Assembly: GCA_020137815.1 (NCBI GenBank)
Contig: CM035353.1
Location: forward strand, 4,340,001-4,404,000
DNA length: 64,000 bases
Source: Hormiphora californensis
Lineage: Eukaryota; Animalia; Ctenophora
Direction: 5' to 3'
The translations under genes were made by a program, and so were the position numbers. The notes under the pieces are model-generated. The model was not told where the DNA came from. It saw only the letters and a program-made list of their open reading frames with translations, and searched no databases. Every line of letters starts with the position of its first letter. The stretch's first letter is position 1. This document shows, one piece after another, positions 1-64,000 of this stretch.

Positions 1-170
1 GCTTCCAGTCTGTCCCTGTGGTGAGGATGTGTTGTTAGGGGATGGTTTGGGAGAAAACCAGATTTTCTCAGACGTGTGAAATGTTATTTGGGTAAAGTGA
101 CTGGTTCTCAGCCAATCGGTAAGTAATATTTCCTGGTTCGGTCGGTTACTAATTACGTAAGTCTAGTTAT

Positions 171-648
171 AGTACCTGCTTCTTGTCCTTATTCTTGTTC
201 CTCTTATCCTTTTCTTGTCTGAGTTGGTTCTGTGCTTCTTGTAGTGCTGCTTGGTGTTGCTGGAGTTGCTCCGCCTGTTGCTGCATCAATAGTTGCTGCT
301 GTGTGATGTATTCTTGCTGCTCCATCTGTTGTCGGGCCAGAGTTTGTATCTCCTGTTGTTGTGCTAACAGAGCCTGTAGGTGGAGTTGCTGTAGGAGGGG
401 TTAGTTGGGTGGGGTGTGGAGATGGGGGTGAAGGTTATGGGGGGGGGGGGGGGGTGATGGTGTGTATTGTTGAGTTGTACCTGGTTTGTGTTGGCGTTCT
501 GGTCTAGCATCTGTTGGTTAGCTTGGTCATTCTGGTCCATACGTTCATCCGCTGGTTCATTGTTACCGGGTACTATTCCATTACCGGGTACTACTCCGTG
601 TCCGGGTACAGCTCCATGTCCAGATACAGCTCCGTTTCCTGGTGTCAT
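171..648 (-). pseudogene. Gln/Pro-rich ORF, possibly a gag N-terminus, frameshifted near a poly-G run
   Basis: ORF 364-648 (PGxG repeats, poly-P) continues in another frame as a Q-rich coiled coil (QQEIQTLARQQMEQQEYITQQQ); lies just downstream of ORF 728-1393. No diagnostic motif. Confidence 0.3.
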
Positions 649-727
649 TCCGTTGACTCCGGCAACATTTCGGTTTCGGTTCTGTATGGGGGGAGGGGTT
701 GTTAGTAGGGATTGTTATACTTCATCT

Positions 728-1393
728 TCAGAATTTGATAGTTAGAGGGGGGAGTGGTAATTTGTTTACCAGTCTTATATAAGTTAGGGGGTTGTTAGGG
801 GGGGGTTGGTAGTGGGTTTGTACTTTTATATTATTCTGAATTCGGTAGTTTTGAAGGAAGGGATTATGGGAGGAGGGGAGGTGTATTTCACTTGCCTGTC
901 TTATATAGGGAGGTGGGGGCCTAGCTGTTCCCTCTCGTCTTCTTACATTGAGTATTCTGAAACCAGGAACTGGTACGATCAAATCTTGTGCTAAATCTCC
1001 CATTACATAGAGTAGATGATGGCCCTTTATACTGAGTTGGACTGGAGGTCTGGTCAGAATTGCAGGTTCTAACCACCCGAGAATCCTGGACATTGTCTCC
1101 CTCGATTGTAAATGATTAAATGTATCGACGACCCGTAGCGAGTGGGTATGGAGATCATCCTCTTCACATACGTATTGAGCAGGTACACCTGGAATGTTAT
1201 CTGCAGTCAACATCAGGGATCTGCCTCGGTAGTCCCGGTTCGTTAACAAGGGAATGTTTTGTTGCAGGAGGAAAGCCTCCAGATCCTTAAAATCCGCGTC
1301 TTCGAGCGTCAGCATCTCGGTACTATAAATCCTAAGTTGGCGGCCTCTCGGGGCACGCATTATCTTCTGTTGTGGGGTCAGTCTCCTTGCCAT
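728..1393 (-). CDS. Hypothetical 221-aa protein, probable retroelement accessory ORF
   Basis: Intact ATG-started ORF with globular composition; no recognisable motif. Confidence 0.5.
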   Translation of the reverse strand: MARRLTPQQKIMRAPRGRQLRIYSTEMLTLEDADFKDLEAFLLQQNIPLLTNRDYRGRSLMLTADNIPGVPAQYVCEEDDLHTHSLRVVDTFNHLQSRETMSRILGWLEPAILTRPPVQLSIKGHHLLYVMGDLAQDLIVPVPGFRILNVRRREGTARPPPPYIRQASEIHLPSSHNPFLQNYRIQNNIKVQTHYQPPPNNPLTYIRLVNKLPLPPLTIKF

Positions 1394-2321
1394 GGTTGCT
1401 ACATGAGAGAATATTGGTTATTTGCTGCTGTCGATAGGGGTGTGAGGGTGGTGGGTTGGGTGTAGAGGGGGTGAGAAGGGAGGGGCGGCGTAATTACAAG
1501 TGGTATTTGGATAATAAGAGACGAGGGAAAGGGGATACTGATATTACACTACTACAGTTGTGTTGGAATGGGGGCAGTAGAGAGCAATATTATTAACAAT
1601 GTCAGATTTTGAGGGAGGGAGGCTAAGGGTGATGCGTTGCAATTATACTATCAAGAGCTTAGGATATTGACAATTGAGACTTGAGATGATGGGGAGAGAG
1701 GTAAGACTGATGTCATCTAATTAGCGGCAGTCGAGAATTGAGATATTATTATACTACAGCATTTAGGAGTTGTGAGGCTACAATATTGCTAACAACATTA
1801 GTGAAATGCGATAGTTGTAGAGGAATACTGTTGCTGCAGTGACTATAGTGATATGGTATAGAGGAACAACTGTACTACTGTCAACAGGCAATGAAAGAGG
1901 AGGTCAGGGAAGAGCGGCGTAACTGCAGGCTACGTTTGAGAAATGAGGTGATGAGAGAGAGAGAGAGATTGCGCGCGCACTGTTCGTTGGTTAGTGGAGT
2001 TGTGTATCTGTTGTAGTCGGCGCAGCTGTCGGTACTCGCGCGTTACGTCTTTGGTTTGGGTCTGTAGAGTGCGGGGTAAAGGTCAGATGGAAAGAAGGAG
2101 AAGGGGGTTGTTGTAAGTGTGTAGATCGTGGTGTCGACGGCGAGCCGTTATCGTCGGTAATACCGAAGGTCGGATAGGTCCGAAGGTTGGAGGGTGAAGA
2201 AGATTGGTTGGCTCTCAATCAAGACTGAGAGCCTTAAGCCACTGCGCCGCGGCAAGGCTCTTCTTCGTGCAGTGGCATTGCTCCCCTGAGCTGTTATTAT
2301 CCTATAACGAGATTATCCTAT

Positions 2322-2470
2322 AACGAGATGTACCGCCAGCAGGCCGAGTTTTACTACCACCAACTCGGCCAGGTCTCTCAAGATCTCTATAATGTGTATC
2401 ACAGGGTTGCCGCCTATCTCTCCCCACCTTCCGCCACGCAATTCCATCCCCCCTTCCCACCGTACCAACC
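2322..2470 (+). pseudogene. 3' fragment of bZIP-like/coiled-coil accessory gene
   Basis: EMYRQQAEFYYHQLGQVSQDLYNVYHRVAAYLSPPS matches the C-terminus of ORF 46823-47284. Confidence 0.8.
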
Positions 2471-2668
2471 GTAAGTCCTCCCCACTCTATAAACATACGT
2501 ACAATCATTTACCTATCATTTACAGTTTGGAATCAATATGACATAAAATATACAGTTTGGAATCAATAAAATATTAAATAAAATTGTTACAAATACGAAT
2601 TAAAATTATTACTATCACACACAAAAAAAATCTAATAAAAGATTTGTCTCTTTTTATACTGTCTCTAC

Positions 2669-3259
2669 CTAGTTTTGTGGCGGGGGTGGTCTTCTTCTTC
2701 TTATGACACTTTCCAGGGAGGGGTAAGGTGATAGTCGTGGGTCCAATGGCCGTACCTTTTTAATAACCAGTCTGTTCCACCCTGCTCCAGCTATGTAGCC
2801 CGTCCTCCATATCTCCTCCTCTGTCTCGCTGCCAGTTTCCTCTGCCTCCTCCTCTCCTTCTTCCATTTCCGGGGCCTCTTCTTCTTCTCCTTCCGGGGCC
2901 TCTGCCTTGGCTGGTGTCGTCTCCCCCTCCTCTCCGTTTTCCGGGGCTTCCCTTTTGATAGAGTCCGCCTCTTCTCCTTCCGGGGCCTCTGCCTCCGCTG
3001 ATACCGTTTCCTCCTCCTCGTCGCTGTCTGGGGCTGCCTCCTCTCCTTCTCCCAAATCCGGTTCCTCTTCTCTGATTAAACGCGTCTCCCCCTCAGGTCT
3101 TGTCTCGTAGATGGCCACGTTTGGCCCGGACGAGATCCCATCGATAATCATTTGTCCACCGTCTGATGTCTGGTATCTAATGCATGGAATCCTTGTCACC
3201 CCGCTCAGCTGAATCTCCATAGCTGAATCTCCAGTGCGTAATGTTAGGTTCATCATCAC
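2669..3259 (-). CDS. Acidic (Glu-rich) accessory protein with conserved N- and C-terminal blocks
   Basis: Paralog of 47447-48070 (MNLT...EI...G.T.IP.IR; WRT.YIAGAGWNR.VIKKVRPLDPR.SPYPSLES.IRRRRPPPPQ); preceded by branch point/acceptor ctaatccgaccccttgcag. Confidence 0.8.
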   Translation of the reverse strand: MMMNLTLRTGDSAMEIQLSGVTRIPCIRYQTSDGGQMIIDGISSGPNVAIYETRPEGETRLIREEEPDLGEGEEAAPDSDEEEETVSAEAEAPEGEEADSIKREAPENGEEGETTPAKAEAPEGEEEEAPEMEEGEEEAEETGSETEEEIWRTGYIAGAGWNRLVIKKVRPLDPRLSPYPSLESVIRRRRPPPPQN

Positions 3260-3377
3260 CTTGGCTGCAAGGGGTCGGATTAGTTTTTTCTAAATTTAAT
3301 TGCTAACTGCTAACTGCTATTATGAATTCTAATTAACTCAGATATATTTATGTAATTGTAAACCAGGGGTTAGCAAG

Positions 3378-3395
3378 CTTGATATGAGGGCTCCA
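3378..3395 (-). promoter_or_regulatory. Putative primer-binding site TGGAGCCCTC
   Basis: TGG 2 nt after the inferred LTR end (AGTAGA-GA-TGG); same at 48187-48204; absent after the copy ending at 56428. Confidence 0.6.
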
Positions 3396-3834
3396 TCTCT
3401 ACTGAGTCACGCATAACCCCCCTCCATAGCTCCGCTATGGTGCTCAGTACATCTCTACTCAAGGATAGAATATCAAACACGGGGTTGTGGGTAATAAATA
3501 GATAAGCAACTACAATATGTTCTATACCCTTATATATATATTCTCACTCTAATAATGGCACTACTAAATGTAATAAGAGCACTGGTATCATATCTAGCTA
3601 GCTTCTATGTATAAGTATATAAGTAAATCAACACGGGCTTTTGGCAGGAAGAGGAGCGGAGAGCATGGCCAGGCAATAGCTCTGAGGTAGGCTGGTTGAG
3701 AAGGGTTTCCTCTGGGTTTCCTCTGGGTTGGGTCTCCGACAAAAGACAAATGGCAGCTAACAGCCCTGCCTTATATAGTCTCCGGAAAATGCAAAATAAG
3801 TGTGACGCTGGGCGTCACACTTAATCGGTCCCTA

Positions 3835-5179
3835 CACGGCGTGCCTGGTGAAATTTTAACACGACCTAGCATGCGACGGGAAACCACCACTTGTACGTGG
3901 TAGCTGAGGGTCTACAGAATGGCGCTACGGTGCGGGAAAAAACATTCCATTGCCTAAAATCTTTTTTTTTACTTTTATTTGATTTGGGTCAAAATCGGCT
4001 ATATTAAACGTGGTCCCGAAAAATCCATAATGACTTAGCACACGAAATATGTCACCCCCACCTATTTTTGCACGTAGAATCGATTGCCGTTGAAGTCGAA
4101 TCTCTAAAATGATTGTAAAATGGTCAAAAGTTGATTTTTTACCATTTTTTGGAGGTTTTTGGCCCCTAAACCATTGAAAACGATGAGATAGGAATTTGAA
4201 ACTAGTGCCAATCGTTAAAATGGTCATTTTTCTACCAAGAACCAAGTTTTCGTGTATATCCGATTTATGGTTAGATTTGGGCAAATTGTTGAAATCTGCC
4301 AACTAGGAGAACCGTAACTTGATTTTCTTGTTTTTTGGATTTTGGCATTTTTGACAAACTTCTGATTGAAATGGTCAATCGGGACTATGCTTAAGTTGTT
4401 TATGGGAAAATTTTCGACTAAAATCCAAGATTTCATACCAATCCAATAACAGATCGTTGATTTATAGAAAATTTAAGTAGGCAAAACGGTCAAAATGACA
4501 ACTTTTCTTGCTTATTTTGACCGTTTTGCCTACTTAAATTTTCTATAAATCAACGATCTGTTATTGGATTGGTATGAAATCTTGGATTTTAGTCGAAAAT
4601 TGTCCCATAAACAACTTAAGCATGGTCCCGATTGACCATTTCAATCAGAAGTTTGTCAAAAATGCCAAAATCCAAAAAACAAGAAAATCAAGTTACGGTT
4701 CTCCTAGTTGGCAGATTTCAACAATTTGCCCAAATCTAACCATAAATCGGATATACACGAAAACTTGGTTCTTGGTAGAAAAATGACCATTTTAACGATT
4801 GGCACTAGTTTCAAATTCCTATCTCATCGTTTTCAATGGTTTAGGGGCCAAAAACCTCCAAAAAATGGTAAAAATCAACTTTTGACCATTTTACAGTCAT
4901 TTTAGAGATTCGACTTCAACGGCAATCGATTCTACGTGCAAAAATAGGTGGGGGGGGGTGACATATTTCGTGTGCTAAGTCATTATGGATTTTTCGGGAC
5001 CACGTTAAATATAGCCAATTTTGACCCAAATCAAATAAAAGTAAAAAAAAAAGATTTTAGGCAATGGAATGTTTTTTCCCGCACCGTAGCGCCATTCTGT
5101 AGACCCTCAGCTACCACGTACAAGTGGTGGTTTCCCGTCGCATGCTAGGTCGTGTTAAAATTTCACCAGGCACGCCGTG
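3835..5179. mobile_element. Non-autonomous foldback DNA transposon, CAC...GTG termini, 4-bp TSD CCTA (Chapaev/CMC-like)
   Basis: Near-perfect inverted arms of about 660 bp with a spacer of about 20 bp; CCTA at 3831-3834 and 5180-5183; empty site visible at about 56840. Confidence 0.9.
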
Positions 5180-5250
5180 CCTAGCCGTCTATCTCTTCCC
5201 CTAGAGACAAGTGTGCGCAATAATCGGCTCTCCCTCTCTGTGATGATGGA

Positions 5251-5294
5251 CATTATAGCGGATCAGCGCCTCGAGGCGCTGATCCGCTATAATG
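5251..5294. repeat. Perfect 44-bp spacerless palindrome
   Basis: cattatagcggatcagcgcctc|gaggcgctgatccgctataatg; only one arm is present in the paralog at about 56913-56935. Confidence 0.9.
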
Positions 5295-5804
5295 GTTCTC
5301 TCCCTCTCTGCTAACCCACGTCATGAGGTAAACAAGCAGAGACAAGTGTGCGCACAGCAGAGACAGAGTGTCCATACAGCTCTCCCTCTCCGCTGTGGTT
5401 AGGGAAGGATCTATCTAGATCTCTCTTTCTCTCTCCAACGGTTAGAGAGTCTGACTTCAGCGCTGGTGAGAGTCTCGTCATGATATGCACCGCGGGATAC
5501 CGCGTACAGAGATAGAGAGGGGGGTCGGGGAAGGACGGGAGATGCATTGAGCGCGGCAATGAGAATGACAGGAAGTTAATTATCGCTTCCTTATTTCTAC
5601 TAGATGTTCCCATCCCTCTCCCTATTATATCTCCCTCTCCCTCCGCGTTCTCCCTCTCTGTTATGGCTAGCTCTCTCTATCTCCCTCTATGTCTCTCTTA
5701 TAGCTCTCTCCCTGATCTCTCCCCTTTCTCGGTGCAGTAAGCTGTTGCCCAAGTCTCTTGCTATAGGCTGCTCTGGTAAAGCACTCATATCCGGTTGTGT
5801 AGCT

Positions 5805-6060
<256 letters not shown>

Positions 6061-6106
6061 CGCGAGGTAATCGTTTAACGTCCCTGATGTTCCTAGTGCA
6101 GGTAGT

Positions 6107-7779
6107 TCAGTGTAGCTCTTTCTCTGCGAGGTAACTTGTTCGTTTGCAAACCGCCGCTAAAATCAATTCCGAATGGCTTCCATCGAATCTCGTTGACATC
6201 TTTTCCACCCGAGGGCGTCTCCCTCGTCCCTTTTCACCTTCCTGCAAATTGAGACAACTTTCAGAGCCAGTTATAAACTTATTCATGCCTATCATTATTT
6301 CCTAGAGTTACTATTAGTGCTATTAGTGCTATAATTTCTTAGGGGGTAGTTCTTGTAATTTTAACATCTCATTCTCATTTGTTTTGGCTATACCTGTTCA
6401 ATCCCGATAGCTCTCCACGTCGAACGTTCCCCGCTTCCTCTGCATCTGGGCCTTTGTCAGGCGGTTCCAGTTGTTCACCGCACTCTTAGCTTCTTCCCGG
6501 ACCGTTTTCCAGTACCGCTCTCGTAAGTTAGTGAGATAATAATTTACAATGTTTATTCTCACATTTCTTACTGCCTCGGACTGGGTCCGGTATAGGTCCT
6601 TTTCTTCAAAGGGGTCCTGGATGCAGGGGCCCCCATCCGTTATTTTCTCTCCTCTTGGAGCCCTTAAATTTATTCTTTTTCGGTCGAGAGATCTACCCAT
6701 AAAGGCTAGTACCATCAGCACCGTTGATACCTGGCTCCTATTCTGTTGCAACTCTCCCTCTCTGCTAACCCACGTCACGAGGTAAACAAGCAGAGACAGG
6801 TGTGCGCACAGCAGAGACAGAGAATGGCTTCCAATTTCCATCGAATCTCGTTGACATCTTTTCCACCCGAGGAGGGCGTCTCCCTCGTCCCTTTTCACCT
6901 TCCTGCAAATTGAGACAACTTTCAGAGCCAGTTATAAACTTATTCATGCCTATCATTATTTCCTAGATTTACTATTAGTGCTATTCAAGTTTTATTTAAA
7001 TTTCCATAAATTTACCTAACACATCCCCACATGGGGATCGTGTCACCATGGTATATTCCATATATATTGCCATATCCTGTCTGGCGCACAAAATTCATGT
7101 CCCCGAAACGGGGGAGGACTTCGGCTATTTTCCGGGTTAATTCATCCCGTAAGTCCTGCAAATTAAGACAATATTTACAGCTAATGATAACCCCATTCAT
7201 ACATATTATCATTTTATGAATTTATTAATCTAAGTTTTATTTTACTTTTTATACAATTACCTCACTGTCCCACACGGGGTCCGTGTCTTCATGTATATTT
7301 TCGAAAGTTCACTCATTGGAACATGTTCCAATCTGGACGGACGGATGGCTCTCCGCTGCACTCTGGCAGCCTGCTTTTCGTTTAAATTTCAATGTTCTTG
7401 TCATTTTCTAAATTAAATCATAATATTTTAGATGTTATGTAACGACTTCCGTGTTGCATATATTACAAGCCAAGGCCTTTATCACTGTGTGATACACAAT
7501 ACTACATACCCTTATATGCAGTACTATTCACACCATGGTGGTCTTGTCCACGGGAACATGGTCTACTACTACATGCCTTCATCCTCCTCCTTTCCACTCT
7601 CGCTGCCTGCCTTTTCTTGTATTTATTCGTCCTAGACATTTTACCCAGCCTCGAAACTTGGCAAAACCGAGGCTTTTTTTGCTAGGACATCTCCCTCGTC
7701 CCTCCTCACCTTCCTGCAAATTGAGACAACTTTCAGAGCCAGTCATAAACTTATTCATGTCTAATAGACAGTCTATCAT
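6107..7779 (-). other. Four paralogous small ORFs/exons (6107-6295, 6765-6956, 7012-7212, 7579-7779)
   Basis: Shared N-terminus MI.(.)MN..I...(E/K).CLNLQ(E/D); unknown function. Confidence 0.55.
6398..6755 (-). pseudogene. C-terminal fragment of TENT/TUTase-like nucleotidyltransferase (PAP-associated-like domain)
   Basis: GPCIQDPFEEKDLYRTQ resembles the CIEDPF nucleotide-recognition motif and matches 19640-19690 and 20890-21095; upstream (6755-6825) is LTR sequence. Confidence 0.7.
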
Positions 7780-7849
7780 TATATTCTAGAGTTATTATTT
7801 AAATCACTAAATAACCGGTGCGCTAAAGACTGCAGTCTTTAGCGGACCT

Positions 7850-8310
7850 ACAGTCGACTGTAGCGCCGCAGGACTCGTCCTAGCTCCCATCGGCACCACC
7901 TTATGTCTCCAAGAGCCCAAGGAATTCAACCATATGGTAGTTACATCCCTCGAATTTTCGTGCAAGGGTACCTGCCAGAAAGCGGAACTCAGATCCATTA
8001 CACTCCAAATGTTCCTGGTCTCCTGTACCGTAGGTAATGGAGTTCAATACCGTGGCTTCGTTTAGAAGTCTAAAATCTATACACATCCGATTCTTACCAT
8101 TTTTCTTCTTTACTATAACTAGAGGGGACCTATACGTGGCTTCGTTTAGAAGTCTAAAATCTATACACATCCGATTCTTACCGTTTTCTTCTTTACTACT
8201 AGAGGGGACCTATAATACGTGGCGGTACTTGGTTCTAATACCCCCATCTCTATCATATCTAGGATCATTGCCTTAGCTGTTTCAAAGCTGTGCATCGGAA
8301 TGTGCCGGTT
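7850..8310 (-). pseudogene. Gypsy reverse transcriptase fragment with internal duplication
   Basis: YRSPLVIVKKKNGKNRMCIDFRLLN (twice), MDLSSAFWQVPL, VVPMGARTSPAALQ; same family as pol 41336-42660. Confidence 0.92.
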
Positions 8311-8555
8311 CCCAAAGTCCACATGAGACTAGAGAACTAGAAGTAGATAGATTGGGTTAGAGGGGGTCCGATCCTGGTTCGTCATTTCCGTCATCTTTAG
8401 CGGCTGAAATGAAATAACAAATTAAGTTTCTGATGGTAAGTTTGTAATGTACACCTTGCAATGCTTCACATTTACAATCACAACGTAATAATTCGCAACA
8501 ATAAAATTATACTGTGTAGTGTGTAGGCTACAGACACGAACTTCGAGCTTGTCAC

Positions 8556-8741
8556 TTACATTACTATCGGATTTGCTTTCGTTCCGGTGTGGTAGATACG
8601 TACTACCGTTGGCCTCCTGCCCGGGCCGACCTGGGGGAGGACGGTTACTTCTACGACCTCCCCCCGGTCGCCGAATTCCACCCTCATTTTGCTTTCTGTG
8701 TGGATAGAAACTTGTTCCATGGCCTGTATACGGAAATCCAT
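8556..8741 (-). CDS. Small hypothetical protein (61 aa)
   Basis: ATG-started, beta-strand-like composition; no homolog seen in the window. Confidence 0.3.
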   Translation of the reverse strand: MDFRIQAMEQVSIHTESKMRVEFGDRGEVVEVTVLPQVGPGRRPTVVRIYHTGTKANPIVM

Positions 8742-8949
8742 TAAGTATATGTTACTACCCCATATCCCCTACCCCATATCCCCTACCCCACTCCAATAGA
8801 GGGTCGCACTCTGCATACTCTCTCTTGTAATTCATAGTGTTCTCTCTATGTAAATTAGGGTCTAAAAGCACAACAAACCGGGGTTCAATTTCTCAAGTTG
8901 TCCGATATAAAATATGACCAATATATTAATAAAATATAAAATAATAAAT

Positions 8950-9170
8950 GGACACTGACAGTCCGGGAGGCCGGTAGTCCAGTGGTGCCGATGGGGGCAT
9001 TCCCGCAGCCCTAGGATGGAGTGATAGCATACGTTATACACGATATCACGACCCAGTAACGCTTCAAGCACACACAACGTCAGGGTCCATGCAGGCCATA
9101 ATGAAAGCGGCGATGTATCGGTATTTGGTGTGATCCATCTCAAATGTATGTGGTGGTTGGGTGTTTGCCT
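8950..9170 (-). pseudogene. Cys/His repeat-domain family fragment
   Basis: LCVLEALLGRDIVYNVCYHSILGLRECPHRHHWTTGLP matches 29030-29708. Confidence 0.75.
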
Positions 9171-11351
9171 GGACGGACGGATACGTGTTTCAAGTCTCGC
9201 CAGACGTGATACGTGTTTCAAGTCTCGCCAGACGTGATACGTGTTTATGTTTTCTATGGGATCACAGCTGGGTTGGAACAATGTTGCTCCTGATGGTCTG
9301 CACAACCTCATGGTGCTCGCTTTATGTCAATTTTTAATAACAGGAACCACTTACGGAGACTGTCCGATATAAAATATGACCAATATATTAATTAAAGATG
9401 ACCAATATACTAATAAAAAGATGTCAGATAAAGTAATAAAAGATGTTAGTAAAGAAGTAAAAAAATGTCCAATAAAGTATAAATTATAAAGACAAGCTGT
9501 TGATAGATCTATATTGATTCAATTTATTAAACACAGGGAGGAAACACTGTCACCGGAATGTTGGGCCTGCAGCCACGTAGGTACAGTATTCACAGTAAAT
9601 TCACAGTGTCCTTCGTCTACTGGCAGCCGGGACAGCCGGGGCATTCCGGCAACCCAGTCATCCAATGGTGACGTGGATACCGGCACTGCCGCATCCGACA
9701 AACTAGCAACTCGGGCTCAACTGAGAATGTTAACGCCCCCGGACCCAGCACCCTGAAACCGAGGGTGCTCATTTAATGGGCACGACAGCACTTCGATAAG
9801 CCGGTGATGACATATCAATGGCGCCAGCTCATCGAAGAGAAACTGTAAATCACAACGACTTACAGTAACGGGGTTAATAGGCATCCCACACTGCCCCACT
9901 ACCGAATCAAAACGAAGATTCCATGCAACCATTCGCTCATGGGGGCAGTCCAACTCCCAAACCGTCCGAAGCTCACCGACAAAATTTACAAGGGACATGG
10001 TGTTCTAAAAAAGTAAAAACGTGTTAGAAACAAATTAGAGGACATATTGACTAAAAACGCTTAAAAAATAGCATATTAAAAATATACAGGGGACTACAAC
10101 GGTGTAATGTGCCGATATCTCCCGGGGTGTCCTCACATACAGCGCATTGAAGGTGTGCCAAGGGGAGAAGCCCATGACACTCCTCCATGGCGACCGGCCT
10201 GTTGATCGCCCAACTAAAAAGGGTGCAGGCGCAATAAACCACCGGCACCCCGTTTTTAGAAGGGATCACGGACCACAAGGGGGTAGGGTGACCAGCCCCC
10301 TGACACTCTAACAAATCCCGAAGGCGGTGGGAACAAATCAGGCCAGCATGCCCAACCAGTAGGGCAGCTCGACCATACAAAATGTAATGGCTGTAGCGTC
10401 GACAGGCCAGCCCAAACGTTCAACCACCAAGGTCAAAGTAGAGTCCCAGAGGACCTGCCGAATCATCTCTTGCCTGGCGTCCATTAGAGAATTGCTAAAA
10501 AATAAATAGCCTGGATGTTGTGGTCCATGTAATCGTTCATAGCACTCTAATAACTTCCTGGGCACTTCTTGGTTGGTCTAAGCTTAGCCTCCTCTGCTGG
10601 CATTTCGCAATGGTTCTTTGCCTTCTGAGTTTGGTAACAGCAGTGCGTATGTCGTTTGGCAGTGCGAGATTGAGGCTTTCTTTCACTTCGGTCTTGGATT
10701 TGTCCAATGTGGCGGTATTGATCTCTCCATTCTTGACTTGATGGTGTAGTATTAGAGCCAAGTGTGATCACCTGGGATCGAGGGGTCGGATTCGTCGGAT
10801 TAACATCCGGTTCCATCCGGCCCCCGAAATAAACGCCGTTGCCCAGGTCTCCTCCTCCAACTCCTCCTCTTTCTCCTCCTCTAACCCCTCCTTAATCTCT
10901 CGGTAAATGTCCGGGAGTTGTCCGTGTGTAGCGTTGTGCTGGAGTGCACTAGGCTTGACTGCACCAGGCTGGAGTACGCTGGGTTGGAGTACACCGGGTT
11001 GGAAGAATGTGTATTCCCGGCCATAGATTTATGGAATCACAGCTGGGTTGGAACAATGTTGCTCCTGATGGTCTGCGCAACCTCATGGTGCTCGCTTTAT
11101 GTCACTTTTTAATAACAGGAACCACTTACGGAGACTGTCCGATATAAAATATGACCAATATATTAATTAAATATGACCAATATACATACTAATAAAAAGA
11201 TGCCAGATAAAGTAATAAAAGATGTTAGTAAAGAAGTAAAAAGATGTCCAATAAAGTATAAATTATAAAGACAAGCTGTTGATAGATATATATTGATTCA
11301 ATTTATTAAACACAGGGAGGGAACACTGTCACCGGAATGTTGGGCCTGCTT

Positions 11352-11560
11352 CATCCCCAAGCAGGGCATAGATGATACATATGTATATACACCAAGTACA
11401 TTGTTCTGGCCGAGAGAGAAAGATGACCCACCTTCATGTTTAGTAGATGTGAATGAGTCCGAGATACCTATCACACTTGAGAACACTGATGAGCAGGCTG
11501 AGTATTTCTTCCTCGATGATATCCTCATAGGCACAGATTCGACAGATCAGCACAAACCGC
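11352..11560 (+). pseudogene. Gypsy pol fragments inserted in the tandem unit
   Basis: STLFWPREKDDPPSCLVD matches 49562-49786 and is joined to RT motif LDDILIGT (cf. about 50413). Confidence 0.8.
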
Positions 11561-11589
11561 CGCTCTCCACCAACCACAGAGACAGTGCT

Positions 11590-12340
11590 CCCCCTGAAAC
11601 CGAGGGTGCTCATTTAATGGGCACGACAGCACTTCGATAAGCCGGTGATGACATATCAATGGCGCCAGCTCATCGAAGAGAAACTGTAAATCACAACGAC
11701 TTACAGTAAAGGGGTTAATAAGCACCCCACACTGCCCCACTACCGAATCAAAACGAAGATTCCATGCGACCATTCGCTCATGGGGGCAGTCCAACTCCCA
11801 AACCGTCCGAAGCTCACCAACAAAATTTACAAGGGACATGGTGTTCTAAAAAAGTAAAAACGTGTTAGAAACAAATTAGAGAACATATTGACTAAAAACG
11901 CTTAAAAAATAGCATATAGTAAAAATATACAGGGGACTACAACGGTGTAATGTGCCGATATCTCCCGGGGTGTCCTCACATACAGCGCATTGAAGGTGTG
12001 CCAAGGGGAGAAGCCCATGACACTCCTCCATGGTGACCGGCTTGTTGATCGCCCAACTAAAAAGGGAGCAGGCGCAATAAACCACTGGCACCCCGTTTTT
12101 AGAAGGGATCACGGACCACAAGGGGGTAGGGTGACCAGCCCCCTGACACTCTAATAAATCCCGAAGGCGGTGGGAACAAATCAGGCCAGCATGCCCAACC
12201 AGTAGGGCCTCGACCATACAAAATGTAATGGCTGTAGCGTCGACAGGCCAGCCCAAACGTTCAACCACCAAGGTCAAAGTAGAGTCCCAGAGGACCTGCC
12301 GAATCATCTCTTGCCTGGCGTCCATTAGAGAATTGCTAAA
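11590..12340 (-). CDS. Cys/His two-domain protein, spliced (best-preserved tandem copy)
   Basis: LGWPVD..ITFCMVEALL..ICSHRLRDLLECQGAGHP then CGVLINP..SRCDLQFLF..ICHHRLIEVLSCPLNEHP; exons separated by an AT-rich intron of about 80 bp. Confidence 0.6.
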
Positions 12341-13084
12341 AAATAAATAGCCTGGATGTTGTGGTCCATGTAATCGTTCATAGCACTCTAATAACTTCAT
12401 GGCCACTTCTTGGTTGGTCTAAGCTTAGCCTCCTCTGCTGGCATTTCGCAATGTTTCTTTGCCTTCTGAGTTTGGTAACAGCAGTGCGTATGTCGTTTGG
12501 CAGTGCGAGATTGAGGCTTTCTTTCACTTCGGTCTTGGATTTGTCCAATGTGGCGGTATTGATCTCTCCATTCTTGACTTGATGGTGTAGTATTAGAGCC
12601 AAGTGTGATCACTTGGGATCGAGGGGTCGGATTCGTCGGATTAACATCCGGTTCCATCCGGCCCCCGAAATAAACGCCGTTGCCCAGGTCTCCTCCTCCA
12701 ACTCCTCCTCTTTCTCCTCCTCTAACCCCTCCTTAATCTCTCGGTAAATGCCCGGGAGTTGTCCGTGTGTAGCGTTGTGCTGGACGGTACCGGGCTGGAC
12801 TGCACCAGGCTGGAGTGCACTGAGTTGGAGTACACCGGGTTGGAAGAATGTGTATTCCCGGCCGTAGATCTATAGAATCACAGCTGGGTTGGAACAATGT
12901 TACCCCTGATGGTCTGTACAACCTCATGGTTCTCGCTTTATGTCAATTTTTAATAACAGGAACCACTTACGGAGACTGTCCGATATAAAATATGACCAAT
13001 ATATTAATTAAATATGACCAATATATTAATTAAAAGATGTCAGATAAGGTAATAAAAGATGTTAGTAAAGAAGTAAAAAGATCT

Positions 13085-13507
13085 AGTGTCGTTTCTGATG
13101 GATGGTCTGCCATGTTTGCAAAGAAGTTTAACCAATGAGATGCTAAGTAGCGCAAAAGAATTGCTACATCTGGCTGCAGCTTTTGTGCCAGATTAATGTT
13201 TTCATAGGGGTCTTGTACTACGAAACATTTTGAATTGCTAATAGTTTCCCTATTGCGTATATCAAAAGATTTTGTAAACAGTTGCCCATTAGCAATGTTT
13301 GTTAGGACCCACACGATGATGCTGGTGAAGGGTTTTGGGAATGCCCTCCTACGATACTTCACGTTTTCATAGCTTTTGGTATCTACTAGGCCAAAACAGC
13401 GCTCGTTGACGCAGGTTGCAGCAAATATTATGGCCCATTAGCGAAGCTGTCTCTAGCTCTCTGATTCACTACTAGCTTCCGACAGAGCAGGGTTCTCAGA
13501 TACTACA
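13085..13507 (-). pseudogene. LTR terminus fused to TENT-like C-terminal fragment
   Basis: Begins TGTAGTATCTGAGAACCCTG at 13507; ORF contains CFVVQDPYENINLAQKL (PAP-associated DP(F/Y)..N motif). Confidence 0.6.
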
Positions 13508-14608
13508 ATGTTGCTCCTGATGGTCTGTACAACCTCATGGTGCTCGCTAGTATTGTTCATTTTTTTAATAATAGGAACCACTTACGGAGACTGTCCGATA
13601 TAAAATATGACCAATATATTAATTAAAGATGACCAATATACTAATAAAAAAATGCCAGATAAAGTAATAAAAGATGTTAGTAAAGAAGTAAAAAGATGTC
13701 CAATAAAGTATAAATTATAAAGACAAGCTGTTGATAGATCTATATTGATTCAATTTATTAAACACAGGGAGGGAACACTGTCACCGGAATGTTGGGCCTG
13801 CAGTTACGTAGGTACAGTATTCACAGTAAATCGCAGTGTCCTTCGTCTACTGGCAGCCGGGACAGCCGGGGCAGTCCGGCAACCCAGTCATCCAATGGTG
13901 ACGTGGATACCGGCACTGCCGCATCCGACAAACTAGCAACTCGGGCTCAACTGAGAATGTTAACGCCCCCGGACCCAGCACCCTGAAACCGAGGGTGCTC
14001 ATTTAATGGGCACGACAGCACTTCGATAAGCCGGTGATGACATATCAATGGCGCCAGCTCATCGAAGAGAAACTGTAAATCACAACGACTTACAGTAACG
14101 GGGTTAATAGGCACCCCACACTGCCCCACTACCGAATCAAAACGAAGATTCCATGCAACCATTCGCTCATGGGGGCAGTCCAACTCCCAAACCGTCCAAA
14201 GCTCACCGACAAAATTTACAAGGGACATGGTGTTCTAAAAAAGTAAAAACGTGTTAGAAACAAATTAGAGAACATGTTGACTAAAAACGCTTAAAAAATA
14301 GCATATAGTAAAAATATACAGGGGCCTACAACGGTGTAATGTGCCGATATCTCCCGGGGTGTCCTCACATACAGCGCATTGAAGGTGTGCCAAGGGGAGA
14401 AGCCCATGACACTCCTCCATGGCGACCGGCCTGTTGATCGCCCAACTAAAAAGGGAGCAGGCGCAATAAACCACCGGCACCCCGTTTTTAGAAGGGATCA
14501 CGGACCACAAGGGGGTAGGGTGACCAGCCCCCTGACACTCTAACAAATCCCGATGGCGGTGGGAACAAATCAGGCCAGCATGCCCAACCAGTAGGGCCTC
14601 GACCATAC

Positions 14609-14835
14609 TGTTACAGGAGTGGTGTGCAACCTTGTAAATCCATTTCCGGGGCAGGGACAAAGTTCAAAACAAGTTGGCTCAGTGTGGCGAGAGCTAACAG
14701 TGCACCACTAACGTAATGGTTGGGGAAATGACAGAAGTGAAATAGGAACAAGATAAACTCGATAAAATCTCTCTTTCTCTCTCTCTATCAATCATCCGAT
14801 ATATCGATCATCCGATTCTTATAATATATATAACA
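14609..14835. mobile_element. Short or internally deleted solo LTR, TGTTA...TAACA, 4-bp TSD ATAC
   Basis: Absent from the other two tandem units; ATAC at 14605-14608 and 14836-14839. Confidence 0.75.
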
Positions 14836-15008
14836 ATACAAACAATATATATAACAATACAAAATGTAATGGCTGTAGCGTCGACAGGCCAGCCCAAACG
14901 TTCAACCACCAAGGTCAAAGTAGAGTCCCAGAGGACCTGCCGAATCATCTCTTGCCTGGCGTCCATTAGAGAATTGCTAAAAAAAAATTTAATTACCTAC
15001 TATTAGTG

Positions 15009-15045
<37 letters not shown>

Positions 15046-15088
15046 TTATCTTTTTTGTTTCCTTGCGACTATGTTTTCAATTCAATAA

Positions 15089-15752
15089 TTATTTGTCTAG
15101 GTTTTGGATTAGGTGGGATAGCCTACTCTGTGCGTTTTCTGGTGCTATTGTAGCAGTGCTTCTAGTTCTAGCTCGTAGTCCTGATGATGAAGGAGCTTCT
15201 ACTAAGTTGGAGATATTTGGGGTGCTAAATGTTCTCTGTTGTTCTTGAACTAGTTCATGTAAATCATCGTTTAGTTGTTCATACATGATGTTTTCAGTGA
15301 GCTGTGTTTGTCTTCCTGGGACTGGTGGTGCTCTTGTGGGCTTAGTGATTGGACTAGCGTTGAGTAAGGTGGCTGGTGTGCTAAATGTAGTGTTTTGGAT
15401 GACCTGTGGTCTCCTTTCAGATGGGGAGTCAAAAGTTAAATCTATATGTAGCTTAGTTGATTTGTTCACTAACTTAATCAGTGGAATGCGAGCAGTGGGA
15501 AGTGCTAATTTAATGAGGAATTTACCGTCTTTACTTTTGATGGTTCTACAGATTTCTTTTATCAGGTGTGGGATTTTGTCAGTTGGAGAGTGGACAATAG
15601 CGTCTAAGTCAGACCCTACAAGATTTAAATCACTTACAGTCGAACCAAAGAACGAAATGGTGACGTTAGGTAGTTTGGTCGTGACCAGGCGAATCTGGTT
15701 AGCTACTTTCTCCCATGTTTTTCGGTCAGTGAGTTGTTTGATCAGGGTTCTC
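15089..15752 (-). CDS. Intronless TENT (Trf4/Cid1-like) nucleotidyltransferase catalytic core plus low-complexity tail, 5'-truncated
   Basis: Open frame upstream of ORF 15089-15469 reads ISFFGSTVSDLNLVGSDLDAIV...LPTARIPLIKLVNKSTKLHIDLTFD: GS, DxD and the third Asp all present. Confidence 0.88.
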
Positions 15753-16599
15753 AGATACTACAGTGCACCCTTATCACAGATGCCTTTCCCGCCGGGTGGC
15801 TTGGTTGAACTATTATCTCGGTTACCGTTCCTTTATTGAACTCCATTCTTATTTTGCTCTCAGTTATCAGTTATCAGTTATTCTCCATATTCTAGTACAA
15901 TGAGGAAATCCGTTAAGCATGTACTTAGTACATTGTACTACCGTAACCACTAACCTTCCTCTATGTCTCCTTTCTCTTGCTCGCTATAATTATTTGTATC
16001 TCTTTTCTCTCTCATAATTAGTGAATATCTGTATGACAAATTCCTAAACACCTCTCTGATATAAAGCTATTGCCAATATCCCCTACCCCAGACTGTAATA
16101 GAGGGTCGCGTCCACTCTGCATACTCTCTCTTGCCACTCGAAGCGTTCTCTCTCTCAGAGAGTCTCTGTAAACCAGGGGTCTAAAAGCACAAAATGGGCT
16201 TAAATTACGCGAGTTTGATTGATGGGAAGCTCCAAATGTTAACATGTTTGCCCTATCGTTATTGATAGGTTGCTTATAACGTAGTACGTAAGCAACCTAT
16301 CAATAACGTCACGTACACTAGAATTGATTGAACTAAGGTAAACACAAAGCTTGAATAGACGAATCTAAATGGTAGTAAAATCACAATATGTCTGAACAAC
16401 ATGGTATAATACTCAGTATTCTCAGTACTACAAATACTACTAACACTACGTTCAAGATATGTAACAAATATTAACAAATTCTAATTTTTAGGGTAGGTGG
16501 AATATGCTCAGTGAGAAAGACAGTGAGAAAGACAGCGTGAGCATTGCACGCTGTCTTTCTACCTCTCTCTCACTATTGTTGCTCATGCTAACAACCTCC

Positions 16600-18075
16600 T
16601 CCTGTAGTTCCAATATTCCAACGCTCTGGTCTGAGCGTTCTCCCAATACCTTCGCTCAGCTCTTATCAGATCGCTTTGTTCTTCCTCCCATGTCCTTGTA
16701 ATCACCGCGGTATACATTCCATTCTAACTAATACAATTCATGTTAGTGTATTTTTTTCACACTCGTGTCTGGGAGCTCCGAACTCTGAGAAACAATTCCT
16801 ATATATTTCAGGCGGCCCTCCTTCCACTCCTTCCACTCTTGAACAGCTGGAGGGTGTCTCGGATATTGGAGTATGCTGGACATGTAGTGCTTCTGTCGGC
16901 TCTTTTTATGTTCAGATAATCTCTCCACTTATTGCCCATCTGATCAAAATATTTTCAATGATATAGTGTGCTTATTCCATCACCCCAATTTAAATAGATT
17001 TTAAAATAAGTCATACCCATAGATCGTCTAATCTTAGTTGCAGTAACTTACCTTACAATCATACTCGTGTTTGGGAGCTCCGCACTCCGGGAAGCAACTC
17101 CGGTATATCGCAGTTATGTAGTGTAAATCCGGACCCCGAACTCGAACTAACGTACCACCAACTCGTGGGTGCCCCAGATGGGGGCAACTCCGGTATATCG
17201 CAGGGGGTTCCTCATCATTATCTCTCATTTTCTCGTCCTAGGAATACGTTAGCCGTTATTTTAACTAGAAATCTATGTCTATAAGTTCATTTAGATGTAT
17301 TTTATGTTAATAATTCAATTAATTTCATGTCTGTGCTCTTTTTGCTTTATTTTCACTACATATATTACCTCTATCTGGCCTACTGTTACTGTGCTCCTCT
17401 TCTTCTTGCTCCTAGCTTCCGATCGACTGTCGCATTCAGCCGAGCGATTGTTGGTGGTAGTAAAACTCTGCCTACTGGCGGTACATCTCGGCCAGTTCTA
17501 GATGTCGCTGGGAATCAGCTGCCAGCGAGGTCTCCCGTTGTGTTCCCTCTTCCAGTTCAGCGTTGGCCATCAGGAGTCCAACGCTGAGCCCGTCTGTATC
17601 CCCGTTCTGCCGATCGACAGTCGCGTTCAGCCGAGCTATATAGTGGCTTTCAGCCGATCGACTTCTCGCTCCTTCTTACGCCTGTAGTTCTTCCAGTAAT
17701 TTCCGCTGGCCGGTGTTGGCTCCCTACACGCAAGTGAACCTTAATGCACTCTTAAAATCAAAACACACAAAACAAGTCTCTAGACGAAATCCACATGCTT
17801 GATCCACATGCCTCGGGTCCAGTCCTTATACTGCAGGTCTCTTCCATCTGATCAAAATATTTTTAATGTTATAGTGTGCTTATTCCATCACCCCAATTTA
17901 AATAAATTTTAAAATAAGTCACCCATAGATCGTCTAATCTTAGTCAGTAACTTACATCCTGCCTCATGTTTGGGTGCTTCGCATTCCGGGTAACAGTTCC
18001 TAAATACTTCAGGAGGAACATGATCGGTGCAGGCCCGTTCAATCGTCACACAATCTCTCATTTCCTCGTCCTAGG
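16600..18075 (-). pseudogene. Multi-exon gene family fragments with PPxI(Y/F)RNCxPECxAPKHE motif (16600-17240, 17770-18075)
   Basis: Repeated motif, shared gtaagttactg donor and ttttgatcag acceptor; third copy on the plus strand at 30645-31050. Confidence 0.55.
17420..17720 (-). pseudogene. bZIP-like accessory gene copy (frameshifted)
   Basis: GNYWKNYRRKKEREVDRLKA...GLSVGLLMANAELEE...HLELAEMYRQ. Confidence 0.85.
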
Positions 18076-18139
18076 AATAAGAAAGCCGTTATTTTAACTA
18101 GAAATCTACTATGTCTAGTTCATCTAGATGTGTCTTACT

Positions 18140-18700
18140 TCACATAATTTCACGTCTGTGCTCTTTTTGCTTTATTTTCACTATATTACCTCTAGTCGGC
18201 CCACTGTAACTACTATCATCCTCTTCCTTCGACTCTTGGCCTCTGGATTCCTTATCTTTACTATACCATATACCAGGATAATAGTAGGTTTCATCAAAAT
18301 TACCATAACCTGCTATTCTCAAGAAACTGCTGTTATTTGTTTTCAGTAACTGCTCTGGTTTGATTTCTTCAATCAGGACTACTGATCCATATATCCATAG
18401 GTGGTAAATTTTGTCCATCACTCTGCACCACCAGTAAAAGACTCTTTCAAACGAGTACTTTTTGTCACACGGCCATGCCCACTCATATTCGCCAACTATT
18501 TCCTCGTCAATGATGATCGGGTTCCCTGACAAATACCTTTTCATGTCCACTCTCATTCTGCACTTCTTCTGGACTTTTCGTGAACATAATTCAACCTCAA
18601 CAAGTCCATTATCCTTGGGTCCAATCCTTGTTTCTTCCTTTCGGCCCTCAACCTTTTCCTCTCCTCTTCCCGTAAACTTAGTTGTTCTTCGTTATTCATT
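18140..18700 (-). pseudogene. Homolog of ORF0 (44687-45400)
   Basis: KYSFERVFYWWCRVMDKIYH..GSVVL..LRIAGYGNF aligns with KYCLTYVIWWWKELIRDFH..GGIGL..LRIKCYYKF. Confidence 0.65.
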
Positions 18701-19147
18701 GGCTAAGGTTATATATTGTTAGGTTCATGTTTTGTATGGTCATGTAGGCATTTATTTTACTAAAATGTAACTTCTAGGTAGCAATAAAAGCTAACTAATC
18801 AACTGTCTAGGTTTGAATTGCAATGTACAATTTTTTCTGCGGCCTAGACTGTACTCTTTTTGTAACCTTGACTTCCTCTCTTCTTACTTCTCCAGCTATC
18901 CCTTCTTTCCTTGGTTCTTTCTCTACCTCTTCCTCTAGCTCTTCTAGCTGTTCACAAGGACTACCGGAAGTCGGCTATGAGCTCCATCTCCAGTAAGATT
19001 CTATTTTCCACTAGATTATCTCCAATGTCGCCTTTTCACAGTTATCTTGTCTACTGAGTCAGGCATATTATTATCGCAATCAAACTAATAATTAATAAAA
19101 TATACACTGAGCTGTGTCTCTTTTATAGTGTCTCTGTCAACTTCAAG

Positions 19148-19290
19148 CTACCTAGTACGGGTGTTGAGGCGGGATGGTCTTCTTCTTCTTATGACACTCT
19201 CAAGGGAGGGGTACGGAGACATTCGTGGGTCAAGGGGCCGGACTTTTTTATCACCAGGCGGTTCCACCCTGCGCCGGCTATGTAGCAAGT
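19148..19290 (-). pseudogene. C-terminal fragment of acidic accessory gene
   Basis: KKVRPLDPRMSPYPSLESVIRRRRP; shares 3' UTR with 47340-47440. Confidence 0.85.
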
Positions 19291-19326
19291 CCATAGCAAG
19301 CACTTGATTGTTTTTTATTTCATTGA

Positions 19327-19466
19327 CATAGCAACTCTGTCTCCACATTCATTCATTGTCTTCCTGTTGGGACCCATACAGAAAGTTGGATGTTAGCTAA
19401 CATCCAACTTTCTGTATGGGTCCCAACAGGAAGACAATGAATGAATGTGGAGACAGAGTTGCTATG
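19327..19466. repeat. Perfect 140-bp spacerless palindrome
   Basis: Centre ttag|ctaa at 19396/19397; arms are reverse complements. Confidence 0.95.
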
Positions 19467-19499
19467 AATAGGGGTTGTTGAATTTTAGGACACAATTTT

Positions 19500-20720
19500 C
19501 TAAATCTGGCTGAGTTACCTACCACGCAGCTCTACGCTTTATTGCGCATCCTAGACTAAGGGACTACTCGATAGTTCATTAAAATAATCCGTATATTCTC
19601 AGATATCTTTAAATCAAATCGCTCCTCCAACTTTGAGTCCTGTAAAGATCTTTATCTTCAAAAGGATCTATGATCTGGGGCGATCCTATTTCGATTTTTT
19701 CTCCCAAATTTTTCCTCAAGTCTATACTCTATTGTGCTATTGTCTATGCCTTCCATACTATCGCCCATAAACTCCAGGATCGTGGACCTTCGTTCCTGCC
19801 GCATCACTCCTTTTTTCCAATATGGGCCTTCTTTTTATTTCGCTCGCTGTTCGTGCTACAAATTTTTCCCACGGGACAACTTCAGGCATTTCCCTTCAAT
19901 ATGCAGGCCTCTTTTACCATGTTCCTTTCCTCCAAGACCCGTATGACGATCGTGATTGCATAATTCGACACCAGGGATGTCTGTAAAACAGGTGTTCCTT
20001 CAAACAGTGTCTTGATCGACTGGACTGTTATCTGGAATATTCTCTCTTGCGTGAACCTGTAAAATATTAGTGTTTTAAAATATGTACCATTTATTCCCAC
20101 TTAATTTTAGTTGTTACTACTCTAAATTTTAATGTCTCACCATTTGATAATTAGGTTTGAATTCCACAGAACTCTTTCTTTTTTGTCTTCTGCTGAGGCG
20201 CAGCAGAAATCCACCTTTATTCCTAATTCATGCCTGAGTGTCAGAACTTCCAGTTTGTTCACCTGATGGAAGGTGGTTTATACGCGATATTGTTTGATTA
20301 AATTCAACATACCAAATAAGATAATTACTGTAACTTATAACAGTATCCCCTAAATTTAACCCTTAACATACCTTTTTTACAAATACAAACTTTAAGCCTC
20401 TATTTTTCTCTATGTTTCTTATGTGTTTCATTGGCGCTCTTATCGGCCCATACTAATACGTCTATATCGCATTTTTGGTCGAACCAAAGACCCGGTATTT
20501 TATCTTCCTTCTTTCTAGCATCTCGTTAACCTCCTTCATCGCCTGATTGATTTTGTATAATTGTACCTGAAGTGAGGTTGATTTGAGTTTCGATGGCCTG
20601 GGAAGTTCAGATTGACTTTGCTGTTTGCTACTATCATTGTTATTATTATGTACCTTTTCGTCCTTCCCTATATCAACCCCCATACGGTGCTCGAGGTATG
20701 ATACCATTACTACAAAGTGG
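19500..20720 (-). pseudogene. Intron-containing TENT/TUTase-like gene, copy 1 (frameshifted)
   Basis: YRVFGSTK / CDIDVLVWAD; GT-AG introns 20263-20371 and 20057-20140; LRHELGIKVDF..VLWNSNLIIKW|FTQERIF..VSNYAITIV; GSPQIIDPFEDKDLYRTQ. Confidence 0.85.
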
Positions 20721-21374
20721 AGCTTGTTAATTATTATTATTAGTATACTAAACCAACAACGAAGTAATCCAACTATACTCGTTTGATATATGAGACATAA
20801 TATAAGCAACACAAGTAATATTAAAATCTTATATCTCTGAATATCTAGTATCATCACATCATAATTGTTCAGTTTGACACAGTTCTCTCGTGTCAAATAC
20901 CTGGCAAGTGCTCGAGATAGTAGGACACAATATTGTGTCTCAACTTCGTTACTGCCGCCTGTTGAGTCCTGTACAAATTCTTATCTTCGTAGGGGCCTTG
21001 TATTATTGGGGTGCCCCTTTTTATCTTTCCCCACAAGGGGCCCTTAGATCGACAACACTGTTGTCTAGCATCTCGCCCAGGTTTTCCAGGGCCATTAAAT
21101 AATTAATAATAATTAATAATAATTATAATAATTAATAATAATAATTAATAATTAATAGTAATACTGTTGATCCGTCGGTTCCCCGTTTTATCTCTCCTCT
21201 CGTTGTCCTTGTGGCTATATGCTGCTCTTTTACGACCTAGAATGAGGTGTGATATCGTTATTACCTTAACTTATCTAATTTGTCAATGATTACAATATAA
21301 TTATTTCCTTATTAGTTTTTTGTTGTTATTTACCTGTCCGATATACTAATAAAATATGACCAATATATTAATCC

Positions 21375-21525
21375 GGGCCTCTCCTATCATGCTGGTTATT
21401 GCTGTAAGATTTGGGTAAAATTCCTGCCCCATAAGCTCAAAGTTGTCTTCCCCGTCTATTGTTATGCAGCTGCTTCCTCTATGGTGACAGGAGCCCTGTT
21501 TCCAAACTGCACCACCGCCATGTTA
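21375..21525 (-). pseudogene. Fragment homologous to accessory ORF 58270-58622
   Basis: VQFGNRAPVTIEE..EFYPNLTAIT vs IQLGNNAPITIEE..KIYPDFTEIT. Confidence 0.7.
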
Positions 21526-21605
21526 AGATTGTGTATAAGATAGGGAAGGCTCCAGACTACAATATATGCAACAACAAAACTTAGTATGAGAGCTAATAAT
21601 AATGT

Positions 21606-21740
21606 ACGCGGATAATTCCCTCGATGTCTATCTGTCCGCCGCTTAGTCTGATACCTGGTATTTTTGTCACCCCGCTCAGCTGAATCTCATATCCCCCGGT
21701 GCGTATCGTCAGGTTCATGGCTGCAAGGGGTCGGATTATT
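21606..21740 (-). pseudogene. N-terminal fragment of acidic accessory gene with its splice acceptor
   Basis: taatccgaccccttgcag|ccATG then MNLTIRTGGYEIQLSGVTKIPGIRLSGGQIDIEGI. Confidence 0.85.
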
Positions 21741-22439
21741 GTCTCATCTCTCTCCATGTCCCTCAGATTGTCATCCCCTTTGGTTCTCCGAGCATTGTTC
21801 TCTGAGCCATATACACTTCGTATTAACCTCTCCGCGAGAGTGCTCTCTGTGATCTGTGCAATAGTCTATCGTCCAGTACTACTCTTCCGGGTGTTCCTCT
21901 CCTCACAGAGCACTTTTCCATCTGATAAGTTCGGAATTTAGGATGACCTTCTCCTTGTTATCCCGTTTTGAGGCGACACTAATATCCACCTAAATTCTTT
22001 TTTGTGGAAAAGAGGTTTAAAATTATACTGATAACAATCAAATTATATATAAGCACACTGTGGTAATAAATTAAACATACAATAAATTAATATCTATACT
22101 ACTTGAATAGTATGGTGTAATTGTCTTCCCTCGGTAACCCCGGAGGCTGACCTTAATTCCAGAGTCGTGCCTCAAAACCATCAGCTCTTGCTTGTCGAGC
22201 TGCCTCTCGAACTTGAAGGCTCCTCTCCTCAATGGCCCCACGTTACTCCTTATCCTGCACATTGAGGGAAATCATACGACTCTTACTGCAGTTAGCGACA
22301 ATCGAGAAAACAGACAGCATAACTCTTTTAAGCGACAGTGCTGTGTAATTTCTCAAAACTCTTATTCTTAGTGAGCAACAGGGAAAAGAATTGGGGAGAG
22401 AAAGTGAGAGACAGGGTGCCCCCTTGAGAGAGATTATCT

Positions 22440-22546
22440 CGCGCGGCGCATTGGCACGTGCGGTTTGGGCGCTGGCAGGCTTTTACATGTTGCAACATGT
22501 AAAAGCCTGCCAGCGCCCAAACCGCACGTGCCAGAGCGCCGCGCGT
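22440..22546. repeat. GC-rich palindrome of about 105 bp within an insertion in the TENT gene
   Basis: Centre acatgttg|caacatgt; near-perfect arms. Confidence 0.9.
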
Positions 22547-23340
22547 TACTATCTTGCTCTCTCTCACTCACTAGCTGCATTAACTGATTGGCTGTTATCG
22601 ATCACATGTACGCAGTCACAGGCTATCCCTGTGCACTAGGACTTATCACGTGACCTTTCACGTGACCAGATGCTGTGATCCCCGGTCAGTTAAGAGTTTT
22701 AAGAGTTTATACGTCGCTAAGTAGCGGCGCTTACCACACAAGAGAATGGAATCACCATTCTCTTACTCTTGATATCTCTTACAAGAAAATAAGAGTTATT
22801 TTGGAAAACAGTCAGCACCTGTCGCTTACTCCAGTAAGCGATTGCGAAATCAATCAGCACCTGCTAACTTCAGTAAGAGTCGTATGATATCCCTCATTAG
22901 CCCCTGTATGTCCCCTTCGGCCCATACCAAAATATCCAGATCGGAGCTGTTGATTACCGTATTGCTCCTTAACGACCCGAATATTTGATGCTCTATCCCT
23001 AGCCCTGACAACATTTTTTCCGCATCCCTTTTTACTTCCCCTATTTTGAATCTCTTTAGGTTTTCCTCCCTATTAGTCTCGACCCGCATCTTGTAATCTA
23101 AGTATGTACATACTACAAAAATTCAAGATGTCTCCTCGAGCTTGGCGTCCCCTCTCAACAAACTTTTTACGTTCATGAATGAAAAATGATCAATATATTT
23201 ATGAAAATTGACCAATTATATATTAATAAAAGATGTCAGATAAAGTAATAAAAGATGTGGTATTGCAGGGGTTGGAACAATGTTGCCTCTGATGGTCTGC
23301 ACAACAATAGGAACCACTTACGGAGACTGTCCGATATAAA

Positions 23341-24049
23341 TGTAGTGTAATTTGTCGTGGGTAATGGCTGGTCGTCTAGTGGTAGGCCCAAGGTGCGTAC
23401 CTGGTCGTGACGGTTGGGTGCTGAAGTATAACAGCGACGTGGGAAGGTGTCGTTGAGAAGGTGTACACGTGCTTTACGTGTATAACAGGGACAGGAGATG
23501 AGGTACACGATTCAGTCGTGTGTAGAAGAGATCGATGAGAGGACGTTGAGTATCGACCCGTGGTGGGTATTGTTGAAGGATTCGTAGAAGTGATACAAGT
23601 TAGATTTGTGGTCGTTCAAAGAAGTAACTTGTTACAAAACAAGGCGTATATCGTATAATATGGAAGTGAAGTTAAATTGTAAACTTAGAAGTGAAGATGG
23701 GGTTTGTTGTAGTGATTAATATCTTTTCGCCTTCCTATCGTCATGCCTATTGGCTTTAGCCAATTAGGAATGCCGATGATCAAGTGCGGTTGCTCTGAAC
23801 AACTCTGACTGACTGTGGGTCGTTCTGAGTAGCTCTGTTTTATTCTGACTTATTCTGGCTTGCTCTGAGTTACTTCGAACTGTACTGACGTTATATAATA
23901 GCTGTTCTGTCTCTATACTCTCTAGTTCTCTGTGGTTACGTAGCAACAGAGAGAGAGGGAGAGAGAGCAATAACGATTAACAGTTAGAGGTATAGAGAAC
24001 TACTGATATATATCTCTCTGGGCTCTCACTGTCAGCCCCAGATAGTACA
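23341..24049 (-). mobile_element. Solo LTR, 709 bp, TGTACT...ACTACA, 4-bp TSD TAAA
   Basis: Interrupts the multicopy motif ccgatataaaatatgacc; TAAA at 23337-23340 and 24050-24053; TATA near 23895. Confidence 0.88.
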
Positions 24050-24169
24050 TAAAATATGACCAATATATTAATAAAATATGACCAATATACTAATAAAATA
24101 TGACCAATATATTAATTAAAGATGACCAATATATTAATTAAAGATGACCAATACATCAATAATTTAATT

Positions 24170-24408
24170 AAAGATAAACGTCCGGACGGTAAAAAATCCG
24201 CCGCGAATGTCTTCGCTCATTAAACAGAGAGTCGTAGCGAGACCCGATACCATACTGCTCAGGGACGTTTAGATCCGTGGACCAATTCCGCCTCTTCCAA
24301 ACCCATTTTGTTTTCTAGATTTTTCTTGTGTTTTCAATTGTCTTTTATTATTTTTTTAAAACTTCTTACAGCGGTAGCATCTCTACTAACTCTCCCCCCC
24401 CTTTTTTC
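24170..24408 (-). mobile_element. Polypurine tract (24392-24408) and start of a 3' LTR beginning AGTTAG
   Basis: gaaaaaaggggggggag then agttagtag, downstream of the env-like genes. Confidence 0.6.
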
Positions 24409-24486
24409 ACAGTCTATAACAGTTTATTGCATATTGCTGGGTGGGGCAGAATTTGTATTTATATTCTATATTCCTAATATACGTGT

Positions 24487-24987
24487 TCAAATCTTTCTCG
24501 CTACAGGGGAATATTGTTTCTGGTTCAATCTCTTTATTACTTTCTGCTGTCTCTTGCCTTCTGCTGATCTCTTCAGCTCGTGGGCTAGTTGTGCCGTGGA
24601 GTCAACGACCAAGTGATAGTGGAAATCCTCGTAAATGTCGCTGTCCACGGTTTCCTCGTTTATCTCCCCTCTGGCGATTTGGAATCCTAGTTTTAACGGG
24701 TAGTCATAGCACTGTGTTGTCGCTTTGTGTGCTACTATGTTTTTCCTCTCCAGCTGTCTGGTTGAAAGGTCCTTACATATCTGTAAGGTCTCTAGCTTTT
24801 CGTCCGTGGTAAGGCTTCCTCTTACCACATCGTTGACCCCTTTGGTCCAGATTTTCGTTATTTCTCTAGCCGCTATTGCTGGATTGTCTCCGAACGTGTT
24901 GACCTGTTCCTCAATCTTTAAACCATCCTTTGCAGATCTCTGCGATTCTCTGGTCTGTACTCGCTCCTCTTTCCTCTGTCTCTTCAA
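24487..24987 (-). CDS. Hypothetical ORF or polyprotein tail between env-like genes and PPT
   Basis: 166-codon open frame on the same strand as the env-like genes; no motif. Confidence 0.45.
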   Translation of the reverse strand: MKRQRKEERVQTRESQRSAKDGLKIEEQVNTFGDNPAIAAREITKIWTKGVNDVVRGSLTTDEKLETLQICKDLSTRQLERKNIVAHKATTQCYDYPLKLGFQIARGEINEETVDSDIYEDFHYHLVVDSTAQLAHELKRSAEGKRQQKVIKRLNQKQYSPVARKI

Positions 24988-25131
24988 GTACTATTCCAAT
25001 GTATGATGCCGAGTTGGTTCATCTTTTTGTGAGGGCCACCAGTACAAATGCAGTCACATAGTCGGCACTCTTCATATCTGCGGGAGTTGGTGTCACCAAA
25101 TGTACATCAATCGTTTTCGTCGTTGTAATTG

Positions 25132-25337
25132 TTCCAGTGTTTAACGTCTCTGACGACATATAGTCCAGTGTTTAACGTCTCTGACGACATATAGTCCAGT
25201 GTTTAACGTCTCTGACGACATATAGTCCAGTCTTTAACGTCTCTGACGACATTTAGTCCAGTGTTTAACGTCTCTGACGACATATAGTCCAGTGTTTAAC
25301 GTCTCTGACGACATATAGTCCAGTGTTTAACGTCTTT
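25132..25337. repeat. 31-bp minisatellite, about 6.5 copies
   Basis: tccagtgtttaacgtctctgacgacatatag, head-to-tail, no spacers. Confidence 0.95.
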
Positions 25338-25349
25338 GGAGACGGTTTC

Positions 25350-27125
25350 TCGTTGTTTGTGGGACGTGGGTTTTTCTCGGTATATTGTCCCTGCAAACAT
25401 ATCGTCTTTTACTAATTCTCTTATGTGTTCTAACGTGAGGACTTCAGGAAGTACCCCGGCCCCCATGGTTAGTTCTGATTTAAGTACGCCAGCCAAAATT
25501 GTTTTAATTTGATGTTTCCATTCCATGTGACGTGAAATGGAGCTACTAATTCTACCTAGGAACGTTTGACTGACTGGTTTTATGAAGGAGTCATACTTTA
25601 TCACAATTCATTCTCATTTTGATCTTTGTCTACTGATGATTGGTGCCTCCTCGTGGGGCACCATGAAACATGTGTATAGACCTTAAAAACTGCTGTTGTT
25701 TTTAATTTGTATAAACTGCTCGCCGGCTAACCCCGTGCTAGAGCTCTCTGTTGATCTCGGACCAAGGGACAGGATATCTATCTTGTCATCACTCCACTAA
25801 TCTCGCTATAATGCAATGCTCCTTCAATTTATTTGTTGTAGAGCTCTCTTGTGGATCTGAGGACACGTACGACATCTGGTTTTGAGGAACAATGATCAAA
25901 ATGGAATACAGATTACACACTCCAAGAAAGGGAAATGGTTGACGTACTTTGAAATTGGGGAATCTAGAGGTCCAAGATACGAAGATGTGACGTGAAATGG
26001 AGCTACTAATTCTACCTAGGAACGTTTGACTGACTGGTTTTATGAAGGAGTCATACTTTATCACAATTCATTCTCATTTTGATCTTTGTCTACTGATGAT
26101 TGGTGCCTCCTCGTGGGGCACCATGAAACATGTGTATAGACCTTAAAAACTGCTGTTGTTTTTAATTTGTATGATGTTTCCATTTCAAAATTTGTCTTTC
26201 TTTAACTATTTGGTAGGCGACGGTATCTACATTACATTTGATACTATCAATTTCTTTTTCCAATACTTTATAAATTTCGACCACTTCCTTATTGAATTTT
26301 ACTTGTTCAGTAAGGAATGCGGTGTATTTTCTAGTCTGGGCGGCTTCGTACATTGTTGCCCCCAGACCTACAAGAGCTGGGATCCCTACTGCTGCTAACA
26401 CGACTCCAATTAATCGTTTTTTCTAGCTCCCGGTTGTGCGATTGCCGTGTCATTGTCTACTGTTTATGTGATGTGTTCCAAAGTTTATCAATTTCATTTT
26501 TTGTTTCTTCAGTAAAAAATTTTCCTAGTGGTGTTTGTGGTATTTCTAAATATCCCTTACACATGCGTGGAAGTTCAGATCTAAGTGCGTGTAGGTCGAC
26601 AGTTACGCTTTTCGCGAACCCTTCGACTTGTTTCCACACATGGTGTAGTTCGGTGTCGCCAAAAAGGGTTTCCTTTTTCAAGCTTCTAACTTCACATTTT
26701 CCATCATTGGATGGTTCTACGAGAGCCAATGCACAGGCCTGTTCAAAACATTTTTCATGCATCTTTTAACATTTTCAGCCATTGTTGGCTTTAGTAAGTG
26801 GAAGTTCGCTACATATCTCGGGTATTGGACTGATGCGTCTACTAACCAGGCATAGTCTGGTCTGCAATAACTATAAGGTCTATGTCATTGTGATCGGGTT
26901 GTTCGGTGCATTTAAAACTAGTTGGGTCAGGTATCGGTGCGGACAAAAAGACTGATGCAAATATGCTTTCTGCCCCTGCGGCAATATATCCTTGAGAACT
27001 ACCCCAATGTCCTTGAGAACGATTGGGTCTAGTTGCAGTTTGAACTGTGCTTGCTGGATCTCCGCCTCGCGTGCCACTCTCAATTTCATGCATAATAGAA
27101 AAATAATCAGCGGAATCAATTTCAT
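25350..27125 (-). pseudogene. Class I fusion (F-like) envelope gene, frameshifted and rearranged
   Basis: Signal peptide MKLIPLIIFLLC, Cys-rich ectodomain, basic site RELEKR then hydrophobic LIGVVLAAVGIPALVGLGA and heptad-like FLTEQVKFNKEVVEIYKVLEKEIDSIK; duplication of about 180 bp at 25525/25986. Confidence 0.7.
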
Positions 27126-28811
27126 CGTTGGAATCTTCCCGCGGGACGTCTGAAATGATTTGCTGTTTACTATGACGGTAGTGATACTTTTTCTGAATTT
27201 CGTTTTATTTATTGAGATATTCACATTAGGTAAAATTTTCCAAAATTTACCAAAATTTAATTGTTTGACTGCCCAAATCATGCCACACGCTGCGCCAGCT
27301 CGTGTCAGCCATAGTATTACTCCATCTATAGTATGTGATACCATTCTAGACTTTTAAATCCCGGTATTATTAGTTCAGGAGTGTCTAAATTTTGAGCCTG
27401 GTCTTTTTCCATATCGCTTATTCTATTTTCCATGTACTCTAGGGCAGCTTTTGATGGGTCCGTGTGTGATATGTCCTTATTATCATATATAAACTCATCG
27501 GGGAAATGAAATAAATCGTCAAATGTATGGGTTTTGAATATGGGTATTTCTAGAGCATTATTCGTGTTTATAATGTGTGGTGTGCTTCCAGGTTGATAGT
27601 TGTATGTTTTACCGTGTAACTCTATGAACCTACTCATTGGTGCAGAACAATTCGTTCTTGGTGATTTGTTATTGATTATGTTTGTCTGTGGGTCTATGAA
27701 TCCGCTTCTGAAATTTTCTGCCTGGTTTACTTTGTATATTATCGGTACGTCATAGAAACATTCATCTGTTTGTCTGAATTCTACTGTGTCAATTGGTTTA
27801 CATGGTGTTACTTGAATGAGTTCGCCAGTAATGTGGTCACTTTGTGCTACTATGTATGGGTTACTTAACATGTTTCGTGCGTATGCGGTGGGGTTTTTAA
27901 GTGCAAGTGTTTTGGTGACGTTAATGGTTAACTGTATTGCTTCACATAAGTTTGAATATTTAGTCGTCTTCTCAGTCATTACATCAGATAAGTAGTTAAG
28001 TTTTGTTAGTAATTCCTCTCTAACTGCTTCAATGGTTGTTGTCTCTGCACTACCTTTTATTAATTTTGGTGAGTTTTCTTTTCAGTGATTCTGATTTTGA
28101 AGCCGTTGGCGAAATAATATTTGTTCATTATGGGTTTTTCGTGTAGGTCAGCGCTGAAACCTATTTTGGCGATCATGATGTGGTTTCCTAAAATGATTGC
28201 TTGGTAGTTGCCAACTAATATATGTGTTTTTTCAACATTTAGTTCTGGTTGCTATATGATTGTTTCATTGTGGTTTGTTAGACAGTAACCTTTATTATAG
28301 GTTTGTGAACATTTAGTTACGTCTCCTAAATTTGATATCATATCAGTGCCGTGTGTTTTTGTTACGTATCCGTCCCTAATTATACATTCTATGACCGTAT
28401 TTGTTTTAGTTTTAAGCCATTTAGATTCGCACTTTGGGTTGACATGACCCGTATTTGTATTTCTATTGCCTGCTTTGTCTTCACATGTTGAATGAGTGAT
28501 GTGATCGCGATATTTATTTTCTGGCCAGTAAACTTTTCTATTTGATGTAGTTGTCTCTTTAGACCCAAAAAATTGCTGGATACTTTGCACGTTTTATCTG
28601 TAACTTTGATTGATTTGGCTTTTACTCTGTACTCTTTGATGTTTCGTTTCCAAAGTGTTACGTTGTAAATTGTCGGGTTGTCATTGTCACATTTAAAAGA
28701 CTGCGGGACTTTAAATAGTTGCTTAGCAGTCCTGCCGTCACATATCATGGCAGTGCTATTGACACTGTCAATGATGATAGCAAATAGAACAGTTGCTACC
28801 AAGTTTCTCAT
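27126..28811 (-). pseudogene. Class III-like (chuvirus G / herpes gB-related) envelope glycoprotein, frameshifted
   Basis: Signal peptide, MICD..C, NFFG loop, NPTAYARNML..TPCKPI..FRQTDECFYDVP..GFIDPQTNII..C, TM-like GVILWLTRAGAACGMIWAV; acceptor ttttcag abuts the ATG. Confidence 0.75.
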
Positions 28812-29029
28812 CTGAAAAACATAGGTTGGTTGTGTGAGTCTGTTCTTTTCGTCAGTCGAGTGATCAAGTCGTCTGAGTTAAAGTCACACGTCAACTTCCC
28901 TATGTGGTCGACCTTCTTCAGATGTGCCTTGGATGCTATGGATGCAATGATGTTATGATGCTACGATGCTATGTTATTTCGTTTTTTTTCTATGTGTTAT
29001 CTAAACTTTTTCCAATTACACTAGCTACT

Positions 29030-29708
29030 ATGTCTTATCTAAGAATCGATATGACCTTCCGGACCATTGAAGAATGGTATAGGTTATTCTGGATAATAAC
29101 TCGTCACACCGGATCACCGGTTGATTGGGGTCTATTAAACCCATGCCTCATTTCCGCACTACTTGGGGACGAAATCATCGGCTTGGTCTGTTATCATTCA
29201 ATTATCCGATTGTTGGAGTTCCCCCATGTGGGGCACCCCCAAGTTGGCGGTACTATATACTGCATATGTGATCTCGCGGGGTTCGTCTTTATATGTCACG
29301 ATCGACATGAGGTTTACAAATGTGGAACAATGGTACCGGATTTTCCGGTTGATTTGTTTTCATGTGGGATACCCCGTCAATTGGGGTGCGTTAAACCCCT
29401 GTCTGGTGGTCGCGTTAATCGGGCCAGAGTTACAGGGCGCTGTGTGTTATCACGCCCTGATCCGCTTACTCGAGTGTCCCCATGTGGGGCACCCTCGGGT
29501 AGGCGGTACTCTGTACTGTATGTGCGACCTGGCGGGATTTGTAGTGGTGTATGGTCCCGATGCGCTAGGATTCCGGGTCGATCCCGAAGTCCTAGTGTGT
29601 CGGGCCAGGCAGTGCCGGTACCCCCGGCACCATTGGGAGACTGGACTGCCCCGGCTGTCCTGGCTGCCAATAGTTAAATTTTCTTTTCTTTTAATACGTA
29701 TGGCCTGA
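29030..29708 (+). CDS. Cys/His tandem-domain protein (one frameshift between domains)
   Basis: Two repeats of about 85 aa: IDM.F...E.WYR.F..I..H.G.PV.WG.LNPCL..AL.G...VCYH..IRLLE.PHVGHP.VGGT.YC.CDLAGFV. Confidence 0.75.
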
Positions 29709-30166
29709 TTTAATTGTACGTGATAATTTTCTTTCCCCCTTTTATTTCTAAAACTCTTTCTTTCAGGGGCAGCATTGTACCACCCCTCCTCCTAAGATCG
29801 GAGACGGTAAGTTAATCCTTTCATTGAGTTCCCTTTTGGATAAAAATTTTTCCAAAATACTGGTTAGTGCCTGTATTAGATATGTATTGCAACTATGGCC
29901 AAAAGTTATCACGTGCCTCGTTTTTTCAGAGATTTGTACCCGGTGTGTTTCCTTGGTGAAATTCAGGGGGACACTGGATGTGGGGGCTGCCAGATTAGTT
30001 TGGAACAGTGCCAGCATTGTGCCACGGATCTGTGCAATGCACAACCGAGTTTCCTGTTAGATGCCCAGGGAGAAAAAGAAAAAGGGGACTCAGAGAGAGC
30101 AAAACAACTAAAGGAGGAACAGGAGACAAGAGAGAGAGAGAGAGACTGCACGGAAAATGATAGTGT

Positions 30167-30167
<1 letters not shown>

Positions 30168-30210
<43 letters not shown>
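30168..30210. repeat. (GA)n microsatellite
   Basis: Direct inspection. Confidence 0.95.
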
Positions 30211-30212
<2 letters not shown>

Positions 30213-30644
30213 GGTTACGGTGATATGGGTTCTGGTCGGGACACTATTCCTGACTATATGTCTTTTTGTTGTTATAATAAAATATAAAAAATGTATTTCC
30301 GGGTGAGGGAGTATCAATATGTAATAGTATATGAATCTAAAAGAAGTTAATAAATAAGAAAATATTAGTTTAATAATTTAATAATCAAAAGTAATAAACA
30401 TTACTACCTAATACTAACACATTTATCACTCAGGCAGGTGATTAAGATAAGGAACGCGGAAGTTAGGAGCAGGAGAAAGAGGAGCACCGTAACGATAGGA
30501 CAAATAAAGGTAATATATAGTGTAAATTAAAGCTAAAAAGAGCACAGACGTGAACTTGGTTGATCAATTATTGGTATAAAATAGATCTAGATGAACTAGA
30601 TATAGTAAGATTTCTAGTCAAAATAAAGTAACGGCTAATTTATT

Positions 30645-31050
30645 TTCAGGAAACAAAGCAGGAAGGCATATGCGAAGAATCGGGTATCGCGACGGTGCCC
30701 CTAATATTTAGGAACGAACATCCAGAGTGCAAGGAGCCCAGAAGGGACATAAATTGTAAGTTACTGGCCAAGATTAGACAATTTATGGGGGACTTATTTA
30801 AATTAAGGTGATGGGATGAACGCGTCATAACATTAAAAAATATCTTAATCATAGGTGTTTTGTGATAATATTGTTCTAACACTGTTTCCCTCTTTTCAGA
30901 CTGAACTCCACCACCTCTGGAGAGGAACAAAGTGGTCACAAAACACATGAGCGATGTGGACATTTGTCCAGTTGACGTGCAATGAGGAATGAGCAATTGG
31001 GACTTGTTTGTGGGTGTAGTGACATTAATGAGAATAACGAACTGAGCAAT
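30645..31050 (+). pseudogene. Copy of the PPxIFRNxxPEC multi-exon family
   Basis: VPLIFRNEHPECKEPRRDINC|gtaagttactgg; introns homologous to 17240-17340 and 17850-17950. Confidence 0.55.
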
Positions 31051-31431
31051 GTCTGATTTAGAGTGGTTTCAAGCATTGAATTTTTTTATCGAATTTGGTT
31101 AGATAATTGTCATTGTCCAGTCTTCACAACATTCCCTCTGCGGCATGGAATCTCCATGGTCCTCTCATTGCTGGGTCATTACAACTTTCATGCCACCCTG
31201 TCTGCAGATATAGTTCTTACTGTCCCGTCTCGCCAACAGCCCACACTGAGTAAGGGGTACCGAACCCAATCAATCCTGTCTGGGTTGGCATCTCCAATAC
31301 AGAACATTTGGGCTTTACAGGCAGAGAGAATCACACCACTTCGGGTTGGTATCACATTTATCTGCGGGGTACACCAAAGAATCCTATCCCTCTTGCCACC
31401 CCCTTCAACTCTCCCCTCCAGTCTGCTCTTT

Positions 31432-31633
31432 ATGTTGTGTCCTCACTGTTCTACCCCTATCACTCCTCCCACCCCGGTCGCCACCTACTCCCGCTCCCCT
31501 TCCCCAACCGACCCGCGGAAATTACTGGAAGAATTATAGGCGAAAGAAGGAGCGAGAAGTCGATCGGCTGAAATCTACAATCGCTCGGCTGAATGCGACA
31601 GTCGATCGGCAGAACGGGGACGCAGGTTGGTAA
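31432..31633 (+). pseudogene. bZIP-like accessory gene, 5' part
   Basis: MLCPHCSTPIT..NYWKNYRRKKEREVDRLKSTIARLNATVDRQNGD; acceptor ccctccag shortly before the ATG. Confidence 0.85.
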
Positions 31634-31726
31634 CATAGACACCTGGCGCGACCCTATGTCACCAAAAGTTACCAGTCGTCGTGCTGTGCTATCTGTAGAC
31701 ATGTCTAGACATAAGAACCCTTGTTA

Positions 31727-31880
31727 TGGGGGAAAACAGTCGTGCCTGAACCTCAGGTCAAGTGCACGGCTATTCTCTGAAATTTAAGGCAATAGCTGTC
31801 ACTGAAACCTGAGAACTCAGGTCTCAGTGGAAAATAGCTGTGCACTGGACTTGAGGTTCAGGCACGTCTGTTTTCCCCCT
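31727..31880. mobile_element. Small inverted-repeat MITE
   Basis: gggggaaaacagtcgtgcctgaacctcag...ttgaggttcaggcacgtctgttttccccc; partial copy at about 33442-33492. Confidence 0.65.
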
Positions 31881-31982
31881 ATGCAACGTCAACACTCTCT
31901 CTTGTGCTGCAGGCCAGTTGACGTCAGGGAGGAAGATGAATCATCGTAACCAGCACCACTGTATCTCGTATATCGGGATATA

Positions 31983-32738
31983 ACGGGTGACAACTAAAAA
32001 TTGTCCCTAATTTAAAACGGCTGTATAAATTTTCCCTTTTGAGATACAGCTTCAGGTCAGTGATAGAACGATTTTTCAGACAATTTTGAATCGGAATAAC
32101 ATACCGGCAAAGTCTAAAAAGTTCATTTTCATTGCGATATCGCATCATTTCCTCTTGTCCCTCCAAAGCATGTAGTACGGAGATTTGAAATTTCTATGTT
32201 ATCAGAAACGACCTTCCCGATGAGATAGAATTCTCAAAATTGGAAGTCTGGTTGTTGATACCATAACCAACATAACTGCCAAGTTTAAAAATTTCAGCTC
32301 ATTAGGAAGTTGGTTTTCCACGTCATTAATGTTTCAAGAGATTGTCGAAATGGCGATTTCTCAAATTACCTGTAAACTACGCTTTATTACAGAAGATTCT
32401 GATCAGGAAATTGAGATTTACGAAGTTTGAAACAAAGTTAATTTCGTTCAAAATTGTCTGAAAAATCATTATATCACTATCCCGAAGCTGCATCTCAAAC
32501 AGAACAGGCGCTAGAGGTACTAGAAGATTGTGTAGATTTCACGTACTTCATGCTTTGGTGGGGCAAGAGGAAATGATGCGATATCGCAATGAAAATGAAC
32601 TTTTTAGTCTTCGCCGTTATGTTACTCCGATTTAAAATTGTCTGAAAAATCGTTCTATCACTGGCCCGAAGCTGTATCTCAAAAGGGAAAATTTCTACAG
32701 CCGTTTTAAACTAGGGACAATTTTTAGTTGTCACCCGT
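31983..32738. mobile_element. Tc1/mariner-type MITE, TA TSD
   Basis: TIR of about 190 bp starting acgggtgacaactaaaaattgt; second copy inverted at 57516-58267. Confidence 0.9.
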
Positions 32739-33755
32739 TATGAAAATAGAAAGGGGGGGTTAGAAGCCAGAAGGTGGTTAAGAGTATATAATCCCGATAA
32801 CAATGACACCATGCCAAATTACCAGAGACTTTATAGTCACCAGAGACCTTCATTTCACCAGAATGTTTACATATATTTACCTAACAAGTTTGTTATATCA
32901 TGGTTTACTGCACCTGCAAAGACCTTCATTTCACCAGAATGTTTACATATATTTACCTAACAAGTTTGATATATCATGGTTTACTGCGCCTGATAGATTG
33001 GTCACTTCATGAGGGCATGGTGAGGAATACTTGGTTAAGAAGTTACCCCTTGCCAGCGCGCGCGAAGGTCGCCCGGGTTACAGATCCGGTTTGATTCACT
33101 TAAAAAATTAATAGCTCCTCAATGAAAATGCACCAAAGCGGATCTGTATAAACCGCTCTTTAGAGGGGTTATTTCGTAACCAAGAGGAATACGTACCTTT
33201 CTATCTATCTACGGAGTGCCTGGGCTTGCCAACGGCAAGCCCACAGGGGACTATCGCAAAGCGATATCGCCGGCACTAGGAGAATAGCCCGGCCGGCCCC
33301 CTCCCCCCACCGTCAGGAACTGTCCAAATTAGGTATAGGTTCACATTATAAGTGGCGACGGGTTCGGGAGAGTAAACTCGTACCTTTGGGAATGTAGTGA
33401 CTATAAGACCGGAATGAAATTACCAGTGTAAAGGGGACCATTGGGGGAAGTCGTGCCTGAACCTCAGGTTCAGCCACGACTATTTTCCCCAATAGAGGAA
33501 ACAGGAACAACCGACAACAAAACATGATGGAAATTAACAATTTGTGTTAAACATGAGAATTAAACAGAGCCAGCTAATTTGCTCGTTAGTTTGAATAAGA
33601 CTCCAAATCAGGTAATTAAACACTGCACCATTTGCACCATTTGCCATTGCTCTTAAACTTTTGTTACCAACCTAATTTTAATTCAAACATGTAATTAACA
33701 TAAAACCTGAACCAACTATTAATTATTGAACTTTTTCCTCAGGAACCTTGGTTAA

Positions 33756-35145
33756 GGGTACGCTAACCAAAAATTTTTTTCGAGTGCAGGGAAATCTCTC
33801 ACCGTAGGGTTGTAGGCCATGCCAAGGAGACCTCAAATATGCAATTTGAGCTCTCAAGTCGAATTCATATTTTTGCTACAGCTGCTTGAAAAATGAACTG
33901 TAAATACGTTTTTGGCATCTCAAAAAAATTTTTTTAAAGATAGGAGCATGAAAATTTAGGGATTTGAAGAGGACATGAAGGTGAATAACCACAAAATTTT
34001 TTTTTGCAATCCGAGCTGATTTCCGGTCCTGAGATGGATTTCTTTTTTTCCACTTTAACGCCCTATTTGGCAAAGTTCCGAAAACATGTGAAAGCTGTAA
34101 ATTGGTGAAAAGTTGCGTCTAACGATTATCTAAGTGGCCATAAATTTTGGGCGTGTCCTTATTTGAGATAAGCTGTACAGAGTTTCTTTTGTGAAAGCCG
34201 TCATTTCAGAAATAAATAAATTCCCTGTATCTCAAAAACGGCTGATCGTAGAGACCTGAGACTATGCTTAAACGATTCAGAAGGTCCGATTTTGGGGGGG
34301 TCTTCTGAGAGACATTTTGCTCCTACTTCAACCGTTTTTGCTGTAATTGCGAAAAACAAATTCTATGAAAAGGGCAAAAGCTAAACTCCAATATCCTGTA
34401 ATTAGGGAATTTTAGCTAAGAAAGGACCGAAACTATGGAAAAATGTGTAACAAGCTAATTCCTTCACTATTTGGTCCATATGGGTCCCTATAATCACCAA
34501 AAACAAAATCACAAAAAATCCACGATGGCGAAGATGGGTTTTTGTTTTTCGCAATTACAGCAAAAACGGTTGAAGTAGGAGCAAAATGTCTCTCAGAAGA
34601 CCCCCCCAAAATCGGACCTTCTGAATCGTTTAAGCATAGTCTCAGGTCTCTACGATCAGCCGTTTTTGAGATACAGGGAATTTATTTATTTCTGAAATGA
34701 CGGCTTTCACAAAAGAAACTCTGTACAGCTTATCTCAAATAAGGACACGCCCAAAATTTATGGCCACTTAGATAATCGTTAGACGCAACTTTTCACCAAT
34801 TTACAGCTTTCACATGTTTTCGGAACTTTGCCAAATAGGGCGTTAAAGTGGAAAAAAAGAAATCCATCTCAGGACCGGAAATCAGCTCGGATTGCAAAAA
34901 AAAATTTTGTGGTTATTCACTTTCATGTCCTCTTCAAATCCCCAAATTTTCATGCTCCTATCTTTAAAAAAATTTTTTTGAGATGCCAAAAACGTATTTA
35001 CAGTTCATTTTTCAAGCAGCTGTAGCAAAAATATGAATTCGACTTGAGAGCTCAAATTGCATATTTGAGGTCTCCTTGGCATGGCCTACAACCCTACGGT
35101 GAGAGATTTCCCTGCACTCGAAAAAAATTTTTGGTTAGCGTACCC
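33756..35145. mobile_element. Foldback DNA transposon, TTAA TSD, GGGTAC termini (Kolobok-like)
   Basis: Inverted arms of about 600 bp, spacer of about 180 bp, TTAA at 33752-33755 and 35146-35149. Confidence 0.9.
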
Positions 35146-35149
35146 TTAA

Positions 35150-35589
35150 CTACGACAGATTGGTAGAATGGAAGGAGAAAACTGGCAAGAGGTATCGCGG
35201 TGCCACTGCGATCACGATTGTTGCAGGTAGAGACAAGCAACCGGAGACTTTCGATCAAAGAGGTCGATAAGTTTAAGACTGTCTCGGCAGGGGCCCGCCA
35301 GGCAGCAAAGACGTTGATATATGAGTCAACGGCCCCGATCAGAGACGCCTTGATCGGCAACGCACCGTTAACCATGGTTCTACGTGGAATCGACCGCTCC
35401 ATCGGTACTTTTTACCGTTATGGGAGTGATCTCTCCTTCCCTTTCAAACACATGGAAGAAAATCGGGAGGTACCAGGCCCATCCCAACCAGAAAACCACT
35501 GGAGGAAAGCCTCTTCCCTCAACAAGCCCAGGAGCTCGAGCGCCAGCCGAGGGGCCAGGAGAGGCAATGGGAAAAGAGGGAGGTATTGA
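35150..35589 (+). pseudogene. Unknown coding exon interrupted by the foldback
   Basis: 129-aa ORF; acceptor ttttcctcag at about 33742 joins it once the foldback is removed. Confidence 0.3.
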
Positions 35590-35968
35590 GTTGATTAATT
35601 TTTAAATTTATTTGTCCAAAAATGCGTCCTATTTTGATCTCCGAAAATACATGCACGGAGGGGTGGATGGGGGAACAAACAAAACCCCGGGATGAGAAAA
35701 ACCACTCATCATTCGTCCTACCATACACAGAGGGGTGGATGTGGGGCCAATGAATTGTCCCCTTGTGTGACTAGAAATGTTTCACCCGATATATGATATG
35801 TACCCTATCGGAAGAGTCGTTACACACCACACGACTTGGTAGTCATACTATTACCCGATATTTGATATACCCTATCGGAAGAGTCGTTATAAACCACACG
35901 GCTTGGGGATCATACTATTGCCGATGTTCATTATATACACTCCATCGGAAGTATTCATAATGCATATA

Positions 35969-36789
35969 CCGTGTGGCCCAAATTAAAGGGAGGGTACGTT
36001 GGCCTTCTTTTCACCCAGAAGTTTAATTTCAATCACTCTGATATTTTGACACAATGTCTGCATGGGTACTCACTACTCATTCGAGGAATCCGAAGTTTCA
36101 GCCCTCTGGACAAAAGTTCATTTTTTTCGACCGAATGAACATTGAATGAACACCAATATGGGACCAAATTTCGGTACCAAAGTTTCACAAATTTGTTTGG
36201 CTATCGATTTCCTTTCAAATGGGACCAGTTTGAGCTTAATTGGATCACCACAAGAATCACAGTGATCCGTTTTCTAAGCCTAGGATAAGTCATGTGATCC
36301 CCATCAAATTATGACGTGTTAGCAAGAGAAATGAATTTTAAGATAGAGAGCTTAAATTCCAGCTAACATCAAAATTGATCAAGAGTAGTGGCCGTACATA
36401 TTTTTAGCGCCTGAATTTACCGATTTCTGGTCAAAACAGGTCAAAATCGATGTTTGGTAAAAAATATCATCTTTAAATAACTTATTTCACCCACTAAACT
36501 TGATTCAATTTTAATAAAAGTGCAGATTGCCATTTGTTGATACTTGCTCTAATGTATGGCGGTTTTTGAAATAATAAAATCGAATTTAATCAAGAGAAAA
36601 CCTCAAAAAACCCGAAAAACGAAAAATTGAGTTCATTAATGAACTTTCAACTTTTATGATTTGAAACTTCGGATTCCTCGAATGAGTACCCATGCAGACA
36701 TTGTGTCAAAATATCAATTATCAGAGTGATTGAAATTAAACTTCTGGGTGAAAAGAAGGCCAATGTACCCTCCCTTTAATTTGGGCCAC
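35969..36789. mobile_element. Tc1/mariner-type MITE
   Basis: TIR of about 130 bp (gtggcccaaattaaagggagggtac); right end clipped. Confidence 0.8.
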
Positions 36790-37008
36790 CCCAATCACAC
36801 TGCTTTAGAAACCTCGCAGCAGTAGTTCCAGCTTGAGACCTGAGAAGAAAGAAGAAGTTTCTGCCTCTACATCTAAACCAACTGGAGGGTGCTAATTGGA
36901 TTCACAGCTGAGGAGGAAAGCTAGTTCATGAATAAATCCTGTACAACATACGTGGCTATGTATTTACTTACTGTATTTTCATTACGGTAATTTGACTACA
37001 AGCAGCAC

Positions 37009-37594
37009 TGTAACACCTTGAAGCGAGGATTATCAACTCTATTCTTCTCCATGATCCAGGGGAACTTGAACAATAGGCCCCACCTGTTAACGCTGACCAA
37101 CAACTTCTACCTCATGAAGGATGAATAGAGCCGATTGGACAGGCAGAGTCACGTGAGGACCTGCCGCACCGTCTTATTTAAAAAGACGAAGCGAGGAGCC
37201 CACGGGACTGATTGTCTGGCAGAACACTTTCTGAGGCAAAAGCATAGTTTACACTTTCCTTACATTCTAACTTTTAGTTTCGTGTAGGGAACTCCGTGTG
37301 TTTTATCTTTGTCCTTTATTGCAAAAGGTAATTATCACTTTACAACAAACACAACAACCCTTTGTCCTCACTCAACATCTATCATGCCGGATATTGAGAG
37401 TGGTATTCCCACCTCACAAATAAATCCAGGGCGGCGATGGAGAAGCGTAGCGACAGAGCAGGGAGGCCATGCAGAGGGAGGCGGAATAGAAGTCGGGGGA
37501 GGATCCGGATACTAATCTGAGCTCAGCGGGGCCAGGGAGGCTGATTAGGAGCACCGACGGGCGGAATGAGCGCCTGAAAGCAATGAGGAGGACA
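37009..37594 (+). mobile_element. Solo LTR, 586 bp, TG...CA, 5-bp TSD AGCAC
   Basis: AGCAC at 37004-37008 and 37595-37599; internal TATTTAAA and AATAAA. Confidence 0.75.
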
Positions 37595-39388
37595 AGCACC
37601 CGAACGCGGCTTACCACCTTGCCTACGGGCGCAACCTCAGCAGGGTCTATTCGACATCGTTTCACGCAACACACAGCTAGCAGTTTGTAAATTCATTTGT
37701 CATATCATTGGGAGGGAAAAAATTATATAATTAAGCTCATTCCTCGATTTGTGATCATATGGTACGATCAGATAATGGTGAGGAAAATATGTCGGAGGGG
37801 GAATAGAGGGTTGGAAACTCGCTCCAACTTATGTGGGATGAAGGAATGCAGCAGCATTCTAGAAGATACACCGGGGTCGCGCACATCACATGTACGGGAC
37901 GCTACTTGCGTGGGGTGCAGTAATACATTGACGGGATCATGATTGACAATTTCCATGGGGAAACACATCCTAGACACGGAGGGGTACGGGGAAAAACACG
38001 GGCTATCGAGACGTTATGGAGTACACCCGGGGGGGGGGGGTCTGGACACCCTAGACACAGGGCTGCGGCTGCCTCGCATTATCTATTTAGGGTAACTGAA
38101 GCGACAAAGGAGTTGCTTCTAAATTGGAATTGGCAGTGGAGGGTATCAGGGATCTATTAGATATGGTTTTGCGGTTCGCAATTAAAAGAACCGAGATATC
38201 ACCGCGGTCATCTAATGGGGCCGATCGCCGGTGGGGTTAGTATTTGCATGCCTCTTTACTTTATTATTTATTTGTTGCCATATTTGTTATTTTTTCTTTT
38301 GGACCTAATAACATCCCTCGCTAATTCGAGTCAATCATTATTGTATTGTTTTCACTAGTTTTTGTTTGCAACAATAATAGAAGACACCTCTAACACCTTC
38401 TCCCTTTTCTCAGTCTGTGATGTCCTCTGTGGGAGATTCGGTTGTAATCCTGGAAGGAGCCGCCGATGTGATCAGTGTGGATGAGAGTGCATAGTTGAAG
38501 GACACTTGAAAATATGGTAGAGGAGTGAACTGTATTAATATGTGGGGTGACCAATTAAGACAATATTAAGACGGGTTTATGTCGACCTGAGTTTTGCAAT
38601 GTTTTCAATTCTGTGAGAGTAACCCTGATGCCAGGCCCATATATACTCTTGGTTGGGAGAGGGGGTGGATGTGGGGTTACACCCTTTGTTTCCCCTCTTT
38701 CGCACTAGCCAGATCTATATTATTACGATATATTAGTTTTAAAAGTGTTTGTGTTGTGAGTGCCATTACAGTGCTGAAGTGGATCAATCCTTTCAACTTC
38801 ATGAGGTGCGAAGTTCTACTAATGGGACACGGCAGACCTATACAAATACCAGGGAGCAACCGGTGAGGGTTGGCCCTGGGTATATATAAAGCCCACTGCG
38901 CATTTTTTTGAGAAATAACACCCGCGCGGTAGCGGGCTGATATGACTGCATCCGAAATGATAAATCTCATAACTCCGCTATAAAAGTGCAATTTAATTAC
39001 ACGCCCAAGATTTCACCCAAAAGGTGTGAAACTCTTTCTTTGGTTTGTGTACACACTGTTGCCAAAGAGAGAGGGATTGACACAACAGGGGCGGCAGAAA
39101 TGGCGACAAGAGGGAGAGAGACAAGAGAGACATTGGGTAATCGTATCTCTCTCTATTTAATTAGCACCCAATATTCGCTTTTGTGTGGTGTGGTGTCTAG
39201 ACATGTCTAGACATGTCTGGAGTTGAAAAGGGAACATATTTGAAGGGTGACATGAGTTGTGTTGCCTCTCTCTCGCTGTGTCATTATTTGTTGTTGACTG
39301 TGAACTTTGATGATGTTGAATAGTTGTCAAATTGACTTGAAAAACTTGACAGGGGATTAGTGTGTTCTCTCCTTGCTTGCAGTGGGCG

Positions 39389-39555
39389 TTATATGCTATA
39401 ACACATTATGTGTATCAAATATATCGCCTCTCCTACGTTCGGGGGCGATATATTGCATATCGTCTCTTGCTCCGCAAGGAGCCGATATGCGTGCATATCA
39501 CGCCCCGCGCGGGGCGCGATATACAGATACACCACCGGTGTTATAGCACATATAA
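39389..39555. repeat. Small multi-hairpin inverted-repeat element
   Basis: Outer IR tatatgctataacac/gtgttatagcacatata enclosing three (atatcg..cgatat) hairpins. Confidence 0.6.
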
Positions 39556-39832
39556 AGAAGTATTTTATTTCGAAGTGAGCGTTGTTACTGTACTTCTGTG
39601 CTCGATTATTTATTATTCTATGCCAGCTAATAACGTGTCGCCCCCAGTTCCAACAGGACATGATTGCCATTGTGAGTTGACCGCAAAACCTCAAATGAAT
39701 TTCTGAACACTTGTTTAGTAGGTAATACTTATAACTCAGGGCTAACTTTGTAACTTGAAGCTACGAACTTAGTATACTAAATTATAGCCTCAATCTGTGC
39801 TCCCTGTGAGCGAGTTATATTTTACATTATGT

Positions 39833-40442
39833 TGTGATTGGGAACTGCATTGGGTGGTTATGACGTCTCGGCGAATACTCTGCCTCATTGGGGTGAAGTC
39901 TTGACGCTGATTAACTCTTACTGAATTCAGACTATTCATCAACCGAGACCAGGATAGGAGAAGGAACGAGTGATTAACCGTATTAAGGAGACATGAACCA
40001 GGATTACGGAGAAGGAACGAGTGATTATATCGTATTAATCGAGGGCTATAGGAGATTACTCCGCGTAGGTTGCATGGGACTATAAACAGGAATGGAGGGG
40101 GAAACGCTCCCTGACAGACACTTCAAAACTCGTAATAAGAGTCATTTTACTGTAGTTAGAGACTTTTGATTGTAATAGTTAAAACTACACTATATACTTA
40201 GTTCTAACCCAGTATATTCGGTTTTTAGTACTCTTCGTTTCTATATCATTATAAATAGAAACAGTTTACGACCACACGCAAATCACCCAGCAATGACCCT
40301 CAGCCTACCACAGAGCGGAACACAGACTGAGTCAGGCAGACCCTTACTATCACTACTGGTGGGTTAGAGCAGACTCCGGTTCTGCATCCCGCATTAGTGA
40401 ATAATTGAAGAAGAAAGGTCCACGGGATCAATAATTAGAACA
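39833..40442 (+). mobile_element. Solo LTR, 610 bp, TG...CA, 4-bp TSD ATGT
   Basis: ATGT at 39829-39832 and 40443-40446; TATAAA at 40081; internal direct repeat. Confidence 0.78.
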
Positions 40443-41335
40443 ATGTATTTTGTTGCCCGGTACGTCACCAGTTCTGAAATCAGGACATCGACGAAATTTC
40501 TGAGATGCGCGCTGTAGAAGGACATGTACATGTACAACAATTGCACTGAGATGGACACAGTTGTGGGCAGTGAAGTTTAGAGGCACGGTTATCGAGAGAG
40601 ACCATAGAGACTACTCTACAGAGTGGAGAATAATGCTCCTTGATGTCATCGAGACGTCGCAGACCTAGTTTTTCCACTTCGTTTTCCTAGCTCCGTTCCT
40701 AAACAAGCTGGACTATTATACCAGCAGAGTTTAACCAAGCCCCATGTAAAATAACGGAAATAGACACGGATGGGACACAGTTGTGTGTATTAACCGGCAA
40801 CATTAAAGGTTAGATTAGGGCGGGCTGGATTGTCTCGTATCATTTAAGAATCGTTACTAATGAATAGATAAAGATAAAAGATCTGTTTTAGCTGATTTAG
40901 TAACTATTTCTTCTTCTGCGCAATCTGCAAGAACAGTTTTATCACTTTGAAACAAAAATGTCTCTGGCTGAGGGGGTGCGGCAATGGTAGGCGGTAAATG
41001 TTAACCAGATATGTGTAGAATTTCGCACGTGCTCCTAACTCAGTCATTTTCTTGACCATAAACTCAGCCATTTCTGACCAAATTGGTCAAAAATGACTGA
41101 GTATGACAAAAACGTGGTTTTGCACGTACGTTTTCTCCAGTATTCTGGAACATTTACCGCCTACCTCGGCAATGGGCCCGCTCCACCACAGGGACGATGG
41201 TACGAACACCTCTGCAGACAATTCCTGCTGGAAGGCGGAGGTTTGGAAGGCACAAATGAGCACTATAGCGAGACGGTAACACTCCCCTACAAGGCTCTAG
41301 AAGATATGTTCTTCCAAAATTAAACCGGGTGGACT

Positions 41336-42660
41336 CTATCCCCTCCGCAGTAAACTCTCTAACCCTACAGACCATATCCATTTGCATCCGAACCAAATAT
41401 TCCTAGTTTCTTGGACCGTTGGGAGTGGGTGCAAATTAGACACCGTAGCGTCATTGAGTAGCCTGAAATCGATACACATTCTATTCTTTCCATTCTTCTT
41501 CTTGACTATCACTAAGGGGGACCGATAAGTAGCTGTGCTCGGTTCTAACACTCCCATTTCAATCATGTCTAGAATCATCTCTTTAGCCGTTTCGAAGCTG
41601 TGCATGGGTATGGGTCTATTTTTGTTAACAACAGTGGCATTTTCTTTAAGTTTTATCTCATGTGTATACAGGGTAGTTAGACCCAGTTCCTTATCTGAAA
41701 GACTGAAGATTTCTTGGTATTCCTTCACCAATTCCCGAACTTGAGCTTTCTGCTCCGGCGTTAGTAGAGGGTTGTCTTCGAACTGGAGTTTTTGTAGTAT
41801 AGCTTCTACTCTTCTTTCCTCTCCCCATTCCCAAGTGGGTATATCCGATTTCCAGTCTCCTTCGGCCAATTCAGTGACCGTTCCTACCACATCTCCTGTG
41901 GCAAAGTGCACACTCATGGGCTCGTCCCCCTGTCCCGCATTCACTGGGATCGCTGTCTCTGCACCTGTTAGTGTAACAAGACAGGTACTCTCCCCGCCCC
42001 CCACTTTGGAGCTGTAGAAGCATGTAGCCGGAAATGAGATCTCGCCCTCAATCTCGCATGTAATTGTTCCTTTTCCTTGTAATGTGTTATCTCTTTTAAG
42101 TTTCACATTTGCGACTCTGGATGGTCCTCGTCTGACCTTCATTATTGTTGATTGCTGGTCTTCCAGCATTAAAGTTAAGTCATTAAAGTTCAGCTTAGCT
42201 TTTGTCTGTTCCAAGAATTCAGTTCCTAATATAATTGTCTCTACAATACCAGCAATAATAAAGCGTACATTTAGCATTTTTTCTCTAACTCTGAGTTGGA
42301 GTTTCGTCTGTCCTTCTACAGCTAGCCCTCCTCCTCCAGCTGAAAGGAGGCTCACCTTTGTGTCCTCTCTTTTTTTGTTTTTTAACCAATCCCCCATTAT
42401 ACGGGAAGATATCAGATTATATTTGGATCCTGTGTCCACTAAGGCGGGGATCTTTCTATTGTCTATTTCTACCACTAAATAATAGTGTCCGTCTCCTTCT
42501 GAGACATTGCCTACAACTGAAATGTTCCTCACTATCTCCTCTTTTCTAGTTTCCGGCCCTTTCGTTTTTATCTCCGCTTCCTGAGTCTTGATTGGTTCCT
42601 GATCTCCCACCAAGTTCTCTCCAGGGCCCTCTCCAGAAGCGGATATTAGTTTGATGGAGC
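41336..42660 (-). CDS. pol: Gypsy pol: aspartic protease plus RT N-terminus, 3'-truncated; -1 frame relative to gag
   Basis: ALVDTGS, ILGTEFL, YRSPLVIVKKKNGKNRMCIDFRLLN, HPLP. Confidence 0.95.
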
Positions 42661-44343
42661 CTGTCTAGGTTGCATTCGCTGGGCTGGGGGGTATCTATTA
42701 TCTTGTAACGCTCTTTCCACTGCATCATTTGGTGTGTTCCTTGTTGTTTCTCTGCATTGGGTCGAGATATGCCCTTCCTTGTTGCACCTGTAACATCTCA
42801 CCTTAGGGCATCGGTTTGAGAGGTGTCCCTCCATTCCACAGGTATTACACGTCATAGGTCCCCTGTTATTCCTTGGTTGGTTCCAGGATCCTCTTCTCTG
42901 CTGTTGGTACCCACTCGGACCAGGTTGGTTCCAGGATCCTCTTGCCTGCTGCTGGTAACCGCTCGGCCCCTGCTGGTTCCAGAGCGCATCCCTAGGTGGT
43001 TGACGATACCTGTTGTTCCCAGGTTGATTCCACTGTCCTTTCCTCTGTTGTCCGGCATTGTTCTGGCCTCTTCTGGGGCTCTGGTTTCCTTTTGCTGAAC
43101 TGTAGCAGTTTCTAGCCAAGTGTCCCGTCTTTCCACAGTTGTAGCAGGCCCCCTTTTCCTGAATTGACCTTGCTTCGCCGCATTCCTTCCGGAGATGTCC
43201 CTCTTTTCCGCAGTTGTAACACCGTTTTGTGTTCTCGACCACATTGAATACCATGCGGCTCGGAGTATCCTCTGCCGGTCTTGCCTGATATACCGCTTCA
43301 AGTTCTATGGCATGTTTGACTGCCTCCTCAAACTCGTTATGTTTGGCTTTCAGCAGATCCTTTCCGATTCCATCATCTCGCACCCCCAGGGTGAATACGT
43401 CCAGCATTACCGATTTCCTCATATTCTCCTCTTCATATGCGACCACTGCATCTTCTGCTAGTCTCGTTGCGAAGTCGGACATTCTCTCTCCTTCTCTTTG
43501 CCTCGCATCAAACAGCTTTGATCGAGATTGTGCTTTTGGATGTACTTCTTCCAATTCCCTCACTATCTCGTTCAATGCCTCTTCTACCGTTGGCCTTGGG
43601 TCTCTTTCTCCTAAGTTCATCCGAAGAACCCTCTTTTGTGCTCTTGCGTCGAGGTATGAGGTCAGGAGGTTTATTAGTGCCCAGCTGTCGTCAGCAATGT
43701 TAGATGCCTTGGAATAAATCTTGAATCGTGCCAGGTACGATCTGATGTTATCAATCCCAGAAGCAAATTTCGGGGGTCTCATAGCCACTGCTGTTGTTCT
43801 CTCTCTCGGCCTGTTTTCTGTAGGTACTGGCAAATTGTCCATTACTCTGGTTTGCGCGTCCAGGACCCTGCGACTGACCTGATAGTTGTTCTCCAGTGCA
43901 GTGTATGCTCCGTGCATTCTTCTTATCTCTCTCTCCAAGTTTTCCACCTGGTCCGATTTCCTGTGAAACAAAGCCAGTTCAGTTCTTAAAGTGTTCCACA
44001 TGTTATCTCCGTGTTCGAGATCTGGGTTCAGGAGTCTGGCTGCTTGTTGATATTCTGCTATCTCCTGGTCTATCATATCTCCTCTCCCGATCTCTCCTTC
44101 CTGTAGTCTTTGCCTGTCTCTCCTCCTCCTTTCCTCTGCATGCTCCATCGCTATTTCCACCTCATCTCGTACTCTCTCCTGTTGGCCCTCGTTCTCTTCT
44201 TCTCCGCCCCTTTCTTGTTGTACAGCTGCAGCCGCCGCCACAGCCACAGCCGCATTTGCATTTTCCAACTGTTGCTGTTCTACCCTTAGTTCATTTTCTA
44301 ATGCCTCCAATTGGAGTCGATCTTGCTCTTGTTGTCCTTCCAT
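42646..44343 (-). CDS. gag: Gypsy gag with four CCHC zinc knuckles
   Basis: Coiled-coil N-terminus, PPKF, Q.EGE...F..RL, four CX2CX4HX4C motifs. Confidence 0.95.
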   Translation of the reverse strand: MEGQQEQDRLQLEALENELRVEQQQLENANAAVAVAAAAAVQQERGGEEENEGQQERVRDEVEIAMEHAEERRRRDRQRLQEGEIGRGDMIDQEIAEYQQAARLLNPDLEHGDNMWNTLRTELALFHRKSDQVENLEREIRRMHGAYTALENNYQVSRRVLDAQTRVMDNLPVPTENRPRERTTAVAMRPPKFASGIDNIRSYLARFKIYSKASNIADDSWALINLLTSYLDARAQKRVLRMNLGERDPRPTVEEALNEIVRELEEVHPKAQSRSKLFDARQREGERMSDFATRLAEDAVVAYEEENMRKSVMLDVFTLGVRDDGIGKDLLKAKHNEFEEAVKHAIELEAVYQARPAEDTPSRMVFNVVENTKRCYNCGKEGHLRKECGEARSIQEKGACYNCGKTGHLARNCYSSAKGNQSPRRGQNNAGQQRKGQWNQPGNNRYRQPPRDALWNQQGPSGYQQQARGSWNQPGPSGYQQQRRGSWNQPRNNRGPMTCNTCGMEGHLSNRCPKVRCYRCNKEGHISTQCRETTRNTPNDAVERALQDNRYPPAQRMQPRQAPSN

Positions 44344-44686
44344 TCTATAAAAAGTTGGCTTTATTAGTTTTATTCCTTATAAAGTTGTTTTAGTCATTAA
44401 ATATTATTCAATTGTCCAAACGATATATGTCAGTGGTTACAATCTATTCTTAAGTAAAACATCCTCGTGTTACGTTGTATAAACTTTCCTTTTAACAAAT
44501 CATATTCTCTATTTCACACGATTGTTTCAAATGATAAAATGTATTAAACGATTGTTTCACACGCCGCTACTTAAGTTTATATTACTTAAATATATCACAT
44601 ATTTTCTCACATTTTATATGTCCTTGCATATTACTTTTAATTTATAAAAGCAATTCTCTATCTTCACTGGAATTAATTGTTGTTGA

Positions 44687-45400
44687 TCATACTATATGAC
44701 CCTCCAATCTCCTGTGATTCGCTCTAGCCCTATTCAGTGCTGTTGCATATAACGTAAGCTCTCTTAGTGTTTTTGGAGCATTGTCTATCTCTATTCTCAA
44801 TCTAATTGCTTCTTCCGCATTCTCTGTCGAGATGTGATATGTCAATAGATGTTTTATACAATTCAATACTCCGTACGATGCTCTCCCATCTGCTATTTCT
44901 CTCTCGTCCTCTCTTAGTGTTTTGAATTTATAGTAGCACTTTATTCTTAACCCATCCTCCGAGTCAGTGTTCCGTGCCCCGACGACCAAATCATTCACTG
45001 TCATGTTGTCTCTCAGTCCTATTCCCCCGTTCAATAGGCGATGAAAGTCTCTGATTAGTTCCTTCCACCACCATATAACATATGTCAAGCAATACTTTTG
45101 CAAGACCAGTGGTTCGTTGGCCTCATATGTTACTACTTGACTTACTTCTAATCTCTCCGTCTCTTCGGGTACCGGTGCTATGAAGGTTACATTACCTCCA
45201 AAGAAGTCCAATTGTCTAATCCTCGATGACTCCCTATAAATGGTATCCGGCCCCCATAATATGTGTGCCTCTATTGTTTCGTGGATTGTTCCTGGTATTT
45301 CCATCACTGTTAGCCCTACCCGGCCAGCTGATCCTCGTTGTTCCTGTGCCTCAGTGTAAGTCTCCTCATCCTCTGATTCTGTGTCGGACTTATTAACCAT
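44687..45400 (-). CDS. ORF0, 237-aa accessory protein upstream of gag
   Basis: Intact ORF; homolog at 18140-18700. Confidence 0.75.
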   Translation of the reverse strand: MVNKSDTESEDEETYTEAQEQRGSAGRVGLTVMEIPGTIHETIEAHILWGPDTIYRESSRIRQLDFFGGNVTFIAPVPEETERLEVSQVVTYEANEPLVLQKYCLTYVIWWWKELIRDFHRLLNGGIGLRDNMTVNDLVVGARNTDSEDGLRIKCYYKFKTLREDEREIADGRASYGVLNCIKHLLTYHISTENAEEAIRLRIEIDNAPKTLRELTLYATALNRARANHRRLEGHIV

Positions 45401-46291
45401 CCTTGCTATAATGTGTACCGGTTAGTGATGTATTTTTTCCATCATGATTCATTAACACTCTCTGATTCTTATTCATAAACACACTATTACATCATAATTA
45501 TTAATTTACAATCATAACTTCCACACGAATTATATTACTCTCACAATTAATAATTAGTACAACTAGTCCTTTCTCCGCAACTACAGAATATGGCGGACTT
45601 GGTAACCGTAGAATAGCATTCCCTTTAATCTTGTATACGTCTCCTCACAGAGCCATATCAGATCTAGGGGGTTGTTACCTAATATAAATAATACTTTCAT
45701 TTCATGTTTCATACACTGCAAATACCGCATCCAGTCTGGGATAGGGTATTACATTATTGTCTGATACCTCCCGCTATAAAAAGCTTAAGCTATAATCAAT
45801 AAATCATACCAATTACCACACGCCACATACCACCCGCCCTGCCTTGCAGGTCGGGCAGCGTGCGTTGTATCGAACCACCACCGCGGGCGTGGGGCGATCC
45901 CCCACATTCTCACCTGTCCCCACTGATTGTACGTCTGAAGCTTTCACTTACCTTACTGGGGATGATTCGATGGCTCACCAATACCGCTTTCATGTGTCGT
46001 GCCTCTGTGGTGTGTGCCTCTTTGTTGTCCCTGCCTGTGAACTGTACCCCACATAGAATACAGTTATTCTCCTCTATTCCGTCCTCCTTATTCAGCCCTG
46101 GAAATAATATTAGTCTTTAGCCCAGTGATCTCTATTATACTGACACGATCGATGTGGTGGGAAAGTAGAGCACGAAAACGCGTAACCGCGGCCAGTCAGG
46201 AAGCTAGCTTAGGGCACTAGTTCATGTCAAACGAATGCAATTTTTGCTGCGCGCTATACCAAGTGTGTGTCTCATTTATACTGCTTCTTCA

Positions 46292-46651
46292 TCACGTTAA
46301 CGCGATAACAAGCAGCGCTGTGAGGTTATATACACTTAGTTTCTCACCGAAGTGTTGGAATATTAGTCGTCTCCAGTGAGGGCGGTCCTCATCCTTGCAG
46401 CTTCTGTATAGTTTCTCCCAGTCTTCTGGAAGCTCGCCGGGAATATCTACCTTACATTTCCGGGCTGGGTCCTCGTAGTTTTTCAGCATCTCCTCTGTGA
46501 GCGCCCCTACTTTCCCTTGGCGGAGGCGTTTCTGATGTTTCTTGCTAGCGATGTGTTCTCTAGCCTGTGATTTGGTTACCATCTCGCCTGTCCCACACAT
46601 TAAACATGCAGCCATCATATCTGCTAAATTGAGGGTAGCTATGGTTACCAT
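46292..46651 (-). CDS. U1/matrin-type C2H2 zinc-finger protein (119 aa)
   Basis: CLMC-x13-HIASKKH; the HxxSKKH ending is typical of RNA-binding zf-met/JAZ fingers. Confidence 0.72.
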   Translation of the reverse strand: MVTIATLNLADMMAACLMCGTGEMVTKSQAREHIASKKHQKRLRQGKVGALTEEMLKNYEDPARKCKVDIPGELPEDWEKLYRSCKDEDRPHWRRLIFQHFGEKLSVYNLTALLVIALT

Positions 46652-46822
46652 GGATCACTCTGTGGCATTCTATACATATAACATCCTGGTGTTTCACAAC
46701 TGTCGCCCATTATCGATAATGACTCCAAGCTACGCTCTCCTTCTCTCTCTCCCTCTCTCTTTAACACTCCCTGTACGTTCAGTCTCCCTGTACTCTGTGT
46801 GTTCTCTCTAGCTCGGCTCTTT

Positions 46823-47284
46823 ATGTTGTGTCCTCACTGTTCTACCCCCATTACTCATCCCAGCCCATCTTCTAAACATCCACCCACTCCTTCCAATCTT
46901 AGTCCTCAACCAGCCCGTCGCCGCTACTGGAAGAATTACCGACGTAAAAAGGAGCAAGAAGTCGATCAGCTGAAAGCCCGTATATCTCAGCTTAAAACGA
47001 CAGTTGATCGGCAGAATGGGGATGTAGACGGGCTCAGCGTTGGACTCCTAATGGCCAACGCCGAACTGGAGGAGGCAACACAACGGGAGACCTCGCTTGC
47101 AGCCGAGTCCCAGCGGCATCTTGAAATGGCCGAGATGTACCGCCAGCAAGCGGAGTTCTACTATCACCAACTCTATCAGGTCTCTCAAGACCTTTACCGT
47201 GTGCACCAGAGAGTTGTGACCTATCTCTCCCCACCATCCGTCACACCTCTCCATCCCCCAGGGCCTCCACCATACCAGCCGTAA
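46823..47284 (+). CDS. bZIP-like basic/coiled-coil protein, antisense to gag-pol
   Basis: CxxC N-terminus; NYRRKKEQEVDQLKARISQL (R-x9-L, heptad Leu); four copies in the window; lacks the invariant bZIP Asn. Confidence 0.75.
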   Translation: MLCPHCSTPITHPSPSSKHPPTPSNLSPQPARRRYWKNYRRKKEQEVDQLKARISQLKTTVDRQNGDVDGLSVGLLMANAELEEATQRETSLAAESQRHLEMAEMYRQQAEFYYHQLYQVSQDLYRVHQRVVTYLSPPSVTPLHPPGPPPYQP

Positions 47285-47446
47285 GTTATTACCACTCTAC
47301 AAACATATTGCACAATCATTTATTTTTTTAAATAAATTTAAAATCAAACTAATAATTAATAATAATTAATAATAAATAATACTATAAAATATATGCTGAG
47401 CAGTGTCTCTCATAGTCATAGTGTCTCTATAGGGTGGTCGAGCTAC

Positions 47447-48070
47447 CTAGTATGTGTATTGAGGCGGGGGTGGTCTCCTCCTTCGGATGGCGCTCTCGAG
47501 GGACGGGTACGGTGACATCCGTGGGTCAAGGGGCCGGACCTTCTTGATCACCATACGGTTCCAGCCTGCCCCGGCAATGTAGCACGTCCGCCAGGTCTCC
47601 TCCTCTGCCTCCATATCGCTGTCTGGTGCCTCTTCTCCTTCCTCTAATTCCAAGGCCTCTGTCTCCCCCTCGTTTTCGTCTTCTGGGGCCTCTATTTTCA
47701 TCGGGTCAGCCTCTTCTCCTTCTTCCTCTTCCAGGGCCTCTGTCTCCCCCTCGTTTTCGTCTTCCGGGGCCTCTATTTTCACCGGGTCTGCCTCCTGTCC
47801 TTCTCCCTCTTCCAGGGCCTCTTCTTCGATTGGGTCTGCCTCCTGCTGTCCTTCCTCCTCCGGGGCCTCTTCTTCGATTTCTTGCGTCTCAACCGATTCC
47901 ACCCTCTCAGGTTTACCTCCCCCGAAAATCTCTATCTGGGGCCCGGATGTGACACCCTCGATATCTATTTCCCCGCCGGTGAGTCGGATTCTCGGTATCT
48001 TGGTGATGCCTTTCATCGTGATCTCCATTGATGGTCCAGATTCTGGAACTCTTCTGATCGTAAGATTCAT
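47447..48070 (-). CDS. Acidic accessory protein (207 aa)
   Basis: Paralog of 2669-3259; acceptor ccccttacag|ctATG. Confidence 0.82.
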   Translation of the reverse strand: MNLTIRRVPESGPSMEITMKGITKIPRIRLTGGEIDIEGVTSGPQIEIFGGGKPERVESVETQEIEEEAPEEEGQQEADPIEEEALEEGEGQEADPVKIEAPEDENEGETEALEEEEGEEADPMKIEAPEDENEGETEALELEEGEEAPDSDMEAEEETWRTCYIAGAGWNRMVIKKVRPLDPRMSPYPSLESAIRRRRPPPPQYTY

Positions 48071-48186
48071 AGCTGTAAGGGGTCGGATTAGTTTTTCAAT
48101 ATTCTGCTAAATGTAAATGCTAATTGCTAACTACCAGTGCAAATTCTAATTAACTCAGATATAATTGTAAACCAGGGGTTAGCAAG

Positions 48187-48610
48187 CTTGATAAGAGGGC
48201 TCCATCTCTACTGAGTCACGCATATTCCCCCTCCATAGCTCTGCTATGGTGCTCAGTATAATATCTCTACCCAGGGATAGAATATCAAACACAGGATTGC
48301 GGGTAATAAAGAAATAGATAATCACTACAATATGTTCCATACCCTGTTATATATTCTCACTACAATTATGGCACTACTATATATTATGTAATAAGAGTGC
48401 ACTGGTATAATATCTAGTTGGATTCTATAAAGTATATCAACGCAAGCTTGATGAGAGCAGAACCGAAGAGCATGGCCAGACGATAGCTCTGAGGTAGGCT
48501 GGGTGAGTAGGGCTGCATCAGGGGTGGGTCTCCAACAAACGACAAATGGCAGTACCCACAGCTCTGGCTTATATAGTCCCCTGAGAAGGCAAAATACGCG
48601 AGACGCTAGC
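48187..48610 (-). mobile_element. PBS (48187-48204) and 3' part of the 5' LTR (48207-48610)
   Basis: Nearly identical to 56428-56822; TATATAA at about 48570; truncated at 48610. Confidence 0.7.
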
Positions 48611-48978
48611 CGTCGGAAAAGGAAAACAACAACGGATACCGAGGAAGAAACTTTAACCCTCCCCAGAGAAACAACAACTATCAAGGGAGGAACTATGGGA
48701 ACAACTTCAATAATAACAACAATTGGAGGCAAGACAACAACAATTGGCGACAAGACCAGAGCAGATACCAGCAGGGCCAACAAAACTATACGTGGCGACC
48801 GACTAACAACACAAACCAGAATAAACAACGCCAACCCATCAACATGATGCAACAACAGATCACAGCGCCTATGGCACAACTAGCCATGAAGACAAGCCAG
48901 GCAGCAGCGGATTCAACGAGCAGGAGAGGATCGATCATACAACATGGCACTGGGGGAGAACATCTTCAATGACCAAGC

Positions 48979-49012
48979 TTTAAACTAATCATGCCTCGCC
49001 ACAGACCGGGGC
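48979..49012 (+). promoter_or_regulatory. -1 programmed ribosomal frameshift signal
   Basis: T TTA AAC before the gag TAA, short spacer, stem gcctcg/cggggc. Confidence 0.75.
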
Positions 49013-51226
49013 TACCACTAATAGCTACACAGCGCGACACCGAAATTTATTCGCGCATTCTAACAGTTGGTAATAAACACACCAACTCACTTTTCGCAGC
49101 AGGAAAAATTAATGGCTATGAAATAAAATTGTTAATTGATAGCGGTGCAGTCCTGAACTGCATGTCTAAATCAATGCTCGAACAATTAAAAATCCCAAAA
49201 AGCTTAGAACAGACAAACTACAACTTATCGGAGCACGGGTCACAACTTAAGAGTGTTGGGATCTATTAGGAATACAATCATTCATCTAGGGAGCCTAAAA
49301 TTCACGCTTGACTTCATCATCATTGACGAGATCATAGCACCACTAGTCCTAGGCTCAAATTTCCTCATAGGTAATGCGTTAGTGGTGACCTAGAGTGCGG
49401 TTCTCAGAAAAGGGAATCAACAAGTCCCGATTCTGGTTCATAAAGCTAGAGACACTGCAATACTCGTTAGAACACGAGAGGACACCACGTCCCTGTAGGA
49501 CAACAGGCTATAGTCACATGTGTAGGGCAAAACACAAATGCACTTAATAGCACCATAACCAATGGTACGTATCGTACACTCTAGCACATTATTCTGGCCT
49601 AAAACAGAAAATGATCCACCGTCTTGCTTAGTAGATATAGTACAATCTAAAATACCCATGCGCTGGAAAATACTGATGCAGAAGCGAGAGTATTTCTTTC
49701 CAGCAGGCACAATTTTTGGTTATCTCACACCGGTAGAAAAAGCAATTAAGAATATAAGTGAGGTTATGTCACGACTAGAAAACTAAGTAAAGTCATTCAA
49801 GAGCTGAAGATTGACAGCAATGAATACCTGAGCAACGAGAATAAACGAGACTTAAGACTTAGTTAGCGAGGATATATAGACATTTTTCATCTCATAAATA
49901 TGATATCGGGCTCACAAATGTACATTGACTAGAGGCTGAATTAAATTTGAAGGATGATACCCCAGTGGCACTACCACCTAGACGCGTTCCTATACATCTC
50001 TTACCACAAGTTCGTAAAGAGATACAAGCCCTTTTAGAAATTGGGGTCATACAACCATCACAATCGGCTTATAGTGCACCAACAGTGATAGTGAAGAAAA
50101 AAGGGTCTGAGACGTGCGAATGTGCACTGATTACAGACAGTTGAATGCTAAGACTGAGTCATTCACATCTAGTATACCACCGTAGACGTAGTTGTCGCTC
50201 ATGTAGGGGAAAGGAATTCTATTCATCCTTGATCTCACAAAAGGTTACATGTCTTTACGGATTAAGGAATCCGACAAACATAAGAATGCATGGAAAGTAC
50301 CAGGAGTAGGTCATTTGAGCAAAATCGTTGGCTTTGGACTTAAAAATGCACCCAGCTGCTTCTGCCAGGCTCACTATGATTTTTAAATAGCTTCCAAACA
50401 ATATCCAAGTGTATTGGACGATATACTTATTGGAACGAATTCGATAGATCAAATGCTCACTAATCTCAACAGGTGTTTGAATGCACTAGGCAAGGGGGAT
50501 TGAAAATATCACCCCACACGTGCTCCTTGTTAGTAAGAAAGTTAAATTTTTAGGCGCATGGCTTAGCAAAGAAGGCTACGAAGCAGATAGAGAAAAGAAA
50601 AGCGGTCAGAGAAACTCCATTCCCTAACACCAAGAAGAAGCTAATGAGCTTTTTAGGGATGATAAATTGGTTCAGAAATTTACTAAAAAATTGTGCAGCT
50701 GAAATAAACCGCTTACCGACCTACTAACTGGGTCAAATTACAACATAAAACCAACACCCGAGGCCCAACAAGCTTTTGAAATGATAAAGACAAACTCACA
50801 AGTGTCCCTGTTCTTGTTATGGCTGATGTCAAGAAGAAATTTATTTGTGGTGTGATGCGAGCTTCAAGGATTAGGATGTGCACTAACTCACAAATTTATT
50901 GATCAAAATGGCAATGATTACTTTAGACCCCATACGGAAGTAGAACACTCACACCAGCCGAACAGAAATGGCCGGTCGTTTAAACTGGAGATGGAGAGCG
51001 GTGCTTTGGGCCATAGAAAGTATGATCATACTATACGGGGCTCAAGAACCGTTCGTAGTTTGACTGATATGAAATCACTCACACAATCGGCTATTTAAAT
51101 AAAGCAACATGTAGATACTCTTTCTTGGGCCATCAAATTATCCTAACACATACACCTGGAAAGATAACCAATTAGCCGATTTCTTGTCTAGAAACCTACC
51201 CCAAAGTCAGGCGACCTTTGGAACTA

Positions 51227-51397
51227 CAGTCGGACCCCGATTTAACGGCAACCCTCGGGGGAAAGGATTTTGTCCGTTAAATGGGGTGTCCGCTAAATCG
51301 GGGTCAAATATGTTAATTTCCCATATATCGGGGGAAGATTATGCTGCCGTTAATCGGGGTGCCGCTAAATCGGGGGCCGTTAAATCGGGGTCAACTG
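51227..51397. mobile_element. 171-bp Tc1/pogo-type MITE, TA TSD
   Basis: cagtcggaccccgatttaacggc...gccgttaaatcggggtcaactg. Confidence 0.88.
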
Positions 51398-54276
51398 TAT
51401 TGGGAAGACAAAATCAAGAAACAAGAAGAATCTCCAAAACGGTCATCAATCTTATCAAAGACGCTATAAACCTTAAAACCAGTGAAGAACCGATTACCCC
51501 ATTAGAAGAAATTATCACTTTCAACCAGAATAGGGATACTAAAGAGATGGGTACTTTTGAACAGCCAATAGCTCTAGAATTTCAAGATCATGAACCACTA
51601 TATCAAGCGCAAAAAACGACGAAATTCTAGCTGAAGTCAGGTCATGGCTAATTCAGAAAGAACGGCCAAAACAAACTCGACTCAAATTTTTCCAAAGAAT
51701 TGAAAGTTTACTACAATAAATTTGATCGACTCGCTAACCAATCAAGGCATAGTTGCTTTGAAATACATGACTGAGTCCACTGGAAAATTTCGCTGTCTTC
51801 TTTGTACTCCCGAGGCACTGAAACAAAGCATATTAGAATTAAAACATTAGAAAGCTAGTCATCAGGTATTGTAAAAACCAAACGGTCAATTATGATGAAA
51901 TTCTGGTGGCCGGGTATGACTGAACAGATCACGCTCCATGTTAAATCTTGTGAAGAGTTTTTTTCCATAATAAAGGGTTTCATAAAAAACCTAAAATGGT
52001 AATGAAACTATATGAACAGCGAAATGTACCCAATTATCGCTGTTACATTGACAGTATGGGCCAATAACGAGAAATTCGGGTGCCAAAAAGCACATTTTTC
52101 TATGTACTTGTGCTTTCACTAAGTACGTAACGGTGCCGTTGTTAGCGATATCAAAGCACCCACGTTAGCAAAAGCTTTTCTGAACACGACATATTACCTT
52201 TTGGCGTACCAGAAAAGGTCCTTAGTGATCAAGGATATCAATGACGGGGCAGATTTATCCAAAATTTTTACAGTCTGATGGGAATAACGAAGATTCGAAC
52301 GACACCATATCACCCAGCCACTAACCTAGTGGAAAGGGTAAATAAAAGTCTAAAAGCTATAATCTCAAAATTAACGCACAATAACCCTGACCAATGGGAA
52401 AAATATCTACATAGCTATCTCGTCCTACCATGGGACAATACACCAGGCAACAGGGTACACACCAAATTACTTTTTTTGGTAGAGAGTTGAGAGCACCCAA
52501 CGACCTGATTATGAGACACCTCCACACAATTTTATAGGGATGAATCACATTATGCCCACGATTTGTATTGGAAAATGAGAGGGGTTACGGCCTAGAAAAA
52601 CAAGAATTATTGCATTATGTATTCATAATGCTGTGTTTCCCTGCCCTACCGTTTCACATGTCAGTGACATTGTCACTGCCAACAGGATCAAGGCTTGGCT
52701 CATAAGTAATGTGAGATGCATACGATCTAGCTGTCAGTATACTTCTCACATAGCTTAGAGTTAGCTAACTCCAATAACCTGACACTTGCTAACCAGCTTT
52801 TGACATTCCAACTTAACTACTTATCTAACATCTCACACTCGACTCGCAAGATGAAAATGGTATGTAACACGCGAAACGCGCGGCAGAGCATTCATGTTTT
52901 GTTGAGTGGCACGCGCACACAGTCCATCAAACTGTGTCAATGAGTTGTTTGATGAAGGAGTAGCTCGTCACTGTGCGCGCGGCTCTAGTTGCTACACCGT
53001 TGCCCTCGCAACGAAAGTGTGACCAAAAAATGTCCCTCTACCGATTAGTTAGTATACCAAAATGTCGTTTTTCGAATTCTAACCCTGCTATGCCTTTTTA
53101 CAAAGTAAAAAGGCATCCGGGTGAATGCCTTCGGCATTCACCCGGGCAGGGAAAAAATGCCTGAAAACCCAACAAATCCAAGCTAAAAACTTTATGACCG
53201 ATCAGACAAAAATCACAAAGTATAAAGTTGGTGATATGTTGCCATACTGGCACCCTTAGCCCCTAAAGAAATTTCAAATAATAAATTCAAGTCAAGATTT
53301 AAAGTGCTATATCGAATAGAAAAAGTTTATATCCGACCATAATTACCTCATAAAACATGTGGAAACGGGAAAACAGAAAGTTGTTCATCACGATTTAATG
53401 AGATACGTCCCTGAAACACTAGCAAATAAACTCACTGTTCATGAAATTTGGGAAGATCCCGAAGATCAACCCATCTTGCCATACTCAGACAGCGACGACG
53501 AACCAGTAATAAGGGATAAAGGACCGACAGTAAAAAAGAAATCACTCAGACCAAACCAACACAAGAAACAACAGAACGAACAACGGACAAACAGATTGTA
53601 ACACAAAATACGGAACCCTTCCAGCCCTTCCTGAGAAGGTCGAACAGATTGATGAAAATACCCGCATACCTAAATGATTATGACACAACCGGACCAAAGT
53701 AAAACACATATACTTTTAGGGATGCTGAGCGCAAACCATATTTTGTAGATACATTTGGTTATAGTAACATAATTCTTGTATATTTACATATTTACATTGA
53801 CATTCTAGACCAGTTCAATTCTAGATACATGTGCCTCAGCTGGTAGCAAAAGGTTTAGCCACTAAAATTTAATAAAGATAAACATTGAGGCGGTGCTGTT
53901 AAAGTTAAATAAAAACATCTTAATTGTTCCGTAAGAGAGCGTACCTACCTGCAATCGAATGTCTGTAAAGCCATATAAGTATGCGAGTGTTAGAAAAGTT
54001 GAGGTCATGCTGAGAAAGTTGACGACTGCGATCGATATGAGCATGTACATAAACCGCTTTGGGCCACCACCATCTACAATAAAGGGAATCGACACCAAAA
54101 TGGACAGGTTTCAGGGTGCAGGGCCAACCAATACTGACCAAGTATGTCAGTGAAGCGGGGGCATAGAGAATAGAAAGTACCGTTCCAAGAAGGGTGTAGT
54201 TAAATGGTAGGTAAGTGAAGGCATCGGATTTGGATGAATCGAGAGAGAGAAAATGGCTGTAATCTAATTGGAGCGT

Positions 54277-54963
54277 GAGGAAGTTTTGTTTTCTCCTTCC
54301 GGCTGGACAAATGAGTAGACGTAGATTATTGTAGAATAACGCAGTGCACTATAAAAAGTTTCATAATAAGACAGTACCCGATTTGATTTTTGAGATTATA
54401 CAACAGAGTCACGTATCTTATATAGAAAGATTATAGAAGCATATTATATTAACAGAGAGAAGCCTACTATTAATTTAAAAGAAGAGTTGACTGATCTATC
54501 TAGTTCCTTATTCTAATATTATCCGTTTTTAGTATTTTCTAACGGCCATATTGGTCATTGAGTATTTTTAGCTAGATATCTTTTGAGCAGTCGCGTGATT
54601 CCTATCTTATTTCACTATCTGATCTTATTTTTTACTATTTAAACCCCGTTTATTTCCTAGTCTTTACTTTTTGTTTTATTTTTTCCAGTCCCGCGTGTAG
54701 TTTTTCAACCTTTTACTATTTCACTAAATTAGCTTAGCTTTAGAATTTCCAGTAATTTTTATTTTACGATTGGTATGTGTACAGTTTTTTCTAACATGTG
54801 TATTCCGTTTATTATAGCCTGAAGATGGTGCTGTGCGCCGAAATTGATAGCGTTATTCTACAATAAAATCTACGTCTACTCATTTGTCCAGCCGGAAGAG
54901 AAAAACAAAACTTCCTCACTGATATGCGGCTAATAAACAATCAACCGATCCTTATTCTCTCCA
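54277..54963 (+). mobile_element. 5'-truncated Penelope-like element with inverted pLTR segment, 12-bp TSD
   Basis: GIY-YIG-type tail RKIIEAL.INREKPTIN; 54276-54342 inverted relative to 54850-54919; taattggagcgt at 54265 and 54964. Confidence 0.8.
54810..54870 (+). ncRNA. Minimal hammerhead ribozyme
   Basis: CUGAAGA-stem II (uggugc/gcgccg)-GAAA-stem III (uug(a)uag/cuacaa)-UA, inside the pLTR. Confidence 0.7.
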
Positions 54964-55479
54964 TAATTGGAGCGTACTGCAGAGTTATAAGACCGCAACT
55001 GATACTGACAAATCAAAATAGCCGCCCTACTGAGCCACTGTAGAATATATAGTAATCCTCGCATATCACATCCGAAATATTATGAGTTAACCAGTCCCCC
55101 AAATCACAGGTCCTTATCACTCCAAAGTTTTGAACAGTGTCACCAGGCTGAGAGCCGGGCTGAACAGAAGATCCGAGCATGCAAGGATTATGTAGAGACA
55201 TTGAAAATTGAATGTTTCTTGTAGTAGCTCACCAGATTCCGAGATTCTCCGAGATCACACCTGAAAGATAGAATATGAGAAACTCACACAACTCAGGACC
55301 ACCATAGAAGTATAAAGCAACAAAATTTGCATCAGCATCAGCAATAGCATAATTTGGAACTCACCACACACACACACACGTATCCAGCCTAAGGGATATT
55401 GTGGGTCAATAATAATATAGATTTCCTAATAGAGAAAATTATCACGTACAATTAAATCAGGCCACAATGTATATGTAGA

Positions 55480-55660
55480 AAATTTACCTACTGACAGCCG
55501 GGGCAGCCGGGGCACTCCGGCAGTCCCGTCCCCCAATGGTACCGGGGGTTTCTGGCACTGCCTAGCACGGCACACCAGGACTTCGGATCTACACAGAACC
55601 CTAGTGCATCCGGACCATGCACCACTACAAATCCCGCCAGGTCGCACATACAGTACAATA
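55480..55660 (-). pseudogene. Cys/His family C-terminal fragment
   Basis: LYCMCDLAGFVVV..EVLVCRARQC..PRLSRL; 3' UTR shared with 29700-29730. Confidence 0.8.
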
Positions 55661-56427
55661 TCAGGAGAGAAGATAGAGATAGATCCCCTCACCAAGTCCA
55701 CCATCTTATGGTACCGTTCAAGGTCGGGCACAACGTATTAAATCCAGCTTTACTCGGGAGTGCAACTTACTCCAACATTCACTGTATCTGGTTTTTCTTC
55801 GGTCTGAAATGGGATTAATATTAAGTTGAGATAATACTCACTACTTTCTATCTATTTTAATCAGTACCATCTTACCCCATTATTTCTCAATTTTCTAATA
55901 ATTATTACCCATGGTAAAATCCGTTCGAACGTATTTGCAGCTCATCAGTGGTGAAACTGACAGACTGTATTTTCCCGTCTTCTTCCCAATTCAGGACTGT
56001 TTCAGACATGTTCTCTATTAAATAATGTAGTTAAGTCCCATTATTATTACATGTTGAGTGCACGTGCAATAACTATTTTCCCCGTTAGGAACAACAAACA
56101 TCATTTATTTTCTTAATTAAAGATTTATTTTTAATAAATTCAGATATCTCCAAATTAAAACCAAAACACCCCCACCCAAAACAAACAACCCCACACAAAA
56201 TCCACACACAATCTCCAGAAAGTAATATCTGACAGAATATAGTCAGACAATCACAGATAACATATTCATAATGTTATACATAGTTTTACTTTTTTGCACT
56301 GGAAAAGCTTCCGCCCGGGTCCAACTTGGCGGAGTACCGTTATTCTCACTATCTTATTCTTATCTCCAAATTCTATGCGTAGTTTGGACTCAGTGTGTAT
56401 GCTAACTTGGTCCATTGCTAGGGGGGG

Positions 56428-57356
56428 TCTACTGAGTCACGCATATTCCCCCTCCATAGCTCCGCTATGGTGTCAGTATAATATCTCTACCCAGGGATAG
56501 AATATCAAACACAGGATTGCGGGTAATAAAGAAATAGATAATCACTACAATATGTTCATACCCTGTTATATATTCTCACTACAATTATGGCACTACTATA
56601 TATTATGTAATAAGAGCACTGTTATAATATCTAGTGGATTCTATAAAGTATATCAACGCAAGCTTGATGAGAGCAGAACCGAAGAGCATGGCCAGACGAT
56701 AGCTCTGAGGTAGGCTGGGTGAGTAGGGCTGCATCAGGGGTGGGTCTCCAACAAACGACAAATGGCATAACACGCTCTGGCTTATATAGTCCCCTGAGAA
56801 GGCAAAATACGCGAGACGCTAGGCGTCTCACAATCGGTCCAAGCCGTCTATCTCTTCCCCTAGAGACAAGTGTGCGCAATAATCGGCTCTCCCTCTCTGT
56901 GATGATAGACATACGAGGCGCTGATCCGCTATAAGGTTTCTCCCTCTCTGCTACCAGTCATGAGGTAAACAAGCAGAGACAAGTGTGCGCACAGCAGAGA
57001 CAGAGTGTCCATACAGCTCTCCTCTTCGCTGTGGTTAGGGAAGGATCTATTAGATCTCTCTTTTCTCTCCAACGGTTAGAGAGTCTGACTTCAGGCTGGT
57101 GAGAGTCTCGTCATGATATGCACGCGGGATACCGCGTACACTCCCACCCGTAATTCTGGAGGTAGCCGTCCGCGTTTGAGCTTTGAAATCGGCCGAAGGT
57201 CGAGTAGTCTGGTCGAGTAGTCGGGTCGAGTGGTCTGGTTCACTCCACCCGTAATTCTGGAGATGGCCGTCTGCGTTTGAGTCTTTGAAAAAAGGTCGAG
57301 TAGTAGTCTAACTACTCCGTTTTGCCGCGGTTTGTCGCGCTACACCCCCCCTCCTC
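56428..57356 (-). mobile_element. PPT (57345-57356) and 3' LTR (57344 to 56428, TG...GA)
   Basis: gaggagggggg|TGTAGCG; homology with the other LTR copies ends exactly at AGTAGA 56428 with no PBS after it; possible junction at 57139. Confidence 0.65.
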
Positions 57357-57515
57357 ACGAAAGCCAAGCCAAGCCCCCCCTACACGCTCCTTCCATTACT
57401 CCAATACTAATTAATTCACTTTTTACTTATCTCTTTTTATATTTCTAATATTTTTAACATAGTCTATAGCTTTTCATATTCATTTTAACTTCTATAATTC
57501 ACATATTGTCTTCTA

Positions 57516-58267
57516 ACGGGTGACAACTAAAAATTGTTACTAATTTAAAACAGCTGTAGAATTTTTCCCTTTTGAGATACAGCTTCGGGCCAGTGATAGA
57601 ACGATTTTTCAGACAATTTTGAATCAGAAAAACATAACGGCGATGACTAAAACGTTCATTCTCATAGCGATATCGGATCATTTCCTCTTGCCCACCAAAG
57701 TATATAGTCCATGAAATCTACACGTTTTTCTAGCACCTCTAGCGCCTGTTCTAGTCGAAAATACAGCTTCGGGCCAGTGATAGAATGATTTTTCAGACAA
57801 TTTTGAACGAAATTAACTTTGCTTCAAACTTCATAAATCTCAATTCCTGATCAGAATCTTCTGTAACAAAGCGTAGTTTACAGGTAATTTGAGAAATCGC
57901 CATTTCGACATCTCTCGAAACATAATGACCGTGGAACCCAACTTCCTAATCAGCCAAAATCTTCAAACTTGGCAGTTATGTTGGTTATGGCATGAACAAC
58001 CAGACTTCCAATTATGAGAATTCTATCTCATGGGAAGGTCATTTCTGATAACATAGAAATTTTCAAATCTCCGTACTATATGCTTTGGTGGGGCAAGAGG
58101 AAATGATCCGATATCGCTATGAGAATGAACGTTTTAGTCATCGCCGTTATGTTATCATGATTCAAAATTGTCCGAAAAATCGTTCTATCACTGGCCCGAA
58201 GCTGTATCTCAAAAAGGAAAAATTCTACAGCTGTTTTAAATAGTAACAATTTTTAGTTGTCACCCGT
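57516..58267. mobile_element. Tc1/mariner-type MITE, same family as 31983-32738
   Basis: Same TIR, TA TSD, inverted orientation. Confidence 0.9.
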
Positions 58268-58269
58268 TA

Positions 58270-58622
58270 AAACCCGTGATTGATCCTTCAGCCCTAAGGG
58301 GGCGAGTGAAAGGGGGAAAGGTCTTCAACTCCGGGTTTAACATCACATCTCCTGATCTTTTGATCATTCTGCAAAAGGAATGCCTCACTGTGAAAACCCG
58401 GAAAACCAGAGGAAACACGTACCACGCGCTTTGGGCGCCGTCAATGTTAGTTATCTCCGTGAAGTCCGGGTATATTTTCCAGGAGTTGCTTTCTTCCCAG
58501 GAGTTGATCCCTTCGTCAACTTTTCCGGATAATTCCTCTATCGTGATCGGGGCGTTGTTTCCCAACTGTATCTTCGTCTTGGGCACTCGGCGCACCCTGT
58601 ATTCGTGCAAAACTCCTGCCAT
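58270..58622 (-). CDS. Accessory ORF between pol and PPT, truncated by the MITE
   Basis: ATG ORF with TATA-like ctatataga about 90 bp upstream; homolog at 21375-21525. Confidence 0.65.
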
Positions 58623-60077
58623 TTGATTATGTATATAGACAACAACAACAAAACTTCGTATAAGAGGTGTAACTGTCTGCCTGAACGCTAACTGTCTGCC
58701 TCCCTCTCCATCTATATAGCTCTTTCTCTCTATACATTTTTTTTTCTCTCTCTAATAGTTCTTTCTCTCTCCCTTATATATAATTTTTCTCCCTCTCTCT
58801 AATAGTTCTTTATCTCTCTCACTCTGTCTCTCATTCTATATAGTTCTCTCTCTTTTTCTCTCTTCCTCTCCCTCCTCTCAACTGCTCATATCTTTATCCT
58901 ATAATATTTTATCTCTCCTTCTATGATCACATCTCATTTTCCACCGTTATATTCATTCTCCCCTTTTTCTATATTGTTTCTCTATTATTAACCTACTTTT
59001 TAACGTTTTGATATTATTTTATAGGATGTATTCCTGTTACAAACTCCACTTTAGAGACTGAGGTTCTATGTTCCCTGTAAGTCATTATATCCCTACTATC
59101 TCCTCTCTTCTCTTTTCTCTCTCTCTCTCTCTCTCTTCTCTCTCCTCTATTCTCTTCAATCTTTTTCTTGGTGCGTTTATCTCGCTCTGTTATTTTTCTT
59201 CCTCAGCATGCAGTGTTTTGTGGGGGCTCTCTCAGGGTGTGGGTTTTGTTCGCCCGAGGACCCCGGAGCTCCCTTTGTTACACCTCGGGTGTAATAGCCC
59301 GTAAGTTATTGTTATCTTAGTGTGCTTTCCATTAGTTTCCCCTCTTTCCATTATTCCTCCTTATATAGACCGTTCTCAGGATTTCTCCTACCACGGCTCC
59401 TCCCGGTTCCCCATCTACCCGGCCCCATTGGATCCCCTGGTATGTGGTTCCCCTGATGTGGCTGGGGTGTTGTGGCAGGCCTTGTGGGCGGCTACTGTTG
59501 CGGCAGGAGGGACCGACCTGCCCTACCCGCCCCCCAATGTTTCACCCCAACCCTGTGCTAATGCAGAAACTCTAGAAACTATTATTTAAAAATTCTTTTG
59601 TTTGATTTGTTTTGGTTAACTCTATGCGTTTGTTTCACTGTGTGTGTATTCAATACTCAACCTTATTCTGCTGCTCTGTCATATATCCCCCATGGCAGGG
59701 GGAAGGCCGCTTTGTGTTTTCCATGAGAAGATCCATCATATGTCCCACGACCATTCATTCAGGCCCCAAGTCTTATAACTCCACTCTCCCGCATGTGAAC
59801 CATATGTCAGCCTTAGTTAATACGTTGTTATATTGCCCTTCATGCTCCCCAATCATTGTCTGTATTTTTAAATATATGTTCCGTCTTAGTAATTCCCTCT
59901 ATCCCAGTCAAACAGCAAGGCTTTTTCGATAAAATTATAGTTATACTGATATTACAATTAACACATTCTCCTACAGTTTACACGCACTCTCAGCATTTAT
60001 TATTATATTATATTGTATTAGCTACTAGGTAAATAATATTTCATCAGTAAGCAATATTTCAGCGGCAATTAGTAGGC

Positions 60078-63000
60078 TCACCGCCGATACTTATAGTTTA
60101 TCTTGGCCTTATTCTCCAATCTTTTAGACCGCCTAGGTGGGGGACTAGGTAGTCTTGTTTCATCCGGTCCCTCGTCACGAAGTCTCTTTTCTTGTCTATT
60201 CTCTGTCTCTAAAACTTCCTCCATTTCCTCGTCCTCTGCATGGTCGCTCCTTCTTAGCACGTTCTCTCTATCTATGGTATTCAGTCTTTGGGCTATCGCC
60301 TGTATTTGTTGCCAATCAGGCTCCTCTTCTCTGGCTGTGGTCGCGCTTCAAATTTAGGCGGTTGCATGACTACCCTCGTTCCCTTTGTTGGGGTCGAGCT
60401 CTTTCGTATTCTCCAAACGTCGTTGCTTGTCTTGCTTTGGTAGTGTCCATGGTGCTATCTAGCCCTTGGTCTGTCCGCTCTCTGTCACTCGGTCTTGTTA
60501 AGGTTTCGACTCTGCCCGTCCATTTGTTTCTTCTCTAGCCTGATGGCCTGGTTGTTCAATTCCATTTATTCTTCTTCATATTGACGGTCTGTCTGTGGCC
60601 CTCTCACCCCGCTGACATCATGGACTATTCTCCATTGGACGCTCTGTCGGGGTCTTGCTGGTTTGATTTTCAGCGGAGTTTCAGTCCCTGTATTTGTACC
60701 CCCCTGGGGAGAGGGTTGGTACCTCCTGAGTGGCTTCTTTTCTCCTTTCCTTTCGGTACTTTCCAGGTGTAGAATGGTTGTGGGATCATCCATCAGAATT
60801 CGGCGTCCCCCTCTCATTTCATTCATTTTATCCCTCATATTTGTCAGCTGGAGGTACCTCTGGAAATATGGTGTTGGTATGCCCAACCCCATTCTAACAA
60901 TTCTTCTCTCTCTGTACATCTTCCTCGGAATATTTGTTAGTCCTTCTCCCAGGAGCTATCTGTGGGAGGTTCCAAATAGAGCTTTCTTGGGTTCCTCCCC
61001 TTTCTCCTCTGACCACGTTTTTTCCTGGTGGCGAGGCGTTAGGGGTTCTATTGGAGGGTCCCGGTCTCTCCACCCGTTGGTCGGAATTTGGTCTATGGCT
61101 ATCCCCCGGGGTTGTTCTCCTTGGCGTTCCTTGTCTGTTTTTGAGATGCTCTCCCTCCGGTGTTCTGTTATGTGGTTCTAGTCTATCTGGTTGTGAGTCT
61201 GATACCCTATGTACATCCTCATTTCCTATGGAAGTACCCAATGCCAAGGTTTTTGCTGCAGTTGTATATAGATCACGATCCGTCAGGTCCGTCTGTAGGT
61301 CCTGCTGTCTACTTGGGCTCCCTAGTTGACTTCTCCCTCTTCCTGGACTTGGTCTCCTAGTAGTTGGTACTGTCCAGCCACCTCACGCGGTGCTTGGTGT
61401 ATCTGACTACCCTTCCCTTGGTCTATTACCCGCTCTGCTACAGAATCCGCTATCCGTTCTCTCTGTTCTAAGCGGGGATCTAGTTTCCTCTGAGTGGGTC
61501 AGTTTGTTCTCTTAGATCTTCCCCTCCTTCTTCTTCTCCAAACTCTTCTTCAAAGGCCCGGGTTAACTCTTCCAGTATTCGAGTTCGCCATGGGGTTGAA
61601 ATTTGCGTTGACCCTTCACTCCGGGCTGTCCTATTGTTACCGTACTGGGGTGTTTTCCCCAGCTCTCTCCCGTGGCAATTCTCTTGGGTGGTATCTTGGG
61701 TAGTCTCTGGTGTGTTCTCTTGGGGGGACTCTTGTATGGTTTCGTGGGGGGACCCTTGTATTGTCTCTTGGGTGGTCTCTTTCCCTATCATTCGGAGGTG
61801 TCCTTATTTCCCCCATTGATATTCCAGAGTCTCTCGTATTGTTTTGAGGCCCCATTCCTGTTACAGCCTGATTTGCCTTCGCTTGAGCTCTTGTTACCCT
61901 TCGATCTCCTGCAGCATTTCCTCTATCTCGCTGTCGTCCTCAGGTTCTGTTTCTTCCTCCTCAGTTATGCTTGCTTCTGCGGTTTCCTGCTCTTGTTCTC
62001 CTAGATGTCCTCTCATTCCCTCGGGGATCTTCCTTAAGTGGTTTCGATGAACAACGTATTTACAGTCACCCGTTTTTCTTTTCCAATCCTGTATTCTTTG
62101 CACCAGAAAATCGTGCTGATCCCAAGCGTCAATTATAATGTATGGACCCTTAAAGTTAGTTACTAACTTGTAGTAATTATTAGATGTGTCTTTCGGCCTG
62201 TAGATCATCACTTTGTCTCCCACTGCTAGGCTCACGGCTTGTTTATTCCGGTCGTATATCCTTTTTGAAGACGGTGTGTCATTCTAGGTTGTTACCCGCC
62301 AATCGGAATATCTTTCTAAGTTCTTGGTACATGTCACTTGCCAGATGATGCTCACTCTCAAAGAACTTTGTGATCTGGTCTGGAATATGACATCATCCAA
62401 TCCAGTCATCTCTCTTCCGGTCATTAACCGGAAAGCTGAATACCCTGTGGACCTGTTTATCGCTGAGTTTACTGCTAATTGTAGTCGCGGTAGTGCTTGC
62501 CTCATTGTCCGGGATTATCCCCCACTGTTTCTGTAACAGATGTAGTAGCACCTTATTGAACCGCTCTGCTATTCCATTCTTCCTTGGGGATGGTACGGTG
62601 CACAGTACTTTTCTTCCCCTAAGAGAAATAGGTATTCATGACCTCCGCCGTTTTGAAAGTCGCAGCATTATCAGTTACTAAGATCTGGGGCGGTCCCCAG
62701 ATGCAAACGTAGTTATCTAGAAAGCTTTTGCTATGGTGGTAGCCTTCTCATTAGCGATGGGCACGAACACTACAATTTCTGTGAATTTGTCAACCATAGT
62801 AAGCACCTTGGAAATCTTCCCCTTTCGATATGTACCACGTCCATGTTAACACACATGCCTGGGTATTTATATGTGTATGGTTTCAACTCCGGTATGGGTT
62901 GTTTCCGGTAGTACTGGTTAGTCTTGAAGCAATCGCTGCAGGTCTTGCAGAACAATCGTACTTCTTCTTGCATATTAGGAAAATAGAACTTCTGTCTTAT

Positions 63001-63999
63001 TCTACTTTCGGTCTTCTCGGACGACTGGTGTGCTCCAGCCACTGTGTGGCTTGCCTCTATGACTTTGACTATTTGTGACTCTGGTACGCAAGTTAACCAG
63101 CGGAACTCTGTGAGTCCCGGGTTACCATATCTGATGCAAATGGTATCTTGATCCCCTATCTTCAGCCGACTCAGCTTGTTATAGTATTGTCGTTCCTGAG
63201 GTGGTAGCATGTTGGGATCTCCTGCTTTTTCCTCTTCTCTGATCCACTTGCGTACACTTTTAAAAGTAGGGTCTTCCTTAGACTCTCTCAAGAATTCCTC
63301 GTCTCCTATTACTTGGGCTGGTTTTGTTTCCTCACTCACTTGATTCACAACTTTAGACTTATCTTCTTCTTCTTTACCCGCTACTGCATCCTGGATTCCT
63401 TGCTTGATGTAATCGTATAGCCCTGATGAAGACTGAGGCAAGGCTGGTCTGCTCAGAAAATCAGAGACCACGTTCTCTTTCCCTGGTACGAACTTGATAT
63501 CAAACTCGTACTCCGACAATTCCATACTCCATCGGATTATAGCATTGGCCGTTGATTTCTTTAGGAAAGTCCCGAAACTCATGGCTTTGCAATCGGTCTG
63601 CAGAACAAACCTTCTCCCATATAGATAGAATCTCATCCGGGTTATCGCCCAGTATGCAGCGTAGAATTCTTTCACGAAAGATGGCCAGTGTAATTGTGAG
63701 GGGTTGAATACTTTAGATCCATAATGGATGGGATGCATTTTTCCATCGTCTGATTCCTGCATCAAACAGAACCCCATACAGTATCCTGATGCGTCCGTAA
63801 ATATATTGAGCGTCTTGTTAGGATCCGCCCAAACCAAGCAGGGCGGGTTCGTCAGGGCGGTTTTCACGGCCTCGAAGCTGTTTTTAGCTTCCTCCCCAAA
63901 TTCAAACTTTTCCGATCCTTGGAGTAGCGAGGTTAGGGCTTTAGCTTTTTCTGCGAATTTAGGTACGAACTCCCTAAAATACCCAGCTAATCCCAACAC
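60078..63999 (-). CDS. pol: Gypsy pol 3' half: RT thumb, RNase H, integrase (HHCC, core, GPY) and long low-complexity tail; frameshifted after 62770
   Basis: LGLAGYFREFV, FTDAS, LQTDCK, VPGKENVVSDFLSR, H..AGAH..CKTC, FKGPY, terminal RRSKRL..KINY. Confidence 0.95.
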
Positions 64000-64000
64000 T

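Follow-up and report, generated by a model that had tools for sequence, protein, structure and literature searches.

Remains of terminal nucleotidyltransferase genes in retroelement debris of Hormiphora californensis, possible cargo of LTR retrotransposons

In a window of 64,000 nucleotides of the ctenophore Hormiphora californensis (contig CM035353.1, positions 4,340,001 to 4,404,000), we found pieces of two families of terminal nucleotidyltransferase (TENT) genes, TENT-A and TENT-B, which are interleaved with the orphan ORFs X, Y, W, V, C, and U. None of the TENT copies in the window is intact (Table 1). The stretch that had been flagged for study is a real but dead TENT gene fragment, unable to make an enzyme. 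We lean towards the explanation that such genes were carried, as accessory genes, by large multigene LTR retrotransposons of the ctenophore (Gypsy/errantivirus-like). A first-pass annotation, made from the letters of the DNA alone, had already proposed an LTR retrotransposon with its own RNA-tailing enzyme. Copy number, linkage to accessory genes, and nematode BEL/Pao polyproteins speak for this proposal, but no element with two LTRs enclosing any TENT was seen in this scrambled window.

Table 1. Coordinates of the main features of the window
Feature	Positions	Strand	Remarks
TENT-A catalytic palm (GS motif, D-x-D, third Asp)	15383..15754	-	113/124 identical (91%) to P0002 aa 9-132; match to PF22600; start codon and first ~8 codons absent
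98-codon tail fused in frame to the palm, unrelated to TENT	15089..15382	-	no match in P0002; no second copy in the window; only a weak Pfam row, E 0.069
20-mer, copy a: most likely TGTAG splice acceptor and start of TENT exon, less likely an LTR end	15743..15762	-	
20-mer, copy b, and 50-nt filler	13438..13507	-	filler not TENT-like
TENT-A central/nucleotide-recognition half (QDPYENINL)	13078..13437	-	96/120 identical (80%) to P0002 aa 171-290
TENT-B copy 1, broken	20902..23113	-	inverted-repeat insertion ~22263-22896, GT-AG intron 22151-21990, foreign fragments inside; 76% identical over 68 aa to P0008
TENT-B copy 2, frameshifted	19630..20707	-	GT-AG introns 20371-20263 and 20140-20057
TENT-B copy 3, C-terminal part including stop	6401..6748	-	joined to LTR-like repeat piece (6822-6753)
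ORF U remnant, small orphan	15763..15890	-	homologous to copies at 8720 and 56415
ORF V, orphan	18143..18691	-	67% identity over 128 columns to P0008 aa 330-441; joined to TENT-B in the Pleurobrachia model P0008
Solo LTR, 709 bp, TG...CA	23341..24049	.	4-bp TAAA target duplication
Broken gB-type env	26335..28811	-	PF24664, E 2.4e-17; ~74% identical (103/140, counted by eye) to the Pbac_errantivirus_5 env in the PMC13524379 supplement
Multigene Gypsy element, 5' half	41336..48614	-	LTR-like repeat, PBS-like TGGAGCCC, ORF X, antisense ORF Y, zinc finger, ORF Z, gag, protease, RT start
Same Gypsy family, 3' half	56430..64000	-	RNase H, integrase, ORF W, polypurine tract, TG start at 57344, LTR-like repeat 96.6% identical to the 48.6-kb copy over 408 nt

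The flagged frame lies on the minus strand, running from 15757 to 15089, and encodes 222 aa that include FFGSTVSDLNLVGSDLD, TARIPLIK, and HIDLTFD; the plus strand of 15089-15762 is closed, with no open frame. All three catalytic Asp are present in this start-less frame, as had been claimed for it. Its sole Met is in the unrelated tail, with none in the palm. TENT sequence makes up about 124 codons and no more, the last 98 of the 222 being unrelated. The assignment to the TENT class was borne out by 1) the Pfam cut-offs for PF22600 (E 1.4e-10) and PF01909 (E 2.4e-5), which the frame passes, 2) the intact DDD triad, and 3) the model of an intact homologue, P0002, which matches TENT folds. The best PDB sequence match of the frame is chain 3nyb_A ("Poly(A) RNA polymerase protein 2," E 3.7e-4), which we take to be yeast Trf4.

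P0002, retrieved in a search with the palm, is a protein of 329 aa on one 1279-bp ENA contig, and it covers both TENT-A pieces, the palm and the C-terminal half, which are 2 kb apart in the window. The C-terminal piece, previously called TENT-like, is real: it is the central-domain half with the recognition motif, which sits outside the flagged frame and is also found in intact P0002. There is no counterpart within the window to P0002 residues 1-8, 133-170 (~38 central residues), and 291-329. The structure of P0002 predicted by AF2 from a 28-sequence alignment has a pLDDT of 90, compared with only 33 for a single-sequence fold, and its model matches TUT7, Cid1, TUT1, and GLD-2 in Foldseek (E 6.5e-14 to 3e-11, TM ~0.6-0.68). 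In the profile and Foldseek comparisons, of the kind that the first-pass annotation had suggested (NT_PAP_TUTase, PAP_assoc), PF22600 and TENT folds were matched; PF03828 was not matched by P0002 in the Pfam scan. In a word-based search with P0002, the sole result was P0002 itself. The 50-nt filler next to the second 20-mer was considered as TENT derived and rejected, 711 of 5000 random 48-mers scoring as well.

With the known TENT/TUTase module (TUT7, Cid1, TUT1, GLD-2/TENT2, and Trf4/TENT4), these proteins have in common the GS...DxD...D triad, a two-domain fold (as predicted for P0002), and a QDPY-type recognition motif. They differ from solved TENT structures in being 15-20% identical to them, ~320 aa long, and devoid of zinc knuckles or RRM, and from the module as a whole in forming their own clade among the matches, with many diverged copies. 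We delimited this clade using a profile made from P0002 and P0003, the latter an intact TENT-B relative among the gene models of Pleurobrachia bachei, which shares 30% identity with P0002 over 136 aa. The profile found 179 proteins at E ≤1e-3 and 25 at 1e-10. In a tree of the 123 of 151 proteins that cover the core, composed only of matches to the clade's own profile and free of named reference TENTs, 30 compact sequences form one clade (support 0.979). The clade lies apart, in this reference-free tree, from matches whose motif we presume to be Trf4-like.

The catalytic triad is kept in all 26 clade members that were checked (DDD in 25, DDE in one). At the uracil-selecting position, many clade members have Arg or Lys, and TENT-A has Ile; in plant enzymes, U can be selected by Arg or Lys there as well. 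The His responsible for UTP selection at this position (PMC6232586) was seen in 0 of the 17 clade members whose motif was found, a difference from the TUT4/7-Cid1 uridylyltransferases. Pfam scans of the relatives covered 25 + 15 of 150 listed matches, plus 7 cluster members, and NCBIfam gave nothing useful. Scans of viral contigs with P0002, RNase H-integrase, the 20-mer, A4, A6, P0012, and A8 found no locus, and scans of metagenome contigs with P0002 and A6 found no locus of a relative. Taken together, the sequence and model comparisons point to an undescribed clade of ~30 compact TENTs with a predicted TUT7/Cid1/GLD-2 fold.

The second family, TENT-B, whose copies were first found as NTase pieces by a motif scan, bears on the question of who carries these genes. 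In its C-terminal blocks (three pairs, 29-50 codons), pS is 0.86-0.94 and pN 0.28-0.32, with synonymous sites saturated; the diverged copies show signs of purifying selection, which would also be expected of a host family. The TENT gene had been described as intronless, which is right for the palm piece but does not extend to the sister family, where two TENT-B copies have GT-AG introns. There are three such introns (19630-22151), at unshared positions and each with G on the exon side, which suggests separate gains or losses. They count against carriage by an LTR element since a sense-strand retroelement gene tends to lose introns. Splice signals are nevertheless compatible with element membership because CERV, an accessory protein of the Caenorhabditis elegans LTR element Cer1 that acts on element RNA, is made from a spliced mRNA (PMC10309623). 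Unlike a TENT, CERV is an RNA export factor and not an enzyme (PMC10309623).

The TENT-B introns also suit a different owner, namely a ctenophore host family that expanded and evolves fast, whose members may tail the RNA of transposons or viruses as a defence and whose dead duplicates were scrambled with transposon debris. That two of the relatives are P. bachei gene models would fit such a family. The introns and the acceptors discussed below, which are normal in host genes, agree with host genes just as well as with element genes. Host TENTs are known to act against transposons, as does MUT-2 (PMC7988573). We nonetheless judge this alternative unlikely: all copies in the window are broken and mixed with element genes only, intron positions differ between copies, and the link to the orphan ORF V recurs in another genome. 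This last point comes from the P. bachei model P0008, in which a TENT resembling copy 1 of TENT-B is followed by a region resembling ORF V (identities in Table 1), in the same order as in the window; P0008 is an automatic gene model and may fuse neighbours. TUT4/7 reportedly work on LINE-1, another instance of a host TENT acting against a transposon. If the TENTs were host genes after all, they would still represent an undescribed expanded TENT clade.

The 20-mer ahead of the palm had been taken for an LTR terminus to which the TENT core was fused. It does precede both TENT-A pieces, with two exact occurrences at 15762 and 13507, no other place in the window at ≤3 mismatches, and 0 of 100 shuffles with two matches. 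The solo LTR near 24049 to which it had been likened is also real, but the likeness is confined to 10 of the first 11 bases, with no similarity beyond. When the 70 bases from 13507 were tried as kin of the solo LTR, the candidate was rejected, 41 of 1000 shuffles aligning equally well. As an LTR terminus, the 20-mer shows the expected TG but, within the window, no LTR match past 11 nt, no target-site duplication, and no polypurine tract. Neither a second matching LTR nor a target-site duplication was found in the window around either TENT-A piece, and no full-length element that starts with the 20-mer as its LTR and holds a TENT was seen there. The palm piece as a mini-LTR was likewise rejected, since it has no target-site duplication and its end is coding sequence.

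A splice acceptor accounts for the 20-mer better. The heptamer TGTAGTA occurs 17 times in the window, 10 of them on the minus strand, and 4 of these 10 head TENT pieces. Since it is found as well at the head of both TENT-B 5' ends, in one case 2 nt ahead of the ATG, we read the 20-mer as an acceptor and not as an LTR end: it is probably the gene's own splice acceptor region, its start codon lost, carried along with the two pieces. YAG lies within 8 nt of the ATG in 13/18 ORF starts (9/12 families), the 18 being hand-chosen, compared with 507/2062 ATGs overall. In Hormiphora, a spliced leader is found on at least 56% of long reads, and ctenophore host genes too are expected to have an acceptor before the ATG (PMC8527503). 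The fusion of a TENT core to an LTR terminus is, on the evidence of TGTAGTA and YAG, probably wrong.

That the 20-mer is instead a true LTR 5' end, with the TENT core joined to it as an internally deleted LTR element, strikes us as quite improbable. This reading keeps some room because the local LTRs begin with TGTAG or TGTAC and similarity to ORF U fades near the 20-mer. Both flanks moreover show purine-pyrimidine alternation (GCAC and ACAT), and the palm piece terminates at ACACTACA, like the end of the solo LTR; however, ACACTACA codes for part of the TENT (QNTT in P0002), and 5 occurrences of it were counted where 2.4 are expected. It would be compatible with LTR carriage of the TENT gene, from which it differs only on the nature of the 20-mer.

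Among the window ORFs scanned, no host genes were recognised, only element genes; no tRNA genes were found. Carriage of the TENTs by LTR elements, the explanation we prefer, draws first on this setting: two TENT families, each in more than one piece, occur in several copies in a window without recognised host genes. Among their pieces are scattered X, Y, and W, ORFs that have Gypsy settings in other parts of the window. There, X, antisense Y, a zinc finger, and Z are bounded on one side by an LTR-like repeat with a PBS-like site and on the other by gag, and W is found between pol and the polypurine tract, which is followed by TG at 57344; homology of W consists of a single weak match (E 8.6e-4). 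The order TENT-V of P0008 adds a further link, since V adjoins Y twice in the window and Y is upstream of gag. Adjacency in scrambled DNA is weak evidence, and TENT-V-Y-gag is a chain of three adjacencies.

The orphan ORFs also lend themselves to another explanation, in which the TENTs and ORFs V and C are cargo of other mobile DNA, be it a large DNA transposon or a nuclear DNA virus that became endogenous, and came to lie among Gypsy debris by mixing alone. Introns would be in keeping with replication as DNA, the orphan ORFs resemble viral genes and are small, neither Pfam nor the Atlas gave a match for ORF C, and one cluster of the clade (P0012/P0159) is on very long ENA contigs (144-318 kb). 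However, no DNA-virus or transposase gene was recognised among the window ORFs scanned, viral structures match the P0002 model weakly (best E 1.5e-5, TM 0.39), and V adjoins Y, which is upstream of gag. To this explanation we assign a low probability.

The Gypsy pieces of the window resemble the ctenophore Ty3/gypsy errantiviruses with env (PMC13524379), to one of which the broken gB-type env is close (Table 1). LTRs of these errantiviruses measure ~0.4-0.7 kb in 3 of the 4 elements with listed LTRs, and the PBS begins with TGGAGCC in two (PMC13524379), so that LTR length range and PBS start are like those in the window. The LTR-like repeat of the window has no CA at its end, and its PBS-like site matches a reported tRNA end over 8 bases only. 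The env of the window may belong to another element than the TENT. Together with the P. bachei relatives of TENT-B, its likeness to a P. bachei errantivirus env points to a ctenophore host. The main text of PMC13524379 has 0 occurrences of "nucleotidyl" and 0 of "accessory." Three copies of the LTR-like repeat (48614-48166, 5508-3357, and 57344-56430) have a conserved 54-codon ORF (T) inside, and two of them are followed by the PBS-like TGGAGCCC.

An independent precedent for LTR carriage is found in nematodes. P0045, a BEL/Pao polyprotein of Heterodera, has PF22600 behind its integrase, with DDD intact. In the cluster to which it belongs, PF22600 is found in 7 of 8 members (P0045, P0161, P0163-P0167), from two species, in 6 of them behind a post-integrase domain. 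These are automatic models and may fuse neighbours. What they share with the ctenophore case is the joining of LTR retrotransposon proteins to PF22600, but the LTR superfamily and the host are other ones. Since the Heterodera TENT falls outside the compact clade in the tree of 123 cores, it would represent a separate capture; it shows that LTR carriage is possible and does not speak to clade membership. No description of Heterodera BEL/Pao polyproteins with a TENT domain was found in the literature searched. A more far-reaching scenario, which we regard as conceivable but doubtful, is that RNA-tailing enzymes entered LTR retrotransposons on at least two occasions, in Gypsy-type elements of ctenophores and in BEL/Pao elements of nematodes, and that the ctenophore clade radiated in multigene elements, expressed via the host spliced leader and countering silencing based on 3' ends.

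If LTR elements did carry the TENT genes, live elements would express the gene through a splice acceptor immediately ahead of the ATG, in animals that trans-splice most mRNAs. The product would be a ~320-residue enzyme without RNA-binding domains, which probably adds A-rich tails; A-tailing is predicted because the position that selects uracil is occupied in TENT-A by neither His nor a basic residue. Its likeliest role would be re-tailing or protecting element RNA ends against host decay, and a second option would be tailing host small RNAs. The window would then be a graveyard, with fragments of these genes jumbled by shuffling. Terminal tailing is a means by which hosts act against transposons and viruses. 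An element-encoded tailing enzyme would, if true, be a counter-move to host tailing that is undescribed in the literature found, where, judged mostly by titles and abstract openings, no TENT is reported in an LTR element. The nearest known design is that of bdelloid rotifer LTR retrotransposons, with an enzymatic ORF3 that includes a DEDDy 3' exonuclease and is, like the TENT, a captured enzyme for nucleic acid 3' ends (PMC5408684). In contrast to a TENT, the exonuclease trims and does not extend, and it comes as a single ORF3 and not in a multigene cassette (PMC5408684). LTR carriage would also suggest that complex retroelements with many genes exist in an animal lineage that was among the earliest to branch off. 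The intact proteins P0002, P0003, and P0004 and the P0045 domain are open to direct testing.

Several further observations concern the architecture of the window. From 6.0 to 23.4 kb, 27/27 merged coding fragments are on the minus strand, a count whose limits were picked after looking and which a tandem repeat inflates. The one-strand pattern, seen across 6401-23113, includes ORFs that are antisense in more intact settings, and it resembles a piRNA-cluster-like graveyard. The tandem unit, of ~1.84 kb (9253-14987), is present in two near-complete copies and a rearranged partial third, 97-99% identical, and the TENT-A C-terminal piece sits between its duplicated parts. Hairpin-forming sequences, namely a perfect palindrome of 140 bp and a second hairpin, and several long elements with inverted repeats are found at 19327-19466, 22426-22559, 3835-5179, 31959-32741, 33751-35150, and 57492-58241.

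Small orphan ORFs recur in the window as diverged copies; for an N-terminal pair of ORF X, pS is 0.59 and pN 0.32. ORF C is Cys/His-rich and is represented by about ten diverged pieces (8865-14987, 28877-29708, and 55467-55655). ORF Y (46682-47284, plus strand), antisense to gag, has copies at 31250-31633, 2313-2423, and 17451-17639 and combines a CPHC motif, a basic region, and a coiled coil, with a weak bZIP row (E 0.089). In this arrangement, ORF Y recalls what we take to be a similar case, the antisense bZIP of HTLV-1.

Follow-up and report, generated by a model that had tools for sequence, protein, structure and literature searches.

The minus strand of the window (the whole 64,000-nt stretch of Hormiphora californensis DNA that was analysed) carries a Ty3/Gypsy LTR retrotransposon, not a retrovirus, in which the presence of four conserved accessory genes between the PBS-like site and gag, within one element of ~15 kb, is well supported. 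The order on this strand is LTR end, PBS-like site, acidic gene, antisense coiled-coil gene, zinc-finger gene, ORF0, gag and truncated pol (Table 1). This order and its coordinates had been claimed in an earlier note, and the re-derived LTR, PBS, ORFs, gag and pol were found at the same positions; the extra predicted exons of the zinc-finger gene and the acceptor-like sites ahead of ORF0, the zinc-finger gene, the antisense gene and gag are new here. The best explanation as a whole, which takes the present copy as a broken Ty3/Gypsy LTR retrotransposon and includes separate trans-spliced messages, has in our judgement an even chance of being right.

Table 1. Features of the element and of its sibling and diverged copies in the window.
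Feature	Position	Strand	Basis or remark
Diverged second copy: LTR end, PBS, acidic gene, antisense gene end	2322..3831	-	pairwise alignment
5′ part of pol (protease, RT start), truncated	41380..42664	-	Pfam protease matches; -1 frame relative to gag
gag, 565 aa, four CCHC knuckles	42646..44343	-	Pfam zf-CCHC E 1e-19
ORF0, 237 aa	44687..45400	-	no known domain; two Pleurobrachia bachei matches
Zinc-finger gene, predicted exon 3, phase 1, terminal stop	45581..45735	-	45619-45666 kept in X7 and X9
Zinc-finger gene, predicted exon 2, second finger C-x2-C-x12-H-x5-H	45957..46097	-	phase 1 at both ends
Zinc-finger gene, exon 1	46292..46618	-	finger C-x2-C-x13-H-x5-H; kept in contigs with second species label
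Antisense gene, 153 aa	46823..47284	+	dN/dS, predicted model
AT-rich zone between convergent acidic and antisense genes	47285..47446	.	AATAAA on both strands
Acidic gene, 207 aa	47447..48070	-	dN/dS; acceptor kept in three copies
PBS-like site TGGAGCCCTC	48195..48204	-	2 nt past LTR end; identical in copy at 3398
5′ LTR, 3′ part only	48207..48614	-	96.6% to 56428-56827; three-way alignment
Whole 3′ LTR of sibling copy, 917 nt, TG...GA	56428..57344	-	purine tract at 57345-57356
Sibling-copy 3′ pol: RT thumb, RNase H, integrase, broken low-complexity tail	60078..64000	-	Pfam

LTRs, PBS-like site and pol

The 5′ LTR is represented by its 3′ 408 nt, the upstream part being replaced by an opposite-strand Gypsy remnant, and the joint 48614-56832 is present in other copies. 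The fragment contains a TATA-like TATATAAG at 48575-48568 and terminates in ...CAGTAGA, after which GA and then TGGAGCCCTC (from 48204) follow; these 10 nt are identical in two copies, and the window was found to contain no tRNA gene with which they could be compared. The sibling LTR (57344-56428) is 96.6% identical to the fragment over 408 columns and is not followed by a PBS. The termini TGTAG...GTAGA were seen at all four LTR ends observed, thus TG...GA and not TG...CA, which is typical of Ty3/Gypsy elements and not obligatory. The LTR end motif has four copies (0.87 expected for 5 matches).

As in other Ty3/Gypsy elements, an LTR with promoter motif, a purine tract ahead of the 3′ LTR, a gag with CCHC knuckles and a pol in the order protease, RT, RNase H and integrase were found, this order being assembled from two copies tied by the 96.6% identical LTR, with the RT catalytic core in neither. 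The sibling pol matched Pfam RT_RNaseH (E 1e-28) and Integrase_H2C2 (E 1e-13). The best of its 7 PDB matches was Ty3-G Gag-Pol (E 6e-20), with retroviral RTs at E 3e-9 or weaker, a ranking that is a lead and not a tree. A near-identical LTR lying after PPT and pol had been proposed; the identity and the missing PBS hold, but the sibling pol ends 2.7 kb from the PPT with a MITE between them. No env-sized frame was found between pol and PPT, and the cassette was ruled out as env (highest 19-residue hydropathy of its proteins, 1.24). Thus, the term “complex-retrovirus-like” serves as an analogy but not literally, as there is no env-sized gene, pol is closest to Ty3 and the accessory genes precede gag.

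The window is a scrambled nest of many element fragments. The recurrence of the LTR-PBS-acidic-antisense order near 3398-2322 was borne out by a second run (2324-3816) with 68.5% identity over 1,589 columns (E 6e-162), which retains just the last ~50 antisense codons. The element length of 15.1 kb was obtained by adding parts of two copies together, and no LTR-to-LTR copy, paired LTRs or target duplication was seen within the window. No Rfam match was found in 44300-48700, and scans of viral contigs and metagenome contigs returned no related loci.

The four accessory genes

Change is biased to synonymous sites in three of the four accessory genes, namely the acidic gene, the antisense gene and ORF0. 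The acidic protein contains 29% D/E, with a repetitive acidic middle and a conserved C-terminus carrying a basic run. Its dN/dS against 3253-2675 was 0.19 overall and 0.05 in the C-terminus, with 0.05-0.29 across comparisons, and it had one match outside the window (P0003). The AT-rich zone beyond it contains AATAAA at 47324 on the minus strand and at 47331 and 47371 on the plus strand, and may be the 3′-end region for both convergent genes.

In the antisense protein, a single long helix (residues 29-135, model pLDDT 82) is predicted after a basic patch, and its gene showed dN/dS of 0.14-0.22 with four in-window fragments. The basic region of bZIP proteins has an invariant Asn and is followed by a leucine zipper. 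The label “bZIP-like” given earlier to this protein was not confirmed, as its Pfam bZIP_1 score was 13.9 bits against a cut-off of 27.6 and Arg stands at the position of the invariant Asn. The heptad positions are L50, L57, Q64, L71 and A78, and Atlas features scored the protein as bZIP-like at 0.90, which is a lead only; bZIP identity is kept here as a lead. None of the 29 candidates at near lengths matched this protein.

The zinc-finger gene had been taken as a single ORF; it probably comprises three exons, as the “spacer” downstream of the ORF holds two further predicted in-phase exons. The unspliced ORF terminates at 46292, candidate donors after 46348 or 46336 are both in phase 1, exon 2 is preceded by a branch-like CTAAT and a CAG acceptor, and both predicted exon junctions are in phase. 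Furthermore, 45934-46133 is gapless in a 9,020-nt contig of the second species label, whose flanks were not alignable. With regard to the U1-type finger named earlier, the pattern C-x2-C-x12/13-H-x5-H occurs twice, but Pfam zf-C2H2_2 scored 15.8 and 17.4 bits against 26.9 when the protein was scanned exon by exon. In a wide search, 3 of the 8 matches carried JAZ/U1-like fingers, whereas four (P0005, P0006, P0009 and P0011) were repetitive proteins and were set aside as noise. The similarity to match P0004 (60%) continues beyond the first candidate donor, which counts against the best explanation.

ORF0 matched two distinct Pleurobrachia bachei proteins only (95% and 87%), and no match was found in Pfam, NCBIfam or Atlas. 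Synonymous differences were 15 of the 21 listed for ORF0 and 8 of the 12 listed for gag. A possible ORF0 relative at 18691-18143, included as one row in the alignment of four, was rejected as too weak (pairwise E 0.004, 25% over 60 aa; E 0.78 among 1,228 window frames), and the predicted model of ORF0 was unusable (pLDDT 34).

Acceptor-like sites and the proposed expression of the cassette

All five start codons, that of gag included, have acceptor-like sites 1-11 nt ahead of them. The acidic gene has a branch-like CTAAT and a CAG 2 nt before the ATG, the acceptor being kept in three copies; the antisense gene has a pyrimidine tract and TAG 11 nt ahead, zinc-finger exon 1 a CAG 2 nt before, ORF0 a CACTAAC with AG 1 nt (or 5 nt) before, and gag a branch-like CTAAT with TAG 1 nt before the ATG. 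Against a background of 148 of 2,061 ATGs (7%), 4 of the 5 starts have a site within 3 nt; at a distance of up to 13 nt, all five starts have one, compared with 391 of 2,061 ATGs (19%). The criteria were fixed after the sites had been seen, and they exclude 46651, the earliest in-frame ATG in the finger ORF. AATAAA or ATTAAA lies behind three of the four accessory genes, with none canonical behind finger exon 3. Of the 12 sequencing runs listed for this stretch, none was identified as RNA, and the one that might be RNA gave no matching records.

The acceptor-like site before each start makes a separate message per gene likely, and the position of gag 3.9 kb past the PBS likewise argues for a spliced message of its own. 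The 4.2 kb ahead of gag contain 82 ATGs that would bar scanning to it, and gag-pol would for this reason be translated from a processed message. For the ctenophore family to which P. bachei belongs, spliced leaders were reported on no less than 56% of the long reads (PMC8527503). The proposal that each gene and gag-pol would come from a separate message spliced onto its predicted acceptor, most likely by host spliced-leader trans-splicing, stands at about one half, with trans-splicing the preferred route. The full-length RNA carrying the PBS would then be the packaged template, with no ribosome scanning through to gag; the antisense gene would be transcribed separately from the plus strand, with its 3′ end in the AT-rich zone, and the zinc-finger gene would additionally be cis-spliced.

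A rather doubtful alternative for the same element is that a single donor in the 5′ LTR or leader supplies all the acceptors by cis-splicing, the 3′ LTR driving the antisense gene as it does HBZ. The three LTR copies share the motifs GTGAGA and GGTAT, and GTGAGA recurs as the first donor proposed for the finger gene. The env of Tor3a is spliced from the 5′ LTR (PMC4402516), and HBZ transcripts begin in the 3′ LTR and undergo splicing (PMC3185765). However, the leader contains no strong consensus donor, the AATAAA after the acidic gene (in sense) and the ATTAAA after ORF0 fit separate units better, and the LTR does not contain the spliced-leader motif, whose single match lies elsewhere (0.31 expected). 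Less probable still, and unlikely overall, is the use of internal promoters, or of internal ribosome entry for gag, with the AG sites being incidental or serving short leader introns. The env of Tor3b/4b uses an internal promoter (PMC4402516), CASTATAAA occurs at 46283, 46142 and 19130 (3 matches, 0.27 expected), and a 200-nt GA-rich stretch lies between the divergently oriented antisense and finger genes; against this, diverged copies retain branch-like and AG motifs ahead of the start codon of the acidic gene. An internal promoter could also operate together with trans-splicing.

Linkage of the cassette with gag and pol

Each neighbour link of the gene order recurs in some diverged copy, and all links together were seen in no one independent copy. 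With the summed parts, these links uphold the size and the cassette of the family of roughly 15 kb proposed earlier. The junction at 45.4-46.3 kb falls within a single source contig of 5,015 nt (41831-46845) that matches the window without any difference, which rules out an assembly chimera. A separate LTR/PBS in this segment was also ruled out, as it has no repeat partner in the window, 10 loose TGG sites and nothing LTR-like; the conserved pieces within it are the predicted exons. The earlier note had made its claim depend on assembly continuity here and on whether gag of other copies has its own PBS/LTR near 45.5-46.2 kb without the cassette, and both points came out for linkage.

The gag-ORF0, ORF0-zinc finger and zinc finger-antisense links are kept in the second species label, where three contigs carry gag with ORF0, the zinc finger with the antisense start, and the acidic gene with PBS and LTR. 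On the 9,020-nt contig, ORF0, finger exon 2 and exon 1 are collinear with matching spacing. No antisense-to-acidic bridge was found among the contigs listed for this label, 47280-47567 being uncovered in X7 and X9. Two odd joints, 46519 to 47582 (one side only 28 nt) and 48224 to 45619, point to variants that are rearranged or shorter. Other contigs diverge from the window past 41381.

A chance nest, in which an unrelated gag-pol happens to lie beside host genes or beside a non-autonomous unit of LTR, PBS, acidic and antisense genes, would suit the scrambled window, the antisense-like gene in sense orientation at 17720-17450, the lack of paired LTRs and target duplication and the missing antisense-acidic link, but is very unlikely, as the gag-ORF0-finger-antisense links persist in the second species label, where the coding parts have stayed conserved between eroded spacers, the linked contig there has a depth of 79.9 against 29-40 for several neighbours, pol there is not cut at the window breakpoint, and P. 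bachei has two distinct ORF0 proteins.

Relation to known elements and significance

The usual view of a Gypsy element is of a unit of two or three genes, with the unspliced RNA serving also as the gag-pol message. With four conserved genes and 82 ATGs ahead of its gag, the present element would have to split the jobs of genome and message, a design far more elaborate than that of ordinary Gypsy elements.

In the available parts of the sources, the nearest precedent is Cer1 of C. elegans, likewise a Gypsy/Ty3-type element with an accessory protein, the likeness being judged by the description of CERV. Its one regulator comes from a spliced message found to be SL1-capped (PMC3315495), and export of the Cer1 genomic RNA depends on CERV (PMC10309623). 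That single protein shares sequence with the Gag N-terminus, whereas four separate genes, one of them antisense, are present here; the Cer1 gag-pol RNA is unspliced and not trans-spliced, whereas gag here has its own acceptor-like site (PMC3315495, PMC10309623). By analogy with CERV, the cassette may encode small, non-membrane, basic-patch nuclear proteins acting on the RNA and transcription of the element, the two-finger protein being weakly predicted to bind RNA and the coiled-coil protein to be a dimerising modulator of transcription; the regulatory role is a lead.

The plant Ty3/Gypsy elements Ogre, Retand, Grande and RIRE2 similarly have conserved extra ORFs of obscure origin, in sense or antisense, up- or downstream of gag-pol. 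However, Ogre has 1-2 of them against four genes here, the plant antisense ORFs lie mostly between pol and the 3′ LTR and not before gag, and the accounts of plant additional ORFs, in their available parts, do not describe a four-gene cassette with an acceptor per gene (PMC7264820, PMC6431247). Planarian Burro and the bdelloid ORF3 elements, which are also Gypsy-like and occur in animals, have room for accessory proteins too, and one Burro-like element carries an upstream accessory ORF, as here; their extras are recognisable polyprotein domains or a single ORF3, in contrast to the small orphan genes here (PMC6431247, PMC5408684). HBZ of HTLV-1 resembles the antisense gene in orientation, in its basic-patch coiled-coil protein and in the acceptor ahead, by analogy only: it lies between env and the last tax exon of a deltaretrovirus, whereas the gene here precedes gag, belongs to an element lacking an env-sized gene and falls below the Pfam bZIP cut-off (PMC3185765).

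We tentatively suggest, as a possible reading of these sequence features, a host-operon-like retrotransposon in which the ctenophore spliced leader would split one LTR unit into messages for the three sense accessory genes and gag-pol, so that the packaged genomic RNA would be distinct from every coding RNA, and in which the antisense coiled-coil protein and the double-finger RNA binder would form an independently arisen circuit of complex-retrovirus type in the earliest-branching animals. If the host leader does the splitting, five base-exact junctions are predicted, at 48072, 46620, 45401 (or 45405) and 44344 on the minus strand and 46812 on the plus strand, and a transposon would have adopted trans-splicing as its expression system. 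If true, Rev-/HBZ-like accessory regulation, which among Gypsy elements has so far been described for Cer1 in the sources as excerpted, would extend to a very distant animal lineage.

Structure of the element and its setting

The window is made up of decayed mobile elements and MITEs nested in each other. On its minus strand, a Ty3/Gypsy copy (~48614-41380) carries a cassette of acidic, antisense, finger and ORF0 genes between the PBS and gag, and all parts were found in the order and at the places that the earlier note had claimed. This copy is dead because it has half an LTR and a cut pol; its frames are nonetheless open. A sibling copy retains the 3′ part of pol, for which Ty3-G was the closest among seven PDB matches to RNase H and integrase. 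The near-identical LTR claimed after its PPT and pol was recovered behind a purine tract; it is 917 nt long and, over 408 columns, 96.6% identical to the 408-nt LTR part. The proposed length of ~15 kb agrees with 15.1 kb, a figure obtained by summing what both copies preserve and allowing ~520 nt for the RT core, which is seen in neither.

Parts of the element and of its sibling copy in the window
Feature	Position	Strand	Remarks
LTR 3′ part, 408 nt	end at 48207	minus	followed by GA, then TGGAGCCCTC
Acidic ORF	48070-47447	minus	
Antisense ORF	46823-47284	plus	
Finger ORF	46618-46292	minus	
Finger exon 2	46097-45957	minus	predicted; second C-x2-C-x12-H-x5-H finger, behind CTAAT...CAG
Finger exon 3 frame	45735-45581	minus	predicted; behind CAG
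ORF0	45400-44687	minus	
gag	44343-42646	minus	four CCHC knuckles
Protease and RT start	cut near 41380	minus	-1 frame
Whole LTR, 917 nt	57344-56428	minus	purine tract ahead; closes sibling copy

All four LTR ends seen (57344-56428, 48207, 3398 and 19050, minus strand) have the termini TGTAG...GTAGA, a conserved TG...GA in place of TG...CA. The cut LTR adjoins a separate frameshifted Gypsy remnant with MITEs (48615-53900, plus strand; gag end, protease, RT and integrase). Long inverted-repeat (MITE/foldback) insertions lie at 3835-5179, 33751-35150, 31974-32740, 57514-58276 and 35973-36789, one of them within an LTR at 3.8-5.2 kb. The region 9250-15000 holds recent 1.8-kb tandem duplications (97-99% identical) containing acidic-gene C-termini.

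Linkage of the cassette with gag-pol

One contig of the source sample, spanning 41831-46845 and thus crossing 45400-46300, where the earlier note had suggested inspecting reads, has 0 differences to the window, and therefore the 45.4-46.3 kb junction is no chimera. In organism B, a species label different from that of the source, sequencing run X10 has gag and ORF0 on one contig (43589-44318 and 44587-45438), finger and antisense start on one contig (46292-46866), and acidic gene, PBS and LTR on one contig (47537-48421). In run X7 of the same sample, 44587-45526, 45934-46133 and 46292-46521 are ordered on a 9,020-nt contig, where the intervals between them measure 393 and 155 nt (408 and 159 nt in the window); the 7 kb ahead of them, on the gag-pol side, is without alignment among the matches listed. 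In a second organism A sample (run X5), gag is joined to ORF0. The acidic-antisense order recurs elsewhere in the window, as claimed, at 68.5% identity, and no organism B contig bridging acidic to antisense was found among the matches listed (32 and 24 piece rows). Two contigs count against a clean picture: one of X7 connects 46519 with 47582, one side of this joint being 28 nt and so under the 31-nt bar, and one of run X9 joins 48224 to 45619. On balance, LTR, cassette and gag-pol very probably form one element.

Coding status and proteins of the cassette

Compared with in-window copies, the acidic gene gave dN/dS of 0.19 over 184 codons (0.05 in the last 50), and four fragments matching the antisense gene gave 0.14-0.22, with Fisher P from 0.005 to 5e-7. 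A six-frame check of two antisense pairs was synonymous-rich only in the plus frame and in one minus frame sharing its third positions, which holds 4 and 9 stops in the two pairs. Synonymous differences were 15/21 in ORF0, 8/12 in gag and 7/12 in the antisense gene among the rows listed (every such row inside each ORF, from 40 of 1,196 and 40 of 265 rows), against a baseline of ~22% synonymous sites. The finger gene is kept gap-free in X7. The only database relatives of ORF0 found, 2 of 391 candidates, are proteins of the ctenophore Pleurobrachia bachei by accession, 95% and 87% identical. This single protein family points to a ctenophore as the probable host.

The antisense protein, one long helix in the predicted model, was bZIP-like by features (0.90), as had been claimed, and fell under the Pfam cut-off. 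The claimed U1-type finger stood at the level of a lead, the fingers appearing to resemble JAZ/U1 types. No family was found for the acidic protein and ORF0, and no membrane segment in any cassette protein.

The stretch earlier taken as a spacer instead holds a second-finger frame and a third frame. All candidate splice sites are in phase 1, namely the donors (after 46348 or 46336 for exon 1, after 45957 for exon 2) and the acceptors of exons 2 and 3. Organism B retains a portion of exon 3 and the whole of exon 2, splice sites included. The one-base deletion at 46633 in X5 falls between the two possible starts and so favours ATG 46618 over ATG 46651. Similarity to the protein match P0004 (60% over 50 residues) continues past 46348, which favours the later of the two donors or the unspliced form. 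Sense-oriented introns could presumably persist only if the copied RNA remains unspliced, a problem of the kind that Rev-like proteins solve (PMC10309623). The motif CASTATAAAWRAGA closely follows two stop codons and also lies within an intron (46283, 46142 and 19130, minus strand; 3 matches vs 0.27 expected); it may be a promoter or 3′-end signal.

Acceptor-like sites and expression

An acceptor-like AG was defined, after the sites were seen, as AG with CTRAY 8-45 nt upstream or YAG with a pyrimidine tract. Such an AG ends 2, 2, 1 and 1 nt ahead of the acidic, finger, ORF0 and gag ATGs, and 11 nt ahead of the antisense ATG. Of the 2,061 ATGs in the window, 148 have such an AG within 3 nt and 391 have one within 13 nt; at the looser rate, five of five starts would have a probability of ~2.5e-4, with criteria chosen after seeing the sites. 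ATGs opening at least 150 codons pass within 3 nt in 10 of 51 cases (the cassette's own included) and those opening <30 codons in 97 of 1,493. In another element, a cysteine-rich env-like gene (28811-25296, minus strand) that is broken and may resemble gB-type env also has an acceptor-like AG directly ahead of its ATG. Because these long-ORF ATGs and the env-like gene pass too, the pattern extends beyond the element and is consistent with a host-wide habit.

Gag lies 4,204 nt downstream of the presumed start near 48547, and 82 ATGs precede it in this interval. AATAAA lies behind both the acidic and antisense stops, within the AT-rich zone separating them, and ATTAAA behind ORF0. No polyadenylation-type hexamer was found on the LTR sense strand; the antisense strand has one.

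Comparison with known elements

In Hormiphora californensis, which shares its family with Pleurobrachia, at least 56% of the long reads carry a spliced leader (PMC8527503). The accessory message of Cer1 is spliced and has been seen carrying SL1, while its gag-pol RNA is unspliced (PMC3315495); the accessory product is required for genomic RNA export (PMC10309623). Extra ORFs are known from plant Gypsy elements (PMC7264820), Ogre and Burro (PMC6431247), bdelloid Gypsy-type elements (PMC5408684) and Oikopleura Tor, which expresses them from internal promoters (PMC4402516), and accessory genes are noted for Tat and fungal chromovirus clades (PMC2774666). Ctenophore Gypsy elements with env have been reported in a study whose main text mentions neither splicing nor accessory genes (PMC13524379). 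Neither a four-gene pre-gag cassette nor a trans-spliced gag was found in the literature searched, which covered few subscription journals or repeat-database reports.

We are highly confident that a conserved, unusual Ty3/Gypsy architecture is real; that it is combined with leader trans-splicing is an even call. Protein traits and the analogy to Cer1 suggest possible regulatory roles for the cassette proteins. It appears rather doubtful that the spliced leader resolves the element into separate messages with an antisense coiled-coil and double-finger regulatory circuit.

Related fragments in the window

A Cys-containing exon-like piece (CPGCPGC-type motif; no Pfam match) with a donor-like site at its end occurs in four copies (55433-55740, 29512-29732, 9617-9745 and 13847-13975). 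Members of a small gene family (56417-56269, 8720-8560 and ~15890, minus strand) start directly after an acceptor-like AG, two of them behind a leader motif common to the post-PBS region (16167-16180), and the 3′ LTR at 56428 lies directly at such an acceptor. An ORF ahead of the sibling-copy PPT (58660-58277, minus strand) is interrupted by a 763-nt MITE and shows 32% likeness to a frame around 21.5 kb (21500-21400, minus strand); it may be an accessory gene at the 3′ side.

Pieces of a related cassette lie at 19064-16500 (minus strand) and 30444-31620 (plus strand). They comprise an LTR end, a frame (18691-18143) that weakly resembles ORF0, and short Cys-rich exons bearing donor sites, followed by the coiled-coil gene in the same orientation as these exons. 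These fragments suggest a wider clade with variable cassettes.
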